Assembly: GCA_016207665.1 (NCBI GenBank)
Contig: JACQPG010000024.1
Location: forward strand, 15,900 to 79,899
Direction: 5' to 3'
DNA length: 64,000 nt
From: Elusimicrobiota bacterium
GTDB taxonomy: Bacteria; Elusimicrobiota; Elusimicrobia; UBA1565; UBA9628
Part shown: in pieces, positions 1 to 64,000 of the stretch
How positions within the stretch are numbered: position 1 is the stretch's first letter
Layout: every line of letters begins with the position of its first letter
Notes under the pieces: generated by a model
The model's input: the letters and a program-made list of their open reading frames with translations, nothing else
Databases searched by the model: none
Told to the model about the DNA's origin: nothing
Program-made: the position numbers and the translations under genes

Positions 1-1524
1 ATATTCGGTACATTCGCGGCGGCTTTTTTTGTAGACACCCTTGACCAGCTTGTTTTAGCCACAAACAATGGATCTCTTTATATTCTGACTAACGACGCCG
101 ACATGCTAGCCTTTGCTTCAGAGAGGTATTTTCTTGAAAAAACAGCAGAAGCCATGAATCTGGACGCTAAGGCGGATTTTAGAATACGTCAAGTGGTCTC
201 AGGAACGGGCGTCGTGCTGGATTTGAGACGGTTCCACCTGCAAGAATTCACGTTTTCGGATATCCCTAAGAAATCCGAGGCGCTGGTGGACATGCCGCGA
301 CCCTATCGGGTTGTAACACAATCTTTATCAGATGGAAGACCTCAAAGAGAGCTAATTCTGGATCCCGCAAAAATCGCAGCTCATCCGACGGCCCGGACGG
401 AGGCCGGCCTTTTGGAGTTCAATATTGAAGAAATTCAAACTCTTCGTCGCTGCGTCAAGTGTATTCTTCCGGAGACTTTTCCGTTTATTGAATACGACCG
501 ATCAGGGATCTGTAATTACTGCAAAAACTATAGGGTGAGGAATGAGCCCAAACCTATCGAGGAGCTGCTTGCCCTTGTCGAACCTTATCGCCGTACTGAT
601 GGAGGATACGACTGCATAGTTCCGTATAGCGGGGGAAGGGATAGTACGCATACGTTGCATATAATAAAGAATGTGTTGAAACTTAATCCTGTCGCTTTCA
701 CGTATGACTGGGGCATGGTAAACGACCTCGCCCGACGCAATATCGCGCGAGTTTGCGGTAAGCTCGGGGTGGAGAACATTTTAGTTTCAGCTGACATCGC
801 GCTGAAGCGTAAGAACATCCGCAAAAATATTCTCGCCTGGCTGAAAAACCCCAGTTTAGGGATGATTCCTCTTTTCATGGCTGGGGATAAATATTTCTTT
901 CATTACACCGACCAGGTCAAAAAACAAACAGGAATACGGTTGAATATATGGGGAGTAAATCCTTTGGAGAACACGGATTTTAAGGTGGGATTCCTGGGTG
1001 TTCCGCCAGATTTTAACAAGAGACGTATCTATTCTCTTTCAGTAAAAAGACAGGGTAAATTGCTTTCGAGCATCGGCTGGAATATCCTAAGAAACCCACG
1101 CTACATAAACAGTTCGGTCTGGGACACCTTGGGATCTTTTGTTTCCCGATCCATAGTGCCGCATCGTGACTATTACCATTTATACGATTATTATCGCTGG
1201 GACGAAAATGAGATTGAGAGATTGGTACGCGAGGAATACAAGTGGGAAACTGCCATAGATACCAAAACGACTTGGCGGATCGGCGACGGGACGGCGCCAT
1301 TTTACAACTATATCTACTATACTGTGGCCGGATTTTCAGAGCATGATACATTTCGAAGCAATCAAATTCGGGAGGGGATGTTAAGCCGCGAAGAGGGATT
1401 GCGGCTTGTCATGGAAGAAAATCGGCCGCGCTATGCTTCTATTAAATGGTATACGGGGATTCTTCAATTGGATTTTACCTCGACGATGCGTGGCATAAAC
1501 GCTATTCCCAAGCTCTATCGATAG
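1..1524 (+). CDS. N-acetyl-sugar amidotransferase (WbuX/WbpG-like PP-loop) fused to a class II glutamine amidotransferase-like N-terminus; 5' end lies outside the window
   Basis: Frame 1 is open from base 1 (IFGTFAAAFF...LVLATNNGSLY...LAFASE, GATase-II-like), followed by CVKC...CNYC Zn motifs and the PP-loop SGGRDS. Confidence 0.8.
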   Translation: MFGTFAAAFFVDTLDQLVLATNNGSLYILTNDADMLAFASERYFLEKTAEAMNLDAKADFRIRQVVSGTGVVLDLRRFHLQEFTFSDIPKKSEALVDMPRPYRVVTQSLSDGRPQRELILDPAKIAAHPTARTEAGLLEFNIEEIQTLRRCVKCILPETFPFIEYDRSGICNYCKNYRVRNEPKPIEELLALVEPYRRTDGGYDCIVPYSGGRDSTHTLHIIKNVLKLNPVAFTYDWGMVNDLARRNIARVCGKLGVENILVSADIALKRKNIRKNILAWLKNPSLGMIPLFMAGDKYFFHYTDQVKKQTGIRLNIWGVNPLENTDFKVGFLGVPPDFNKRRIYSLSVKRQGKLLSSIGWNILRNPRYINSSVWDTLGSFVSRSIVPHRDYYHLYDYYRWDENEIERLVREEYKWETAIDTKTTWRIGDGTAPFYNYIYYTVAGFSEHDTFRSNQIREGMLSREEGLRLVMEENRPRYASIKWYTGILQLDFTSTMRGINAIPKLYR

Positions 1525-2769
1525 ATGAACATCTGGTACCTATCCGCCCATGACCAGCCGCGAGGCCAATCAGCAAGGACATATGATTTTGCTCGAGAAC
1601 TGATTGGCCGGGGGCACCAGGTGACTATGTTTGCCAACAGTTACTGCCATTGGACCCATGCGGATCGTTTGGGCCCCCAGGAAAAATGGCGCTTTGAAGA
1701 GATAGACGGCATTCGGGTTGTATGGCTTCGTACCATCCACTATGAAGGGAACGGACTGATGCGCGGATTAAACATGCTCTCTAATGCATGGCGCTCTTTG
1801 CAAGTCTCTCGCATCCTCTCGGATAGGCCGGATGTGGTTATAGGCCCTTCTGTGCCTCTTGGCACTGGTTGGGCTGCTTCTAGGATTGCTCGGACTAAAA
1901 AGGCGTCTTTTGTCTTCGAGGTCAGGGATGTATGGCCAATTGCGCTGGTTGACGATGGCAGCCTTTCAAGATACAGTCCGGTGTATTATGCATTCCGCTA
2001 TATTGAAAAAATGCTTTACCGCAGGGCGCAACGCATTTCAGCAACAATGCCCTTTGTTGCCCGCCATGTTTTCGAAGGAGGGGGCGATCCCGGAAAAGTC
2101 GTGTGGATCCCCAATGGGGTCGCCCTTGAGAGATTCGCGGGTTTTGAAGGATATTCGGGAGGAGGGAAACTTCCGTTGGTCGTGATGTATGTCGGCGGTT
2201 TCGGCGCCGCGCACGACGTTATAACCGTCGTGAGGGCGGCTGCGATTCTTCAACGAAAGGGAAACGATAAGTTTCGATTTGTGATCGTGGGCAATGGCGT
2301 TAAACGGCCCGAATGTGAGCGCGAAGCGTCATTAAATAAATTGATAAATATCGAATTTCGGAATCCCGTGCCAAAAGCAGACGTCCCTAAAATTCAGAGG
2401 GAGGCGGATATTTTTGTGGCATGTGTCCTGAATTCTGCGGCATATCGTTTTGGACTTAACCTCAACAAGATATTTGATTATTTCGCATCGGGAAGGCCAG
2501 TTATATTTGCCGGTAAAACGCCGAATGATCCTATTGCCGAAACTGGCGCGGGATTTAGCATCCCTCCGGAAGATCCCGAGGCGATGGTAGAAGCGTTGGA
2601 GAAATATCTGGAGATGCATCCAGCAGAAAGAATTGCAATGGGGAAGCGCGGCCGTGCCTGGGTGGAAAGGAAGTTTGACATGAAAAATCTTGGCGAACGG
2701 ATGGAATGTTTATTGTTGCAGGCAAAAAATGACAACGGACTCGCACGGGAGGTTGATAATGGCTCTTGA
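1525..2769 (+). CDS. GT4 glycosyltransferase (WbuB-like)
   Basis: FEVRDVWP, IPNGV, MYVGGFG and NKIFDYFASGRPVI motifs. Confidence 0.9.
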   Translation: MNIWYLSAHDQPRGQSARTYDFARELIGRGHQVTMFANSYCHWTHADRLGPQEKWRFEEIDGIRVVWLRTIHYEGNGLMRGLNMLSNAWRSLQVSRILSDRPDVVIGPSVPLGTGWAASRIARTKKASFVFEVRDVWPIALVDDGSLSRYSPVYYAFRYIEKMLYRRAQRISATMPFVARHVFEGGGDPGKVVWIPNGVALERFAGFEGYSGGGKLPLVVMYVGGFGAAHDVITVVRAAAILQRKGNDKFRFVIVGNGVKRPECEREASLNKLINIEFRNPVPKADVPKIQREADIFVACVLNSAAYRFGLNLNKIFDYFASGRPVIFAGKTPNDPIAETGAGFSIPPEDPEAMVEALEKYLEMHPAERIAMGKRGRAWVERKFDMKNLGERMECLLLQAKNDNGLAREVDNGS

Positions 2770-3598
2770 AGATCGCAAGCAACGTGAGATAGAACATTCC
2801 GACCATAGGCGGCAAATTGTGACAGGTTTTGAATATCTGTCCGATTCTGAAAATGCGGCGCAGGCGAGGATTGTCGCCCCGGCCAAGTTCGAGCAGCACT
2901 TTTCGAATGCCAAATTCTATGCAATCGCTCAATCGAGCTTTGCCTGGCGCGACGAAATCCTTCGTCGTCGTTGTCCAGGGAAAATCTGCCTAGATTATTG
3001 TTGCGGCAACGGCGAGGTGGCGCTCCTCATGGCCAAAATGGGGGCAAGGAAGGCCTATGGTATCGATCTCTCCCCGGTAGCGGTGGAAAATGCCGGGCGG
3101 CTGGCACTTGATGCTGGCGTTGGGGATCGGACGCATTACGCGGTCATGGATGCGGAACAGATGCAGTTCCCGGATAATACTTTTGATGTGATACACGTCT
3201 ATGGGGCATTGCATCATCTGGAATTGAAGTCGGCGCTGGCTGAATTATCCCGTGTATTGAAACCGGATGGAATAATAGTCTGTACTGAGGCTCTGCGCCA
3301 CAATCCGGCCATCCATTGGTACCGCAGGCGCACGCCACATCTGCGCACAGAGTGGGAGGTGGAGCATATCCTGGGCGTTCCTGACATCCGCACTGCAAGT
3401 GCCTGGTTCGGGGCTGTTCGTGTTCGTTTCTTCCATCTATTTACGCTCCTTGCAGTTCCCTTCAGAAAAATAATCTTTTTCCGCCAACTGCTTTGGCTGC
3501 TTGACTGGGCTGACGCTGTAGTCTTGAGAATTCCAGGCCTTCGCTGGATGGCGTGGCAGGCCGTTTTCACCCTGGAGAAGCCAAGAAAGTGGAAGTAA
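2759..3598 (+). CDS. class I SAM-dependent methyltransferase
   Basis: LDYCCGNGE motif I, FDVI, ALHH, LKPDG; ATG 2759 follows a GGAGG SD. Confidence 0.85.
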   Translation: MALEDRKQREIEHSDHRRQIVTGFEYLSDSENAAQARIVAPAKFEQHFSNAKFYAIAQSSFAWRDEILRRRCPGKICLDYCCGNGEVALLMAKMGARKAYGIDLSPVAVENAGRLALDAGVGDRTHYAVMDAEQMQFPDNTFDVIHVYGALHHLELKSALAELSRVLKPDGIIVCTEALRHNPAIHWYRRRTPHLRTEWEVEHILGVPDIRTASAWFGAVRVRFFHLFTLLAVPFRKIIFFRQLLWLLDWADAVVLRIPGLRWMAWQAVFTLEKPRKWK

Positions 3599-4557
3599 TC
3601 AACATAGCTGGCATGCGCGCATCCCGTATCGGTTTCGGGTGCGCCGCAATCGGCGGCTATGATTATGGTCCTGTTGATGACGAGGTCAGCCTGCGAGCCG
3701 TGGAGGCAGCGTTCGATGCCGGCGTCACTCTTTTCGATGTGGCTGATATCTATGGGCTCGGTCATGCCGAATGTATCCTCGCCAAGGGCCTTGGCAGGCG
3801 GCGCAAGGAAGTCGTCATTGCCACCAAATTCGGTGTCCGCTGGGACGCCCAGACGCGCCACACCTTTAAGGACATCAGTTCGGGCTATGCGCGCAAGGCA
3901 CTGGAAGCCAGCCTAAGACGTTTACGTCTAGATTGCATCCCGCTCTACCAAGTCCATTGGCCGGATGGCACGACTCCGATAGAGGATGTACTGGAGGAGC
4001 TCGATCGTTGCCGCAAAGCCGGCAAGCTGCGGGCCATTGGAATGTGCAATTTCGATCCACACAAGGATGGCGGCGCAATCGCCGAATTCGACGTCAATAC
4101 CATTCAACTGCCGTTCAGCCTGATCGATAGTTGCCATCGCGCTGCTTTTGATTATGGGCGCAACAGACTTGGTGTCAGAACCTTGGCTTACAATGTGCTG
4201 GCGCACGGTTTCCTCAGCGGAAAATATGCGCCCGATTCCACATTCACTGGATCCGACTTGCGCACGCGGAAGAATTCCTTTCTGCAAGGCGATGCGGACG
4301 CAAATTGGCGTGTTGTCGAGCTGTTGAAAGCGGCTGCCGATCGTCTTGGCGTGACGCCGGCGCAGATAGCCATTCGATGGGCCTTAAACCAGTCGTCCGT
4401 AGACTGCGTACTAGTGGGAGCGAAAGATGTCGCACAGTCACGCCAGAATGCGAACGCCATCAATATGACCTTACCGGTAGACATTGCTGCGGCTCTGGAT
4501 GAGGCTGCAAAGGGCCTTGCTGGCCGTGGCTATGCCAAGCCATCCCATGCCCAATGA
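3589..4557 (+). CDS. aldo/keto reductase
   Basis: IGFGC, FDVADIYG, IATKFG, SLRRL...LYQVHWPD, AQIAIRW; GTG start inferred. Confidence 0.88.
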   Translation: MEVINIAGMRASRIGFGCAAIGGYDYGPVDDEVSLRAVEAAFDAGVTLFDVADIYGLGHAECILAKGLGRRRKEVVIATKFGVRWDAQTRHTFKDISSGYARKALEASLRRLRLDCIPLYQVHWPDGTTPIEDVLEELDRCRKAGKLRAIGMCNFDPHKDGGAIAEFDVNTIQLPFSLIDSCHRAAFDYGRNRLGVRTLAYNVLAHGFLSGKYAPDSTFTGSDLRTRKNSFLQGDADANWRVVELLKAAADRLGVTPAQIAIRWALNQSSVDCVLVGAKDVAQSRQNANAINMTLPVDIAAALDEAAKGLAGRGYAKPSHAQ

Positions 4558-5306
4558 TACGGTGCATCGATGTGCTGGCCTCCATCCTTGGGCTAATCGC
4601 ATGCGCCCCACTTTTATGCATATGTTGTTTGCTTATCTGGCTACGTGATTTCCGCAGTCCCATCTATGTGGCTTCACGGATCGGACTCGGCGGAAGGAAT
4701 TTCCAGATGTTCAAATTGCGGTCCATGGTGGTCGAGGCTGAGCGGATCGGCGGTTCTTCCTCCGGTGCGAACGACCCACGGATTACACCGCTTGGGAAAG
4801 TTATCCGCCAGTCGAAATTGGACGAGCTCATGCAGCTGTGGAACGTCCTGAGGGGCGATATGAGCTTGGTTGGACCACGCCCCCAGGTCGGTTGGGCGGT
4901 TAGAGATTATACGGCTACAGAACGTCGTCTTCTTAGTGTACGGCCGGGAATTACCGATCCTTCCAGCATTGTATTTGCTGACCAGGATGATATCCTTACC
5001 GGAACAGACGATCCAGACTTGCTCTACAACCAGATTATCCGGCCATGGAAGAGCCGTCTGGCATTGCTATATGTAGAGCGGGGGGATTTCCGCAGCTATT
5101 GTGAACTCATTTTTACCACAGTCTTAGGAATTTTGTCGCGGCGTTGGGCTTTGAATCGGATTAATCACATCATCGCCCGTCTCGGTGCCGATGAGGAACT
5201 CTTGCGTGTCGCCCGCCGGGATAGGCCTCTATACGCCGCCGCGCCGCCCGGGGCTAACGCGATCGTTAGCCATACTGATTCAAGGCTTGGTCACCAGTTG
5301 TTGTAG
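4554..5306 (+). CDS. sugar transferase (small phosphoglycosyl transferase, PglC/WcaJ C-terminal family)
   Basis: FKLRSM, DPRIT, KLDELMQLWNVLRGDMSLVGPRP, RPGIT. Confidence 0.92.
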   Translation: MIRCIDVLASILGLIACAPLLCICCLLIWLRDFRSPIYVASRIGLGGRNFQMFKLRSMVVEAERIGGSSSGANDPRITPLGKVIRQSKLDELMQLWNVLRGDMSLVGPRPQVGWAVRDYTATERRLLSVRPGITDPSSIVFADQDDILTGTDDPDLLYNQIIRPWKSRLALLYVERGDFRSYCELIFTTVLGILSRRWALNRINHIIARLGADEELLRVARRDRPLYAAAPPGANAIVSHTDSRLGHQLL

Positions 5307-5310
5307 ATCG

Positions 5311-5330
5311 TATAATCGCCATTAGAGGAG
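5311..5330 (+). promoter_or_regulatory. putative -10 box (TATAAT) and SD (GAGGAG) of the 5339 methyltransferase
   Basis: Perfect TATAAT at 5311-5316 and GAGGAG 8 nt before the ATG. Confidence 0.5.
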
Positions 5331-5338
5331 ACACTCAG

Positions 5339-6040
5339 ATGAAGGAATCTTATCTTCGAGGCACTGATGAGGCACTCGATTACTGGACCAAACGAAGAGG
5401 CGCCGGCGACTTCGCTCAAAAGAGCCTGGCCGCGTTCAACATCGCACAGACGACCTACCGCACCGACGCGCTCTTCCGAGCGATCCATTTTATGGAAAAG
5501 AGCGGTCTTGATGTAGAAAGGGCCCAGGTGCTCGATATCGGCTCGGGCCAGGGCATGGGTCTTTATCCGTTTCTGTTAACCGGCTTCACAGTGTCGCAGC
5601 TGCATGGCATCGAGCAACAGGAAGCCCGCGTCCAGGTCGGCAAAGAGGTCTTACCCATCCTTGATATCCAACGGGGGGATGCCGCGCACTTGCCTTATGA
5701 GGCCGAGAGCTTCGATATCGTTTCGGAGCAGTTTTGCTTCTGCCATATCCCTGATGAAACGATCAAACCGAAGATCGCTGGAGAGATGCTTCGGGTGCTA
5801 AGGCCAGGGGGGTTTGCCATGATCCTCGACTGGCGCTTCCGTAGTCCCCGCCATCAAATTTATGGGCTCGGGGTTCGGAGAATCCAGGAACTGTTTGGTC
5901 TACCGGTTGTCGGTCGATTCCCAGCGCAATTATGGCCTCAAGTCGGTCGCCCTCTAAGTCAGTATATGCCGTCACTTTACCCCTTGGCCCGTCGCATCCC
6001 ATTTCTTACCGGATCATGGATAACTCTTTTGAAGAAATAA
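5339..6040 (+). CDS. class I SAM-dependent methyltransferase
   Basis: VLDIGSGQG, GDAAHLPY, FDIV, RVLRPGG. Confidence 0.85.
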   Translation: MKESYLRGTDEALDYWTKRRGAGDFAQKSLAAFNIAQTTYRTDALFRAIHFMEKSGLDVERAQVLDIGSGQGMGLYPFLLTGFTVSQLHGIEQQEARVQVGKEVLPILDIQRGDAAHLPYEAESFDIVSEQFCFCHIPDETIKPKIAGEMLRVLRPGGFAMILDWRFRSPRHQIYGLGVRRIQELFGLPVVGRFPAQLWPQVGRPLSQYMPSLYPLARRIPFLTGSWITLLKK

Positions 6041-6055
6041 AGTTCCGGGAGCCTA

Positions 6056-7195
6056 TTACGGACGCCCGGGCTGATCGTGCAGTATCTGTCCGTACAGCTG
6101 CTTGATTTTGCTCGCTTGGGTCTCCCATCGATAGTTCTCAAGAGCGGCTTGCCTGGCATTGGATGCATACCACACGCAAAGTTCGGGGTCTGCCAGGAGC
6201 GTCTTGATCGCTTTAGATATCTTCACTGGGTCGTGGGGGTCGACAGCAATGCCGCATTCATGCCTTTTGATGAAGGCCTCCCATTTGGGAAAATTGGGAA
6301 CGACAACCGGCAATCCGGCCGCCATCGCCTCGAACAACCTATTGGAGCGGATATCATAATGGTTCGGGCAATCAGAAAATAGATTGATTGAGATGGACGC
6401 ATCGAGCATCCGTTGGATGACCGTGCCGAATGGGACGCTTCCTATGTACTCGACTTTCGACCAATAAGCCCTCAGTTTGCATGTGTCCAGCAGGGCTTGG
6501 TCGTTGTGATTCCCGCCGATAATGGCCGCGAAGGATTCTTCGCGAATCAATTCGAGAGCGTCTACGAACTCCGGGAAGCATCTTTTCAACGATGCTCCCC
6601 CTAAGAAGAGAATCCGGCGGTTGGCGTACCTTTGCCGAGAGATGGCAGCACCGAGCAGCTCCGGGCCGATATTCGGGTAATTGTGCGCTGAGACCACTTT
6701 GGCGCCGCTTAATGTGGTGAACTTCTCGCGAAGTTCGTCATCGGCTGTGACGGTACCGTCGAATATCTTGACTGAAAGTTTGAGAGCCAACTGCATGATC
6801 AAGGCAATGAGTGGCCTTAGGGGGCGGGGAATCCATTCTTTAGCGAGAACATCCCCAGGGTAGTTTTCATGAATGTCGATGACGACCTTTCCTCCCAAAA
6901 CCTTCAGTAGCATCCCAAAGGGGATCAGATCCGGATCATGAAAATGATAGAGGTCGCCGTTGAGCTGCCATGCCTTGTGGAAAATTCGGAAAGTCGTCAT
7001 GAAAAAACGGCCGAATCGGGTCTTGGCTCGAGTGATGGTGATAGTCGTCGCGCCATTCAACGTCGTCTCTTCGCACGAGGAAGATGGTGCCACTAGATAC
7101 GTTTCATAACCCGACGCAGCCAGAGAAGTGATTTCCTTGTAATAGATCCGATTGTCGGTTGGAGGATGCGCCGATGTGAAATGAACAATCCGCAT
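6056..7195 (-). CDS. GT4 glycosyltransferase
   Basis: HPPTDNRIYYKE, YHFHDPDL, DIHENYP, NRLFEAMAAGLPVV. Confidence 0.9.
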   Translation of the reverse strand: MRIVHFTSAHPPTDNRIYYKEITSLAASGYETYLVAPSSSCEETTLNGATTITITRAKTRFGRFFMTTFRIFHKAWQLNGDLYHFHDPDLIPFGMLLKVLGGKVVIDIHENYPGDVLAKEWIPRPLRPLIALIMQLALKLSVKIFDGTVTADDELREKFTTLSGAKVVSAHNYPNIGPELLGAAISRQRYANRRILFLGGASLKRCFPEFVDALELIREESFAAIIGGNHNDQALLDTCKLRAYWSKVEYIGSVPFGTVIQRMLDASISINLFSDCPNHYDIRSNRLFEAMAAGLPVVVPNFPKWEAFIKRHECGIAVDPHDPVKISKAIKTLLADPELCVWYASNARQAALENYRWETQASKIKQLYGQILHDQPGRP

Positions 7196-7198
7196 AAA

Positions 7199-8404
7199 TC
7201 AGGCACGCCTCGCGGCAGGCAGGTGAAGGGTCTTTCTTGCGTGGAGGCTGGGGGAAGAAAGCGCCTGACCGTTCAGCCAAGCCAGTAATAATCCAAGGAA
7301 TACATATAGATACCGGGCGCTTGTGAACCCCCCGCTCTTGGAAAAATTGAACATCATATAAGTTGCGAGCATAAGGAGATAAGTCCCGGTCCTTGATTTG
7401 ATCGCCATCGGCGTCAATTGAAGCAGCCGCAAGAGCCCCAGCGAAAACAACAGGAAACCAAATACCCCGGTCTCGGCAAAAGCCTCCAAAAACAGGTTGT
7501 GAGGATAATTATGTTCATCAATGCCATAGGCAGCTAATCCATAGCCTCCAAGACCGACGCCCAGCAATGGATGCTCAAAAATGATCTGCAAGGCGATCAG
7601 AAACAGGGGTAGGCGGAGGGCTTTCTCCAGTGATTCCTCCCATCCGCCGACGATTCGTTGTCTGAGGAACCCCGCGCCCTCCCATTGGAGGAGCGCGAAC
7701 AGCAATACGGCGCCGAATGCGAGGGAACCCACCGTGCGCCGGTTAAAAACCCTAACCCGGCCGTGGCGAATCATCAAATAAATCGCGACCGTCATCAGAA
7801 GAAATAGAAACGGTCCTCGCGCGCCGACCAGAGCTATAGCGGCACCGCCCATCATGGCTATGCCGATACTCGTGAGCGTCGGCCTTGATAGCAACGTGAG
7901 TATACCCAGGCCGATAGTCGTTCCAATCGTGAGATAGTCGTGCGTCTCACCTGCCTTTCCCTTCGCGAGGAGCTGCCCAATGGTGTCTGTTCGATACATG
8001 TTCAGGATGATGGCGATGGCGATAAGGCCCGTGAATGCCAGCCAGAAAGTAAAGGAGGAAAAATCCTCCGTCTTCTTAAAGCAGAGCAAGGGGAAGATGA
8101 AAGTAATGATGTTTAGGATGATCGAAAGGGCTTTTGTGTGCACGAACGTGCTCGATATTGAATAGGCCGACGTTCCGAGATACCATAAGAGAAATGCCAG
8201 CGAATACAAAATGGCCGGCCGAACTTCTGGGATGAATCGGTGGCGCCGCAGCATGACCGAGGACATCAATATCAGTGCGGTGGGAATCCCGAAGAGGATG
8301 GTCGCGTCGATGGGGAAAATATCAAAGGGTTTTAGGAGACCTGAGAATACAAAGAGAAAATAGACGCCACATTTTAGAAACGAAGTAATGCTTCTAAGGC
8401 TCAT
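7199..8404 (-). CDS. O-antigen polymerase/ligase family membrane protein (Wzy_C)
   Basis: About 10 hydrophobic segments; GARGP, PLLGVGLGGY and YPHNLFLE motifs. Confidence 0.82.
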   Translation of the reverse strand: MSLRSITSFLKCGVYFLFVFSGLLKPFDIFPIDATILFGIPTALILMSSVMLRRHRFIPEVRPAILYSLAFLLWYLGTSAYSISSTFVHTKALSIILNIITFIFPLLCFKKTEDFSSFTFWLAFTGLIAIAIILNMYRTDTIGQLLAKGKAGETHDYLTIGTTIGLGILTLLSRPTLTSIGIAMMGGAAIALVGARGPFLFLLMTVAIYLMIRHGRVRVFNRRTVGSLAFGAVLLFALLQWEGAGFLRQRIVGGWEESLEKALRLPLFLIALQIIFEHPLLGVGLGGYGLAAYGIDEHNYPHNLFLEAFAETGVFGFLLFSLGLLRLLQLTPMAIKSRTGTYLLMLATYMMFNFSKSGGFTSARYLYVFLGLLLAWLNGQALSSPSLHARKTLHLPAARRA

Positions 8405-9704
8405 AGAGCGGCAATCTGCGGGCCGGTTTTTGGACGATTGCTTTTAGTTCAGCCCATGAGAGGTTAATGAAATCGCGCGGTTTCACGGAAAATGTTCCGG
8501 AAAAGACAGCCGCAATAAACCCAAACGAACAAAGAGACGCGATCAGGTTGCTCCATGCTGCCCCTTGAAGGCCCATGCGCGGAAGGAGTGCATATGACAA
8601 TACAGCTATGACCAGAAGATTGATCATCATCATCTGGGTTCCGTATTTCTGCATCGCTCGGCCAGCCAACGAGTTAAAGAGAATGCCGCTCAAAGCGGAG
8701 GGAAGCATGGCGATCGTCAAAAGTGTCATCGTTCTTTCACTGCCGGCGAATTGTGCTCCGAAGAGAATTGACACGATGGCTTCAGGAAACATCATGATGG
8801 GAACGAGGCACGCCACGCTTGCGATTGCGACTATCTTGACCACGGAAACGGTCAAGCGCGCGCCGTGAGATAAGTCCCGGCTGGCGGAGACATGCGCATA
8901 AAGCACCGTCGATAGTTGCTGCGGCAGGTTCGCGAACATCGTCGGGATGGTGTTTGCCGCCGTGAAGAGGCCGACCGACCGCGTCCCCACAAAGTAACTG
9001 AGCAGGAAGTAGTTGATGCGTTGTGAGACAAAGGTTCCAATTTGCATCGCTAACAGATGGATGCCCTGCTGATACGCCTGCAGGATGATTCGCGGTCGGA
9101 TGGCGGCGATGGAGCAGGTAGTTTTAAAGCCCACCGAAGTGGATATTAAAAGCAGCAAAACTAACAGCCGAGATATTAGATAGGCGGAGAGAACGCTTAT
9201 TAGTGACAGCCACCTTAACTGCCACGCCGCGAAAATGCCTGCTAGGAAAACAAGATCCTCGAAGACGACCGACTGATTGTAAGCATTAAATCGCTTGCTG
9301 CCCAACAGCAGATGGCGCAGCTCGGTCATCAGGACTGTAAGGCTCGTTATGGCGATGACATATGAAATCTCAAGGGGGGACAATTGGGAGACTCGCGCCA
9401 GGATTAGATAAGAAGGGATGGCAAAGAGCATGGAGAGTGCGAGAAAATAGAAGAAGATCGTGCTGGCGATCTCTCGTGTGGAGAATGCTTCGGAAGCGAT
9501 CAGTTGGATAGAAGCGACGGATATTCCGGAGTCAACCAGCGCGGCCGCGAGACTGATGGACAGCATGACGATAGCCAAGGAGCCGCGGAGATCCGGCCCG
9601 AGCAGTCGCGCTAAAATGATGCTGGTAATCGAGCCAAAGATAAGTATAGGCACCCGCCAAGATATCATCTGAATGGAATCGGAGGCAAAGGACATTTCAA
9701 TCAC
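8394..9704 (-). CDS. wzx: oligosaccharide flippase (Wzx)
   Basis: ILARLLGP..RG, multi-TM, VGLFT, GLQGAAWS. Confidence 0.85.
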   Translation of the reverse strand: MIEMSFASDSIQMISWRVPILIFGSITSIILARLLGPDLRGSLAIVMLSISLAAALVDSGISVASIQLIASEAFSTREIASTIFFYFLALSMLFAIPSYLILARVSQLSPLEISYVIAITSLTVLMTELRHLLLGSKRFNAYNQSVVFEDLVFLAGIFAAWQLRWLSLISVLSAYLISRLLVLLLLISTSVGFKTTCSIAAIRPRIILQAYQQGIHLLAMQIGTFVSQRINYFLLSYFVGTRSVGLFTAANTIPTMFANLPQQLSTVLYAHVSASRDLSHGARLTVSVVKIVAIASVACLVPIMMFPEAIVSILFGAQFAGSERTMTLLTIAMLPSALSGILFNSLAGRAMQKYGTQMMMINLLVIAVLSYALLPRMGLQGAAWSNLIASLCSFGFIAAVFSGTFSVKPRDFINLSWAELKAIVQKPARRLPLYEP

Positions 9705-10866
9705 TTTCGGAAGCGGTAGGGTTGTTTGCGCTCATGCCCGCTTTAATGATCCGAAGAAAACTGTCGACTTGGGCCTGGAAATTGAGGTGTTGCTCCGCGT
9801 AGGCGCGAGCCTTAGCCCCGATTTCCCACATAACCTCTTTCTTGTCCACGAGATTGCGAATGACGCGGGCGGCCTCTTGGACAAAATCTTGTGGATTGAC
9901 CAGCACGGCCGCCCCTGGAACCATGAAGTTTCTCTGCGTGCCGCTCTTCCCGTCAACGCTTAACGCTATTCGGCCGCACGCCATGGCCTCTCGGACGATA
10001 CTTCCGCCTTGGGGATCCTCTTCGAGTAAGGGAACGATATCCATAGCATTGATGAATTGATTGACCTCCGACATTGGGACCCAGCCGGTGAGGATGGTGC
10101 GATCGGTCAATCCCCAATCCCGAATCAGTTTTTGTATGCCGTCAAACCATGGACCGCCGCCCACCAGGAGCAGCCGAAATCTATGGAAGCCGAGGTCCCG
10201 TAGTTCCTTGCATAGGGCTACGGTATTGCCGACTTGCATGTTTGTCGCGATCCGGCCGACCCAGCCGATGACGATTTCATCACTGAATATGCCCAGGCTA
10301 TTGCGGACGGCATCGCGTTTGGGCGTGTCGAACGGGAAGAACATCGTTGTATCAACACAGAGGCGAAGCTCGAAGAGCTTGGATTGAGACACCCCTTTGC
10401 GTTTTAATTCCTCGAATACGGCCTGCCAACCGAAATAGCCGTCGATCAGTTTGTCGATACATATCCATCTATAAAAGCGGTATAACGTTGGCTCAACCTG
10501 AATAAGGCTGCAGCCGATAAATCGGTAATGTCGTATTCTCAGGCGGCGAGCGACCAGGCCGCAAAGCAGGCTGCCGAGGCCACTGCCGGAAACAATGATA
10601 TCGAATCTATTACTGCGACAGTATGCCGTAAGGGCCCGAAGAATAGTGATCAGTTTCCAGGGGCGGAAGAGGTAGTCCTTCCCAGCGAGGTGGATCGGGA
10701 TCTGGTGGAGTTTTGCATGAGCGGCAATGGCATTCTGCATGCCGTCGCCATAAAGATAGATCATATGAACTTCATGATCCTTCGGCGGGATGCGCTTGAT
10801 AATATGATACGTTTGAGTTTGTTGCCCACCGAGATTCATCGACTCGTAATAGAATGCGATCCTCAT
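9697..10866 (-). CDS. GT4 glycosyltransferase
   Basis: LGGQQ N-terminal motif, GWVGRI, REAMACG. Confidence 0.85.
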   Translation of the reverse strand: MRIAFYYESMNLGGQQTQTYHIIKRIPPKDHEVHMIYLYGDGMQNAIAAHAKLHQIPIHLAGKDYLFRPWKLITILRALTAYCRSNRFDIIVSGSGLGSLLCGLVARRLRIRHYRFIGCSLIQVEPTLYRFYRWICIDKLIDGYFGWQAVFEELKRKGVSQSKLFELRLCVDTTMFFPFDTPKRDAVRNSLGIFSDEIVIGWVGRIATNMQVGNTVALCKELRDLGFHRFRLLLVGGGPWFDGIQKLIRDWGLTDRTILTGWVPMSEVNQFINAMDIVPLLEEDPQGGSIVREAMACGRIALSVDGKSGTQRNFMVPGAAVLVNPQDFVQEAARVIRNLVDKKEVMWEIGAKARAYAEQHLNFQAQVDSFLRIIKAGMSANNPTASESD

Positions 10867-11573
10867 GATCTCGTCACCCAGGAGGCAACCGTTTCCTCGC
10901 CCGCGAAGAAGAGGGCATCCAGGATGGACAGGCCGGGAACAAAGGTGGGCGCCCGAAGTTGGCGATAGCTCGGATGCTGGAAATTGTTGTATTCCAAAAT
11001 AATGCCTTGTTTGGCGAACAGGTGGTCTTCCTGATAGCCCTGCGCGCCGCTTCCGCAGCGATAGGTGTCCGCGCCGACTTTCTTGAGAAGGTCTATCAGC
11101 AGTTGAGTACTGCGTGTGTGGACGTCAAGAGTGGAACTGTAGATAATTTGGGTGTGGATGCCCAGCAGGCGCATGACACCTTCGATGAAGCGCATGTTCC
11201 TGCGCATAAGATTTTGATCTAAATCGGAGAAATAGGCTTCTGCGAAGTGAAAATAGCGGGAAAAAAATGGGGCGTTGGCATAGGCCATCCGAATGGTCTT
11301 AAGCGCGTTCATCTGGAGATCGGCGATCGCGGTGTTGATGGTCATATCCCTGATGGGAACCCCGATGACGCCGTGTTTGGTTGGCTTGTTGAGTGGGACT
11401 GATAACCAGGTTGCCCGGCCATTGACCAAAATACTTACGCGCCTGCCCCAAAACGCCGCATCTCTGGGATTGTTCTCGACATGGTCAAGCACGATCCAGC
11501 AGTCCGAATGGGCTATCTTGTCGAATAGGCCCAGCCACGGAAGAAAATCAGGTTGATGAATGGTGGCTTTCAC
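10863..11573 (-). CDS. WbqC family protein
   Basis: IHQPDFLPWLG, WLSVP, YANAPFF, HPSYRQ..FVPGLSILD. Confidence 0.9.
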   Translation of the reverse strand: MKATIHQPDFLPWLGLFDKIAHSDCWIVLDHVENNPRDAAFWGRRVSILVNGRATWLSVPLNKPTKHGVIGVPIRDMTINTAIADLQMNALKTIRMAYANAPFFSRYFHFAEAYFSDLDQNLMRRNMRFIEGVMRLLGIHTQIIYSSTLDVHTRSTQLLIDLLKKVGADTYRCGSGAQGYQEDHLFAKQGIILEYNNFQHPSYRQLRAPTFVPGLSILDALFFAGEETVASWVTRS

Positions 11574-12016
11574 AGGAGATTCACGGTCGTGTGGTAGACG
11601 GTAGCTGGGCTCACAGAAAAATACTTCTTGTATAGTTTTCCAGCGCGAACTTGATCGTCGGTTTTCACGATGACCTTCCGAATCGATTTATCTGATTTAG
11701 CTCGCCTGAGGAAAGCCCGTACCAGCTGTTTGCCATAACCCTGGCCCTGCCGCGAAGGGCAAATAATGACCTCCTCCAATTCGTATCCGAATCCGAGGTA
11801 ACGAGGCATGGCGAACCGATTACATGTCAGAATGCCTATCGGGAATTTCCCAGTATAGCCGACGAGCATTTCGAAGTTAGAATGGTCCATTAAGTGATTA
11901 GCCCGCACGTATCTCTCGAAATCCGATAACGAGTAGCGCGCTCGTCCCCGCAATTCCTTCAAGCATTGAAAGGCAAATTCCAGAGAGTCGTCCGAGAGCG
12001 CTTTGAGTTTAATCAT
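11570..12016 (-). CDS. GNAT N-acetyltransferase
   Basis: Acetyl-CoA motif RQGQGYG and a C-terminal LYKK. Confidence 0.75.
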   Translation of the reverse strand: MIKLKALSDDSLEFAFQCLKELRGRARYSLSDFERYVRANHLMDHSNFEMLVGYTGKFPIGILTCNRFAMPRYLGFGYELEEVIICPSRQGQGYGKQLVRAFLRRAKSDKSIRKVIVKTDDQVRAGKLYKKYFSVSPATVYHTTVNLL

Positions 12017-13047
12017 AATCTCTCTATGGCGGATTTGATCTTCGCCATATCGGCATGGCTCAATGCTGGATGGAGAGGGATGGAAAAAGTTGTTTCGACC
12101 AATTGACGGGCCTTCGGGTACTTGGGTATCTGGTTCTGCGGACAGACAAAAATGAGTTCGCTGCAGCCTGGAACCCCGGCCGTTAAAAGTTTATGCGTCC
12201 ACCGCTTCTTTTGTTTCGCATCTTCAGCGAAGACCAGTAGGCGGGAGGGGACTTCGTTGCGCCGCATTTCCAAGTGCTTTATCCCTCGCTTGAAAAGGAC
12301 CTCGCTCAATGCATGAAAAGAAGCGTTCATCGCCTGAGCGATTTCACCCAAATGTGACAATGTGCCAAGCGCGAATGCCGCGCTGATGTTATTCATTCTC
12401 AGGTTGTATCTTGGCGAATCTGAGGCCTTCCGCTGATCGGAGTATGAGCACAGATCCTTGGCGCGCGCATAAAAGGTCGCATCGTTAGTCAAGATCGCGC
12501 CGCCATCTATGCCATTGATCAGTTTGGTGGGAAAAAATGAAAGCACTATTATGTCCGCCGCGGTCTTTAAATGAGATCGGCTTATAAACGATTGTGCGGC
12601 ATCCTCGATCAAAAGGCCATCGCGGGATTTCCATTTCACGCAAGCGGGCGCGATGGCTCCAAAATGATCCGGCACCACCGCGATTCGAGAACGTCCTCCG
12701 CGAGTTGGTCTTGCAAGGCTTGCGGAGGCCATATCCATGTCATCGTAGCAAGTGCTATGTCCGGCTGCTTTTATCGCATTTGTAATCGCGAAGCAGGTGC
12801 TTGCGGGAGATGTTAGCACGTTCCACTTCCACGGATGCTGCGTGGCGCTCTTAAGCGCGACAAACAGAGCTGAGAAGCCGTTGGCCGTAAGAACAACATG
12901 CTGCTTGCTAAAAAGACGTGACAATTGTCTCTTAAGAAGCTGAAGGTGCGGGCCGATCGCCAGGTGTCCAAACCTGATTGCCTCAGTAACATTGTCCAGT
13001 TGCTCGTCAAACAAGGGGATCTTAATTCGCGCTATCAGGTCACTCAT
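12013..13047 (-). CDS. divergent DegT/DnrJ/EryC1/StrS aminotransferase
   Basis: IEDAAQS, SFFPTKLI (PLP Lys), GGAI, SIPLHP. Confidence 0.75.
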   Translation of the reverse strand: MSDLIARIKIPLFDEQLDNVTEAIRFGHLAIGPHLQLLKRQLSRLFSKQHVVLTANGFSALFVALKSATQHPWKWNVLTSPASTCFAITNAIKAAGHSTCYDDMDMASASLARPTRGGRSRIAVVPDHFGAIAPACVKWKSRDGLLIEDAAQSFISRSHLKTAADIIVLSFFPTKLINGIDGGAILTNDATFYARAKDLCSYSDQRKASDSPRYNLRMNNISAAFALGTLSHLGEIAQAMNASFHALSEVLFKRGIKHLEMRRNEVPSRLLVFAEDAKQKKRWTHKLLTAGVPGCSELIFVCPQNQIPKYPKARQLVETTFSIPLHPALSHADMAKIKSAIERL

Positions 13048-13774
13048 AAAAGTGCCTGTCGAAATATGTGTCGGAGTGGATCAGGAGATAGATCAGCGGC
13101 CGGCCCTCGGCGGCGTGTTCTCCAAAGGATTTCTGGTTCCCCGCGACCAGTTGTCCGCGGTCGTAGCATTTCCAGCGTGTCCACTCTGAGTCGCTTATAT
13201 AGAACGCCTCCTGGAAGAGATTGAACTCCGGTTGCTTGTCGTAGGCCTCGTATAGTAAGCCGAAATCAGCAGGCTTTCTGTCGTTCCAGAAGTCCAAGTT
13301 GTTGAGTCCGGTCATCCCGCCATGGCTGGCAACGCCTTGGATTCGGATGCCGAACGCGCGGTTCATGACATCTATATCCCTTCGCAGGCAGTTCTCCGCC
13401 GCTTCGCTCCAAATGGCCGACTCGTCGACTATCTCCGAATGATAACCGAGCTCATGGCCCGAGGAGATTAGGGTTTTGATGATGCGATAGTTCTCAAAGG
13501 AGAATGGATTGTATTCTGGGGCGTGAAGACGGAGATAAAACGAGGCTCGGATTTTCAGCCGATCAAAGATGGCGCCAAGGCGATCGGCCTTCTTGACCGA
13601 CATATCCATATCGACGCGATTTACCACCAACTTCGTTGTCTTTCCAGCGCGCTTGCGCGTCACATACTCAGCGCAGGTGCAAAACTCGTAACCGAGATCA
13701 AGGGCCGTTCGGTATTCGCGCTCAATCGCTTCGAACGTGAAACGGAAGGTTGTCTTAATTGCCTTTTCGTCCAT
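13040..13774 (-). CDS. polysaccharide deacetylase-like protein
   Basis: RVDMD, ASFY, GHELGYH, ASH and LLIH motifs of a NodB-like fold. Confidence 0.65.
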   Translation of the reverse strand: MDEKAIKTTFRFTFEAIEREYRTALDLGYEFCTCAEYVTRKRAGKTTKLVVNRVDMDMSVKKADRLGAIFDRLKIRASFYLRLHAPEYNPFSFENYRIIKTLISSGHELGYHSEIVDESAIWSEAAENCLRRDIDVMNRAFGIRIQGVASHGGMTGLNNLDFWNDRKPADFGLLYEAYDKQPEFNLFQEAFYISDSEWTRWKCYDRGQLVAGNQKSFGEHAAEGRPLIYLLIHSDTYFDRHFYE

Positions 13775-13782
13775 AAGCTACC

Positions 13783-14892
13783 TCATTTGCGTGAACTGGA
13801 GTTCAGCAGGCGCTCTAATTCGACGACTATCCTTCCGCCGGCCTTGCCGTCCCATTTTTCCGGGATGGCGCCCTTCTTCCAACTACCCGAATAGAGACGA
13901 TCGAGCGCCGGCTTGAGGCGGGAGGGGTCGGTTCCAAGTAGCTCGTTTGTCCCGATGGTGACCGTCTCGGGGCGCTCTGTCGAGTCCCGGAGCGTCATGC
14001 AGGGAACGCCCATGACCGTAGTTTCTTCGGTTATGCCACCGGAATCCGTGATAACGGCCTTAGAGTATTTAGCCAGGTAATTGAATTCTAAATAGGGCTG
14101 GGGCTCGACGACCTTCAAGCTGCTCGGCAAATCTTTCAGTGTGCGAAGCGTTATTGCCGTGCGTGGATGTACGGGGAAGATCACAGGAAGATCGCGGCAG
14201 CCTTCGGCGACTGCCAGTAGCATCGTCCGCAATCGCGCGGCGTCGTCGACGTTGGTGGGACGGTGCAATGTTAGGATGAAATAATTGCCGGCCTTCAATC
14301 CCAGTTCCTTCCAGAATGCCGGTGGCCGCAGGCGTTCCATGTTTGCAAGGAGGGTGTCGATCATCGTGTTGCCGACAAAAAAGATCCGATCGGCAGCTAC
14401 CCCGGAGCGACATAAATTCCGGTTGGCGTTCTCGCTCGTAGTAAAGAAATAGTTCGTGATGGAATCCGTCACTATCCGGTTGATCTCCTCTGGCATACTC
14501 CAGTCATCGGACCGTATGCCAGCTTCCACGTGCGCTACAGGCACGTGAAGCTTTTGCGCCGTGATGGAACAGGCGAGGGTCGAGGTGACGTCTCCCACAA
14601 CGAGACACAGCTCGCTTTTGCGGCTCAAGAGAAGTCGCTCGTAGCGAGTCATGATGCGAGCGGTTTGTTCTGCCTGGCTGCCGGAACCTGCATCCAGGTT
14701 GACGTCCGGATCAGGTATGCCTAGTTGGGCAAAAAATCTAGCGGACATCTCTTCGTGGTAATGTTGACCGGTATGGACGAGTCTGTAATCCAATCGTCCC
14801 CCATTGCGCTTGCGCGAACTTATCGCCCCGATGATGGAGGCAATTTTCATGAAATTGGGTCGGGCTCCGGCAATGAGATCGATTACCGGCAT
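13783..14892 (-). CDS. wecB: non-hydrolysing UDP-GlcNAc(-type) 2-epimerase (WecB/WbpI family)
   Basis: GARPNFMK, HTGQH, HVEAGIRS, MPEEINR, TDSGGITEE, TERPET. Confidence 0.92.
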   Translation of the reverse strand: MPVIDLIAGARPNFMKIASIIGAISSRKRNGGRLDYRLVHTGQHYHEEMSARFFAQLGIPDPDVNLDAGSGSQAEQTARIMTRYERLLLSRKSELCLVVGDVTSTLACSITAQKLHVPVAHVEAGIRSDDWSMPEEINRIVTDSITNYFFTTSENANRNLCRSGVAADRIFFVGNTMIDTLLANMERLRPPAFWKELGLKAGNYFILTLHRPTNVDDAARLRTMLLAVAEGCRDLPVIFPVHPRTAITLRTLKDLPSSLKVVEPQPYLEFNYLAKYSKAVITDSGGITEETTVMGVPCMTLRDSTERPETVTIGTNELLGTDPSRLKPALDRLYSGSWKKGAIPEKWDGKAGGRIVVELERLLNSSSRK

Positions 14893-15650
14893 AGTCCGGT
14901 CTCTCTCAGTTCTCGGTCGTCCGGGAAATTCACAAGCACGCCCATTCCTTTCTTTTGAAAAACAACCATGCTCCCCAAGGCGACTGCGGATGCGCCGGCC
15001 CGCTGGACCACATCCGCTATATGGCCGACCGCGCCTGCGCCCCCATGGGCGATTACGGGGATGCTGACGGCGTTCGTCACGCTATTGATGAGTTCCAGGT
15101 CGAAGCCATCCCAGGTGCCTTCTCGATCGATGGACGTCAAAAGGATTTCGCCGGCGCCTAGTGACTCAAGTTCTTGCGCCCATTCGACCGGTTCGCGCCT
15201 GGCATCCTTGGTACCTGAGCGCGTCATGACTCGGTAACTCCCCCAGAAATCTTTCTTGACGTCAATTGAAGCGATGACCGCCTGGCTGCCGTATTGCGCG
15301 GCCAACTCACCGATGAACCGAGGGTTTTCCATGGCGTAGGAATTGAGTGCTATCTTCTCAAACCCTATATCAAACACCGCTTTTGCATCAGCCAGGCTGG
15401 CTATCCCTCCGCCGTAACCCAACGGCATGAAGCATTCATTGGCAATTTCGGCCAGGACTCTCAAGTTCGGTGTGCGTCTTTCCAACGTAGCCGTAATATC
15501 AAGAAAGAGTAACTCGTCTACCTCCAGTTCATTGAAAATGCGCACAGTATTGCACGGGTCTCCCACATAAGTGAATCGATCGAAGCGCAGCGTCTTGACC
15601 AGGCTTTCGTTTCGCAGTAAGAGGACCGGAATGATTCGAGTGCGTAACAT
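14883..15650 (-). CDS. HisF-like cyclase subunit of an LPS amidotransferase complex (WbuZ/HisF2)
   Basis: RIIPVLL, VDEL, CFMPLGYGGG, GEILLTSIDREGT, GVLVNFP tail; next to wbuX/hisH-like genes. Confidence 0.88.
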   Translation of the reverse strand: MLRTRIIPVLLLRNESLVKTLRFDRFTYVGDPCNTVRIFNELEVDELLFLDITATLERRTPNLRVLAEIANECFMPLGYGGGIASLADAKAVFDIGFEKIALNSYAMENPRFIGELAAQYGSQAVIASIDVKKDFWGSYRVMTRSGTKDARREPVEWAQELESLGAGEILLTSIDREGTWDGFDLELINSVTNAVSIPVIAHGGAGAVGHIADVVQRAGASAVALGSMVVFQKKGMGVLVNFPDDRELRETGLCR

Positions 15651-16279
15651 TAGAGTCGAGCGAAATTCATCAGAAGTCGCATCCCGAACTTATGGCTCTT
15701 CTCGGGATGGAATTGCGCGCCGAAGATGTTGCCGCGCTGGATCGCGGCGTCGAAGCGGATTCCATAGTCCGTTTTGAGTATGGAATCTTCTTCACTATCG
15801 ACGCGCACATAATATGAGTGTACAAAATAGAATCGAGACTCATCGGGGAGGTCCTTTGTCAGGGGACTGTCTCGAGTGGGGATAACCCTATTCCATCCCA
15901 TGTGGGGAACTTTCGTTCCGGGTTGCGCGGGAAAGCGGATTGTCGAAGCGGGAACCCAAGCTAATCCTGACAGTTTGCCTTCATCGCTGGACCGGGTCAT
16001 AATCTGCATGCCCAGGCAGATTCCGAGAATTGGGATGCGTTCTTTTAAGGCTTTATGGTCAAGGATTCGGCGGAATCCCCGACTATCGATTCTTGCCATG
16101 GCGTTATCGAAAGAGCCGACACCTGGCAATAGCAGCTTGCGTGCTTTCGAGATGTCCTCCAAATCATTGGTAACGATGGACGATACTCCAATACGTTTGA
16201 GCATGTTTTGGATGGAGCCCAGATTGCCAATGCCGTAGTTGACGACGGTGATCATGCTCATGCCTTGGCTGGGAAACAA
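15650..16279 (-). CDS. HisH-like glutaminase subunit (WbuY/HisH2)
   Basis: GNLGS, LPGVG, GICLGMQ, PHMGWN, YFVHSY, QFHPEKS. Confidence 0.9.
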   Translation of the reverse strand: MFPSQGMSMITVVNYGIGNLGSIQNMLKRIGVSSIVTNDLEDISKARKLLLPGVGSFDNAMARIDSRGFRRILDHKALKERIPILGICLGMQIMTRSSDEGKLSGLAWVPASTIRFPAQPGTKVPHMGWNRVIPTRDSPLTKDLPDESRFYFVHSYYVRVDSEEDSILKTDYGIRFDAAIQRGNIFGAQFHPEKSHKFGMRLLMNFARL

Positions 16280-17427
16280 TATTTGAGATAAAAACTCATG
16301 GGCACCAAGTTGTAGTTAGCCAACATAGCGAATAACGGACGCAGACGCTCGAAGCGCTTCTTATACGTGGGAAATTCCGTCCATGATCTCGGCGGTTGCC
16401 GCATGATATGTTCATATTCTGCATCCGAAAGATCCAATCGTTTCTTGAAGTAAGTCACGAGCTCGGGTTCAATCTTTGGAGGAGTGTTGTACTCGGCCCA
16501 GGCAGCTTCGCGTGTCATTCTCCCCATTCTTGCCAATGCGGACAGGGTATTGTTCCTTAGGTCCGAGCCAAATTTTTGCGGCAGATAAATCCCATGGCAA
16601 AAGGCCGTCATTCTATTTTCTAAATGATGGCCGCCATAGTATTGCCAGCCAAAATTCCTTTCCAAGAATTCCCGGGCGGCCTCCTTGCTATAATCGAGAT
16701 ACCAGAATGGTCGAACTTTTTTTATCCTGGCGATGCTTGTCCACCACATGAATCGGCTGAAGGTCATCAGCGGATAGGTTTTCATGGGGCGACGGCCATG
16801 CTTCTGATGAATTGACTGGATGTATTTCCCGTCGAAGTAATTTCTGCCGAAGGGCGTGATGCCTTCTGTGACGAACGAATGACCCTCTAGTATGAATTTG
16901 ACGCCGTTTGTCCAGGCCGCGCGATACATGACCTCCGCCAGCGCCAAATCAGTCGCCGCCTCGATTTCGGGAACTCCTGATAAGAAAAAAGATCGGAAGA
17001 TGTCATCGGACTCTTTATTATCGACGACGTGGGTATAGAGATCGACATTCATGGCGCCAAGCACCTTGCGGATATTTTCCGTGGCGATCGCCGAATTCCA
17101 GGTATTGTCGTAATGGACAGCTAATGGCCGTAAACCCCATCGCCTTGCCAGGCACAACAGGTAAGATGAGTCAGTTCCGCCGCTGACTCCGATCACGCAG
17201 TCGTATCGTTTCCCTTTCCCGTCGGCCTTGATTTCTGAAACGATTCGTTGAAAGGTGGATTTGCCGATTTCGGTACCTGTCCCGTATTGTTGTTTGAGGC
17301 GATCCGTCTGATGGCAATAGTTGCAAACGCCCGATTGATCGAAGGTTATGGCGTCGACGCGTGCGTCATAAATGCAGCGGCTGCATACCTGGAGGGTCGC
17401 CTTATGCAGATCAGGGTCTAGCAGCAT
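16258..17427 (-). CDS. N-acetyl sugar amidotransferase (WbuX/WbpG family)
   Basis: CSRC...CNYC, YDCVIGVSGGTDSS, HYDNTWN, YGGHHLE. Confidence 0.9.
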   Translation of the reverse strand: MLLDPDLHKATLQVCSRCIYDARVDAITFDQSGVCNYCHQTDRLKQQYGTGTEIGKSTFQRIVSEIKADGKGKRYDCVIGVSGGTDSSYLLCLARRWGLRPLAVHYDNTWNSAIATENIRKVLGAMNVDLYTHVVDNKESDDIFRSFFLSGVPEIEAATDLALAEVMYRAAWTNGVKFILEGHSFVTEGITPFGRNYFDGKYIQSIHQKHGRRPMKTYPLMTFSRFMWWTSIARIKKVRPFWYLDYSKEAAREFLERNFGWQYYGGHHLENRMTAFCHGIYLPQKFGSDLRNNTLSALARMGRMTREAAWAEYNTPPKIEPELVTYFKKRLDLSDAEYEHIMRQPPRSWTEFPTYKKRFERLRPLFAMLANYNLVPMSFYLKYCFPAKA

Positions 17428-18400
17428 CTTCCTTCTTACCCAGGCTTGCTGAAAATGCGTTGTTATTGCCGGGCTTGTTCCGTTCGCGCCACCAGATAGA
17501 AGCGGGCATATCTATTCCGTTCATCCCAATATGGGTGATCTCCAAAACCGATTCGTTTCCGCATCCAACGAATATCTGGCCATCCATCGTTTTAATTTGT
17601 CCGCAAGGCGGAAACGGGAAATGTTTATGCGGAACGAGCTGGGACGACCAAATTGTAACCTTATCGGCTTGGTGGAACGTGAAGGCGCCAGGGTATGGCT
17701 TGGTCTGGGCGCGAATGAAATTGTAGATCTGGCAGGCGGGGCGCGACCAGTCGATGATTCCATCCTCTGGGCCGCGCTGTGGAAACAACCGCCGTCGACT
17801 TTCGTCTTGGGGTGTTAGCTGCGCAGAGCCGTTGGCCAGACGGGGTAATTGTTTTACGAGAAGCTCGATCCCTAGCGATTCTATTCGTTGGTAAAGGGTG
17901 GCGATGGTATCCTCTGGGAGGATATCTGCCGCCAGTTGTCCTACAACCGGCCCGCTGTCCACGCCATCAGCCAGCTGAAATAGAGTGATGCCTGTCTTGG
18001 TTTCGCCGTTGATCATAGCCCATACAAGCGGCGCCCCGCCACTGTAATCAGGAAGCAATGAGGAGTGGAGCCCATAGGCGGGCGCCATTTCCCGCCAGGG
18101 TCGTGGGACCATGTGGTACCACCCGGCTACGAGGAACATATCTGGCGCCCAGGAGCGAACGCGGTCCATCAGGTCTGGATCCTTCATGTTCCGACGGATT
18201 ATGGCGCATTCTATGTTATGCGAGTCGCAGTAGCTCTTGACGTCGGCAAATAGGACATTCGTGACGCCTTGCGGCCGATATGAGATTGAAAAATGGCGTG
18301 GGGCGGTGACGGCCCCCACGATTTCGCAGCAGGGCAAAGTAGTAATTGTTTCCAGGCAGCGCATTCCAAACGTGCTCGCGCCTATAAATACGATTCTCAT
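17411..18400 (-). CDS. sugar N-formyltransferase (Fmt-like)
   Basis: MRIVFIG, HSSLLPDYSGGAP, DSGP, RAQTKPYPGAF; ATG 18400 overlaps the asnB stop. Confidence 0.85.
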   Translation of the reverse strand: MRIVFIGASTFGMRCLETITTLPCCEIVGAVTAPRHFSISYRPQGVTNVLFADVKSYCDSHNIECAIIRRNMKDPDLMDRVRSWAPDMFLVAGWYHMVPRPWREMAPAYGLHSSLLPDYSGGAPLVWAMINGETKTGITLFQLADGVDSGPVVGQLAADILPEDTIATLYQRIESLGIELLVKQLPRLANGSAQLTPQDESRRRLFPQRGPEDGIIDWSRPACQIYNFIRAQTKPYPGAFTFHQADKVTIWSSQLVPHKHFPFPPCGQIKTMDGQIFVGCGNESVLEITHIGMNGIDMPASIWWRERNKPGNNNAFSASLGKKEDAARP

Positions 18401-20292
18401 GCGTGGATGCTTCCCGGCCTGATTTCCGTTAGCCACTGTTCCACATTGAGTAGTGACCATATCAGCAGCCGTCTATTCTGCGTACCGCTCAAGTGTTCCT
18501 TTACGAGTTGTTCGACGACCGCACTGTCCATGAACTCGTAGATATTTGCCTTGCGATTAAGCAGGGTGCGTTTGACGAATTCAATGCTTTCGCCTTTGAA
18601 CCAGCTCGCATCCGGGGCGGAAAAGCCTTGCTTGACGGTGCATGTTGTATCATCGGGAATGTAGCGCTTCATGACCTCGCGCAGGATTCGTTTGCCATCG
18701 CCGGTTTGTTGGAAAAAATCGCCCTGTTTATTGCCTGCGTCGTTTTCATTGATGCGAATCACATCGGTCAGGTTGCGGAGTTTGAGATGCACTGGACAGC
18801 GCATGGCAAAGTCGACCAGGTCATTATCCAAAAACGGCACCCGGGTTTCCAATCCGTGGGCCATGCTGAGCTTATCTTCAACCACGAGCAGGCCATGAAG
18901 GAACGTCTTTGCTTCGAAATAAAGCGAGTGGTTGATATAGTCCTCGGGGCCATCAATATGTCCCTTATAATTCTGGAAGACATCGCGAAAGATATCTCGC
19001 GTCCAGACCTGTTCCACGTCAGCCGCTATGGGAGCGAACAGCAGTTTTAGATGACGATTGTCCACCAACCGTTGCCAGAACAGATAGTACTTATCGATGT
19101 ACTGCTCGAAATTATCGTTGACCACTGCCCTATAGTAGCGCCAAGGGTAACCGCCGAAAAGTTCGTCGCCGCCTGCGCCGCTAAGAACCACCTTGACGAA
19201 TTTGCCCGCGAGTTGGGCGGCATAGTAGTTGGGATAACTTTGCCCCACGCGGGGTTCTTCCAGATGCCATGCCAGTTTTGGCAACACTCGCTCCATATCG
19301 CCTGCTTTTAGGACCATTTCGTAATGCTCGGTCTTGAAATGATAAGAGAGGGCTTCGGCCTTTCTCCGTTCATCGAAGGCCAGCTCTATTCCGGAGGCAG
19401 AGCTTAAGTCAAACCCGCAGGTGAAGGTCTTGAGATACGGGAAAGACTTGGCGGCGATGGCCGTGATCGATCCGGAGTCCATTCCGCCGCTCAGATAACT
19501 CCCTAGTTCGACGTCCGTGATTAGTTGGCGATTGACTGCCTGTTGGAAGAGGCGGTTGAGTTCCTCACGATATTCTTCATCGTCGGCTCGCTCGGAGGGC
19601 TCTTGAAAGCGGTAATCCCAGTATTGGATGCGGCGCAGTGTGGGATCCGCATGCTTGAGATCGAGCGTGGCGTAGTTTCCTGGGGGAAGCAGCTGGATGT
19701 TCTCCAGCAAGGTCCGATCGGTAAAGATGTTCTGAAACGTGAAGTATTCAAGTAGCGCGGGCTTATCCATCCGTCGTATGAAGCCCGGGATGGCCAGGAT
19801 AGCCTTCTGTTCGGAGGCGAAGGCAAATGTGTTCCCTTGGCGGCTGACATAGAGAGGCTTTATGCCGTAACGGTCTCGGGCCAGGAGCAATGTTCTATCC
19901 TTGCGGTCCCAAAGCGCCAAAGCGAACATGCCGTTGAATTTGTCGAGCGCCTTTATTCCCCATTCCGCGAGTGCATTTAGGACGACCTCGCTGTCGGTCT
20001 TAGACCGGAACCAGTAGCCCTTGGCTTCCAGCTCGCTGCGTAATTCGCGGAAGTTATAGACCTCGCCGTTAAAACTAATGAAATAGCGATGATCGGCGCT
20101 GGCCATGGGCTGGTGCCCAGCGGGTGAGAGATCGATGATAGCCAGGCGGCGGTGGCCGATGCCGACGTTGCCTTCGATCCAATGCCCCTCTCCATCCGGT
20201 CCGCGATGGGCGATGACGTCGGTCATGCGCTGCAGAGTCTTTGGGGAGATCGGCGCGCTATCGAGGTTGATGAGACCGGCTATTCCGCACAT
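18397..20292 (-). CDS. asnB: AsnB-family glutamine-dependent amidotransferase (WbpS-like sugar amidase)
   Basis: MCGIAG, HRGPD, HRRLAIID, LSGGMDS, GGDELFGGY, KQGF. Confidence 0.92.
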   Translation of the reverse strand: MCGIAGLINLDSAPISPKTLQRMTDVIAHRGPDGEGHWIEGNVGIGHRRLAIIDLSPAGHQPMASADHRYFISFNGEVYNFRELRSELEAKGYWFRSKTDSEVVLNALAEWGIKALDKFNGMFALALWDRKDRTLLLARDRYGIKPLYVSRQGNTFAFASEQKAILAIPGFIRRMDKPALLEYFTFQNIFTDRTLLENIQLLPPGNYATLDLKHADPTLRRIQYWDYRFQEPSERADDEEYREELNRLFQQAVNRQLITDVELGSYLSGGMDSGSITAIAAKSFPYLKTFTCGFDLSSASGIELAFDERRKAEALSYHFKTEHYEMVLKAGDMERVLPKLAWHLEEPRVGQSYPNYYAAQLAGKFVKVVLSGAGGDELFGGYPWRYYRAVVNDNFEQYIDKYYLFWQRLVDNRHLKLLFAPIAADVEQVWTRDIFRDVFQNYKGHIDGPEDYINHSLYFEAKTFLHGLLVVEDKLSMAHGLETRVPFLDNDLVDFAMRCPVHLKLRNLTDVIRINENDAGNKQGDFFQQTGDGKRILREVMKRYIPDDTTCTVKQGFSAPDASWFKGESIEFVKRTLLNRKANIYEFMDSAVVEQLVKEHLSGTQNRRLLIWSLLNVEQWLTEIRPGSIHA

Positions 20293-20299
20293 GACCGGG

Positions 20300-21346
20300 T
20301 CAGGTCATCTTGCGGGCTATGATGGTGATACCCGCGTCTTCGACCACTTCCCGCTCTATGGAAAGATCGCATTCGGCGCACCACCTCCTGACCTCCTCGG
20401 GGGATTGCCGAGCCGCGTTGGCGGGAGCGTACCAGTCGTAGTTGATATGGTTCATTTCGGCGAAGCTCAATTCGGGGTGATAAAACGCCTTCGCCACATG
20501 CCAATAGAATAGGCGTTGGATGTTGATGCGGCCCGCAGGTATGTCAAGCAAATCAATGGGGCGTGGAATGTCGATTTCAGCATTTAATTTTCCGAGGGCG
20601 ATGCCGAGTTTGGTAAGAGGCTCCAGGGCCTCCCAGGCTTTCTCTGGCGCCATCGGCTGGAGTTTTTGGCGAACATAATCGTCCGTAAACTCCCGCAAGG
20701 GGCCTTTGCGGCGATAGACATAGAACATAAATCTCCCGCCCTTCTTGAGGAGGCGCGCTAGGGACGCCAAGGCCTGCTTCGTGGAATCAGTGTGATGCAG
20801 GACCCCTTCGGAGAAGATGATATCTACGGAGCCTGCCGGAAGAGGTAGATTGCAGATATCGGCCTGCATGAATGCCGCCTGGAACCCTCTCTCGGCGAAA
20901 CGTTCCGCCGCGGTGTCGACTGCGGTGGACACGTCGATGCCTAGATAGCGGACATGCGGCAATAAAGAGTCGAATAATTCCATAGCGGACATACCGGCGC
21001 CGCATCCGGCGTCAAGTAAAAGCGGCCTGTCGCCATGTTCGGCGACCCACGGGGCCGACTTCAGGTCTCCATATCGCTCACACAGCCAGGAGCGCATGCG
21101 CGCCAGCGAAGGATCGGAGTCAAAGGTATCTCGCCTTTTCCACTTGAATCCAAATGTCGTTTCGGTCTGCGATTGGGCCGCTGAAAGGATGGTACGGCTG
21201 CGCAGGATGCCCGTGCGGTAAACGAAGCTCTGGCCGGAGAGCGAAAGTTCATCGCCTTCTCGATGATTGGGAATTCCCAGATAGCTGCATAGCCATGGAG
21301 GAGCGAAGGATTTAGAGGTTGTGGAGGATTTCGACGATGTATTCAT
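20300..21346 (-). CDS. class I SAM-dependent methyltransferase
   Basis: FGFKW, LDAGCGAG, SEGVLHHT, YDWYAP. Confidence 0.85.
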   Translation of the reverse strand: MNTSSKSSTTSKSFAPPWLCSYLGIPNHREGDELSLSGQSFVYRTGILRSRTILSAAQSQTETTFGFKWKRRDTFDSDPSLARMRSWLCERYGDLKSAPWVAEHGDRPLLLDAGCGAGMSAMELFDSLLPHVRYLGIDVSTAVDTAAERFAERGFQAAFMQADICNLPLPAGSVDIIFSEGVLHHTDSTKQALASLARLLKKGGRFMFYVYRRKGPLREFTDDYVRQKLQPMAPEKAWEALEPLTKLGIALGKLNAEIDIPRPIDLLDIPAGRINIQRLFYWHVAKAFYHPELSFAEMNHINYDWYAPANAARQSPEEVRRWCAECDLSIEREVVEDAGITIIARKMT

Positions 21347-22451
21347 AGTCTCTTTTTTTCATCCGGTTATGCAGCGGCAGCGCCATCGTATTAGCGTCGC
21401 AGTCACGGGCTGCCGGGAAGTGTTCTGGCTTGAGTCCGAGGCGATCGCGGTAGTAACCAAGCATGTGCACCGCGTGCGTTCCGGGCCGTGTGGCAATGCC
21501 GGCGGCCTGCAGGCGCTCCATGATCTTATCGCGGGTCATGGGAGATTTTGTGGGATCGACATAGGTGACGAAAGCCTGCCAAGCATGGGTGCCGTTCTCT
21601 GGGAAGACTGGCATACGGAGCCATCCCAAATTTGCGAGGGTCTCCCGGTAATATTCGGCGTATTGATGACGCTCCTCGATAAAGCGGTCGAGCTTAGCGA
21701 GTTGCGCGAGGCCGATAGCGCCCTGTAGGTCGGTCATACGATAATTGTAGCCCAGGAGGTTAAATTGTGGTAGCAGGTAGGGACGTGGGCCTTTGTGGCG
21801 CTGTTCTTCGGAGACGGAGGCGCCATGGTTTCTAAGCATGTTGACCACTTCGGCGAGCCGGCCGTCGTTGGTTGTGACCATTCCGCCTTCCCCGGTGGTG
21901 ATTGACTTTCGAGGGTGAAATGAGAATGCGGCCGCGTCACCCAGAGCGCCGGCGAAGGTTCTCTTGTAGCTGGCTCCGGCAGCACAGGCGGCGTCCTCGA
22001 TGATCTTTATCCCAGCAGGGACGATGGCGCGTATGGCGTCCATGTCGGCGCAGAGACCAAAGAGATGGACGGCGATGACCGCGCGTGTTTTTGATGTTAG
22101 CTTACGCGCCAAGTCGACGGGATCGATATTGTTGGTCGCCCGATCGACGTCGACGAACACCACGGTGGCGCCACAGTAGAGCACGACGTTGGCCGTCGCC
22201 ACCCAGGTGAAAGCCGGGACGATCACTTCGTCTCCCGGACCGATGCCCATCGCGGCCAAGATAAGATGTAGGCCAGTCGTGCAACTGGTGGTGGCAAGGG
22301 CATGTGCCACCCCGTGCCGTTTGGCAAACGCCTTCTCGAAAGCGGCGACCTTGGCGCCTTGGGTAAGCCAGCCCGTCATCAGCGGCTCACGGCAAGCCTG
22401 CCACTCTTCTTCGCCGGTGGACGGGAGGGATATTTGGATAGAGCGGTCCAT
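21312..22451 (-). CDS. DegT/DnrJ sugar aminotransferase
   Basis: GWLTQG, TSCTTGLH, EDAACA, SFHPRKSITTGEGG, GYNYRM. Confidence 0.92.
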   Translation of the reverse strand: MDRSIQISLPSTGEEEWQACREPLMTGWLTQGAKVAAFEKAFAKRHGVAHALATTSCTTGLHLILAAMGIGPGDEVIVPAFTWVATANVVLYCGATVVFVDVDRATNNIDPVDLARKLTSKTRAVIAVHLFGLCADMDAIRAIVPAGIKIIEDAACAAGASYKRTFAGALGDAAAFSFHPRKSITTGEGGMVTTNDGRLAEVVNMLRNHGASVSEEQRHKGPRPYLLPQFNLLGYNYRMTDLQGAIGLAQLAKLDRFIEERHQYAEYYRETLANLGWLRMPVFPENGTHAWQAFVTYVDPTKSPMTRDKIMERLQAAGIATRPGTHAVHMLGYYRDRLGLKPEHFPAARDCDANTMALPLHNRMKKRDYEYIVEILHNL

Positions 22452-22459
22452 ACGGTCTC

Positions 22460-23461
22460 CTAGGTCTGCAGGCTGACGGCTTGGCGCCGGGCTTCGACTT
22501 CCCGCATGTTGGCGGCTCTCCAATCAATGAGGCGCTGGAGCCCCTCCCGGAGCGGAAGAGCGGCGGTAAAGCCGATCTCCGCCGCGGCGCGCTTGGGACA
22601 ACCTATGCGGTTGCGCACGAGCGTGGCTTGGCTGCGAGGGGCGAATTTGATAGGTTGGCCGCAGCCGGTCAGATCAAGCAGAATTTCCGCCAGCTCTTTC
22701 AAGGAAGTTCGCTTTCCAGTGCCGACGTTATAGAAACGATCGGTCGAGGTTGCCTTCATGGCGCAGACGTTAGCGTTGGCGCAATCCTCAACGGCGACGA
22801 AATCGAAGGCTTCCGAGCCATCTCCAAGGATGGTCGGCCCTTCCCCCCGGTCGATGGCGTCGAGCATCTTCATGATGACGGCAATGTAGGCGCCATGATA
22901 GTCCTGGCGTGGTCCGTAGACGTTCATGTAGCGCAGGCCAACATAGTTTAGACCATATCGGTGATGAAAGGCGCGCAGCATGGCCTCGCCGGCGATTTTG
23001 GTGGCGCCGTAGAAGTTCTTGTTGTTAAAAGGATGATCTTCGGTCATAGGTTCTTGCACGGCGTCGCCATAGACGGAGGCCGAAGAGGAATAGACTAGGC
23101 GCTTGACTCGAGTTTTAACGCAAGCCTCCATGACGTTGAAGGTTCCTCGCACGTTGACGTCGAAGGCGCTGCGTGGAAACTCGTGGCACTGGAGCAGCCA
23201 GAGGGCGGCGAAATGGAATACGCCGTCTGCGCCGGCCAAAGCGGTCTCCAGAATATCGGTTTGCAATATGTCTCCACCTATGTCAAATATCTTGACGCGA
23301 GGATCATCGAGCGCGTTGGCGAGGTTCTCGACCCTACCCCGCACGAAATTATCATAGATCAAGATATCCCGTACGTCTTCCTTCAGGAGCCTATCAACTG
23401 TATGCGAACCGATAAGCCCGGCTCCGCCGATGAGTACTAGTCTTTTGCCCGTCAACTCCAT
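22460..23461 (-). CDS. NAD-dependent epimerase/dehydratase
   Basis: GGAGLIG, SSASVYG, YGATK, LRYMNVYGPRQ. Confidence 0.92.
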   Translation of the reverse strand: MELTGKRLVLIGGAGLIGSHTVDRLLKEDVRDILIYDNFVRGRVENLANALDDPRVKIFDIGGDILQTDILETALAGADGVFHFAALWLLQCHEFPRSAFDVNVRGTFNVMEACVKTRVKRLVYSSSASVYGDAVQEPMTEDHPFNNKNFYGATKIAGEAMLRAFHHRYGLNYVGLRYMNVYGPRQDYHGAYIAVIMKMLDAIDRGEGPTILGDGSEAFDFVAVEDCANANVCAMKATSTDRFYNVGTGKRTSLKELAEILLDLTGCGQPIKFAPRSQATLVRNRIGCPKRAAAEIGFTAALPLREGLQRLIDWRAANMREVEARRQAVSLQT

Positions 23462-23498
23462 GCGGCACCTCCGTTCAAAAAGTTACCCAAACCATGGA

Positions 23499-24656
23499 TC
23501 AGCCTCGGGTTGCTCGAGACAGAGATAAGACGACGGCCTCTTGCTGTGCGGGCGTTAGCTCCGGGAAAACTGGAATCGCGAGAGAATCCGCAGAGACCTT
23601 CTCCGACAAAGGGAAATCACCACGTTTATAGCCTAGTTTGTTGAAGCACTCCTGCAAGTGGAACGGGACCGGGTAATAAACTTCCCAGCTATTGCCTTCG
23701 GCGCGCAGTCGCTGCTGGAGGCGGTCCCTCTCGGAGACTTGGATGACGAATTGATTATAGATGTGATAATGCCTTGTCCCAGAGCTCTGATACACAGCCT
23801 TGGGCAAAATTACGTCCTTCAACCCGCTCTTGGCGAAAAGGTCTTCGTATCTCCGCGCATTTTGCTGCCTCTTCTGGGTCCATTCGTCGAGATGTTTAAT
23901 TTTCACGAGCAGAATGGCCGCATGTAGGGTATCCAGACGAAAGTTGCCGCCTATGAATTTGTGATAATACTTCGTCTTGCTTCCGTGATTGCGTAGAATC
24001 CGCAGCCGTTCGGCTAGATCAGCATCGTTGGTGACAACCATGCCGGCATCGCCTAGGGCGCCCAGATTCTTACTCGGGAAAAATGAAAAACATCCGATGT
24101 CTCCCATGGATCCTGCCTTCATCCCATTCTTGTACTCGGCTCCGATGGCTTGCGCGGCATCCTCTACAACTCTCAACCCATGTCGACGCGCAATATCGAG
24201 TATGGGTGCCATATCGGCGCATTGGCCAAAAAGATGGACGGGGATAATGGCTCTGGTCCGAGGTGTGACCGCTTGCGCAATGCCGTTTGGATCGATGTTG
24301 AATGTCGAGGGATCTATGTCGACGAACACGGGTTTTGCCCCTAGCCGGACGATGGCTCCGGCCGTAGCGAAGAAGGAATAAGTGCTGGTGATGACTTCGT
24401 CTCCGGGTTTAATGTTAATTGCCATCAGCGCGATGAGCAAGGCATCTGTTCCAGAAGACACACCGACCGCGTGTTTAACCTTGCAATAGGCCGCTGCGGC
24501 TGACTCGAATGCGGAGACCTCGGGACCATTGATGAAATGCCCATGGTCCATGACGCGGGCAATGGCGGCGTCTAACTCGGCGCGCAAAACGCGATGCTGA
24601 ACGTTCAAGTCTAGCATTGGTACCGAGGGCGGCGCTTCAACCCTTGAGTTCGTCAT
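23499..24656 (-). CDS. DegT-family aminotransferase (WbpE-like)
   Basis: SSGTDAL, PVHLFGQ, EDAAQAIG, SFFPSKNLG. Confidence 0.9.
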   Translation of the reverse strand: MTNSRVEAPPSVPMLDLNVQHRVLRAELDAAIARVMDHGHFINGPEVSAFESAAAAYCKVKHAVGVSSGTDALLIALMAINIKPGDEVITSTYSFFATAGAIVRLGAKPVFVDIDPSTFNIDPNGIAQAVTPRTRAIIPVHLFGQCADMAPILDIARRHGLRVVEDAAQAIGAEYKNGMKAGSMGDIGCFSFFPSKNLGALGDAGMVVTNDADLAERLRILRNHGSKTKYYHKFIGGNFRLDTLHAAILLVKIKHLDEWTQKRQQNARRYEDLFAKSGLKDVILPKAVYQSSGTRHYHIYNQFVIQVSERDRLQQRLRAEGNSWEVYYPVPFHLQECFNKLGYKRGDFPLSEKVSADSLAIPVFPELTPAQQEAVVLSLSRATRG

Positions 24657-25308
24657 AGGTCTTTTCTCCTTTGGTCAAACCAGCCGGGAGAGCCGCCTCC
24701 TCATCTAAATCCAGGCACCGTAGCATTCCGGTGGATACTTCCTTGTACCTATAACGGCTCTCGGGACAGCGGAGTACACCGTCTGCATCTGGGTTCTTGA
24801 GCAGATGTCCGTGTCGGCTCATCCAGCCTCTTTGGCGTGCTGGATTTCCCATGACCAGGGCATAGTCCGGTACATCCTTGACTACGACCGCGCCAGCCGC
24901 CACAAAACAATAGCGGCCCAGCGTAACGCCGCAGACGATGGTAGCATTGGCGCCGACGGTTGCGCCTCGGCGCAGCAGCGTCTTCTCGTATAGCGAGTGG
25001 CGGTTGACTTGAGAGCGCGGATTGGTGACGTTCGTCAGGACACAGGATGGGCCGAGAAAGACGTCGTCCTCAATCAGAGTACCTGTATAGACGGATACGT
25101 TGTTTTGAATCTTGACGTTGTCGCCGATGACGACGTCGTTGGCTACATGGCAGTTTTGCCCGAGAATGCAATTGCGCCCGAGGCGAGCCCCCGTAAGGAC
25201 GTGGGAAAAATGCCAGATTTTCGTGCCGGCACCTATTATACAGGGTTCATCGACGTAAGCGGATTCATGGACTTTCACATCCTTGGCCAGCCAAGCTGCT
25301 TTGAACAT
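24637..25308 (-). CDS. hexapeptide acetyltransferase (WbpD-like)
   Basis: IWHFSH, KIQNNVSVY, FLGPS.V.TN..NPRS, GNPAR. Confidence 0.9.
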   Translation of the reverse strand: MFKAAWLAKDVKVHESAYVDEPCIIGAGTKIWHFSHVLTGARLGRNCILGQNCHVANDVVIGDNVKIQNNVSVYTGTLIEDDVFLGPSCVLTNVTNPRSQVNRHSLYEKTLLRRGATVGANATIVCGVTLGRYCFVAAGAVVVKDVPDYALVMGNPARQRGWMSRHGHLLKNPDADGVLRCPESRYRYKEVSTGMLRCLDLDEEAALPAGLTKGEKTYDELKG

Positions 25309-25354
25309 GGGATTCGATTGAGTGTTCAGGATGGAATCTTGTCAGAAAATATTG

Positions 25355-27247
25355 TCAGCTTGTCTGAGCTTTTGTAAGCGGTTGGACTTGGTGGGCAGCG
25401 GCGGGTGCGAAGCTCGGTGCCAATTCCTTTAGCTTTTCAACCAGCACCTTTGGGTCAGGGTGGCGGCTTGCCATTCCGATGTCTATAATCCAACTTTCCA
25501 TATCGGATACTGCTGGACTATCTGAGCGAAGAATCATGATAGAGGGATGCCCTGAATCATCGCAGATGCTTGGATCTTCCATCAGGTCCTCGTCTAGTTT
25601 CTCGCCTTGCTTCAGTCCCGTAAAACGGATTTCAATATCTCTAGCAGGCTCAAGACCTGAGAGTAAAATCAAATTTTTCGCCATGTCAAGGATTTTGACT
25701 GGAGTGCCCATCTTCAGAATAAAAATTTCGCCGCCTTTGGCCATTGATATAGCTTGAAGGATAAGCTGTACTGATTCTTCAACTGTCATGAAATAACGTT
25801 TTACATCTGGATGCGTGACAGTAATGGGGCCACCCGCCGATATCTGTCTTTGGAATATTTCAAGAACTGATCCCGAACTACCAAGCACATTGCCAAAACG
25901 AACCGTGACGAACCTTGTCTTGGTCGAAAGACGGGAAAAGTTCTTGACGATCAGCTCCGCGACGCGTTTGGTCGCGCCCATAACACTTGATGGCTTTACG
26001 GCTTTGTCGGTGGAAACCAAAAGAAATGCTTCAGCCTCATATTTTTGCGCGGCACGAGCGACGTAATAAGTTCCCAGAATATTATTACCCACTCCCTCTT
26101 GGACATTGAATTCTAGCTGGTGAACATGTTTATGAGCGGCTGCATGGAGTACAACCGTTGGTTTGTATTGAGAGAAAAGGCGATCGACCATGACTTGATC
26201 TCGAATATCACCCAACACGGAGACAATCTTGTGATCAACGGCTCTTTCTTGAAGTTCGGACTCAATGTAAAACAACGACGTGGCGTGGCTTTCCACCAGA
26301 ACAAGCCTGCTGGGATTGTATTGCAGCACCTGACGACTGAGTTCTGATCCGATGGTGCCTCCCGCCCCGGTCACCAATACCACCTTGTTGGCGAGAGATT
26401 CGCTGATTTTTGCGAGATCTAGCTTAACAATATCGCGATTGAGAAGATCGGCAGGTCTGACTTGTCTGGGCGAGCGTTCGGCAAGGGGGGCTTTCAACAT
26501 CTCATCCAAACCCGGGGCAATTTTAAGTTCAGGCTTGCTAGACGAATTCCGCAGTGCATCTATGATGGTGCGGACAATTTCTCCGCGTCTAGACGCGATC
26601 GCTATTACGACTTCGTGAATCTGATGCATTTCCAATATGCGGCACAGTACCCGTGTGCCCCCAAATACTGGCCGTCCATGAATACGCATCCCCCATTTAG
26701 ACATGTCGTCATCGATAAAACCAACGACGTTGTAACAGGGCTCCTTGGTCTTGAGCATCTGACGCAAAAGACTCTCACCCAATTCTCCCGCACCTACGAG
26801 GAGAACGTTTCTGTGTTTGCCAGAGTAGGTTCTTGGCATGCTTAGATATGTTTTTATTAAGCGAATTCCGAAGCGAGTTCCACAAACCCCTAAGAAGGCA
26901 AGGATAGGGTGTAAAAGAAGCACGGCTCGAGGGAACTGGGCCTGCTTTATGAACAAAATGGCTGTAGCTGTTAGAATCCCGCTTGCGGTAACTGCTTTTG
27001 TGATATTGAGCAAATCCGCAAAACTAGAAAAGTAATAAATTCCGCGATAAAGAGAAAAAGCATGGAACGCGATTATATACGTTATAAGAAAAGGAACGGT
27101 CTGCCAGACGAGCTCCCAATTTGCAAGTTCAATGTTAAAATCAAAACGAAGCAGAAAGGCAAGGAAATAAGTACCAAAAACCGTCGCGATATCAAATAAA
27201 ATCACGCCCAGTCGTCTGGGAGTGTAGCGAATATGTGTAGGCATCAC
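25355..27247 (-). CDS. membrane-anchored nucleotide-sugar 4,6-dehydratase (PglF/WbpM/CapD)
   Basis: Four N-terminal TMs; TGAGGTIGSEL, HAAAHKHV, STDKAV, MGATK, RFGNVLGSSGSV. Confidence 0.92.
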   Translation of the reverse strand: MMPTHIRYTPRRLGVILFDIATVFGTYFLAFLLRFDFNIELANWELVWQTVPFLITYIIAFHAFSLYRGIYYFSSFADLLNITKAVTASGILTATAILFIKQAQFPRAVLLLHPILAFLGVCGTRFGIRLIKTYLSMPRTYSGKHRNVLLVGAGELGESLLRQMLKTKEPCYNVVGFIDDDMSKWGMRIHGRPVFGGTRVLCRILEMHQIHEVVIAIASRRGEIVRTIIDALRNSSSKPELKIAPGLDEMLKAPLAERSPRQVRPADLLNRDIVKLDLAKISESLANKVVLVTGAGGTIGSELSRQVLQYNPSRLVLVESHATSLFYIESELQERAVDHKIVSVLGDIRDQVMVDRLFSQYKPTVVLHAAAHKHVHQLEFNVQEGVGNNILGTYYVARAAQKYEAEAFLLVSTDKAVKPSSVMGATKRVAELIVKNFSRLSTKTRFVTVRFGNVLGSSGSVLEIFQRQISAGGPITVTHPDVKRYFMTVEESVQLILQAISMAKGGEIFILKMGTPVKILDMAKNLILLSGLEPARDIEIRFTGLKQGEKLDEDLMEDPSICDDSGHPSIMILRSDSPAVSDMESWIIDIGMASRHPDPKVLVEKLKELAPSFAPAAAHQVQPLTKAQTS

Positions 27248-27252
27248 GACTA

Positions 27253-28482
27253 TTATATATCATTAACGGAAATCGGTGTGTAGCTGCTGGCATTGGGAGA
27301 GGTTGCTATATAACTTGAAAAGGGCAACGAGCAGGTCAATGCCGGGCTCACCGCGTTGAGCACGTGCCTGCTTCGAGGGGTTTGCTCGATCAGCATATCA
27401 TCGACGAGCCGGCCGTCGGAGCCGATCATCTGAGCCCGTATCCCCGCGTGGCTGTAGCGGACATCCGCGGCGCGCAACTCCGGGACTAAACGGCGTGCGT
27501 CCCGCACCAACGATCTTTTAAAAACCGCTTTGCGCCATTCGCGCCGGGCTAGGTCTAGGAATCGGGGGGAAAGGAGCATTCTCCAAAAGGCCCTGTCTCC
27601 GGCCATTTGCCGCAGATCGTCCAGGTTGAACGAAAATCGCCCGTAGCTCTCTCGGCTGAGGGCGATGGCGGCTCCGGGGCCCACCAATACCCGGCCATCG
27701 AAGGTTCGGGAAAAATGAGGGCCTAAAAATGGGAATTGCGGGTCGGGAGCGGGATAAATATGGGCTCGGGTCAGATGCCGGCGTTGCGGCGTGAGCTCGT
27801 AATAGTCGCCCCGGAATGGGATGATGCGATAGTCTCGGCAAAGCCCCATCATCTGAGCGATGCGATCGGCCTGCAAGCCCCCGGCGCCGAGAAAGAAACC
27901 GCATTGGAGGACGCGGCGGCTGGTAGTGATCTCCACGTGCCGGGCGGTCTCTTTTAGGCCGGTGATTTGCTCGCCCAGCGAGATCTCAGCCCCTTTGGAG
28001 CGGATTTCCTCACCCAGCGCGGCGACATAACCCTTGGAATCGAAGCTGGCGGCCTCCGGAGCGAGCAAGCCGGCCAGGCCGCGGGCATGGGGTTCGATCT
28101 GCGTGATGCCCTTCTCATCCACCCACTCGGCCTTGGCCCCGTTGGCCTTGGCTCGTTCAAGAAGGGTCTTGAGAACCGCGATCTCGGGCTCGGTGCGGGC
28201 GACTACGAGTATGCCGTCTTGCACCATCGGGATATTCCGCTCGAGGCAGAATTCCCGCAGCCGGCGATTGCCTTCGACCACGAGCTTGGCCTTGAGGGTT
28301 CCGGGCTTCTGGTTGTAGCCGGCGTGGATGACTCCGCTGTTGCGGCCGCTTTGGTGAAAGGCGAGCTCTTTCTCCTTTTCGATCAAGCAGAGCTTGAGCC
28401 CGGGATTCTGGAGTAGTATGGCCCGGGCCGCGGCGCAGCCGATCACGCCGCCGCCGGCGACGACTATGTCGTAGTTGTCCAT
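27253..28482 (-). CDS. lhgO: L-2-hydroxyglutarate oxidase LhgO family FAD oxidoreductase
   Basis: GGGVIG, HQSGRNSGVIHAG, PFRGDYY, IYPAPDP.FPFLG.H, GIRAQ, NAVSPALT. Confidence 0.85.
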   Translation of the reverse strand: MDNYDIVVAGGGVIGCAAARAILLQNPGLKLCLIEKEKELAFHQSGRNSGVIHAGYNQKPGTLKAKLVVEGNRRLREFCLERNIPMVQDGILVVARTEPEIAVLKTLLERAKANGAKAEWVDEKGITQIEPHARGLAGLLAPEAASFDSKGYVAALGEEIRSKGAEISLGEQITGLKETARHVEITTSRRVLQCGFFLGAGGLQADRIAQMMGLCRDYRIIPFRGDYYELTPQRRHLTRAHIYPAPDPQFPFLGPHFSRTFDGRVLVGPGAAIALSRESYGRFSFNLDDLRQMAGDRAFWRMLLSPRFLDLARREWRKAVFKRSLVRDARRLVPELRAADVRYSHAGIRAQMIGSDGRLVDDMLIEQTPRSRHVLNAVSPALTCSLPFSSYIATSPNASSYTPISVNDI

Positions 28483-28498
28483 CACCTCGGGGGCCAGC

Positions 28499-29041
28499 CT
28501 AGGGCGTGGTAGGGGCGGGCTCGGGCGCCGGCGTCGTAGCCGACTCCTTGGGCTTTTCCTCGGCATGTTTCATCTTGCGGCGTTCGCCGCGGCGCTTGGC
28601 GCGGCGCTCGCGCCAGATGGGGGCGGTGCCCTTGCGGAAGTCGCGGTGAAGGGATTCCTCGTCCTGGCGGTGGTCCTGGCGCTTCTGGCGATGCTCGTTC
28701 TCGAATTGGACGCGTTTTTCGCGTTGCTCCTTGTTGAAGCGCTCGAGCTCGGCCTGGCGCTGATCGGCGGCTTTGGACTTGAGTCCGTCGAGAAAGGCCT
28801 TGCGCTCCTCCACCATCTTCTTTTCAAAGGCCACGCGCTCCTCCTTCATCTTGGCGCGGAATTCCTGCTGGCGGGAGTGATGGGATTCGATCCTCTCGAG
28901 GGTCTTGGTTAGATAGTCGTCCAGGCGCTTCTTGCGCTCCTCGATGCCGGCCTCGTCGAGCGCGGGCTCGGGCTGGGGGGGAGCGTCTTGCGCGTGGGCT
29001 ACGGGCGCGAAGAGGCATGCGGCCAATAATAGCTTGATCAT
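28499..29041 (-). CDS. hypothetical secreted charged coiled-coil protein
   Basis: Signal peptide (AHA|Q), E/K/R-rich helix and Pro-rich ends. Confidence 0.7.
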   Translation of the reverse strand: MIKLLLAACLFAPVAHAQDAPPQPEPALDEAGIEERKKRLDDYLTKTLERIESHHSRQQEFRAKMKEERVAFEKKMVEERKAFLDGLKSKAADQRQAELERFNKEQREKRVQFENEHRQKRQDHRQDEESLHRDFRKGTAPIWRERRAKRRGERRKMKHAEEKPKESATTPAPEPAPTTP

Positions 29042-29058
29042 GATTCCCTATACCTCCG

Positions 29059-30363
29059 TCATTGCGACCAATTGGGGGTGAAGCTGGAGCCGGGGATGTC
29101 GACGATGCGATGAGGGGCCGAGCCGTCGGCGTCCATGACATAGAGCTCGGGCTTGTCGCGGCCGCTGGCCGAGTTGCGGGTGGAGGTGAAGGCCAGGAAG
29201 CGGCCGTCAGGAGACCAGGAGGGGTTCTCGTTGCTGCCCTCCCCTTTGGTGAGCTGGCGTATTTGATTGCCGGTGACGTCGACGAGGAATATGTCCATCT
29301 TGTCCAGGGCGTTGGCGCGGCCGGCGAAGGCGATCCATTCGCCGGTGGGCGACCATGAGGGGGAATCGCACCAATTGAGATTGGTGAGCCTTTTGGCGCG
29401 ATGCGTGGCCATGTCCAAGATATAGATCTGGGGATTTCCGGAGCGATCCGAGACAAAGGCGACCTGGGAGGCGTCCGGGGAGAACGTAGGCGAGCTGTCC
29501 GCGCCGAAATGCTGGGTGAGCTGGGTGATCTGGCCGTCCGAGAGGGTCTTGACGAAGAGATTGGGGCTTTTCTGGCGCGACATCGTCATCAGGATTTGGG
29601 AGCCATCAGCTGAAAAGCCGCCGGCGATGTTCAAGCCCTGCTTGTTGGAGAGCACCTTGAGCCCGGCGTTGGCCAGATCGAGCAGGAATAAGTCGGGATT
29701 GCCGTCTTTATAGCTGGTATAGGCGATATAGCGGCGATCCGGGGAGAATCGAGGCAACAAGGTGATCGAGCGATGGCGGGTGAGCTGCCTCAAATTCTCG
29801 CCGTCGTAATCCACCAGGTAGAGCTCCTTGTGTCCGGACTGGTTATTAGCAAACACGATTTGAGATTGGGCGATTCCCATGCGGCCGCTCACGGCTTGGA
29901 CCACATCGTCCGAAAGCTTGTGGGCGAGCGAGCGCTGATAGGACTTGTCCTGCTTGTAGTGGCGTTCGAAGACGGCCTCGCCGGCGTTGAGATTGTCGAG
30001 GCGGGCGATCATCTGCAGCTTCTCGCCGGCTTGCGAGACCTGCGCGGTGAGCAGCCAGCCCGAGCCGAGGTTCTTCCAGTCCGAGCCGATCTTGTCCCGG
30101 TTGTCTCCATCGAAATGGGGGCCTTGCTCGAGCAGGTTGAAATAGCGGGAGAACAGCAGATCGGCGCGCACGATCTCGCGCAATTGCTTGGCCGTCACCG
30201 CGTCCTCGGGCTTTTGAGGGGCCGCCGCGATGAAGGGGGGCAGGCCGAGGGCAAAGCGCGCGTCCGCCCCGCCCTGGCCGCCTACCTTAATATGCACCTC
30301 GGTCGCAGCCTTGAGAGAGCCGCAAAGGCCCAAGGCGAGCGCGAGCCCGGTCAGGACTTTCAC
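29059..30363 (-). CDS. tolB: TolB beta-propeller protein
   Basis: TolB_N (ADLLFS, LAHKLSD) and repeated P.(F/W)SPDG PD40 repeats; GTG 30363 overlaps the cpoB stop. Confidence 0.9.
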   Translation of the reverse strand: MKVLTGLALALGLCGSLKAATEVHIKVGGQGGADARFALGLPPFIAAAPQKPEDAVTAKQLREIVRADLLFSRYFNLLEQGPHFDGDNRDKIGSDWKNLGSGWLLTAQVSQAGEKLQMIARLDNLNAGEAVFERHYKQDKSYQRSLAHKLSDDVVQAVSGRMGIAQSQIVFANNQSGHKELYLVDYDGENLRQLTRHRSITLLPRFSPDRRYIAYTSYKDGNPDLFLLDLANAGLKVLSNKQGLNIAGGFSADGSQILMTMSRQKSPNLFVKTLSDGQITQLTQHFGADSSPTFSPDASQVAFVSDRSGNPQIYILDMATHRAKRLTNLNWCDSPSWSPTGEWIAFAGRANALDKMDIFLVDVTGNQIRQLTKGEGSNENPSWSPDGRFLAFTSTRNSASGRDKPELYVMDADGSAPHRIVDIPGSSFTPNWSQ

Positions 30364-31145
30364 TGGACGGTGTTCTGGGGCTTGGTCGAGTTTTGGGCGA
30401 GCTTCTTGAGCGTTTCGGAGGCCTTGCGCGCCTCGGGGCTCTGCGGGAAGTCCATGACCACGGACTCGAGATATTGCTTGGCCTCGCTCATGTTGCGCCG
30501 AAGTCCGATCAGGCTCATGGCGTACATGAGCCGGGCGGAGGCGGTCAGCGTGCTCTTGGGGTATTTCTCGAGCACGGTCGCGAACTGGCGGCCGGCGTCC
30601 TCCCATTTCTTCTGCCCGTAATGGGCCTGGCCGAGCTTGTAATGGGCGATGTCGATCAAGGCGCCGTTAGGGAACTTGTTCACGTACTCCTCGAACCCCT
30701 TGGCGGCTAGCGCGTAGCTCTTGACCCCGAGCCGCGCGTCGGCCGTGTTGAAGAGTTCGGTGGGCGATTGCGTCGCCAGGGCCTTTTTCTGCTCCTCGAT
30801 CGCCTTGGCTTGCTGGTTGGTGAGCGCCGAGCCGATCGAGGCCACCTTGTTCTCGACCGTGGAGCTCATGTCGTCGAGCTTGGAGGAGAGCTTGCTCATC
30901 TCGCCTTGCGACTCCTTGACCGCCTCGGTGAAGGTCGAGAGATTCTCGTGCAGCTGCTTCATCTGCAGCGAGAGATCGGCCTGGTTGGCCTGCAAAGAGT
31001 TGATGGTCTTTTTGAGGTCGGCCACCTGCTCCTTGAGCTCCTCGGTGTGGCTTTCAAGGTCCAAGATGTCGCGCTGGGTGGCTATGCAGCCGGACAAGCC
31101 GAGACAAAGGGCGGCGAAAAGCGCCGCCCATGAGCGATTGATCAT
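30360..31145 (-). CDS. cpoB: CpoB/YbgF TPR lipoprotein
   Basis: Lipobox LSGC, coiled coil, TPRs (FPNG, YPKS, FPQS). Confidence 0.85.
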   Translation of the reverse strand: MINRSWAALFAALCLGLSGCIATQRDILDLESHTEELKEQVADLKKTINSLQANQADLSLQMKQLHENLSTFTEAVKESQGEMSKLSSKLDDMSSTVENKVASIGSALTNQQAKAIEEQKKALATQSPTELFNTADARLGVKSYALAAKGFEEYVNKFPNGALIDIAHYKLGQAHYGQKKWEDAGRQFATVLEKYPKSTLTASARLMYAMSLIGLRRNMSEAKQYLESVVMDFPQSPEARKASETLKKLAQNSTKPQNTVQ

Positions 31146-31176
31146 GGGCTAGACGTCAAAGAGGCGTCTCGCCGGT

Positions 31177-31719
31177 CTAGCCGTTGGAGGCCGTGGCTGC
31201 GCGGATGCGGGTTTCGCCGCGGCGGTTTTGCGACCAGCAGCTCTCGCTATGCTCGGCGCAGAAGGGGCTTTCCTTGCCGTAGGAGATGGTCGCCACAGAC
31301 TTGCCGGGCACGCCCAGGCGGATGTAGTACTCGCGCACTTCCTTGGCGCGCTTCTGGCCGAGGGCCAGGTTGTACTCGACGGTGCCGCGCTCGTCGCAGT
31401 AGCCGGCGACCAGCACCTCGAGGTTCTTCTGGGCCTTGAGGTAGTCGGCGTTCTTCTTGAGCGTCTCCAGGGCTTGGCCCTTGAGCGAGTAGCTGTCGTA
31501 GTCGAAGTAGATGGGGGCCAGTCCCTCGGCGGAGACGAACTCCGAGCCGCGCAGGCTGGCCTCGCTCACGTCGACGGGGGGAATGGTGGAGCTGGCGTCG
31601 GCGGAGGCCGTGTCCGAGCCCTTGGCCTTCTTGCGCAGCTGCGACTTTCCGCAGCCGGAGAACAGCAGGGCGGCGACGGCGACGACCGCTAACACACGAA
31701 CCGAGCTTGATATTTTCAT
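31177..31719 (-). CDS. pal: peptidoglycan-associated lipoprotein Pal
   Basis: Lipobox FSGC, IYFDYD, GYCDERGT.EYNLALGQKRA, SYGKE, NRR; GGAGG SD. Confidence 0.92.
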   Translation of the reverse strand: MKISSSVRVLAVVAVAALLFSGCGKSQLRKKAKGSDTASADASSTIPPVDVSEASLRGSEFVSAEGLAPIYFDYDSYSLKGQALETLKKNADYLKAQKNLEVLVAGYCDERGTVEYNLALGQKRAKEVREYYIRLGVPGKSVATISYGKESPFCAEHSESCWSQNRRGETRIRAATASNG

Positions 31720-31822
31720 GGCAACCTCCATGTCAATCGATGATCGAATTATAACAAAAAGCGTGACGGGCAAGGGCAAGAGGAACTTTTGGGGAGGCTG
31801 GTTCGTATTGTGGGGAGGGGTC

Positions 31823-31850
31823 TTGAAAGTTAATAGCAATCTGCTATCAT
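31823..31850 (+). promoter_or_regulatory. higBA promoter with a palindromic operator
   Basis: TTGAAA-16-TATCAT with the inverted repeat ATAGCA-atc-TGCTAT (31833-31847) overlapping it. Confidence 0.6.
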
Positions 31851-31853
31851 TCT

Positions 31854-32141
31854 ATGAGGATCATGGGAAGGGATCATGTATGGGAGTTTGGCGCATGCCA
31901 TCCCCGGGCAAGGGTTGGGCTGAATAACTGGATCAAATCAATGGAAAACCACTCTTTCGCCAATTTTCACGAGCTCCGGAACGTTTTCGGTTCTGCGGAT
32001 TATGTCAGACCCTATACGGTCTTCAATATCGGGGGCAATCGATATCGCCTGATTGCCACGGTGCATTATGATCACGGACGGGTGGCGGTGGAGGGCATTT
32101 TAACACACTCTGATTATGATCGATTTAGATGGAGACGATAG
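31854..32141 (+). CDS. higB: HigB-family toxin
   Basis: MRI start, FGSAD, VFNIGGNRYRLI, LTH.DYD. Confidence 0.88.
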   Translation: MRIMGRDHVWEFGACHPRARVGLNNWIKSMENHSFANFHELRNVFGSADYVRPYTVFNIGGNRYRLIATVHYDHGRVAVEGILTHSDYDRFRWRR

Positions 32142-32142
32142 G

Positions 32143-32604
32143 GTGACCATCAAAACTCTTGAAAGGAAATTGAGGGAATTTAAGGCTCCCGCGGAAAACC
32201 GCCTATTAAAATTGCTCTATTGCCACTTGCCGCCGCAGACGATTAAGGGCCGGAATATGCATCGCCGTTATGCCGAGGTAATGAGGATGCTGTTTAGAGA
32301 GCGCGAATTGGGAACGCTCAATTCCTCGGACCTTGAAGCGGTAGACTGCTATATTAAGGCGGTATTTCCGTTTATCGAAGAATTCGAAAAGAAGGAATTC
32401 CCGACAAAAGATCCTAGTCCCGAGCAGGTGATGCGCTTCTTTATGGACCAGCAGGGCCTGAGCCAATACGATCTCGCCAAGGAGTTGGGCGGCCAGCCCG
32501 TGGTATCGAACGTGCTCCGGGGCAAGAGAAAGCTCAATAGAAGGCAGATAGAGCGCTTGGCCAAGCGCTTCGGCGTCAGTCCCGCGGCGTTTTACCCCGC
32601 CTGA
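32143..32604 (+). CDS. higA: HigA-family HTH antitoxin
   Basis: IEEFE, MDQQGLSQ.DLA, VS.VL.GKRKL...QI..LA.RF. Confidence 0.85.
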   Translation: MTIKTLERKLREFKAPAENRLLKLLYCHLPPQTIKGRNMHRRYAEVMRMLFRERELGTLNSSDLEAVDCYIKAVFPFIEEFEKKEFPTKDPSPEQVMRFFMDQQGLSQYDLAKELGGQPVVSNVLRGKRKLNRRQIERLAKRFGVSPAAFYPA

Positions 32605-32605
32605 T

Positions 32606-32649
32606 CCTTCCCGGGAACTTTTTCGGGGGCTGATTCGTATCCCGGAAGG
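32606..32649. repeat. imperfect inverted repeat between the two TA operons (possible terminator or hairpin)
   Basis: CCTTCC(C)GGGA ... TCCCGGAAGG. Confidence 0.4.
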
Positions 32650-32662
32650 CTCTAATTTATGC

Positions 32663-32703
32663 TTGATCGGGGAGGGCGCATGGTATATACTTTGGATATA
32701 CAA
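32663..32703 (+). promoter_or_regulatory. mazEF promoter with an operator palindrome
   Basis: TTGATC-17-TATACT; imperfect inverted repeat TGGTATATAC-ttt-GGATATACAA overlapping the -10. Confidence 0.65.
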
Positions 32704-32709
32704 CTCGAT

Positions 32710-32952
32710 ATGGTCACCAAGGTCCAACGTTGGGGCAACAGCCTGGGATTGAGGCTTCCTCGCGCCGTGGCGGAAGAAGCGGGGGTGGGCGAGGGAGCGG
32801 CGGTCGATATCCGCGCTCGCAAGGGCGAGATCATCATCCGGCCGCTGCCTGGCCGCCGCTACAAGCTCGGCGATCTCCTGTCCCGCGTTTCCAACGAGAA
32901 CCTGCATGCTGAAATCGATGCGGGATCGTCCCGCGGGCGCGAGAGTCTATGA
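32710..32952 (+). CDS. mazE: MazE/AbrB antitoxin
   Basis: VQRWGNSLGLRLP, Y.L.DLL, H.EID.G...GRE. Confidence 0.9.
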   Translation: MVTKVQRWGNSLGLRLPRAVAEEAGVGEGAAVDIRARKGEIIIRPLPGRRYKLGDLLSRVSNENLHAEIDAGSSRGRESL

Positions 32953-33284
32953 GCGATTTCACCCCGGATCGAGGGGATTTGATCTGGCTTGAGTTCTATC
33001 CTCAGGCCGGCCGGGAGCAGATGGGGCGCCGCCCGGCCCTCGTGCTGTCTCCCAGGCTTTATAATCGGAAGACGGGGCTGGCCCTTGTTTGCCCCGTCAC
33101 CTCGCGGATCAAGGGCTATCCCTTCGAGGTGCCGCTTCCCGGCGGCCTCAAGATACAAGGCGCGGTGCTTTCCGACCAAGTCAAAAGCCTCGATTGGCGG
33201 ATCCGAAAAGCCAAGAGAGCCGCGAAGGTGGACGAGCCGGTCGTCGCCGAGGTGCTGGGGAAGCTGTCCGCCTTGCTGGCCTAG
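32949..33284 (+). CDS. mazF: MazF endoribonuclease toxin
   Basis: PDRGDLIWL.F.PQAGREQ.GRRPALVLS, CPVTS..KGYPFEV, DQVKSLDW. Confidence 0.93.
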   Translation: MSDFTPDRGDLIWLEFYPQAGREQMGRRPALVLSPRLYNRKTGLALVCPVTSRIKGYPFEVPLPGGLKIQGAVLSDQVKSLDWRIRKAKRAAKVDEPVVAEVLGKLSALLA

Positions 33285-33296
33285 AGGCAGAGGCCG

Positions 33297-33926
33297 CTAC
33301 GCGCCCTTGGCCGCGGCGGGGGCGGAGATGGTCTTGGAGAGAACCTGGCCCTGGGGGCCGATCTCGTAGGTGATGGGGCGGCAGGTGTCGATGTTGACCG
33401 CCATGATCTGCTCGGGGCTGAGCCTCTCGAGATCCATCAGTATGGCGCGCAGGCTGTTGCCGTGGGCCACCACCAGGACGTTCTTGCCGGCCTTCGCCTC
33501 GGGCAGGATCTGCGATTCGAAATAGGGAAGGGTGCGCTCGGCCGTGTCCTTGAGGCTTTCGCCGCCCGGCGGGCGGATGTCATAGGAGCGGCGCCAGATA
33601 TGCACCTGCTCGGCTCCGTATTTCTTGGCGGTTTCGGCCTTGTCGAGCCCTTGGAGGTCGCCGTAATGGCGCTCGTTCAAGGCCCTGTCCTTGCGCACGG
33701 GCAGATTCTGGGCGCCGATCTCCTCTAGGATCAGGGCGAGGGTCTCCTGGGCTCTCTTGAGCTCGGAGGTGAAGGCCAGGGCGAAGGGCAGGTCCTTGAG
33801 CTCGCGGCCGGCGCGGCGGGCTTCCTGGGCGCCGAGCTCGGTGATGGAGACGTCGACCCAGCCGGTGAAGCGGTTCTCGAGGTTCCATTGCGACTGGCCG
33901 TGGCGGACCAGGATGAGCTTAGCCAT
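33297..33926 (-). CDS. gpmA: 2,3-BPG-dependent phosphoglycerate mutase
   Basis: RHGQSQWNLENRFTGW, LNERHYGDLQG, WRRSYD, AHGNSLRA. Confidence 0.95.
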   Translation of the reverse strand: MAKLILVRHGQSQWNLENRFTGWVDVSITELGAQEARRAGRELKDLPFALAFTSELKRAQETLALILEEIGAQNLPVRKDRALNERHYGDLQGLDKAETAKKYGAEQVHIWRRSYDIRPPGGESLKDTAERTLPYFESQILPEAKAGKNVLVVAHGNSLRAILMDLERLSPEQIMAVNIDTCRPITYEIGPQGQVLSKTISAPAAAKGA

Positions 33927-34290
33927 GCTCGAGCATCTCCCGGACGGTGTGGCGAAGCTGGTCGACGTGTATGGGCTTGGCGAGGAACTGGGAATGCGAG
34001 GTGTCGGTGATCTTGTCGAGTATCTGCTCGGGGGCGGCCTCGCCGCTGAGGAAAAGTATGGGGGTCTCGCGGCTGGCCTGGTTGCGGCGCAGGGATTCGA
34101 AAAGATGGGCGCCGTCGGTGCCGGGCATGTGGAAGTCCAAGATGATGAGGTCGGGGGTCTCGGCCCGGCATTTTTGCATGCCTTCGACCGGCTCGCTGGC
34201 GGAGCGCACCGCGTGCCCGTCGCGCTTGAGTATCTCGGTGAGCAAGGCGACCAGCTCGTGATCGTCGTCGACGATGAGTATCTTGGCCAT
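33919..34290 (-). CDS. single-domain response regulator (REC)
   Basis: ILIVDDD, DLIILDFHMPG, KP. Confidence 0.9.
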   Translation of the reverse strand: MAKILIVDDDHELVALLTEILKRDGHAVRSASEPVEGMQKCRAETPDLIILDFHMPGTDGAHLFESLRRNQASRETPILFLSGEAAPEQILDKITDTSHSQFLAKPIHVDQLRHTVREMLEHG

Positions 34291-34339
34291 GGGCGCTACC
34301 GGGCTATTATACCGGATGGGGAGGCGGGGCGCAAAAGGG

Positions 34340-35254
34340 CTACTTGGAGGCCCGCTCCCTGCGGGCGGCGGAGCGGCGGGCTTTCTTCATGGCGAACATG
34401 CGGCGGTCGGCCAGGCGGAGCAGCTCGTCGGGGTCGCCCGAGGGCGGAAGCGCCGCGGCGCCGTAGGAGAAGCCGATCTCCTTGCCGAGGGTCTGGCTGA
34501 TGGTGGCCGCGACGCGGCTGCCCACCTTTTCCGCGAGCTCGGGAGGGGAGCAGGGCAGCAAGACGACGAACTCGTCGCCCCCGTAGCGATAGGCCGAGTC
34601 CATCTCCTTGCGTATGCTCTTGGAAAGCACGTCGGCGAAGGCCTTGAGCAGGCGGTCGCCCTCGAGGTGGCCGTCGGTGTCGTTGACGCGCTTGAAGCCG
34701 TCGAGGTCCATGAGCAGCACCGAGAGGGGATAGCCCTGGCGCTTGGCGCGCGCGGCCTCCTGGGCCAGGCGATCGCGCAGGTGCCGCTGATTGAAAAGGC
34801 CGGTCAGGTTGTCGGTGATGGAGAGCTTGAGCAGCTTCTTTTCGAGCTCGACGCGCCCGGTGATGTCCTTGGAGATGCCGAGCGTCCCGATCACCCGGCC
34901 GGCGTGGTCGCGCAGCAGCGAGGTGGACATGCTGACGTGGATGCGCCGGCCGTCCTTGGCCTTGAGCACCATCTCGTGATTCTTGATCTGGCCGCTTTTG
35001 CGCAGCATGGCCATGAGGCGCTCGGCCTCCTCGCGGCCGCCCTCGTAGAACTCGTGGGCCTTGCGGCCGACGATCTGGTTGGCCCGATAGCCCAGCATGG
35101 CCTCGGCCCCGGGGCTGAAGAAGATGACCTTGCCCCGGATGTCGGTGGTGCAGATGGCGTCGCTCGAGGAGGTGATGATCGCCTCGAGATACTCCTTGGC
35201 GCGGATGAAATCAGCGGACAAGTGCACCAGCGGCGCGGCGATGGAGCTGCCCAT
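34340..35254 (-). CDS. PAS-GGDEF diguanylate cyclase
   Basis: PAS ending DIT; TDNLTGLFN, DLDGFK.VND, RYGGDEF. Confidence 0.92.
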   Translation of the reverse strand: MGSSIAAPLVHLSADFIRAKEYLEAIITSSSDAICTTDIRGKVIFFSPGAEAMLGYRANQIVGRKAHEFYEGGREEAERLMAMLRKSGQIKNHEMVLKAKDGRRIHVSMSTSLLRDHAGRVIGTLGISKDITGRVELEKKLLKLSITDNLTGLFNQRHLRDRLAQEAARAKRQGYPLSVLLMDLDGFKRVNDTDGHLEGDRLLKAFADVLSKSIRKEMDSAYRYGGDEFVVLLPCSPPELAEKVGSRVAATISQTLGKEIGFSYGAAALPPSGDPDELLRLADRRMFAMKKARRSAARRERASK

Positions 35255-35316
35255 GGTTATTAAGCGAAAACCTCGCTCATGCCGAAAGCATAGCCAAAGG
35301 CGAAAAAAGTCGACAG

Positions 35317-35353
35317 TGGCTTTCGGTCCTTATTTGGGGGGCCGGAGGGCCTA
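35317..35353. promoter_or_regulatory. two copies of the GGNCC-N3-GGNCC-like motif upstream of the diguanylate cyclase
   Basis: Reverse complements TAGGCCCTCCGGCCC (35339-35353) and AAGGACCGAAAGCCA (35317-35331). Confidence 0.45.
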
Positions 35354-35743
35354 GGACTTTTTGCGTTTTTCCAAGGCCGAAAGGACCCTTTCGATCTTGG
35401 TCTTGAGCAGCTCGATGTCGACGGGCTTGACCACGTAGTCCACCGCGCCGAAGAGCAGGGCGTCGTTCAGGGTCCCGGCGTCGGCCAGGCCGCTGACCAC
35501 GAGTATGGGGATCTCGGCGGTTTTGGGGTCGGAGCGCAGCTCGCGGGTGAGGCTGATGCCGTCTTGGTCCGGCATCATGATGTCCATGAGTATGAGATCG
35601 GGCTTCTTGGAGGCGAGATGCTCCTTGGCCTTGCTGGCGTTCTCGGCGCAGGAGACCTCGTAGCCGCAGAGGCCCAGCCCCTTCTCGTAGAGGTCGCAGA
35701 CCGAGGGGTCGTCGTCGATGGCGAGTATCTTTTTCTTGCTCAT
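35351..35743 (-). CDS. single-domain response regulator (REC)
   Basis: ILAIDDD, DLILMDIMMPDQDG, GAVDYVVKP. Confidence 0.9.
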   Translation of the reverse strand: MSKKKILAIDDDPSVCDLYEKGLGLCGYEVSCAENASKAKEHLASKKPDLILMDIMMPDQDGISLTRELRSDPKTAEIPILVVSGLADAGTLNDALLFGAVDYVVKPVDIELLKTKIERVLSALEKRKKS

Positions 35744-35751
35744 CCGCGGGC

Positions 35752-36237
35752 TTAAGCCCGCGGGGGGCCAGCCTTGGCGGAAGTATAGCCCGAGTCGGCC
35801 CAGTTGTCCAGGGAGTAGAGCCGGCAGCCGGCCTTGAAGGCCGCGAAGCAGAGCGCCAGCAGCCCCGAGTCGAGGAGAAGGGTCTGGTTGGGCGTGGGAT
35901 GCCAGCCCATCCCGAAGCAGCCGCAGCTGGGCAGCATGATGCCCCGGGCTTTGACCGAAAGCAGGGCGAGGATGAAGCCTGCGAGCATGGCGGCCGCCCC
36001 GAGCGCGGCTCCCCGAGTGAAATAGCCGAAGATCAGGGAAAAGCCCAGCAGGAGCTCGGCCCAGGGCAGGAAGGCGGCCAGGGCGAGCGCGAAATCGGGG
36101 GGGACTATGTGATAAGACTCGATGATCAGGGCGAACTCCTCGGTGGGTTGGGCGAACTTGTTGGCGCCGGCGAAGGCGAGCAACGCTCCCAGCAGCACGC
36201 GCGCGGCCAGCCCGGCGGCGGCCCAGCGCCCGCTCAA
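35752..36237 (-). CDS. MauE/DoxX-family membrane protein
   Basis: R..LG....AG..K, LPW.ELLLG, CGCFG; TTG start overlaps the dsbA stop. Confidence 0.8.
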   Translation of the reverse strand: MSGRWAAAGLAARVLLGALLAFAGANKFAQPTEEFALIIESYHIVPPDFALALAAFLPWAELLLGFSLIFGYFTRGAALGAAAMLAGFILALLSVKARGIMLPSCGCFGMGWHPTPNQTLLLDSGLLALCFAAFKAGCRLYSLDNWADSGYTSAKAGPPRA

Positions 36238-36866
36238 TTCTTGAGTTGCCTGTCTATCCAATTCATCCCTCTCGTGGACAATTGCTTGGCGCCGGCGAAC
36301 CTTTTTTCGTTGATGAAGAAAGTGGGCGTCGAGCCCACCCAGCGGAGATTGCCCTGCTTGACGTCCTCGTCGATCAAGGCGGAGATCTCGGGATCGGCGA
36401 GGCATTTCTTGAAAAGGTCGAGGTCCAGTCCCAGCGCGGCCGCGTAGCCCTGCAGCTCCGACTCTGGGGACTCGGTGTGGGCCCAGTGCTCCTGCTTTTC
36501 GTAGAGCTTGTCGTGATAGGGCCAGAATCGTCCCTGGCGCCCCGCGCACTCGGCCGCGATCGCGGCGGGCTTGGCCCAAGGATGTATGCCCTGCAGCGGG
36601 AAATGCTTGAAAGTGAAGACCACGTCGTTGCCGTAGAGCTCCAGGATGCGCTTGAGAGGCTCGGTCGCGACCCGGCAGGCCGGGCATTGAAAGTCGGAAT
36701 ACTCGACGATGGCGATGCGCGCGCCCGGGACCCCCTTCTGCCGGTAGGCGGGGGCGTTCTCCACGATGGGCCCATGGAGGCCGCGCGAGGCGAAGGCCGA
36801 GATCAGCGAGGCGGCGATGATCAGCGCCGCTCCCGCGGCGCGGCGAGCCGGCCGTGTATTCAACAT
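36234..36866 (-). CDS. DsbA-family thiol-disulfide oxidoreductase
   Basis: EYSDFQCPAC, KHFPL, STPTFFIN; N-terminal anchor. Confidence 0.9.
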   Translation of the reverse strand: MLNTRPARRAAGAALIIAASLISAFASRGLHGPIVENAPAYRQKGVPGARIAIVEYSDFQCPACRVATEPLKRILELYGNDVVFTFKHFPLQGIHPWAKPAAIAAECAGRQGRFWPYHDKLYEKQEHWAHTESPESELQGYAAALGLDLDLFKKCLADPEISALIDEDVKQGNLRWVGSTPTFFINEKRFAGAKQLSTRGMNWIDRQLKN

Positions 36867-36879
36867 GCCGTTAATATAT

Positions 36880-36912
36880 AAAAAAAAGAGCCCCCGCGTT
36901 GAGCGGGGGCTC
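36880..36912 (-). terminator. intrinsic terminator of the S8 protease gene
   Basis: Perfect 10-bp stem GAGCCCCCGC/GCGGGGGCTC with a 5-nt loop, then a T-run on the minus strand. Confidence 0.85.
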
Positions 36913-36933
36913 CAGGATAAGCGTCGTTACGGC

Positions 36934-38172
36934 TTATTGCACGAGCTTGGCCGCGTCGATCATGCCCGCGCCTTGCTGGTTGGGCGTGGCGTTGGGCAGA
37001 GGTAAAGACGCCGCCTTCAGAGCCGCGCGAACCGCCGGCTCGCCGCGCAGTCTCTTGGCCGAGATCGCCAGGGCGGCCAGGCCCGAGACATGCGGCGTGG
37101 CCATGGAGGTGCCGGAAAGGCTTTGATAGCCCCCGCCCATATAGGTCGAAGGGACATCGACGCCCGGGGCGATGAAGTCGACCTCCGGGCCGCGGCTGGA
37201 GAACCAGGCCACCGCGTCTTGCGAGTCGGAAGCCGCGATGGCGATCGCGCCCGGGTAGCCCGCGGGAAAATTCACCGTATCCGAGTTCTCGTCACCCCAA
37301 CCGCCGGAGTTGCCGGCCGCGGCGATGAGAACCGTGCCTCCGGCCACCATGGCCTCGACCGCTTCCTTAAACGAGTCGTTGCCCTGGGAGGCGCCCAGAG
37401 ACATGCTGGCGATATCCATCTTATTCTCCCAAGCCCATTGCATGCCGGCGATCACGTCCGAGAAGGTGCCGGAGCCGCCCGAATCGAGCACCTTGACCCC
37501 GTAGATCGAGGCCTCGGGGGCGACGCCCACCACTCCCTCGGCGTTGTCAAGAGCCGCGATCGACCCTGCCACGTGCGTGCCATGGCCGTGGTCGTCCAGG
37601 AATTCCCCGTTCTTGCTGATCGCGTTCCAGCCGCCCTTGACGTTGGAGGCGAGATCCGGGTGCTTGAAGTCGACGCCGGTGTCGATCACCGCGATCTTGA
37701 CGCCCTTGCCGCGAGCGGCGGCCCAGGCCTTGGGGGCGTTGACCCGCGGGATGCCCCAAGGAAGGCTCTGCTCGGCGCGCCTAACCGGCGCCGAGGCCTT
37801 GAAGGGCGAGATCACGCTTTTGATGTCGGGCAGCGGTATGTCGGATATCCGCGCCGGCGCCGCGTTGATCCACTTGATGCGGGGGTCATCGTCGATTCTC
37901 ACCACCTCGGGGCGGCTGCGGAGGCGCGCCTGAAGCAGGACGACTTGTTGGGGAGCGCCCTCGATGACGACCGCATGGATCATCTCGAGAGTCCTGACGA
38001 CCTTGGCTCCGGCGCTCTCGGCGATGAGAACGCGGTCCTTGGCCGGCGTCTGCGCGGCGAATACGACGATCTTCCTGACGGGGGCTTGCTCGGCCTGCGT
38101 GTCGGCGCGCAAGCCGGCCGGTCCCGCCAAGCCCAGCGCCAAAAGCGCCAGGGCCGTCCTGATCTTGAGCAT
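36934..38172 (-). CDS. secreted subtilisin-like S8 serine protease with an I9-like prodomain
   Basis: Signal peptide; catalytic VIDTG, HGTHVAG and GTSMATPHV; AAAGN. Confidence 0.95.
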   Translation of the reverse strand: MLKIRTALALLALGLAGPAGLRADTQAEQAPVRKIVVFAAQTPAKDRVLIAESAGAKVVRTLEMIHAVVIEGAPQQVVLLQARLRSRPEVVRIDDDPRIKWINAAPARISDIPLPDIKSVISPFKASAPVRRAEQSLPWGIPRVNAPKAWAAARGKGVKIAVIDTGVDFKHPDLASNVKGGWNAISKNGEFLDDHGHGTHVAGSIAALDNAEGVVGVAPEASIYGVKVLDSGGSGTFSDVIAGMQWAWENKMDIASMSLGASQGNDSFKEAVEAMVAGGTVLIAAAGNSGGWGDENSDTVNFPAGYPGAIAIAASDSQDAVAWFSSRGPEVDFIAPGVDVPSTYMGGGYQSLSGTSMATPHVSGLAALAISAKRLRGEPAVRAALKAASLPLPNATPNQQGAGMIDAAKLVQ

Positions 38173-38230
38173 GGCCACCTCCTCTCCTCGGCCCCTGATG
38201 GCGGGCCGTGGCGAGGAGCTTAGCACATTT

Positions 38231-38292
38231 GGACCAAAAGGCCTATATTAATTTAGGTCCTTTGGGAATGGACGGATTAGGACTTTTCGGTT
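38231..38292. promoter_or_regulatory. three copies of the TAGGNCY-TTT-NGNNN motif upstream of the S8 protease
   Basis: rc TAGGCCTTTTGGTCC (38231-45), TAGGTCCTTTGGGAA (38254-68), TAGGACTTTTCGGTT (38278-92). Confidence 0.55.
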
Positions 38293-38965
38293 AACGGAAG
38301 AGGCCGAGGAATCGGTCCTCGTACTCCGCGAAGAGGCCGTATTCGCGGAGGACCCGGCCTAGCCGCTCTCGCGCGGAGGGGTCGTCGGCCGCGGCGGCGA
38401 AGAGCGACTCTATCTCCCGCTTGCGGCGATCGTCCTGGCGGGCGGCGGGATCGAAGAGGCCGCGCCGCTCGAGATCCCTCACATGGGTGGGGAAGGAGCG
38501 CGCCGATTGGTCGAGAGTGAACTTCATGAGGGCCAGGGACCAGGCCGAGTCCGGGCACCAGATCACGGCCTTGTTGCCGGCCTCCTCCGAGTCGAGCTCG
38601 GCCAGTATGCGTCGCGCCACGGATTGCGGGGATTCCGAGATGACGCGCGTGGCGAAGCCCTGATTCTTGAAGTTGTACTCCAGGGCCCGAAGCAGATCCC
38701 TATAGCTGCCGGTAAGCCACTGCGCGAACTCCTTGGCCTCATCCCCGAAACCCTCGAAGCGCTCGAAGAAGGACTCGGCCGTCAATATCTTGGGCTTCTC
38801 GGAAAGCACCTTGCCCTCGCGCAGGCGGGTCTTGTTCTTGAGGTCCTCCACGGGCGAGACCAGATGGTATTCGATATTGGTGGCGCCGAAGGTGGACAGC
38901 ACGCTCCGGGGCGTGCGCAATATCTCGGTCTGCCTGAGAAAGGACTGGATCAGCGAAGCATCCAT
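38291..38965 (-). CDS. hypothetical cytoplasmic protein
   Basis: Coherent globular sequence (LSTFGAT.IEYHLV, REG.V, FEGFG, LF.EYEDRF); ATG 6 nt after TGTTATAAT. Confidence 0.75.
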   Translation of the reverse strand: MDASLIQSFLRQTEILRTPRSVLSTFGATNIEYHLVSPVEDLKNKTRLREGKVLSEKPKILTAESFFERFEGFGDEAKEFAQWLTGSYRDLLRALEYNFKNQGFATRVISESPQSVARRILAELDSEEAGNKAVIWCPDSAWSLALMKFTLDQSARSFPTHVRDLERRGLFDPAARQDDRRKREIESLFAAAADDPSARERLGRVLREYGLFAEYEDRFLGLFR

Positions 38966-39046
38966 AATAAAATTATAACACGTCCAGCATAGAAGATTTT
39001 CATTGCCTTTCCGATCCGGGATTCGTAGAATCCGGCCTAGGTGATC

Positions 39047-39086
39047 TAGGACCTTGGACCTAGATATAGAATGGGACCTTTGGGTG
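39047..39086. promoter_or_regulatory. two motif copies flanking a TAGAAT -10 box
   Basis: TAGGACCTTGGACCTA (39047-62), TGGGACCTTTGGGTG (39072-86). Confidence 0.5.
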
Positions 39087-39095
39087 GAGGGGCCG

Positions 39096-40010
39096 ATGAG
39101 TAATAGCCTGGTGGTGAAGCTGTTGTTAGCCTCTATGCTTGGCCTGGGCGTCATTGAACTGGCGGGCGCGCAGCGCTTAGTGGATTTCGACCAGGGCGTG
39201 GACGCCTCAACCCTATTAAAGGAAGCGACCGAGGGCACGATGGACGAGCAGACGCTTCCCCAAGCTCGCGTCGCCTGGCGGCAACGTTACGAGCGCGACT
39301 GCGTCAAGATCGCCTTCGCCCCCGATTCTCCGCCGGTCTCGCAGCCGGTGCGTCTCCATAGCCGGGAGTGGATCGAGGACTGCCGCTGGGTCCCGGGCGG
39401 GCGCAACCAGCCGGGACGCTGGGAATGCTGGGAGCGACCGGGCATGGGTTATTCGGAGACGGTGCAGATTACTCTCCGGGACCGCAAGCCGCTGTTGCCT
39501 TGGGAGCACGACGGCTTCCTCGCCTGCCTCGAGGGCCCTTGGACGGACTGGCAGGCGCTCGAGACGGCCTATGAGTACAAACAGGCCTCGAGCCGCGGAG
39601 AGGGCTCGATCGTGCTGGCGCCCGGGCGCAAGCTCGCGATGAAGCCCGATCCCACCGGCATCAGGGTCGAGTCGTTCTCCCGCGCGCTCAAGCTCGCGCT
39701 CAGCGACCGCTGGTCCTCCTATTACGCGGGCGAAGTCACGCGTTTGACGCTCAAGCTCAAGCGCCAGGTCAAGCCTTGGCCCGATCCCGTGCTGCTCGAA
39801 AAGGAGCTCGATCTCGAGCCGGCCCCCTCCTATGAGATCGACTTTCTCGCCTATCGGGGGCAATTCTCCGAGCCGCTCAAGCCGGGGGAGAAGTATTATG
39901 TCGAGATCGAGTTCTCCCGGCGAGGGCGAGTTTCCAAGGAACAGAAGATCGAGATCGACGAGACGCCGGCCGTCCCCTATCAGCCTGTCTCGGTCGCGGC
40001 CGCCCGATAA
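39096..40010 (+). CDS. hypothetical secreted beta-rich protein
   Basis: GGAGG SD, signal peptide (LAGA|Q), four Cys. Confidence 0.75.
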   Translation: MSNSLVVKLLLASMLGLGVIELAGAQRLVDFDQGVDASTLLKEATEGTMDEQTLPQARVAWRQRYERDCVKIAFAPDSPPVSQPVRLHSREWIEDCRWVPGGRNQPGRWECWERPGMGYSETVQITLRDRKPLLPWEHDGFLACLEGPWTDWQALETAYEYKQASSRGEGSIVLAPGRKLAMKPDPTGIRVESFSRALKLALSDRWSSYYAGEVTRLTLKLKRQVKPWPDPVLLEKELDLEPAPSYEIDFLAYRGQFSEPLKPGEKYYVEIEFSRRGRVSKEQKIEIDETPAVPYQPVSVAAAR

Positions 40011-40016
40011 GATCAG

Positions 40017-40098
40017 GGCCCTTCGCTCCTAGCCCGGGCATTTCGAGCTCGTCGAGGCCTAGGTCCCCTGGGCCGCTGAGCTTTAGGTCCTTAGCCAA
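40017..40098. promoter_or_regulatory. three motif copies upstream of the LonC / M50-Clp operon
   Basis: rc TAGGAGCGAAGGGCC (40017-31), TAGGTCCCCTGGGCC (40060-74), TAGGTCCTTAGCCAA (40084-98). Confidence 0.55.
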
Positions 40099-40157
40099 GA
40101 GCCTGAAGTACCAATAGACCCATCACTGATCGGCGTCCTTTGGACATAATTCGATAC

Positions 40158-43100
40158 ATGCGACAAGTCAAAGGCTTTCTCGGGCGTTCTTTCTCCGTTG
40201 TTCTGGCGTTGGCGATGGCGTTTCCCGGCGGTCTGAACGCGGGCTCATCGCGCAACCGCTCTCGTTCCAAGGATTTTTCGGTCTCGCTCGGGCGCGTGAG
40301 GCCCCAGCGTATCCCGATCGCGCGGCCCGCGACGCCAGCGCCGATTCCGGCGCCCATCTCGGCCGCTGAGCTTCCGGGCGCGGCGATCAGGCGGCATCCC
40401 GTGATCGAGCTGATGGATCAGCTCCAGAGCGCGGGCGTTTCGCTTTCAGACGACGCCTCCGTGGATCCGGAGCGATTGGAGTCCGCGGCGCTTCCCGAGT
40501 CGGCGCGTCAGAGCCTGGCCTCGATCGCCCGGGCCGTGGCCGCGCGGCGCGGCGGCTTGTCCGCCCAGGGCGCCTTGGGAAGGGCTTTCGACAGGGCTCG
40601 GGCCGAGGGCGACTCGGGAGTGGTTTCGGGTTCGGGGGGCGCGACCCTTATGGCCGGGCCCGCCGAGGCGGGCGCGTCCTTGCTGCGCTGGAGCCCGGGC
40701 GGGGGCGAGGTTCCGGAGAGCACTCGCGGCGTGGAGAGAGCCGGCGAGCCCATCGTGGGGCAGGATTTGGCGCTCAAGCATTTGCGCGACGCCTTGCGCA
40801 TGTCCGGCAAGAGCTATAACGTCTATATCGCCGGTCCCGAGGATTCAGGCCGCCAATCCGCGGCCGAGCTCATTCTCAGGCGGGAGATCGCCCCGTCGCT
40901 TCCGACGCCTCCGGACCTGGTCCAGGTCACGAATTTCCAGGATAAGGAATATCCCCTGGTGTTGGAGCTGCCGGCGGGCGCAGGGCAGAGGCTGAGGGCG
41001 GGGGTCGCGCAATTCCTGATCAACTTCCAGCTCCATCTGGCCGAACGCATGTCGTCGCCCGAGATCAAGGAGAAGCATCGCGAGGCCGCGGCCAAGATAG
41101 CGAAGGAGAAAGAGCAGGTGATGGCCGCCTTCGACGCGGAGGTCGAGCAAGTCGAGCTGGGCAAGTTCGGGATCGAGATATACGGGGAGCCGAACGGCAA
41201 GGGAATCGAGATCAAGGCGGCTCTTAAACTGGGGAAAGGCGGCCGGGTGATCGCCGAAAAGGAGCTGGACGAGCTGATCAAGGAGGGAAAATTCAGCCGG
41301 CAGGAGTGGGAAGAGGCTCATGAACAGTTGCCTGAAAAATCCGCTCCTTTCATGGATAAATTCGAGGATGCCATAGCCCATCATCGCCATGCGGACGCCA
41401 GGCTTGCCGCCCAGATCGAGATGATCAATCGCCAGGCCGCCGCGAGCCTGGCCGCGGGGCTCGGCAACGCCATGCTTTCCGCGATGTTCGCGCCCGATGA
41501 GAACGATCCGCAGCTACAGCGATGGAAGGCGCAGGTGGCGCAGCGCGAGGCTGATTTCCGGAAGGGATTATCCTCGGTGATGATAGGGCCCTATGGCGTG
41601 GATTACATGATACACGAGGGGGGCTTTTTCCTGCTCTTGACCCGTTATGAAGGCGGGGAACGCGTTCCCGTGCAACAAGAGGAGCTGGACTCGCTCAGGG
41701 CCTCGGGCGCGCTGACGCAAGACCATATCGACGAGTGGCTCCGGCTCGCGCAGGAGTGGTCGCAGAAGTTCTTGGAGATGGCGCGGCTCAATAACCAGGA
41801 GTACGCGGCCATGGGTTCTCGGAAGGACCCGACTGAACAGGATAAGAAGCTGATCGGCTGGGCCCAGCTTATGGCGGGCTACGCCGCCAGCCATTACAAG
41901 GAATTCCTGCCGGCCTATCTCAAGGATGACGGGGAAGCGTCGCAGGCTCAGGGCGGCGTCTCCGAGGCCTTCCAAGTCAACGTCATGGTCGACAACTCCC
42001 AGACCCAGGGGGCTCCGGTGATATTCGAGCCCAATCCTACCTTGGAGAACCTGTTCGGCTCGGCGGACGCGGAGTCCAAGAGCATGATCGTCGGCGGCAA
42101 GATGATGAAATTGGGCGGAGCCGCCGGTCCCAAGCTCAATCCGGGAGCGGTTCATAGGGCCAATGGCGGATTCTTGATCCTGAAAGACCTGGACGTGCTT
42201 CGCCAACCCGGCGCCTGGGAAGCTCTGCAGCGCATGATCGAGACCGGAAAGGCGGAGATCATCGAAGGGGGGCTGCTGGGCTTGAGGCTTCAAAGCCGCG
42301 TCCACAAGACTCCGGTCAACGTGCGCGTGGTGCTGATCGGCAATTATCTGCGTCATAGGCTGCTTACCGAGCATGACGAGAATTTCCGCCGGAATTTCAG
42401 GTCCTTGGCGCAGTTCGAGCCTTCCCTGGCTCTCAACGCCGAGACCCTCAAGGGCTTCGTGCAATTCCTGAAGATCATCATCGAGAAAAGCGCGGGCGAG
42501 ATCTTGGAGATGAACCGGCAGGCCATCGTCGCCCTCATCCAATACGCGGCCAGGCTGGTGCCCAGCCATGTGGAGATATCGGCCCGCCTGGGCCTCATCG
42601 ACAGCGTGGCGCGGGAGGCCACCTTCTTCGCCCGCAAGGAGGGAGCGGAGCAGCTCGACGGCCGGCATGTGGCGATGGCGCTGGAGCGCCGCAAGGAAAG
42701 CCACGGCCTGTTCGAGCGCCGGACCCTGGCCCGCTACCGGGACGGCGAGGAGTTGGTGCGCGTCGAGGGCGCCGAGGTGGGCGAGATGAACGCCCTGGTG
42801 GTGTATGAGATGGCGGACAGCTTCGGGGCTCCCAAGCGCATGAGCGTCTACGCGGTGGCGGCGCCTCCGGGATCGCCCCTGCTCATCTCGACGGATCGCG
42901 CCGGCAAGCTCACGGGAAAGAGCTTCGACAAGGCCCTGGCCGTGGTGGAGAACTTCATCAAGCGCCAGTTCGGGCGCAAGCTGCTCATCCCGGCGCAACT
43001 GCTTGTGTCTTTCGAGCAGAGCCATGGGGTCGACGGGGACTCGGCCACCGGGGCGACGATCGCGACCGCGCTTTCCAGCCTTTCCGGCGTGCCCCTCAAG

Positions 43101-43451
43101 CAGAACATCGCGATGACCGGCTCGGCCGATCAGGCCGGGAATATACTGCCCATCGGAGGCGCCAACGAGAAGATCGAAGGCTTCTTGAACGTGGCGAGCC
43201 TCTTGGTCAGCCAGGCGCATGAGCAGGGATTGCATGGAGTAATCTTGCCTCAGGCCAACTTGGCGGATCTCATGCTCGATCCCAAGGTCATCGCCGCCAT
43301 CGACGGCCGCCGCTTCAAGATCTATCCGGTCAGGCACATCAGCGAGGTCATGCCCATTTTGACCGGCGAGAGCTACCAGTCGATCATCGAGAAGGCCGAG
43401 CGCTATATCGACGATCTGCGCCAGGGGCTTAAAGGGCTCGCCTCCAAGTAA
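40158..43451 (+). CDS. LonC/AAA_32-type Lon-like serine protease with a signal-peptide-like N-terminus
   Basis: IVGQ, YNVYIAGP..SGR, NF, APVIFEPNPT..NLFG, GAVHRANGGFLIL, FEQS.GVDGDSA (Ser 43041), IGG.NEKIEGF (Lys 43170, 43 codons later). Confidence 0.9.
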   Translation: MRQVKGFLGRSFSVVLALAMAFPGGLNAGSSRNRSRSKDFSVSLGRVRPQRIPIARPATPAPIPAPISAAELPGAAIRRHPVIELMDQLQSAGVSLSDDASVDPERLESAALPESARQSLASIARAVAARRGGLSAQGALGRAFDRARAEGDSGVVSGSGGATLMAGPAEAGASLLRWSPGGGEVPESTRGVERAGEPIVGQDLALKHLRDALRMSGKSYNVYIAGPEDSGRQSAAELILRREIAPSLPTPPDLVQVTNFQDKEYPLVLELPAGAGQRLRAGVAQFLINFQLHLAERMSSPEIKEKHREAAAKIAKEKEQVMAAFDAEVEQVELGKFGIEIYGEPNGKGIEIKAALKLGKGGRVIAEKELDELIKEGKFSRQEWEEAHEQLPEKSAPFMDKFEDAIAHHRHADARLAAQIEMINRQAAASLAAGLGNAMLSAMFAPDENDPQLQRWKAQVAQREADFRKGLSSVMIGPYGVDYMIHEGGFFLLLTRYEGGERVPVQQEELDSLRASGALTQDHIDEWLRLAQEWSQKFLEMARLNNQEYAAMGSRKDPTEQDKKLIGWAQLMAGYAASHYKEFLPAYLKDDGEASQAQGGVSEAFQVNVMVDNSQTQGAPVIFEPNPTLENLFGSADAESKSMIVGGKMMKLGGAAGPKLNPGAVHRANGGFLILKDLDVLRQPGAWEALQRMIETGKAEIIEGGLLGLRLQSRVHKTPVNVRVVLIGNYLRHRLLTEHDENFRRNFRSLAQFEPSLALNAETLKGFVQFLKIIIEKSAGEILEMNRQAIVALIQYAARLVPSHVEISARLGLIDSVAREATFFARKEGAEQLDGRHVAMALERRKESHGLFERRTLARYRDGEELVRVEGAEVGEMNALVVYEMADSFGAPKRMSVYAVAAPPGSPLLISTDRAGKLTGKSFDKALAVVENFIKRQFGRKLLIPAQLLVSFEQSHGVDGDSATGATIATALSSLSGVPLKQNIAMTGSADQAGNILPIGGANEKIEGFLNVASLLVSQAHEQGLHGVILPQANLADLMLDPKVIAAIDGRRFKIYPVRHISEVMPILTGESYQSIIEKAERYIDDLRQGLKGLASK

Positions 43452-46400
43452 ATGAGCCCTTCCGGCAAGTTCTTGCGCGGCCTGCTTTGCGCCGCCCTGC
43501 TCATAGCCTCTCCGGGAAGCCTTCCTTACCAGGCCTTGGCGGCCTCCCGTCCCGAGGGCCGGCCCGTGTCGGCCGCGCAGCTGCGCCTGGCCATGCGGGC
43601 CGTGACGCGAGTCGGGAAAGGCCCCGCGGATTCATCTCGAGCGAGCCGGGCTCAGCGGCGCCTGGCGGGGCGGCTATCCTCATTGGACCTGGACTCGGCC
43701 CAGGGCCGGGCGCTGGCGGAGAGATTCGCGCAACGCGTCGAGGGCCTGGGCCCCGAGGCCTCGGAATCGGAGCTGGCGCAAGCCCTGATCGCGGCCGCGG
43801 AGCAAAGCTCGGAGCCGCTGCAGCCCGGATTTGGCGGGTTCGAGGGCGTCGGGCGGCATATCGCCGCCGTGATCCGCTCCTGGCGTAAGGCGGTTCCGGC
43901 TGAAATCGAGGCCGCCAACTCCGCCGGCGTATCCGCGGCCCGCTCGCCGCAGGCCTTGGCCCGGCCCTCTTTTTCCCCTCGGGAGCCGGGCGTCATCGAG
44001 CCGGTGGCCGTGGAGCGGCATTCTCTCGGAACCCATGCCCAGCCGCGAGCTTTCTGGTCCGGGCGCTTGGGCCGGGCCGCGCTGTGGGGCGCGGCCTTGG
44101 CCTTGGCGGGCGCGGCGATCGCGCATCTGGGCTTGATCCCGGCCGCCGCGCTTTCCGCGGTGTTGATCGGCTCGGTGTTGTTGCACGAAGTCGAGCATCT
44201 TCGCGTCTTGCGCAAGCTGGGAGACCCTACCGCCGAGAAACACGGTCACGGCAGTCTCAATCCGTTGAAGCATATCGATCCTTGGAAAACCCTGGCCCTG
44301 CCGTTGCTGACGCTTCTCGGCAGCTTGCTGTGGCTGCCCGCGCCGGTGATCTTCGGCCAGGCCGCGCCCGTGCGCGTGGACTTCAACAAATTGCCCGATC
44401 CCAAGAGAGACGCCGCGCGCGTGGCTTGGGCCGGGCCGCGCACGAATCTATTGCTTTCGGCGGCGGCTTGGGCGGCGTACCTGGCCTTGCCGGGCCTGGG
44501 CCTTATCGCCGCGGGCGGAAGCGCCGCCTGGGTGTTGTGGCAAGCGGCCGCGATCAACGCCTCGCTGGCCTTGTTCAACCTGCTTCCACTGCCGAATCTG
44601 GATGGAGGCAAGATACTGGTGCGCTATCTGCCGCAGCGGGTCTATCGGCTTTGGACCAGCAATCCGGATCTGCCCGCTTCGTATCAAAGCACCTATCAAA
44701 GGCTCTATGAGGGCCCGGCTTATTTGTTGAGCAAGCTCGGCATCGCCAGCCAAGGCCGGGTCAATCGTCTGGCCTGGGGCGCCAGCGTCTTGAGCCTGGC
44801 GCTTTTTTCCGTGGGACTTTCCGCTTGGCTGGGCGCTCCCTTGGCGCTTTTCCTGCTGGTTTGCGCTTACGACTATTATTGCATCCGGGAAAAGATACAG
44901 AACGAGGAGGCGGTCAAGGCCATCATCGGCATATTCCAGGGCTTTTCCCGGGCCATGGCCCAGGCCGCGGAGCGGGACGAGGGCGTCGAATCCGAGATCA
45001 ATTCAGAGGAAGTCGAGCATGTCTTGAAAAACGCCTTCGAGGACACCCTCGACAAGATCATGGACTCGGAGGGCTTCGAGGCCCTCGACGAGGCCGGACG
45101 ATGGGAGCGTTTCGAGTCGGCCTATCGCGAGGCCGCGGTCGCGGCCCTGCGCGCCCACGGCATGAGCGAGGACGGCCCCGAGGCCATCCGGCGCTTCCTC
45201 GATCGTGCCGATCTCAAGTCCTATTTCCAGGCCCTGAGGGACTGGATGACGCGCTACGAGGCCTGGGAGAAGTGGCGCAGTCCCAAACGCAGGCAACGCC
45301 GGCGCGATGCCGAGGGCAAGTCCTCCCAGGCCCAAGGAGGAGCGGCCACCGCGATGGGCTTGGCGGTTTTGGGGGCTTTCGGCGTGGGCTTGGCGGGCAT
45401 CGATCTCGGCGCCGTGGCCCTGCTTCCCGGAACGGTCGAGCCAAACGCGCCCGCCGCGCGCCCGAGCTTCGTCCAGGCGCTCAACGACGCGAATCTGAAG
45501 TTCGACGACAAGCAGAAGGCGTTCCTGACCCTTCACCTGACTGAGCTGAAGCTCAAGAAGGTGGCGCCCGTGATCGGCCGGGTCGAGGAGATCAAGCGTC
45601 TGATCAAGAGCGCGCGGGGCCCGCGCGGGGTGATCAACAACGTGGTGGCCTGGGGCAAGACCGGCGTGGGGAAGACGGCGCTCTTCGAGGGCCTGGCCCA
45701 GGCGCAGGCCTTTTCGGAGACACAGCCCGAGGGAGGCACGTTCAAGCTCGCGAGCTTGGAGGGCCGCTATCTGCTCGAGCTCGATCTCTCGCGCTTGATG
45801 TTGGCCGATGACCCGGCGATGGCGCTGGCCATGATATTCCAGTATCTCGCCCGTTTCAATGATCCGGACCCCAGGAACGGCAGCAAGGTGATATTGATCA
45901 TCGACGAGATCCATAAGCTCTTCAAGCACCCCCGCGGCGAGCTCATGGCCGAGCTGCTCAAGAGGCATTTGAGGGAGGGAGACCTCGCGGTCTTCGCCGC
46001 CACCACCGAGGCCGAATACAGGAAATACATCGAGCCTGACGAGGCCTTCAGCCGGAGGCTGGTGCCGCTCGAGCTCAAGCCGGCCACCCCGGAGGAGACC
46101 CTGCTTTATCTGGAGGGAGGCCAGGAATACTATGAGCGGCTATTCGGCGTGACCATCGCGCCCGAGGCTCTTAGGGCTTTGGCGGAACTATCGCGCTTCG
46201 ATCGCAGCGTGGAGCTGCCGGAGCGGGCCTTCAAATATCTGCGCCTGGCCTCCTCCGAGGCTAATTTTGACAGCCGGCGGGACCGCTACTCGCTCGATAT
46301 TCGGGACTTGATCGGGCGGCTGCGCTATGCGATGCAGCGGCTCTCGGAGCAGCTTTCAGGATCGGAACTGGTCACGGACAAGCTGAAGAAGGACGAGCCA

Positions 46401-49400
46401 GGGGCGATCTCCCTTTATAACCTCGCCATAGACCTCAGCCAGGAACTGATCGACCTTTATCGCAAGCGCGACGGGGTGCCGACGGAGGGAACTCCGGTGG
46501 TGGATTCCGAGATGGTGAAGGAGGAGATATCCCGGGAAACCGGCATCAAATCAGGGCTTCTGGTCTCGGGCGAGGAGGATCTGGAGCGCTATCTCAAGAT
46601 GGAGGAGATCGTCGGCCGAAGGGTGATAGGACAGGAGGAGCCCATCCATATCATCGCCGAGGCCGTGCGCCAGAACAAGGCCGGGCTTTCGGATCCGAAT
46701 CGACCCATGGGAGTGTTCTATCTCACCGGCCCCACGGGCTCGGGAAAGACCTTGCTCGCCAAGACCCTCGCCTGGTTCTTGTTCGGCGATCCCGAGGCCA
46801 TGGTGCGCGTCGACATGTCCGAGTACCAGGAGGGCCACTCCGTGTCGCGCGGCATAGGAGCTCCTCCCGGCTATGTCGGCCATGAGCAAGGCGGACAGTG
46901 GACGGAGAAGGTGAGGCGGCGGCCCTACAGCGTGGTCTTGTTCGACGAGATCGAGAAGGCGCACCCCAATGTCTGGTTGTTGCTGCTTCCCCTGCTGGCG
47001 GACGGCCGCATGACCGACGGCCAAGGGCGAACCGTGGATTTCAAGAATACGCTGATTCTTATGACCTCCAATCTGGGCATGCAGGCGGTGAATGTCGAGC
47101 CCTATGTCAAGGCTTATCAGGCGATGCGGACGGATATCCAGGCGGCCGAGGCCGCGGGGGATGCCCATGCCCTGCAGGCGGCGCGGTCGCGCCTCGAGCA
47201 ATTGATCGCCAATTTGTCGGCCGATACGAAGAAGACGACCATGGAGGTCACCGGCAAGTATTTCAAGGAGGTCTATCCTCCCGAGTTCCAGGGGCGGCTG
47301 CATGCCCCTCCCATCGTGTTCAACCGCATCACGCCGGCCATGGCCCGGGAGATCGTGGAGCTGAACCTCAAGCAGCTCCGCGAGGTGCTGGCTTTCGCCG
47401 GCCACGAATTCGATTGGGATCCAGGTCTTGTGGCTCATATCGTCGACGAGGGCTATTCGATCGAATTGGGAGCCCGGCCCTTGCAGAACGCCATCGATCG
47501 GCTCGTGACCCGGCCGATAGCCAAGGAGATACTCAAGGCAGCGGTCGCCAGCGGCAATAAGATACGGCCCAGCGAGATCAAGGTCGGCTTCGAGCAGGGC
47601 CGGGTGGGTTTCGAGATCAAGGCCCTCAAGCCCCGGCCTTTGGCCAAGAAGAAGTCCCGGGAAGCCGCGGCTCGCGAGCTGTTCATGCGCGTGCTGCGCC
47701 ATTCCTTGGCCGCGGCGGTGCAGCCGATCGCGGCGCCGGGGCTTTCGGAGATAGATGCCTGGGCTCGGGCGGCCCTAGGTCAGGACCCGGTCCGCGCTCA
47801 GGAGCCGGGCTCGGGAGCTCCGGCGGCGGAGCCGCCTGGCGACGGCGCGCTTTTCAGCGCCAAGCCCGGCGGCATGAGGGCCATGGGAGATTCCCAGATA
47901 ACCGTTCTCGCCTCTCATAACAGGCCGCAGGGCAAGGACGAGGGGCTGCGGCGCCTGCGCGAGGAGCTTTCAGCCGCCCTGGAGCGGGAGGGATATCCGG
48001 AGTCCGTTCGGGAGCTGATACTGCGCACGGTGGAGCATCCGGACGATCCCTATGTGGGCTGGCTCAAGCTCATGGTGGAGCGCGCCAAGGAAAGGCAAAC
48101 GGGAGAGAGTCCCATTAAGATCAGCTACGAGGTGGACGGGGATTCGGTACGCCTGCTGGTGCATCGCGAAGGGGAACTCGATGCTCGGGAGACGGCCGTG
48201 TTCGAGACCCATTTCAGAGGCCCCCCGCCCGAGAGCCCGTCCGTCTCGCGCGAAAGGGCCGAGGCCGCCAATGTGGCGGGCGAGGACGGGCGCAGGCATT
48301 ATTTCGATCTCTATCGCGCTCTTAACCGGATGGGAGCGAATTGGGGCTATTTCTCCGGGATATTGGCCCGGGGCGAGAGCGGAGTGGATTATTGGATCGA
48401 GATACCCAAGGTCCCGCCGCAACCGGCCGCCGCACCCGCTGGCGAGGCTGCGGCGCGGGGGCAGCCTGATACGGGCAAGATCAAGGAGCACGCTCGGGAA
48501 CGCGACATCGGCGCCTATGGTTTCGATCCGGCCTGGGCCGGCATCGTTTTGACTTTGGGCCGGCGCGAGTACCGGGGTTGGGACGGATACCTTTCCGAGC
48601 TCAAGAGCCGCTTCCATCTGCGCGAGACGCTTTCCATCCATGGAGGTCATGACACGAAATTCGGCTTGGTCCTCGAACGGCGGCCTTCAGGCGATGAGGC
48701 TCTTGAGGAGGAGCTGGCGCGGCTGGCGATAGAGCTTTCCAGGGAGGAGGCGGCCGTGTCGATTGCCGTCGACAGGCGAGTGGCCAAGAGGATCGCGGCG
48801 CCCCAGCCCCCCGCTTTGTTGGCGAAGGTGGATCTGTTGCCGGACGAGCTGCGGCCGGCGGCCGAGGCTCGGCGCACGATCTTGATCGAGCTGGCGCATC
48901 AGGGTTTCCCGACGCAATATTTCCGCGACAATCTTTTCGTCAGCATAAACCGCGGCGTGGGCCTGATGCTGGTGCGTGATTCCAGGACTGGGTCCCGGTT
49001 GGAGGCAGAGTTCAGGGCGGATGACCCGGAGGCCGCCGCCCGTGCCGTGATCGCGTTGGCCGATTATGGCGCCCTCGATGCGATCCGGGTGCATCCGGAA
49101 GTGAAACGGAGGATAGCCGAGCTGCTGAGAGACCCGTCCGCCCCGGCTCGCGAAAGGCCCGATCGTTCGCCCCGGGAGCAGTTGAAAGCCATGGCCCTGG
49201 CCATTTTAAGGCAGGGAAATCAGCGCAGCCCGTCCGTGTTGATCGCGGCGGGGGATCTCTTCGCGTCGCTGGCCTCTTCCGATGACCTGAACTTGGCCTT
49301 GGATTGGATCGGACATAACGACTCCCGCCTCCAGCATTTCCTCATCGGCGCCGGCGCGGCCGTCGTGGCCGCGCTGGGCCAGGGGGAAGACAAGCTGGAG

Positions 49401-50318
49401 GTCCTCAGCCAGGCCATGGAGTCGCTGTCGCGGCGCGGAGGCGATGAGTTCAAGCCGATTAAGTCGAGGCTGGCCGACGCCTACGCGGAGATCGCGGCGC
49501 GAAGCCTGGATCCGGGCGAGATAAGGCGGCGCTTCGAAGAGGAATCGGGCAAGAGAGCCGTGGAGGGCCGCAACGAGCCCTTGATCTCGGCGCTTTATAC
49601 GGCCCTAGCTCGACGCGCCGGTGCCGAGGCTCAACCGGTTCTCCTGGAGAATTGGGAGCAGCCGCGAGGGCGAGAGCTATACCAATATCTCAAGAGGGCC
49701 GAGCCCGCGCTGTTGCGGGAGATCTACGAGGATTGGAAAAGGATCAGGGCTCGGCCCGATGGAGCCGCGCGACAGCTCGTTCTTTACGCCATCGCCGACC
49801 ATGGCGACCGCGACGATCTCGAGGCTCTCAAGGGCATCGCCGAAAGCGGTTGGGAGGGAGCCCTGGAGCACCAGGGCAAGCTCATGGCGGCCGAGGCTTA
49901 CGCCGCCATGGTCAAGCGACTTGGGGCTTTCGCGTCGGTCAGGAACGAGAGCAGGACCTGGATTTCCGGCGGTTTGGGCGATTCGATCAACTTCAGCCGC
50001 ATGGTGAGCGCGGTCGAGGTGATCGGGGAGGCGGGCTCGGCCAGGGATATGCCTCTGCTCGAGCGCCTGATGGAGCTCAACCCGGCCCAGGTCAATGCCG
50101 CGCATGAGATGACGCAACAGTTGGCCGCGCGAGCTTGGGCGCGAAGGGCGATCGCCCTCGGGCTGATGGGAGGTTTGATGAGCGCCGAGCCCGGGCCGGA
50201 TCACGTCGATCAGCCGTCCAGGATCGCGAAGATGCTGACTGACACCAACCCCATAGTCAATACGGCCGCTCTAGAGGCCTTGAGGCTTCATTTCCAGGCC
50301 AGGCCCGGAGGCTCATGA
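43452..50318 (+). CDS. 2288-aa fusion: leader peptide + M50 site-2 protease + two-ring Clp/Hsp100 AAA+ ATPase + degenerate HATPase-like domain + helical C-terminus
   Basis: HEVEH (44184) and FNLLPLPNLDGG; GKTGVGKT/IIDEIH; GPTGSGKT, DMSEY, GAPPGYVG, LFDEIEKAHP, GARPL. Confidence 0.9.
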   Translation: MSPSGKFLRGLLCAALLIASPGSLPYQALAASRPEGRPVSAAQLRLAMRAVTRVGKGPADSSRASRAQRRLAGRLSSLDLDSAQGRALAERFAQRVEGLGPEASESELAQALIAAAEQSSEPLQPGFGGFEGVGRHIAAVIRSWRKAVPAEIEAANSAGVSAARSPQALARPSFSPREPGVIEPVAVERHSLGTHAQPRAFWSGRLGRAALWGAALALAGAAIAHLGLIPAAALSAVLIGSVLLHEVEHLRVLRKLGDPTAEKHGHGSLNPLKHIDPWKTLALPLLTLLGSLLWLPAPVIFGQAAPVRVDFNKLPDPKRDAARVAWAGPRTNLLLSAAAWAAYLALPGLGLIAAGGSAAWVLWQAAAINASLALFNLLPLPNLDGGKILVRYLPQRVYRLWTSNPDLPASYQSTYQRLYEGPAYLLSKLGIASQGRVNRLAWGASVLSLALFSVGLSAWLGAPLALFLLVCAYDYYCIREKIQNEEAVKAIIGIFQGFSRAMAQAAERDEGVESEINSEEVEHVLKNAFEDTLDKIMDSEGFEALDEAGRWERFESAYREAAVAALRAHGMSEDGPEAIRRFLDRADLKSYFQALRDWMTRYEAWEKWRSPKRRQRRRDAEGKSSQAQGGAATAMGLAVLGAFGVGLAGIDLGAVALLPGTVEPNAPAARPSFVQALNDANLKFDDKQKAFLTLHLTELKLKKVAPVIGRVEEIKRLIKSARGPRGVINNVVAWGKTGVGKTALFEGLAQAQAFSETQPEGGTFKLASLEGRYLLELDLSRLMLADDPAMALAMIFQYLARFNDPDPRNGSKVILIIDEIHKLFKHPRGELMAELLKRHLREGDLAVFAATTEAEYRKYIEPDEAFSRRLVPLELKPATPEETLLYLEGGQEYYERLFGVTIAPEALRALAELSRFDRSVELPERAFKYLRLASSEANFDSRRDRYSLDIRDLIGRLRYAMQRLSEQLSGSELVTDKLKKDEPGAISLYNLAIDLSQELIDLYRKRDGVPTEGTPVVDSEMVKEEISRETGIKSGLLVSGEEDLERYLKMEEIVGRRVIGQEEPIHIIAEAVRQNKAGLSDPNRPMGVFYLTGPTGSGKTLLAKTLAWFLFGDPEAMVRVDMSEYQEGHSVSRGIGAPPGYVGHEQGGQWTEKVRRRPYSVVLFDEIEKAHPNVWLLLLPLLADGRMTDGQGRTVDFKNTLILMTSNLGMQAVNVEPYVKAYQAMRTDIQAAEAAGDAHALQAARSRLEQLIANLSADTKKTTMEVTGKYFKEVYPPEFQGRLHAPPIVFNRITPAMAREIVELNLKQLREVLAFAGHEFDWDPGLVAHIVDEGYSIELGARPLQNAIDRLVTRPIAKEILKAAVASGNKIRPSEIKVGFEQGRVGFEIKALKPRPLAKKKSREAAARELFMRVLRHSLAAAVQPIAAPGLSEIDAWARAALGQDPVRAQEPGSGAPAAEPPGDGALFSAKPGGMRAMGDSQITVLASHNRPQGKDEGLRRLREELSAALEREGYPESVRELILRTVEHPDDPYVGWLKLMVERAKERQTGESPIKISYEVDGDSVRLLVHREGELDARETAVFETHFRGPPPESPSVSRERAEAANVAGEDGRRHYFDLYRALNRMGANWGYFSGILARGESGVDYWIEIPKVPPQPAAAPAGEAAARGQPDTGKIKEHARERDIGAYGFDPAWAGIVLTLGRREYRGWDGYLSELKSRFHLRETLSIHGGHDTKFGLVLERRPSGDEALEEELARLAIELSREEAAVSIAVDRRVAKRIAAPQPPALLAKVDLLPDELRPAAEARRTILIELAHQGFPTQYFRDNLFVSINRGVGLMLVRDSRTGSRLEAEFRADDPEAAARAVIALADYGALDAIRVHPEVKRRIAELLRDPSAPARERPDRSPREQLKAMALAILRQGNQRSPSVLIAAGDLFASLASSDDLNLALDWIGHNDSRLQHFLIGAGAAVVAALGQGEDKLEVLSQAMESLSRRGGDEFKPIKSRLADAYAEIAARSLDPGEIRRRFEEESGKRAVEGRNEPLISALYTALARRAGAEAQPVLLENWEQPRGRELYQYLKRAEPALLREIYEDWKRIRARPDGAARQLVLYAIADHGDRDDLEALKGIAESGWEGALEHQGKLMAAEAYAAMVKRLGAFASVRNESRTWISGGLGDSINFSRMVSAVEVIGEAGSARDMPLLERLMELNPAQVNAAHEMTQQLAARAWARRAIALGLMGGLMSAEPGPDHVDQPSRIAKMLTDTNPIVNTAALEALRLHFQARPGGS

Positions 50319-50755
50319 AGAAAGGCATCATCGTTTCGGCGTTGGCCGTCTGCGCGGCGGCGCCGGGCTTCTCCTGCCCTGATCTGGCGGGCCGCTGGAG
50401 GCATGAAGGACAGGATAGGGACGAGATCTCCATCCAGCAGCCCTCCTGCCGGCGCCTCGTCATAGGCTCGGACTGGCTCTCGCGCATGTATACCGGGGTC
50501 GAGTTAGCCGTGGAAGAGCCGGGTGCCGGGGAGGATTACCGGACGCTTCCGCCCGGCTGGAGAGAGAACCTGGAAGGCCAGAAGAGGGAATGCGAGCGCG
50601 CTCGCCGGGCCTTCTGGCGCGGCGAGCGGCTGATCGTGCGCAATTGCTTTTGCAATGAGTGCGGCGACGTATCGCTTTGGAGAGAGGGAGATCGGCTCGC
50701 CGTCGAGTTGAGTTTCGCGGGCGGTTCTCCCAGCTATTATCGCCTGTCACCCTGA
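50315..50755 (+). CDS. small secreted Cys-rich hypothetical protein
   Basis: Signal peptide, CPDLAG.W, C.C..C; ATGA overlap with the giant gene. Confidence 0.65.
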   Translation: MKKGIIVSALAVCAAAPGFSCPDLAGRWRHEGQDRDEISIQQPSCRRLVIGSDWLSRMYTGVELAVEEPGAGEDYRTLPPGWRENLEGQKRECERARRAFWRGERLIVRNCFCNECGDVSLWREGDRLAVELSFAGGSPSYYRLSP

Positions 50756-50793
50756 GCCGGCCTGGGCGCGGCCGTTTCCCGGGGCCTAGGCTC
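50754..50793. terminator. possible hairpin between convergent genes
   Basis: GAGCC-GG-CCTGGG ... CCCGGGGCCTAGGCTC imperfect stem, no clear U-tract. Confidence 0.35.
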
Positions 50794-52111
50794 AATAACG
50801 GTAATTCTCGGCCTTGAACGGCCCCTCGGGAGATATCCCCAGATAATCGGCCTGGGCCTTGCTGAGCTTGGTGAGCTTGGCGCCCAACTTGCCCAGGTGG
50901 AGCTTGGCGACTTTCTCGTCCAGGGCCTTGGGCAGGGTGTAGACTTGTTTATTGTACTTGCCCGTGTCCCGGTTGCCCCAGAGCTCGATCTGCGCCATGA
51001 CCTGGTTGGTGAAGGAAGCGCTCATGACGAAGGAGGGATGCCCCTCGGCGCAGCCCAGGTTGACCAAGCGGCCCTCGGCCAGCACCGTGATCACCTTGCC
51101 GTTGGGCCAGAGGTATTGGTCGACCTGGGGCTTGACGTTGACCTTCTTGAGCTTGCGGTCGTTCTCGAGCGAGGCGATGTCGATCTCGAGGTCAAAATGG
51201 CCGATATTGCAGACGATGGCCTGATTCTTCATCGCGTCCATATGGGCGCGGGTGACCACGTCGCGGCAGCCGGTGGCGGTGACGAAGATGTCGGCGCTGG
51301 AGGCCACGTCGTCGAGGGTGACCACTTGATAGCCTTCCATGGCGGCTTGGAGGGCGTTGATCGGGTCGATCTCGGTGACCAGCACGCGCGCTCCCATGCC
51401 CTTGAGGGCCTGGGCGCAGCCCTTGCCCACGTCGCCATAGCCGCAGACCACCGCGGTCTTTCCCGCGATCATCACGCCGGTGGCGCGCTTGATGCCGTCG
51501 ATGAGCGACTCGCGACAGCCGTAGAGATTGTCGAACTTGGACTTGGTGCAGGAGTCGTTGACGTTGATCGCCGGGACCTTGAGCGTGCCGTTCTGCTGGC
51601 GCTGATACAGGCGATGCACGCCCGTGGTGGTCTCCTCGGACAGGCCCACGATCTCCGGCAGCAGCTCGGTATGCTTGTCATGGACCATGTTGGTCAGGTC
51701 GCCGCCGTCATCCAAGATCATATTGAGGCCCTTGCCGTCCGGCCAGCGCAGGGTCTGCTCGATGCACCAGTCGTACTCCTCGAGGCTCTCGCCCTTCCAG
51801 GCGAACACGGGGATGCCGGCCGCGGCGATGGCGGAGGCGGCGTGGTCTTGGGTCGAGAAGATGTTGCAGGAGCTCCAGCGCACTTGCGCGCCCAGCTCGA
51901 CCAGGGTCTCGATGAGCACCGCGGTCTCGATGGTCATGTGCAGGCAGCCCGCGATGCGCGCTCCGGACAAGGGCTTTCTTCCCTTGTATTCCTGGCGCAG
52001 GGCCATGAGCCCCGGCATCTCGGATTCCGCGATGGTGATTTCCTTGCGGCCCCATTCGGCGAGGCTGAGATCCTTAACCTTGTAATCCGGCGCGGCGACT
52101 GTCGTGCTCAT
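50792..52111 (-). CDS. ahcY: adenosylhomocysteinase
   Basis: [58 protein letters not shown]. Confidence 0.98.
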
Positions 52112-52175
52112 TTTTTGGCTCCCTTTATGCTTCGTCATTCAAAAACCACAGGGATTATACCAATAATGGTTTAGT

Positions 52176-53120
52176 CTATTGGCACTTCTCGAGGCTTTGG
52201 AGAAGAAGGGCTTCAAATCGGCCACTCCGGCGCGGCTCTCGATCCAGCCCGTCCCCGCCTAAGGCGGATCCCGGCAAGGGCCGCAGCCAAAAATAGTCGG
52301 CCCACAGCGCGGGGCCCTCGGGCTCGCGCAGCCGGCGCAGGAGCTCCTCCTGAGCGGCGCCTGGCTCGTCTTGAGGATAGTTGATGAGCACGCTCTGCTC
52401 AAGCGTGGAGTCGCGCAAGCGCAGGCTTTCCGCGATGCCCGCCTTGAACATCACATGGCCGAAACCGGCCAGTATCAAGACTCTGTGGCCGTCGCCCAAG
52501 GGACCCAAGGCTGATTCGGCCATGGAATTGTTCCAGACGGCCATGGCTTCCAGCATGCGCTCAAGGCGCTTGGGGTCGGTGGAGCCGTGCCGCTTGAGCT
52601 GCTCCTCGACCCAGTCGCGATAGCGCGAGTCCTGGGTGGGGTGGATGCGCGCGGGAAGCCTTTTGCGCTCTTCAGGCGAAAGCGAGGCCAGCCCGCAGCG
52701 CGCCACCTTGCGCACCAGGGCCGCGGGGGCGTTCAAGGCCTTGACCGGGATGCGCCGATCGCGCGCCCGCTCCAGTATCGGCCGATAGAGCTCGAAGGGA
52801 AAGCCCCAGGCCTTTTCCCAGAATCGGGCGAAGTCCTGGTCATCGATGGCGCGGGCCAGATACTGGTCCAGGGTCGGCTGGTGGGAAGCCTCCAGCATCT
52901 CGAGCCCGAGGGTCACGCCATTGCCGGGGAAGGCGGAATCGAGCGCCATGAGCTGGAGCTCATGGTCCAAAGGATTGTCATGCCTCTCGCCCACATAGGC
53001 CACCTTGGCCCGCTGGAGCCTGGCCCAGAGCTCGCCCTCGTCCATCAAACGCGCCGAGCCGGCGTCGTATATCGCGGCGCTGGCCGCGCAGGAAAGGAAA
53101 AGGGCGCTTAGCGGAAGCAT
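52176..53120 (-). CDS. ChaN/PhuW-like (Cofac_haem_bdg) exported protein
   Basis: VGERHDNP..H..Q, LGLEM, Y.PI, ALN, MA, AG.GHV. Confidence 0.75.
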   Translation of the reverse strand: MLPLSALFLSCAASAAIYDAGSARLMDEGELWARLQRAKVAYVGERHDNPLDHELQLMALDSAFPGNGVTLGLEMLEASHQPTLDQYLARAIDDQDFARFWEKAWGFPFELYRPILERARDRRIPVKALNAPAALVRKVARCGLASLSPEERKRLPARIHPTQDSRYRDWVEEQLKRHGSTDPKRLERMLEAMAVWNNSMAESALGPLGDGHRVLILAGFGHVMFKAGIAESLRLRDSTLEQSVLINYPQDEPGAAQEELLRRLREPEGPALWADYFWLRPLPGSALGGDGLDREPRRSGRFEALLLQSLEKCQ

Positions 53121-53635
53121 TTGAGCTCCGCGAGCATGGGCGTCTCATTGACCACGGCGTTGATCATAAGTCCTCCGGACTCACCATAGATCTCGGTCTT
53201 CTCGCCGAGCGCGCCCAGCCAGTGGCGGAATTCCGGTTCCGGCCAGCCGAACACCTCGACCCGATGGCTGCGGCGCAATTCCTCGCTCAGATCCTGGCGC
53301 AGGCGCTGGGCCGCCCGCTCGCTGGGCTTGATCACCACGATGCGGGCGGCGGGCAGCCGGCGTATGAGCTTGGAGAGCTTGTGCAGAGTGACCTGGCCGC
53401 ATTCGATCCAAAGCTTTATGGAGCCGGTCTCGTCTAGGGCCATGAGATCCGGCGTGAACTCCTGGCCCATCAGGGCGGGATGCTTGGGGCTTGCCTCGAG
53501 TATGGGCTGCTCTTTCCAGAACAACAGATAGGCCGACAGCTTGAGAGCCAGATGCTCGACCGTCTCGGACTGCCCCGCCACGAGCACCAGCTTGCGCGAC
53601 CCTCCGTTGAGGTGAAGGTCGCATCGGATCTTCAT
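53108..53635 (-). CDS. yaeQ: YaeQ-family protein
   Basis: SET.EH..LK..AY, PDL, LWIECG. Confidence 0.75.
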   Translation of the reverse strand: MKIRCDLHLNGGSRKLVLVAGQSETVEHLALKLSAYLLFWKEQPILEASPKHPALMGQEFTPDLMALDETGSIKLWIECGQVTLHKLSKLIRRLPAARIVVIKPSERAAQRLRQDLSEELRRSHRVEVFGWPEPEFRHWLGALGEKTEIYGESGGLMINAVVNETPMLAELKCFR

Positions 53636-54858
53636 CCGACCTTGGCCGGCTTTCTCCTGGACGGGGAGCGTTCAGGCAGGCTTTCCAGGAAGCGGCCTAT
53701 GCGCCGGGCCGCCTCGCGCAGCTTCTCCTCGGGCGCGACCAGCGAAAAGCGCATAAAGCCCTCGCCATGGGGACCGAAGCCGACGCCGGGCGCTATCACC
53801 ACGCCATGTTCCAGTATCAGGCGCTCGGCGAAGGCCAATGAGCCTAGGGACCTGGCCCTTTCCGGGAGCCTTCCCCAGAGATACATGGCGGCCCGCGGCG
53901 GCGCGATAGTCCAGCCGATCTTGCTCAAGGCCTCGACCAATGCGTCTCGGCGGCTTCGATAGGTCCGGCAGGCCGCGGCGATGGTGTCTTGCGGGCCCGA
54001 AAGGGCGTTGATGCCGGCCTGCTGGATGAAATTCGGTATGCCGTAATCGAGGAAACCCTTGAACTTCGCCAGCTGCGAGATGGCCTCGGCGTTGCCGACC
54101 ACGAAGCCGATCCTCCAGCCCGCCATGGAGTAGGACTTGGACAGCGAATGGAACTCCACGGCGTGCTCCATGGCCCCGGGGACCTGGAGTATGGAAGGAG
54201 CCTGATAGCCGTCGAAGACGAGCTCCGAATAGGCGTTGTCATAGGCGATCAAGCAGCCGTATTTGCGGCTGAAGGCGAGGGCCTCCTCCAAGAGGCTGTT
54301 GTCCTCGAGCACGGCTCCGGTCGGGTTGTTCGGGTAGTTGAGCAGCATCACCTTGGCCTGCCGCGCCGCGGCCGCGGGTATCTTGCGCAAGTCGGGCTTG
54401 AATTCGTTTTCCTCGAGCAAGGGCATGAGCACCGGCCGTCCTCCGGCCAGGATGACCCCGTTGTAATGGACCGGATAGCAGGGATTGGGCACGAGCACGG
54501 ACTGGCCCGGCTCGAGCAGGGCCATGAACAAATGAGCCAGTCCCTCCTTGGACCCGACCAGGGGCAGCACCTGGCGGTCGGCGTCGAGCGTCACGTCGAA
54601 TCGACGGCGATACCACGCCGCGATCGCCCGGCGCAGCTCGGGAAGCCCCTGGGTCTGGGGATAGCGGTGGGTCCAGTTCTGGCCGACCGCTTCCTGAAGG
54701 GCCTTGACCACATGGTCCGGGCTGGGCAGGTCGGGACTGCCCTGGCCCAAGTCTATGATGGAAAGCCCGGAGCCTTCGGCCTGCAGCCTGAGCTGATGGA
54801 GGCGGACGAAGAGATAGGGCGGAAGTTGGGACAGTTTTTTGGAAGGGATCGGTTTCAT
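53632..54858 (-). CDS. class I/II PLP aminotransferase (LL-DAP aminotransferase/AlaC-like)
   Basis: LPPYLF, DLGQGSPD, GSKEGLAH, NYPNNPTG, DNAY, SLSKSYSMAGWRIG. Confidence 0.9.
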   Translation of the reverse strand: MKPIPSKKLSQLPPYLFVRLHQLRLQAEGSGLSIIDLGQGSPDLPSPDHVVKALQEAVGQNWTHRYPQTQGLPELRRAIAAWYRRRFDVTLDADRQVLPLVGSKEGLAHLFMALLEPGQSVLVPNPCYPVHYNGVILAGGRPVLMPLLEENEFKPDLRKIPAAAARQAKVMLLNYPNNPTGAVLEDNSLLEEALAFSRKYGCLIAYDNAYSELVFDGYQAPSILQVPGAMEHAVEFHSLSKSYSMAGWRIGFVVGNAEAISQLAKFKGFLDYGIPNFIQQAGINALSGPQDTIAAACRTYRSRRDALVEALSKIGWTIAPPRAAMYLWGRLPERARSLGSLAFAERLILEHGVVIAPGVGFGPHGEGFMRFSLVAPEEKLREAARRIGRFLESLPERSPSRRKPAKVG

Positions 54859-54904
54859 GGGCTTAACCTCGTAGGATCGGGCCTATTATAGATAAAATGG
54901 GCTG

Positions 54905-55372
54905 ATGCCAAGCGCACACTCCGGCCCCGAAAGCCAGGCGGTCTCCATGCGCGGCCGCGCCCTAGCCTTGGCGGCTTTCGCCGTCCTGTTCGCCGGCGGT
55001 TGCTGGGTGGCCAAGCAGGATTGGCCCAAGTACATGCATTTGCGCGAGCATGGCGTGGGAGCCAACGGCTGGGTTACCTCCAAGGATGAAGGCACGGGCC
55101 GGATCCATTATTCTTTCATGGTCGACGAAAGGGAGTATTCCGCGTGGGATCGTCCGGGGCTCGGCACGCTGAGATTCAGGGAAGCGGCCATCGGGGACGC
55201 CGTGGTGGTCTTTTACGACCCGCGTGACCCGGCCGTTTCAGGCCTCGGAGACCCGAAGGAGCGGCTGCGGCGCCAGAATGGGCTTATGGGTCTGCTGATC
55301 GCCTCCGGTTTTTTGCTCGTCCTCTGGTGGGCGCGGCGCGAATTGAAGGTCGCCTCAGACGCCCATCGTTAA
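54905..55372 (+). CDS. small two-TM membrane protein (DUF3592-like)
   Basis: TM, G..A.G.V, YSF.V, GD.V.V.YDP.DP, TM. Confidence 0.65.
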   Translation: MPSAHSGPESQAVSMRGRALALAAFAVLFAGGCWVAKQDWPKYMHLREHGVGANGWVTSKDEGTGRIHYSFMVDEREYSAWDRPGLGTLRFREAAIGDAVVVFYDPRDPAVSGLGDPKERLRRQNGLMGLLIASGFLLVLWWARRELKVASDAHR

Positions 55373-55614
55373 TTCCCGCGCTTGCCGCCGCCAAGCGCGG
55401 CGCGGACCCGGCGCAGACTGACTCCGACCTCCCTCGCCACCCGTCCGATGAGCTCCCTGCGGCCTAGGCCGCGGCCCAGCAGCTCCGCGGTTTCATCCAT
55501 TCTCAACCACTTCCGCATGGAGTTGCGGATGCGGACGCTCTCCGAAGAGACCATAAACCGAAGCGGAGAGCGTGACGGGCGGTTCGATTTCTTGTAGGCG
55601 CGATGTGTTGGCAT
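55369..55614 (-). CDS. small basic hypothetical protein, possible HTH
   Basis: TAGAAT 5 nt before the ATG; VAREVGVS.RRV helix-turn-helix-like segment. Confidence 0.45.
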   Translation of the reverse strand: MPTHRAYKKSNRPSRSPLRFMVSSESVRIRNSMRKWLRMDETAELLGRGLGRRELIGRVAREVGVSLRRVRAALGGGKRGN

Positions 55615-55664
55615 CGATCATTCTAGCCTTTTTGCCCTCGACAAATGCTATCGTTGATTAGATA

Positions 55665-55781
55665 TCTGTTTCCGGCCTGCTGAATTCCTGCCCAAAGGAC
55701 GAGAACGCGCCATCCGGGATGATCGCTCATCCCATGGGTGAAAGCGAGGTCGACGAACCTGCAGATTCCGGCATCGGCGGA
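55665..55781 (+). ncRNA. candidate structured RNA (long irregular hairpin) upstream of the lipid A acyltransferase gene
   Basis: Nested pairings CCGG/CCGG, CTGC/GCAG, TTC/GAA, GAC/GTC, CGC/GCG, CCAT/ATGG and a perfect GGGATGA/TCATCCC apical stem. Confidence 0.3.
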
Positions 55782-55796
55782 GGTGAAGGGTTAAGC

Positions 55797-56723
55797 ATGG
55801 CCAAAAGAGATTTGCCGGCCTGGCAGGCGTTCCCGTTGGTCATCCTTCTCAGCGCGCTGGGTCTTCTGGCCTCGCTGCTGCCCCGGCGCCTTGAGGTCGT
55901 CCTTGGCAGAACCCTGGGCCGCTTCGTGTGCCGCGTTCGCCTGTTTCGGCGAAGCCTCGTGGAGGCCAATCTGTCCCGTTGCCTGCCTGGTTTGGACCGG
56001 CCGGCGCGCCTGTCGCTGATCCGCCGCAATTACGAGCATTATGGATTGCTTTTTTTCGAGTTCATGCATTTCTTTTCTCCATTCCGCGGACATTGGCGGC
56101 GCTATGCTCCCAAGGTGGCGCGCCTCGAAGGCATCGAGCATTGGCGGCGCGCGCGCGATCAAGGCAAGGGCGTCATATTTTTCTGCGCGCATCTGGGCTC
56201 CTGGGAGACCGCCGCCGCGGTCACCGCCCTGGGCGGCGTCGAGGCGACTATCGTGACCACGGTCCTCACGCCGCGCTGGCTGCACGAAAAGATCACCGCG
56301 TGCCGCGAATCCGTCGGCATGAGAGCCGCCTTCCATCCCGGCTCGTTGCCTTCCGTCATGCGGACCCTTCGGCAGGGCGGCTCGGTCGCCTTCATGAACG
56401 ATCAGTACGCCCCCGCGCCGATGGGCTTGCCGGCGGTGTTCTTCAAGACGCGGGTGCACACCTTGTCGGTCGTCGGCCCCTTGGCTCGCCGCACCGGCGC
56501 TCCCGTTCTTCCTCTCTTCACGTTTCGAGAGGCCGACGGAAGCACGACGGCGCGCATCGAGCCGGAGTTCGATCTGGGCGATCGGCCGGACGATGTCGCG
56601 GGCGTCACTCAGCGCGTCGCCAGCCGCGTCGAAAGATGGGTTCGCGCTCATCCCGAACAATGGCTTTGGGTACACAGACGTTTCAAGAATGTCGCCGTTC
56701 AAGAGGCCGCAGAGGCCGCATAG
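55797..56723 (+). CDS. lipid A late acyltransferase (LpxL/HtrB family)
   Basis: GKGVI...AHLGSWE, DQ, FF, P.QWLW.HRRFK. Confidence 0.88.
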   Translation: MAKRDLPAWQAFPLVILLSALGLLASLLPRRLEVVLGRTLGRFVCRVRLFRRSLVEANLSRCLPGLDRPARLSLIRRNYEHYGLLFFEFMHFFSPFRGHWRRYAPKVARLEGIEHWRRARDQGKGVIFFCAHLGSWETAAAVTALGGVEATIVTTVLTPRWLHEKITACRESVGMRAAFHPGSLPSVMRTLRQGGSVAFMNDQYAPAPMGLPAVFFKTRVHTLSVVGPLARRTGAPVLPLFTFREADGSTTARIEPEFDLGDRPDDVAGVTQRVASRVERWVRAHPEQWLWVHRRFKNVAVQEAAEAA

Positions 56724-56732
56724 GAGATCACC

Positions 56733-57056
56733 ATGGGAACGAGGTTGTTTGTCGGAAGCCTTCCATTCGAGACGACGGAAGGCGAGCTCAATAGCTTATT
56801 CGCCGCCTGCGGCCAGGTTATCAGCGCCAAGCTGATCACCGATCGCGTGACCGGGGGCTCGAAGGGCTTCGGTTTCGTCGAGATGTCGAACGGCGACGAG
56901 GCGAGGGCCGCCATCGCCAAGCTCAATAACAGCACGATCGGAACGCGTCGCATCGTGGTCAACGAGGCGCGGCCCATGGAAAAGAGGCCCGGGGCCGGCG
57001 GCGCCTTCGGTAACCGAAGCGGAAAGGGACGGCGTGGGGGAACTAAGCGTTGGTGA
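56733..57056 (+). CDS. RRM RNA-binding protein
   Basis: RNP2 LFVGSL, RNP1 KGFGFVEM, VNEARP and a Gly-rich tail. Confidence 0.95.
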   Translation: MGTRLFVGSLPFETTEGELNSLFAACGQVISAKLITDRVTGGSKGFGFVEMSNGDEARAAIAKLNNSTIGTRRIVVNEARPMEKRPGAGGAFGNRSGKGRRGGTKRW

Positions 57057-57100
57057 GCGGGTTGGACCGCGAGCCGGCAAAAGACGTAAAATAGTCAATT

Positions 57101-57289
57101 ATGAAGAGAAAGGATCTTGTCAGGCATCTAATGGATAACGGCTGCATCCTTCTTCGCGAGGGCGGAAAATACTCGGTGTTCCAGAACCCCGTCAACCAAA
57201 AGGAAGTACCGGTGACGCGTCATCCTGAGATGGAGGATTTCGCGGCTCGCAAGATCTGCAAGCAGCTGGATATCCCGGTTCCCAACTAA
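57101..57289 (+). CDS. hicA: HicA-family toxin, orphan
   Basis: MKRKDL...L...GC.LLREGG, NP, RH.E, KICKQL.IP. Confidence 0.8.
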   Translation: MKRKDLVRHLMDNGCILLREGGKYSVFQNPVNQKEVPVTRHPEMEDFAARKICKQLDIPVPN

Positions 57290-58686
57290 GCCCGCCGGGC
57301 GCCTAGCGGGACGGCGGCCGAACAGGAGCGTTCCAGCAGCTCCTTGGCCGCCCGATTGGCGCGCTCCGCGATCCAATTCTCGTCGCCGGTCAACAGCCGG
57401 CCCTGCTCGGCGATGATCTTGCCGTTGGCGATGGTCCAGCGGGTGCGGTGCGAGGTCCCGCAGAAAAGCAGCGCCGCCACCGGATCGGAAAGCGCGCCGG
57501 CATAATCGACAGTCCTCAGATCGAACACCGCCAGATCCGCCGCCTTTCCCGGGCCTATCCTTCCTATGTCATCGCGCCCCAGCACGGCCGCTCCTCCGCG
57601 AGTAGCCATCCAAAGCACGTCGCGAGCCGGCATGGAGGCGACCCCGCTGCGCACGCGATGGGCCAGCAGGCATTGGCGCAGCTCGCCCATCATGTCGCCG
57701 GAATCATTGGAGGCCGAGCCGTCCACCCCCAAGCCGACCGGCACGCCAGCGTCGAGGTAGTCCCGCACCGGCGCGATGCCCGAGCCCAGCCTGAAATTCG
57801 AGCTCGGGCAATGGGCCACCCCGGTCCTGGTCAGGGCCAGTTGACGGACCTCCTCGGGCTTGAGATGCACCATGTGGGCGAACCAGGCGTTGCCCTCCAG
57901 CCAGCCGACCGACTCGATGAATTCCAGCGGCCTCTGGTGATAGCGCTCGAGGCAATAAATCTCCTCATCCAAGGTCTCGGCCAAATGGGTATGGAGGCGT
58001 ACGTCCCAGCGCTTGGCCTGCTGGGCCGAGGTTCGCATCAGCTCGGGGCTTACCGAGAACGGAGCGCAAGGCGCCAGCCCCACCCGGCACATCGAGTAAG
58101 GGCCCGGGTCATGATAAGCCTTGACCAGGCGCTCGGCGTCCTTGAGTATCTCCTCCTCGTCCTGGGTCACGTCATCGGGGGGCAGACCTCCCTTGGATTG
58201 GCCCACGGACATCGAGCCGCGGGTGGGATGGAAACGTATGCCCAGGCGTCGGGCGGCCTCGATCTGCCGGTCGATGAGCTCGTTGGACGTTGCCCGCGGG
58301 AAAAGATAGGTATGATCGGAGCTGGTGGTGCAGCCGGTCAGCAAGAGCTCGGCTAGCCCCGCTTCGGCACCGGCCTCGGCGGATTCCGGAGTGAGATGTC
58401 TCCAGATCCCGTAATGATAGACCAACCAGTCGAAGAGCTTGGCGTTTTGAGCGGCGGGGAGATTGCGCGTGAGCACCTGGCAGAGATGATGATGGGTATT
58501 GACCAGCCCCGGCAGCACCACGCAGCCCCGGGCGTCGAGCACCTGGGCGGTGTCATCCTCCAGCCCACGACCGACCGCGATGATCACCCGGCCTTTGATC
58601 AAGACGTCCGCGTCGGCAAGTTCGGTCCTAGCATCGTCCATGAGGGCCACGCGCAGGGCGTTCTTGATCAGAAGCGGCGGACGCAT
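57286..58686 (-). CDS. 8-oxoguanine deaminase-like amidohydrolase
   Basis: PGLVNTHHHL.Q.LTR, RGSMS.G...GGLPPD, APC.PFSV, HTHLAET, GVDGSASND. Confidence 0.88.
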   Translation of the reverse strand: MRPPLLIKNALRVALMDDARTELADADVLIKGRVIIAVGRGLEDDTAQVLDARGCVVLPGLVNTHHHLCQVLTRNLPAAQNAKLFDWLVYHYGIWRHLTPESAEAGAEAGLAELLLTGCTTSSDHTYLFPRATSNELIDRQIEAARRLGIRFHPTRGSMSVGQSKGGLPPDDVTQDEEEILKDAERLVKAYHDPGPYSMCRVGLAPCAPFSVSPELMRTSAQQAKRWDVRLHTHLAETLDEEIYCLERYHQRPLEFIESVGWLEGNAWFAHMVHLKPEEVRQLALTRTGVAHCPSSNFRLGSGIAPVRDYLDAGVPVGLGVDGSASNDSGDMMGELRQCLLAHRVRSGVASMPARDVLWMATRGGAAVLGRDDIGRIGPGKAADLAVFDLRTVDYAGALSDPVAALLFCGTSHRTRWTIANGKIIAEQGRLLTGDENWIAERANRAAKELLERSCSAAVPLGARRA

Positions 58687-58823
58687 GATCAAGGATTTTA
58701 CAATACTGGAATCAAGGGGAGTTTAAAATTCTCTGGTATATCGTTAAAGAGATGGCGATTGCAGACTTTAGCAGGGTGATTTTCAATTTATGCCGATTTT
58801 TAAATTATTTTTTTCTCAAAACC

Positions 58824-58890
58824 TTGGCAGGCAAGATAGAAACAAAAAAGTGCTTTAAATTTTAGTAGAATTCGGACACAAGCCTGCCAA
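58824..58890. repeat. 9-bp inverted repeat around an AT-rich spacer
   Basis: TTGGCAGGC (58824-32) / GCCTGCCAA (58882-90), 49-bp spacer. Confidence 0.55.
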
Positions 58891-58948
58891 AAGCGAAGAT
58901 TATGGGGGGAGGTCCTTGGCCCTTTCATTTTTCCAGATCGATCGTATA

Positions 58949-59719
58949 TCAATCATTCGAATGGGGGATGAGTCCCGCCAAGCGTTCATAAAGGAATCCT
59001 GGCATGGGGCCCAGCACCAGTCGCATGAACCAAGCCATGGGAGCGGGAAAGGCCACCAGACGCTTCTTCGCCCGGATGCCATGCAATATGCGGCGAGCGC
59101 CGTCCTCGGTCTGGAGCAGGAAAGGCATTCGCCGGAAATCCCTCTTGGCCGTCAGCTCGCTCTTTATGTATCCCGGGCAGACGGTCACGATGCTGACTCC
59201 CGTGCCGCGCAGGTCCACTCGCAGTGACTCGAGCAGCACGTTGAGAGCGGCTTTGCTGGAGCAATAAGAGGCGGCGCGGGGCAATCCCCGCCAAGCTGCG
59301 AGGCTTGAGATCACGGCGATGGTGCCTTCTCGGGAGGCGAGCATGCCGGGCAGCACTCGTTCGATCCAATACGCCACGCCGAACACATTGATCGAGAACA
59401 GGTCCACGAAGCCCTTGGCCGAGAACTTGCGTCCGCTCGCCGAGCCGCCGACTCCCGAGTTCAGTATGGCCCAATCAAGGCCATCCCAGGCTTGGACGAT
59501 GCGGGCATAATGCTTCTCGGAGGAGGCGGGGTCGGCGACGTTACCGGGCAGTTCCAGGCATTCGGCGCCCAGGGCTCGGGCACGCCGGGCGACGTCGGCC
59601 AAGCGATCCTCGCGCCTGCCGGTCAGGGCCAGGCGGCAGCCCTCGCGTGCCAGTTGCAGGGCCATGGCCTCGCCGAGGCCCGAAGTGGCGCCGGTGATCA
59701 AGACGCGAAGACCTTTCAT
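58949..59719 (-). CDS. short-chain dehydrogenase/reductase
   Basis: TGATSGLG, ISS, YCSSK, PGYIKS. Confidence 0.92.
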   Translation of the reverse strand: MKGLRVLITGATSGLGEAMALQLAREGCRLALTGRREDRLADVARRARALGAECLELPGNVADPASSEKHYARIVQAWDGLDWAILNSGVGGSASGRKFSAKGFVDLFSINVFGVAYWIERVLPGMLASREGTIAVISSLAAWRGLPRAASYCSSKAALNVLLESLRVDLRGTGVSIVTVCPGYIKSELTAKRDFRRMPFLLQTEDGARRILHGIRAKKRLVAFPAPMAWFMRLVLGPMPGFLYERLAGLIPHSND

Positions 59720-61554
59720 GGGTTCTCTCTCCTGAGCGAGACTATAGGACAGTAAAGCCCCAACGGTTTTGCCCTCCACCAGCCGGGCTCTTTCCAGCTC
59801 GTGAATCGATAATCATGCAGGGTGGCGCGCAGGTATCTCGGCGGGCGATTGGGGAATGGATCGGTGGACAAAAGGTTTCGCACGGGCTTGGATCCCTGCA
59901 GCAGACGGAATAGGAAGTTGACGAACCAGGGGTTGTCCTGGCAGCGCGAGAGCGCGGCGAACCACATTTGCCAATCCAGGCGCGGTTGATGGGGCGCGAC
60001 GAAGGACGGTCTTTTTCCGGGATCGCCGGGCTTCCATTTGAATTCGTAACGCAGCCACGTTTTTCCATCGTCGCTTCCTTCGATCATTATCTCCGGACGC
60101 GAGGTGGTCATCACCGCGAAGAGGCCATAGCTGTTGACCAGCCTCAAGGGCTCGATCAAGCGCAGCGCCTTCCCGATGGGCTGGGGCAGGGAAAGGGGAA
60201 GACGCAGCAGCAAGGATAAGTGGAAGGCCGAGAACAACGCGACTAACGCCGCCAAGCAGGAGGCGCTCAGGCTCCGTATTCTCCCGGCGGAGCGAGGTGG
60301 AGGCGACTGCCAGTCTCGGGTCAAGCGATCGGGAAGAAGCCGCCGTATCATGGCATCATCGAACAGGAACAGGCAGAGCGAGGCGGCCAGCCAATTGAAA
60401 TAGCAATAATTCCCGGTCAGCGCTATGCCGGCTTGGAGGGCCAAGAAAAGGAGGCCGGCCAGGGCCCTGGGCTTCCTTGGGAGGAATATCAGGAAAGGGA
60501 CGGCTAACTCGATAAGGAACAGCCCGCCCGCGGAAAGCTGGTGGAAACGCGCCGGCAACTGATGGGCCCAATAGCCGATCCAGGTGGGAAGGGGCTGGGT
60601 CTCATAGTGGAAAGACAGCGCGGTCAGGCCGCTCCAACTCGGATCGCCGCTGGCCAGCTTGACCACGCCTGATTGGAACATCAAGCGGAAAAGGAGCCAG
60701 CGCAATAGCCACAGTCCAATGCCGGGAAAGGGCGATTGCGCGTTCCAGCGCGCCCGGAGTCTCCAGGGCGCGATCAAGGCCGCGATAAAGGAAGTCTCGA
60801 GCAAGAGCATGTCCCATTGAAAGCTCATGAATTCCTGTCCCGCGACCACAAGCGACAAGTAAAGCCCCCAGGACGCGGCCAGGCAGGGACCCATCAGGAA
60901 GCCGAAGAGAGCCAGCAGCGAGAGCAATGCGCCGGCCGCGCAGAGGCTCTCGAGAAAACGCGCGCTGGAGCCCAGCCAGGCGATCGTGGGCAGTCTCAGG
61001 TAGGAGCCCGCTCCGAGTTGGGCGTGGGCTGAGCGCAAATAATCCCCAGCCGGCAATATGCCGTCCGGGCCGGTCAAGCCGTCAGCTTGCAGGCCGAACG
61101 ATAAAAAGGCGCAAAGGAATATCAGAGCCAGCAACCTCAGGAACAGCCATTGCGGGAAGTGATAGGTGGACCGTTCCAGCTGCCGTCCCCAGAGCCAGAA
61201 GGTGAGGCTCGAAAACAGCGGGCGATTCTCGGCGACGCGGCGATAGACCCATTCGCTCGTCGGCGCGAAACCGGGCACGCTCCGATAGGCTTTCAGCCAA
61301 TACCCCTGGACGCCTCCCGCGTAGGCCAGGAGCCGGAACACCGCCTCGGCGCCGCGGCTGACCCGTCCCGGCTCGACGAGATGGACCGAACGAGACAACT
61401 GATCGGCGGGGATGTCCGGGAAACGCTGCGCCGCTTCCTGATAGGGCAGCCAGTCGACCTTGTCGCCGATCGCTTGCCGCCAGCGAAGCACCCAAAACCG
61501 GCAGAACCCGCATTCCCCGTCGTAAAGAAGCGCGGGCCGGCGGCGCACGTTCAA
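59716..61554 (-). CDS. DCC1-like thiol-disulfide domain fused to a lipase maturation factor (LMF) membrane protein
   Basis: YDGECGFC; FQWDMLLLE, G.VKL.SGD..W, HYETQPLP, TGNY, NSYGLFAVMT, PHQPRLDWQMWFAAL. Confidence 0.9.
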   Translation of the reverse strand: MNVRRRPALLYDGECGFCRFWVLRWRQAIGDKVDWLPYQEAAQRFPDIPADQLSRSVHLVEPGRVSRGAEAVFRLLAYAGGVQGYWLKAYRSVPGFAPTSEWVYRRVAENRPLFSSLTFWLWGRQLERSTYHFPQWLFLRLLALIFLCAFLSFGLQADGLTGPDGILPAGDYLRSAHAQLGAGSYLRLPTIAWLGSSARFLESLCAAGALLSLLALFGFLMGPCLAASWGLYLSLVVAGQEFMSFQWDMLLLETSFIAALIAPWRLRARWNAQSPFPGIGLWLLRWLLFRLMFQSGVVKLASGDPSWSGLTALSFHYETQPLPTWIGYWAHQLPARFHQLSAGGLFLIELAVPFLIFLPRKPRALAGLLFLALQAGIALTGNYCYFNWLAASLCLFLFDDAMIRRLLPDRLTRDWQSPPPRSAGRIRSLSASCLAALVALFSAFHLSLLLRLPLSLPQPIGKALRLIEPLRLVNSYGLFAVMTTSRPEIMIEGSDDGKTWLRYEFKWKPGDPGKRPSFVAPHQPRLDWQMWFAALSRCQDNPWFVNFLFRLLQGSKPVRNLLSTDPFPNRPPRYLRATLHDYRFTSWKEPGWWRAKPLGLYCPIVSLRRENP

Positions 61555-62225
61555 GGTGCTTGCGGCGAGCTCGGATCTTCGTCGGAAAGAAGCAGCTTCG
61601 GGGAGGGCACGTGATAGAAGTCGAGCGATCCGTCGCGGACCCGCATTCCGTAGCGAGTGCCGTTGATCGAGACGAACCAGCGGATGGCCGCCAACTCCTC
61701 GACCTTCCGGTGCGTCACCCAGTGCTGGCCCTCCAGGTCCTCGCGCAGAAGAGTGATTCCCCGGAGCTCGGGGCCTGGTTCATAGAGGAGGGAATATTCG
61801 ATCGGATGGAACGCGACCTTCAGGCCTTTGGCCAATATCCTCTTGCGAAGCTCGATCAGCTCGGTCGATATCCGCGGCTCGAAAGGCGGCTCCAGCGGCT
61901 CTATCTTGATCTGGCCCCGGCTGCCGCTGAAGAAGTAACGCTGATCCGGCAAGGAGAGCTCGACGCCGGCTTCGAGCGCGGAGTAGTCGACGACTACGGC
62001 CGAGCCGCGCTGGCGCGCTTTGAGCCATACCCGGTCCTGGGGGCTTCCAGGCATCGATCTGTCGATTTCAAGGAACAGGCACAGCTCGATCGTGGAGAGG
62101 CCCGCGGGCTTGGAGAGGCAGGCCTGCTCCTGCTGGGAGGCTATCTCGAGCAAGGGGACGCTGCGAAAGAGCCTCGGTTCGGCGGCGAAGGCCGAGCCCA
62201 TGAGCAAGATCAAGATCGATTGCAT
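61551..62225 (-). CDS. hypothetical secreted protein
   Basis: Signal peptide (AFA|A); TGCTATAAT 6 nt before the ATG. Confidence 0.65.
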   Translation of the reverse strand: MQSILILLMGSAFAAEPRLFRSVPLLEIASQQEQACLSKPAGLSTIELCLFLEIDRSMPGSPQDRVWLKARQRGSAVVVDYSALEAGVELSLPDQRYFFSGSRGQIKIEPLEPPFEPRISTELIELRKRILAKGLKVAFHPIEYSLLYEPGPELRGITLLREDLEGQHWVTHRKVEELAAIRWFVSINGTRYGMRVRDGSLDFYHVPSPKLLLSDEDPSSPQAP

Positions 62226-62332
62226 GTGCCGATTATAGCAAGGAGCGCACGGCGGCCGGCAATAAGATGTTACCCTCGCGACATCTCCCGGCGGTGAGCG
62301 TCGGCGCTATACTGCAAGAGGAGAGGCGCCGC

Positions 62333-63469
62333 ATGAGAGTGCAGTTGAGGTTGGGAAGCGTACTCGGAATCCCCATACAGCTCCATTACAGCTGGGCGGT
62401 GGTCGCGGCTCTGGTGGTCATCTCGTTGGCGCGCTTCTTCGATTTCGCGGAGCCGAAGTGGAGCGACTCGTTGACATGGACTCTGGCCGTGATCACCGCC
62501 GTCCTCTTTTTCGGATCCCTCGTGCTCCATGAGCTCGCTCACGCGGCGGTGGCGCGTTCCCGGGGGCTGTCGGTCCGGTCCATCACTCTCTTCGCCTTGG
62601 GCGGCGTGGCTCAGATCGGCAAGGACGCGGCCGATCCTCGCACCGAGTTTTGGATGGGCATCGTGGGGCCTTTGACCAGCGCCGCCATAGGGCTGCTCTG
62701 CCTAGGCGCGGCCGCGGCCATCGGCGCGGGGTCCGACGGTCCGGCCCTCGAGCCCGCGGGCGCCGTGTTGGCTTGGCTTGGGATCATCAACCTGGGTATC
62801 GCCGCCTTCAATATGATCCCGGGCTTTCCGCTGGATGGAGGGCGGGTCTTGCGCGCCATCGCCTGGTTTTGGACCGGCAACCTCATAAGGGCGACGCGGC
62901 TGGCGGCGCGCGTGGGAGAGCTGTGCGGCTATCTCCTGATCGTGTTCGGGCTCTACCGATTTTTCGGCGGCGCCGGCTTGCCCGGGTTGTGGCTGGCCTT
63001 TCTCGGCTGGTTCCTGCTGGAGGTGGCCAGCGGCAGCGCCGAGCAGACTCTGATGTCCGAGGCGATGCGTGGATTGACCGCGGCCGACGTCATGGCCAAG
63101 GAGCTGCCCACGGTCGATGGCCGCAAGGATCTAAGGGTCTTCATCGATGAGGACCTTCTGCGCACGGGGCGCAGGTATTTTCTCGTGCGGGGGGAGGGAG
63201 ACGGGCGCATCGACGGCGTCATCACATCCGACGAGGTCAGGACGGTCGAGCCGGGGCTTTGGAGCTCGATGACCGTGGGCAAGGCCATGTGGCCGATGGA
63301 CCGAATCAGGACCATCGCGCCCGAGACGCCCCTTTCCGAGGCCCTTGAGCTCATGAGCCGCGAGCAGTTCAGCCAGATTCCCGTGGCTCGAAACGGAAAG
63401 GTCGAGGGGTTGCTTGCCCGGGGCCAGATACTGAACCTCTGGCATGCCCGAGCGGAGATACAGGCCTAA
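62333..63469 (+). CDS. M50 site-2 protease with tandem CBS domains
   Basis: GIPI.LHYSW, LHELAH, LFALGGVA, FNMIPGFPLDGGR and a C-terminal CBS pair. Confidence 0.93.
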   Translation: MRVQLRLGSVLGIPIQLHYSWAVVAALVVISLARFFDFAEPKWSDSLTWTLAVITAVLFFGSLVLHELAHAAVARSRGLSVRSITLFALGGVAQIGKDAADPRTEFWMGIVGPLTSAAIGLLCLGAAAAIGAGSDGPALEPAGAVLAWLGIINLGIAAFNMIPGFPLDGGRVLRAIAWFWTGNLIRATRLAARVGELCGYLLIVFGLYRFFGGAGLPGLWLAFLGWFLLEVASGSAEQTLMSEAMRGLTAADVMAKELPTVDGRKDLRVFIDEDLLRTGRRYFLVRGEGDGRIDGVITSDEVRTVEPGLWSSMTVGKAMWPMDRIRTIAPETPLSEALELMSREQFSQIPVARNGKVEGLLARGQILNLWHARAEIQA

Positions 63470-63485
63470 TTTTTTTGGAGGAATC

Positions 63486-63698
63486 ATGCCCGAAAGAGCC
63501 ACCTTGGAGCGAGCCAGGCGCGCCCGGCGTCGCGGCAAGGTTCCGTACACCCAGGCGGGAGAGTTCGCGCGCGAGGAGTTCCGTCACGTGCGCCGGCGCA
63601 AGCATGGCGCCAGCGGCCGCAAGCAGGCCATCGCGATAGACCTGTCCAAGGCCCGCCGCGCTGGCATGCGCATTCCCGCCAAGCCGAAACGCTCCTGA
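63486..63698 (+). CDS. small basic protein (KQAIAI.LSKARR family)
   Basis: GGAGG SD; TQAGEF.REE, KHGA...KQAIAIDLSKARRAG. Confidence 0.7.
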   Translation: MPERATLERARRARRRGKVPYTQAGEFAREEFRHVRRRKHGASGRKQAIAIDLSKARRAGMRIPAKPKRS

Positions 63699-63739
63699 GC
63701 TCGGGGTTCCGGACCTTCGCACCGACCCCCGGCGGTTTT
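63699..63739 (+). terminator. possible intrinsic terminator
   Basis: GC-rich imperfect stem (GGGG/CCCC, CGG/CCG) followed by TTTT. Confidence 0.35.
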
Positions 63740-63753
63740 AGTAAGATAAGCGC

Positions 63754-64000
63754 GTGCAAGTTCTCGCGTTATTCCTTCCTGAAATCCGCGAGATGCTCAA
63801 GGCCCGGAATTACCGGTCGTTGAGGAAGCTTCTCGTCCAGGTCAATCCGGTGGATTTGGCGGAAGGTTGGCATCTCTTCGGCCCGCAGGAGCAGGCCGCG
63901 ATCTTCCGTCTCCTGCCGCGCCAGCGCGCGGCCCAGCTCTTCGAGGAACTGGAGACCCCGGAGCAGGAAGCCGTGCTCAATCACGTCAGAGAAGTCGACA
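63754..64000 (+). CDS. mgtE: MgtE magnesium transporter N-terminal domain (runs off the window; absent from the ORF track)
   Basis: Translated by hand from GTG 63754: VQVLALFLPEIREML...NPVDLAE...IFRLLP...AA.LFEELE...QE. Confidence 0.75.
   Translation, partial: MQVLALFLPEIREMLKARNYRSLRKLLVQVNPVDLAEGWHLFGPQEQAAIFRLLPRQRAAQLFEELETPEQEAVLNHVREVD

Follow-up and report, generated by a model that had tools for sequence, protein, structure and literature searches.

A predicted inner-membrane M50–Hsp100 fusion beside a leader-bearing LonC-like protease in an Elusimicrobiota genome

Do six consecutive genes that carry three classes of protease and an Hsp100 ATPase, most of them beginning with a secretion-type leader, form a single exported proteolysis system? 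The question is raised by positions 36934–50755 of the window, the 64,000-nucleotide stretch of contig analysed here, for which a sequence-only reading had proposed such a system. The source organism is a groundwater Elusimicrobiota MAG. Two of the genes (S8 and hyp315) lie on the (-) strand and four (hyp318, the LonC-like gene, the gene for a giant protein, and lipo146) on the (+) strand:

36887..36913 (-) terminator-like hairpin just 3' of the S8 stop; 11-pair stem, 9 GC, then a T-run; a consensus match only
36934..38172 (-) S8, putative secreted subtilase; 412 aa from ATG 38172, ORF also open at GTG 38226
38291..38965 (-) hyp315; probably 224 aa from ATG 38965; no leader; co-directional with S8
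39003..39031 (+) promoter-like site upstream of hyp318; 9/12 consensus positions; a consensus match only
39096..40010 (+) hyp318; 304 aa from ATG 39096; leader-bearing
40158..43451 (+) long LonC-type Lon-like protease; 1097 aa from ATG 40158, TTG 40140 also open
43029..43352 (+) S16 (Lon_C) proteolytic domain; extent of the Pfam match, residues 964–1071 of the 1103-aa ORF
43452..50318 (+) giant protein; 2288 aa; M50 and a double-AAA+ Clp module in one frame
50315..50755 (+) lipo146, putative lipoprotein; 146 aa; leader; start overlaps the giant stop (ATGA)

Gene arrangement and leaders

Because S8 and hyp315 are on the opposite strand and end at the terminator-like hairpin, the six genes are two divergent units, not one. 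Within the (+) unit, the two gene junctions described by the sequence-only reading are real: direct reading gives AAG TAA ATG at 43449–43454 between the LonC-like and giant genes, and an ATGA overlap at 50315–50318 between the giant gene and lipo146. This tight coupling argues for co-expression of these three genes in this organism and leaves some room for a local functional link. Contigs from three runs of a single study span both junctions, so the adjacency did not arise in assembly; one of those runs may have supplied the window itself. The upstream motif said to be common to S8 and the last three genes is unspecific, being just a GGAGG-type ribosome-binding site that precedes S8 (before ATG 38172), hyp318 and lipo146; upstream reading found no such site before the ATG of the LonC-like or the giant gene.

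Leaders were scored with a crude rule of our own (a K/R n-region, an uncharged hydrophobic window of 11, then small-x-small). By this rule five of the six genes (S8, hyp318, the LonC-like gene, the giant gene and lipo146) do encode a signal-peptide-like leader, and hyp315 and the neighbouring ahcY do not. Five leaders among six consecutive genes are weak evidence by themselves; if about a quarter of genes had leaders, which is an assumption and not a computed value, such runs would arise by chance several times per genome. The leaders are kept in all 21 giant frames and in all 11 complete long LonC frames among relatives, and the true starts of these genes therefore do not lie downstream of them; downstream starts would, on the sequence-only reading's own terms, have counted against it.

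S8 matches Pfam Peptidase_S8 at 36934–38226 (-) with 202 bits and has the layout leader, pro-region and catalytic domain, with every NCBIfam match under its equivalog cut-off; it appears to be an ordinary secreted subtilase in its own divergent unit with hyp315. For hyp315 there is a sub-threshold HAD match in Pfam (21.4 bits, cut-off 27) and no match in NCBIfam. Neither Pfam nor NCBIfam searches gave a match for hyp318 or a family for lipo146, in which a Cys after 'APGFS' was read by eye as a lipobox. These two would be small leader-bearing envelope proteins. In relatives hyp318 was not found adjoining the giant or the LonC-like gene, and in none of 20 does lipo146 follow the giant gene.

The LonC-like protease

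The ORF at 40140–43451 (+) matches Pfam AAA_32, LonB_AAA-LID, Lon_C and LonC_helical, in the order leader, N-extension of ~190 aa, degenerate AAA-like module with helical insertion, and S16 domain. The S16 domain conserves DGDSA and GGANEK, and the Ser/Lys dyad is invariant in the LonC-like alignment (A1). In the same alignment Walker A is degenerate (GPEDSGRQS, K to R) and the Walker B position reads GGFLILKDLD, with the acidic pair missing. Passages of the published description of MtaLonC and TTC1975 give these proteins, with the same kind of degenerate motifs, as having no ATPase activity (PMC3391209). Judged by its motifs, the "Lon" of this locus is likewise an ATPase-dead LonC type that needs no ATP.

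By the crude rule, leaders occur in 11/11 complete long LonC frames versus 0/21 ordinary LonC proteins, and export of the protein is therefore plausible. The long subfamily is present in 74 of the 101 genomes of the order. The window's copy has four net positive charges right after the hydrophobic core (SRNRSRSK), a feature absent in its relatives; positive charges just after a leader's hydrophobic core can hinder Sec export. The subfamily has gained a leader that looks like a cleavable signal peptide, together with a linker. We picture the protein as an ATP-independent protease or chaperone that would act in the periplasm, either free or anchored on that side of the inner membrane.

Architecture and sidedness of the giant protein

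In the giant ORF, Pfam finds Peptidase_M50 (41.8 bits, cut-off 27.2), AAA, AAA_lid_9, AAA_2 (185 bits) and ClpB_D2-small. The inventory of S8, S16 Lon, M50 and Hsp100 that had been drawn up from sequence is thus borne out by Pfam, except that M50 and Hsp100 are one gene and not two. The parts of the protein are as follows:

43452..43547 (+) residues 1–32, signal-peptide-like leader (..LLIASPGSLPYQALAAS)
43548..44066 (+) residues 33–205, variable low-complexity N-domain, poorly conserved in alignment A2
44067..44885 (+) residues 206–478, M50 (site-2 protease) transmembrane core; HEVEH 245–249, NLLPLPNLDG 376–385
44886..45335 (+) residues 479–628, family-specific helical domain after a conserved CxYDYxC motif
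45336..45437 (+) residues 629–662, G/A-rich hydrophobic element, probably a non-crossing or twice-crossing hairpin
45549..47564 (+) residues ~700–1371, Hsp100/Clp-type double AAA+ module ending in D2-small
47565..49166 (+) residues 1372–1905, alpha/beta domain (~1481–1656) and poorly predicted linkers
49167..50318 (+) residues 1906–2288, HEAT/ARM-like alpha-solenoid; AF2 pLDDT mostly >85

The leader is of the same type in 20/20 relatives, with a recurring SPG..YQALA-like c-region, and AF2 pLDDT is mostly <50 for residues 122–207 of the N-domain. In the M50 core, H245, E246, H249, N376, P379 and D384 are invariant in 20 sequences (A2). The AF2 model of the core (pLDDT 75–95) aligns with RseP (VIA-align; 9j82_A, Z 10.1 over 171 residues; 7w6x, Z 9.9), with model residues 229–461 covering RseP residues 1–427 in superposition, and also with MjS2P (3b4r_A, Z 9.0) and SpoIVFB (8vjl_A, Z 8.4). 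Residues 461–478 ('TM6') have a pLDDT of ~58 and are drawn as a beta-hairpin. The helical domain is conserved in A2 and predicted with pLDDT >90, and residues 440–700 gave just 26 matches among 1.84 billion representative proteins.

The AAA+ module has both Walker A motifs (D1 GKTGVGKT at 735, D2 GPTGSGKT at 1093) and DE Walker B pairs, and its best NCBIfam match is ClpB (434.6 bits, cut-off 1232). A second leader-bearing Hsp100 is encoded on contig C47 of the genome. Alignment to this paralogue shows that D1 of the giant protein lacks the KYRG pore-loop motif with its conserved tyrosine, so that threading through D1 is uncertain. Residues 1372–1905 gave no Pfam match; in AF2 model m980c371aa525 pLDDT is 74–93 for model residues 101–280 and <50 for 288–467. 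The best Foldseek matches of the solenoid (PP2A-A, proteasome Rpn2, importins) have E values of 3e-3 to 5e-2 and thus indicate fold class only.

Sidedness was assigned by the positive-inside rule and by comparison. Over 20 sequences the median number of K+R is 5, 6.5 and 3 in loops 250–316, 388–433 and 479–498, and 0 in the opposite-face turns 225–229, 346–356 and 459–463. RseP and SpoIVFB have their active site near the cytoplasm, and the pattern in the giant protein, with K/R confined to the loops cytoplasmic in those two proteins, fits that orientation. The pre-AAA+ hydrophobic element (AF2 pLDDT <50 in the window's protein) was analysed in 18 relatives. In 12 of them it is split into two stretches, usually by intervening P/G/H; it is one merged 43-aa segment in L045, a single stretch in L050, and absent in four (L048, L051, L052, L053). 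Being mostly paired, and missing in four relatives, it cannot change sides. From the charge distribution and this element together we infer that the Hsp100 ATPase module is cytoplasmic, not exported. The objection that an exported ATPase would find no ATP in the periplasm then dissolves, the Lon being ATPase-dead and the Hsp100 probably on the cytoplasmic side.

There is a parity problem at the N-terminus. In 21/21 sequences the leader resembles an ordinary cleavable signal peptide of N-in orientation, and helix 206–224, the first hydrophobic segment after the N-domain, is paired by AF2 with the HExxH helix in a hairpin (at a low pLDDT of 49–64). If both crossed, the M50 core would be inverted, against which the charge pattern argues; either helix 206–224 is non-spanning, or the N-domain is not exported by the leader. 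The latter would follow if the leaders of the giant and C47 proteins were N-terminal anchors followed by a cytoplasmic domain, making the giant protein an S2P with six helices, like SpoIVFB, and with both termini in the cytoplasm. This would resolve the parity problem and fits the K/R-rich N-flank of helix 206–224 (median 3), as expected of an in-to-out first helix, the alignment of MjS2P and SpoIVFB from model residue 212, and the C47 protein, which is R-rich before its hydrophobic pair and strongly positive after its leader. We nevertheless consider it doubtful, because the giant n-region is more positive than the post-leader region (median 3 versus 1.5), the hydrophobic core of the leader is short, the N-domain is a variable A/P/S-rich spacer, and a small-x-small site is present in 21/21 sequences. 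By eye, many of these sites read A-x-A with Q, A or E next, as is typical where signal peptidase I cleaves.

The residual ambiguity in topology, together with leaders on 5/6 genes that are conserved in relatives, is what can be said for the sequence-only reading in which the whole set, Lon and Hsp100 included, goes to the periplasm or serves as cargo for another cell that can supply ATP. We regard this as highly improbable. A protein with an RseP-like transmembrane core cannot be soluble cargo; by the K/R medians the whole chain past the core is cytoplasmic, and the intervening hydrophobic element is paired in most relatives and missing in four; an ATPase-dead LonC has no need of ATP; and no secretion-system genes were found among 10 ORFs scanned in the flanks (29–37 kb and 52–59 kb). 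The other form of that reading, an envelope-spanning extract-and-degrade machine, comes close to our view of the giant protein itself, but not of the cluster as a system.

In our interpretation the N-terminal part would be a canonical site-2 (M50) intramembrane zinc protease and the whole a polytopic inner-membrane protein. Past the last transmembrane helix the chain would stay cytoplasmic through the helical domain, the hydrophobic hairpin and an apparently active Hsp100-type double AAA+ module, followed by the alpha/beta domain and the HEAT-like solenoid, a possible docking platform. By analogy with other Hsp100 proteins the AAA+ rings may hexamerise under the membrane, spending ATP on pulling or unfolding membrane or membrane-associated substrates that M50 cuts or has just cut. 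The logic would be that of FtsH, built from different parts.

Neighbourhoods in relatives

Among 401 genomes of the phylum there are about 36 occurrences of the giant fusion, which fall in families f1, f2, f8 and f11; outside these, the matches listed are M50 frames that stand alone and measure about 215 aa. None of 20 related giant loci has S8, hyp315, hyp318, the LonC-like gene, lipo146 or ahcY alongside, and at all 16 LonC-like loci the giant gene, S8, hyp318 and lipo146 are likewise missing from the neighbourhood; lack of conservation is what the sequence-only reading itself had said would speak against it. In genome G327 the genes are 0.5–1.6 Mb apart on a single contig. In three of the 16 LonC loci ahcY directly follows LonC, which suggests that in the window this pair was split by insertion of the giant gene and lipo146.

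The locus is probably a chance, lineage-specific neighbourhood of four kinds of envelope proteins, and not a single conserved exported system, with the giant and LonC-like proteins as described above. Its unusual members would be a giant inner-membrane M50–Hsp100 fusion and an ATPase-dead Lon-like protease with a secretion leader. We think it unlikely that hyp318, the LonC-like gene, the giant gene and lipo146 are instead a working operon for trans-membrane proteolysis in this organism, with periplasmic LonC and the small leader proteins feeding or regulating the S2P–Hsp100 machine, by analogy with site-1 then site-2 cleavage and ATP-dependent removal of the freed fragment. Such coupling is known from the RseP paradigm, which links DegS, a site-1 protease of the periplasm, to the S2P and to ClpXP in the cytoplasm. 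The four genes share a strand behind the promoter-like site at 39003–39031 and no notable terminator-like site separates them, all four products have leaders, and the coupled junctions are the ones spanned by contigs of three runs. Gene neighbourhood alone is a weak sign of common function, however; the adjacency recurs in 0/36 related loci, where hyp318 and lipo146 have no detectable relatives adjoining the giant or LonC-like gene, and the LonC–ahcY order in three relatives suggests that the insertion is recent.

Separate housekeeping copies, which the sequence-only reading had proposed to confirm, exist elsewhere in the same genome: a LonA-type Lon on contig C20, three other AAA_2 Clp genes and two FtsH.

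Gene organization and leaders

Genes between positions 36934 and 50755 were defined from Pfam matches and by reading of the frames, and are as follows.

36934-38172, minus strand: S8 subtilase (Pfam PF00082 Peptidase_S8, 202 bits)
38291-38965, minus strand: hyp315 (reading of the frame)
39096-40010, plus strand: hyp318 (reading of the frame)
40158-43451, plus strand: LonC-like gene (Pfam AAA_32, LonB_AAA-LID, LonC_helical and Lon_C)
43452-50318, plus strand: giant gene, 2288 aa (Pfam Peptidase_M50, AAA, AAA_lid_9, AAA_2 and ClpB_D2-small)
50315-50755, plus strand: lipo146 (reading of the frame)

The sequence-only reading had taken this segment for an exported proteolysis cluster encoding S8, S16 and M50 proteases and an Hsp100 ATPase, with five leaders and two coupled junctions. 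Pfam recovers all four domain types and the five leaders and both junctions are as described, except that M50 and Hsp100 domains do not belong to separate genes; they all lie in the giant gene, and the M50 protease and the Hsp100 ATPase are therefore one polypeptide. The S8 translation contains DTGV, HGTHVAG and GTSMATPHV, which we take to be the Asp/His/Ser triad motifs. Direct reading shows that the TAA of the LonC-like gene abuts the ATG of the giant gene (43449-43454), and that the giant and lipo146 genes overlap in ATGA (50315-50318). An assembly chimera at the LonC/giant junction is ruled out, as contigs from three runs bridge both junctions without differences, although we note that the three runs are from one study and that one of them may be the window's own source. 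The genome carrying the window is 88% complete and lies in 161 contigs, of which C154 contains the window; its database relatives bear the labels Elusimicrobia or Elusimicrobiota, and metagenome runs from groundwater contain the window DNA again. S8 and hyp315 form a divergent pair relative to the other four genes, with a strong terminator-like hairpin at their end. The upstream motif thought to be shared within the cluster comes down to GGAGG ribosome-binding sites before S8, hyp318 and lipo146.

No usable family was found in Pfam (at E<=1) or NCBIfam for hyp315, hyp318, lipo146, the giant N-domain or the C-terminal 917 aa of the giant. It had been left to be confirmed that the genome has separate housekeeping lon, clp and ftsH genes, and it does: canonical Lon is on contig C20, AAA_2 Clp-type genes are on C77, C47 and C13, and FtsH is on C65 and C129, so the cluster genes are extra copies. 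The flanks are ordinary, with genes for a receiver domain, MauE/DoxX, ChaN, YaeQ, an aminotransferase and an amidohydrolase, together with a TolB-like PD40 protein and a lipid A acyltransferase; we take the last two to mean a diderm envelope. Positions 1-28000 of the window have a GC content of about 52%, against about 63% in the remainder, and encode glycosyltransferases, a polysaccharide flippase-type protein, DegT aminotransferases, asparagine synthase and a CapD-like dehydratase; this region looks like a surface-polysaccharide cluster and was possibly acquired.

Leaders were scored with a crude rule of our own, namely a basic (K/R) n-region, a short uncharged hydrophobic core (window of 11) and a small-x-small site. 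Five of the six window genes conform to it; hyp315 does not, nor does ahcY, the neighbouring gene beyond lipo146. Across the window and its relatives it picks out all giant frames (21/21) and all complete long LonC frames (11/11, a twelfth being cut by a contig end and outside this count), and none of 21 ordinary LonC proteins. By eye, the giant leaders resemble cleavable signal peptides in all 21 frames, many with A-x-A followed by Q, A or E. Three database relatives (P0006, P0011 and P0014) appeared leaderless and were treated as having mis-called starts, presumptively so in the case of P0006, given that the locus of P0014 (L061) has a leader upstream and that the P0011 start falls inside a helix of relatives such as the one at locus L049.

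Domains of the giant protein

From an alignment of 20 giant sequences, Pfam matches and AF2 models we divide the giant protein as follows (giant residues, all encoded on the plus strand).

1-32, plus strand: leader (alignment, crude leader rule)
33-205, plus strand: variable low-complexity N-domain (alignment, AF2)
206-478, plus strand: M50 core (Pfam, alignment, superposition)
479-628, plus strand: conserved helical domain after the CxYDYxC motif (alignment, AF2 with pLDDT >90)
629-662, plus strand: G/A-rich hydrophobic element (hydrophobicity across relatives)
about 700-1371, plus strand: double AAA+ module, D1 and D2 (Pfam, Walker motifs)
about 1481-1656, plus strand: alpha/beta domain (AF2)
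1906-2288, plus strand: HEAT/ARM-like solenoid (AF2, Foldseek)

The Pfam match to PF02163 scores 41.8 bits (cut-off 27.2) and covers only residues 361-395, and both signature motifs of M50 site-2 proteases are present. The HExxH zinc motif, in a transmembrane helix, is HEVEH (245-249), and the NxxPxxxLDG motif, which supplies the third zinc ligand from a later helix, is NLLPLPNLDG (376-385) and aligns with the same motif in RseP orthologues; H245, E246, H249, N376, P379, D384 and G385 are invariant in the 20 sequences. The AF2 model of the N-terminal part has a mean pLDDT of 68.7, with values of 75-95 in the core, and VIA-align superposes this core on RseP of A. aeolicus (9j82_A, Z 10.1) and E. 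coli (7w6x, Z 9.9), on MjS2P (3b4r_A, Z 9.0) and on SpoIVFB (8vjl_A, Z 8.4), each scoring higher than the unrelated structures compared with this section. Foldseek with the N-terminal model returned nothing at E<=0.001, the best match being MjS2P (3b4r_A, probability 0.99, E 0.15). The giant thus resembles RseP, SpoIVFB and MjS2P in motifs, fold and loop charges that fit the canonical orientation, but differs in having no detected PDZ or CBS domain, a leader and variable N-domain in front of the core, and about 1800 residues behind it that comprise the helical domain, the double AAA+ module and the HEAT-like solenoid. SpoIVFB has a C-terminal CBS domain, and the giant is like it in carrying a regulatory module after the last helix. 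The open-access literature searched yielded no paper that describes a fusion of an M50 protease with an Hsp100.

The last core helix ends in the sequence C-x-Y-D-Y-x-C (window 44862-44882, giant residues 471-477). Its residues C471, Y475 and C477 are invariant in the 20 sequences, and Y473 and D474 are almost so. In the AF2 model this motif forms a beta-hairpin with low confidence, and it may bind a metal or form a disulfide. The N-domains of giant homologues in genus g5 (loci L048-L055, alignment columns ~170-260) contain repeated 'GPRWV' followed by K-rich stretches; these repeats are absent from the N-domain of the window's giant in the same alignment.

Both AAA+ modules have intact Walker motifs, GKTGVGKT and ILIIDEIH in D1, and GPTGSGKT and VVLFDEIE in D2. 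The best NCBIfam matches are to ClpB, ClpV, ClpG, ClpK and ClpA, all far below the equivalog cut-offs (434.6 bits against 1232.1 for the ClpB equivalog TIGR03346). The giant is like class 1 Hsp100/Clp proteins (ClpB, ClpA/C, ClpV, ClpG/K) in its two Walker A/B modules, the GAPPGYVG pore-loop region of D2 and the D2-small domain, but it is covalently anchored to the membrane through the S2P and lacks a Clp_N domain (no Pfam match at E<=0.01). The pore-loop tyrosine is not present in both rings: D2 has GAPPGYVGHEQGG, whereas D1 lacks KYRG where a paralogue on contig C47 has GTKYRGQFEERL. D2 also has an insertion of about 30 residues relative to this paralogue, in which we saw by eye no IGF/IGL ClpP-docking tripeptide. 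For the C-terminal model, Foldseek returned only generic HEAT/ARM solenoids (PP2A-A, Rpn2 and importins, E 3e-3 to 5e-2), which suggest a fold class only, and a search of the ESM Atlas with the C-terminal 917 aa gave no usable match.

The C47 paralogue is a second Hsp100-type double AAA+ protein of the same genome (1325 aa, locus L088, 4200-8177, minus strand) with canonical pore loops. A signal-peptide-like leader and about 130 aa precede a G/A-rich hydrophobic pair, and some 500 aa separate this pair from a canonical double AAA+ module; of 60 other genomes of the order, a single one gave a match to the N-terminal extension of about 700 aa, and that match was weak. Another variant is a 5022-aa open frame (3262-18328 of locus L056, G286:C27:54090-74089) with the same leader type, several extra hydrophobic segments, a DEAD-like P-loop module and a second HExxH upstream of the M50-Clp part. 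It was set aside as a guide to topology because it is too different.

Membrane topology and comparison with FtsH

Across the 20 aligned giants, the median number of K plus R is 5 in loop 250-316, 6.5 in 388-433 and 3 in 479-498, and each of the three turns of the other face has a median of 0. In RseP and SpoIVFB the active site is near the cytoplasmic face, and the K/R distribution in the giant matches this orientation, which would put the AAA+ module in the cytoplasm. The hydrophobic element in front of that module varies among 18 relatives: 12 have two separate stretches, usually with P, G or H between them, locus L045 has a merged 43-aa segment, L050 has one stretch and four have none. Since it can be missing altogether, this element cannot carry the ATPase across the membrane. 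Together with the charge pattern this points to a membrane-spanning protein with a cytoplasmic motor rather than to an exported Hsp100, and we infer from these sequence comparisons that the AAA+ ATPase is cytoplasmic; its intact motifs fit an ATP-containing compartment. Export of the Hsp100 is thus not borne out, and a transmembrane core like that of RseP rules out soluble cargo. An inverted M50 core with one crossing before the AAA+ module was rejected, both because it would place all three K/R-rich loops outside and none inside and because the element that would provide the crossing is the one missing in four relatives.

Helix 206-224, ahead of the HExxH helix, is flanked on its N-terminal side by K/R-rich sequence (median 3), and AF2 draws it with low confidence as an antiparallel partner of the HExxH helix. 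Were the leader and this helix both to cross the membrane, the M50 core would have to lie inverted, an orientation at odds with the charge pattern. Either the helix lies on the periplasmic face, with an RseP-like N-out core and a periplasmic N-domain, or the leader does not export the N-domain and the core is N-in as in SpoIVFB. We lean to the RseP-like N-out arrangement, with the SpoIVFB-like one as an option. The C47 Hsp100 protein poses the same puzzle.

With a cytoplasmic motor, the giant shares the design logic of FtsH, in which one chain combines a zinc metalloprotease and a cytoplasmic AAA+ motor with a membrane anchor whose N-terminal part is extracytoplasmic. It is not a member of the FtsH family, because Pfam finds no Peptidase M41 domain in it (a search of the genome for M41 found only the genes on C65 and C129), and it differs in that the protease is intramembrane and N-terminal to the motor, and in that the motor is of the double-ring Clp type and not a single classic AAA module. 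By analogy, the giant would nevertheless work like FtsH. As in other Hsp100 proteins, the AAA+ rings may hexamerise, here beneath the membrane, and gather six M50 cores. Substrates would be transmembrane or membrane-associated proteins that the M50 site cuts at or near the cytoplasmic leaflet and that the motor pulls out or unfolds; the solenoid and the alpha/beta domain could provide docking surfaces, and the N-domain may gate periplasmic access in place of the PDZ domains of RseP.

The long LonC-like protease and conservation of the neighbourhood

The LonC-like protein shares the architecture of the LonC subfamily (AAA_32, LonB_AAA-LID at 45.7 bits with cut-off 22.4, LonC_helical at 25.3 bits with cut-off 24, and Lon_C at 44.6 bits with cut-off 21.1), including its degenerate Walker motifs and its Ser-Lys dyad (S962 and K1005 in the numbering of relative P0013), which is invariant in the nine aligned sequences. 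It is unlike ordinary LonC in bearing a leader and in being about 300 residues longer: its close relatives have 1098-1146 aa, compared with about 800-835 aa, and the alignment shows an N-terminal extension of about 190 aa and a further insertion of about 110 aa. The Walker A sequence is GPEDSGRQS, with Arg in place of Lys in the long forms, and the Walker B position reads GGFLILKDLD, without an acidic (DE) pair. PMC3391209 reports that MtaLonC and TTC1975 lack ATPase activity, that their Walker A-like sequence is GPPSLGKHE and that their 'Walker B', GYLILDA, is without the catalytic Glu; PMC13069640 likewise describes LonC as a dual chaperone-protease without ATPase activity. The sequence-only reading presumed that Lon requires ATP, and this premise does not hold for the LonC-like protein. 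PMC3391209 also gives the LonC-specific insertion after the catalytic Lys as CX3GLX(G/E). Ordinary LonC has C-REKGLT-G at this insertion and the window protein ASLLVSQAHEQGLHG (...SQAHEQGLHG); the latter retains GLxG, lacks the Cys and has three extra residues.

In all 11 complete long LonC frames, including that of the window, a basic n-region at the start leads into a hydrophobic core and then a small-x-small site, and the frames of the relatives inspected continue with an A/P/S-rich linker. The window protein has SRNRSRSK right after the hydrophobic core, and positive charges at this position can hinder Sec export. From its leader, the LonC-like protein is probably exported to the periplasm, where it would act independently of the giant. 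Extracytoplasmic Lon-domain proteases such as B. subtilis YlbL/DdcP are earlier examples of S16 proteolytic domains at work outside the cytoplasm with no ATPase, but YlbL differs in having a PDZ domain and an N-terminal anchor and is not known to have an AAA-like module. We found no paper on a leader-bearing LonC in the open-access literature searched.

We searched residues 1-700 of the giant against 401 genomes of the phylum. Giant-type matches (residues ~200-650, in open frames of 650-5000 aa) occur at about 36 places, in the window's family (f1) and in families f2, f8 and f11; 30 of the 47 genomes of f1 have some match to residues 1-700, and the rest of the matches listed come from stand-alone M50 frames, about 215 aa long, that cover residues ~236-397. 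The giant family is small: residues 440-700 have only 26 matches among 1.84 billion representative proteins, mostly within long proteins. Among the source names retrieved, the giant and LonC-like families are labelled only 'AAA family ATPase' or 'ClpC'.

Regions of 12-20 kb around 20 long giant forms were compared with the window proteins by tblastn. The M50, AAA+ and C-terminal parts of the giant are present in all 20 loci, and S8, hyp315, hyp318, the LonC-like protein, lipo146 and ahcY in none; an all-against-all ORF comparison of the loci added only generic receiver-domain and unrelated matches. The long LonC form is found in 74 of 101 genomes of the order, on other contigs, and in genome G327 it is 0.5 and 1.6 Mb away from the two giant genes. 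Conversely, none of the 16 LonC loci that were fetched contains the giant gene, S8, hyp318 or lipo146. In three LonC loci from one genus (L077, L079 and L081), ahcY directly follows the long LonC gene in convergent orientation, whereas in the window the giant and lipo146 genes are interposed; the simplest reading of this gene order is that these two genes were inserted between LonC and ahcY in the window's lineage.

The proposed exported quality-control system is accordingly not supported as a system, since its neighbourhood is not conserved, and the related idea of an envelope-spanning machine comes close to the mark for the giant gene alone. A local functional link between the LonC-like protein and the giant is possible and the translational coupling of their genes would favor it, but it has no comparative support. 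Two unusual families emerge instead, the S2P-Hsp100-HEAT fusion and the leader-bearing LonC. It is conceivable, if rather doubtful when taken as a whole, that the giant is the first of a new class of membrane-integrated ATP-dependent proteases, an intramembrane S2P powered through a covalent link by a double-ring Hsp100 unfoldase whose HEAT solenoid is a docking arm, forming a convergent counterpart of FtsH that cuts in the bilayer and extracts the pieces, and that this lineage has also redirected a LonC to the periplasm, where it would be an energy-independent protease/chaperone. Known bacteria use separate proteins for the two steps of cutting within the membrane, done by an S2P, and of clearing the fragment with ATP, done by ClpXP or FtsH. 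If the fusion works in the way proposed above, the two steps would be coupled in a single protein, and the giant would be a natural single-chain model of unfoldase cooperation with an intramembrane protease. A LonC with a signal peptide would bring Lon-type proteolysis into the periplasm with no need of an energy source, and would explain the retention of an ATPase-dead Lon.

Directly upstream of the long LonC gene, 7 of the 16 relatives (L073, L074, L077, L078, L079, L081 and L083) encode a leader-bearing protein of about 185-350 aa. Its identification as a diverged hyp318, lipo146 or hyp315 was rejected (hhalign probability <1%). Further upstream of the long LonC gene, 9 of the 16 relatives encode a TrmL-like methyltransferase.
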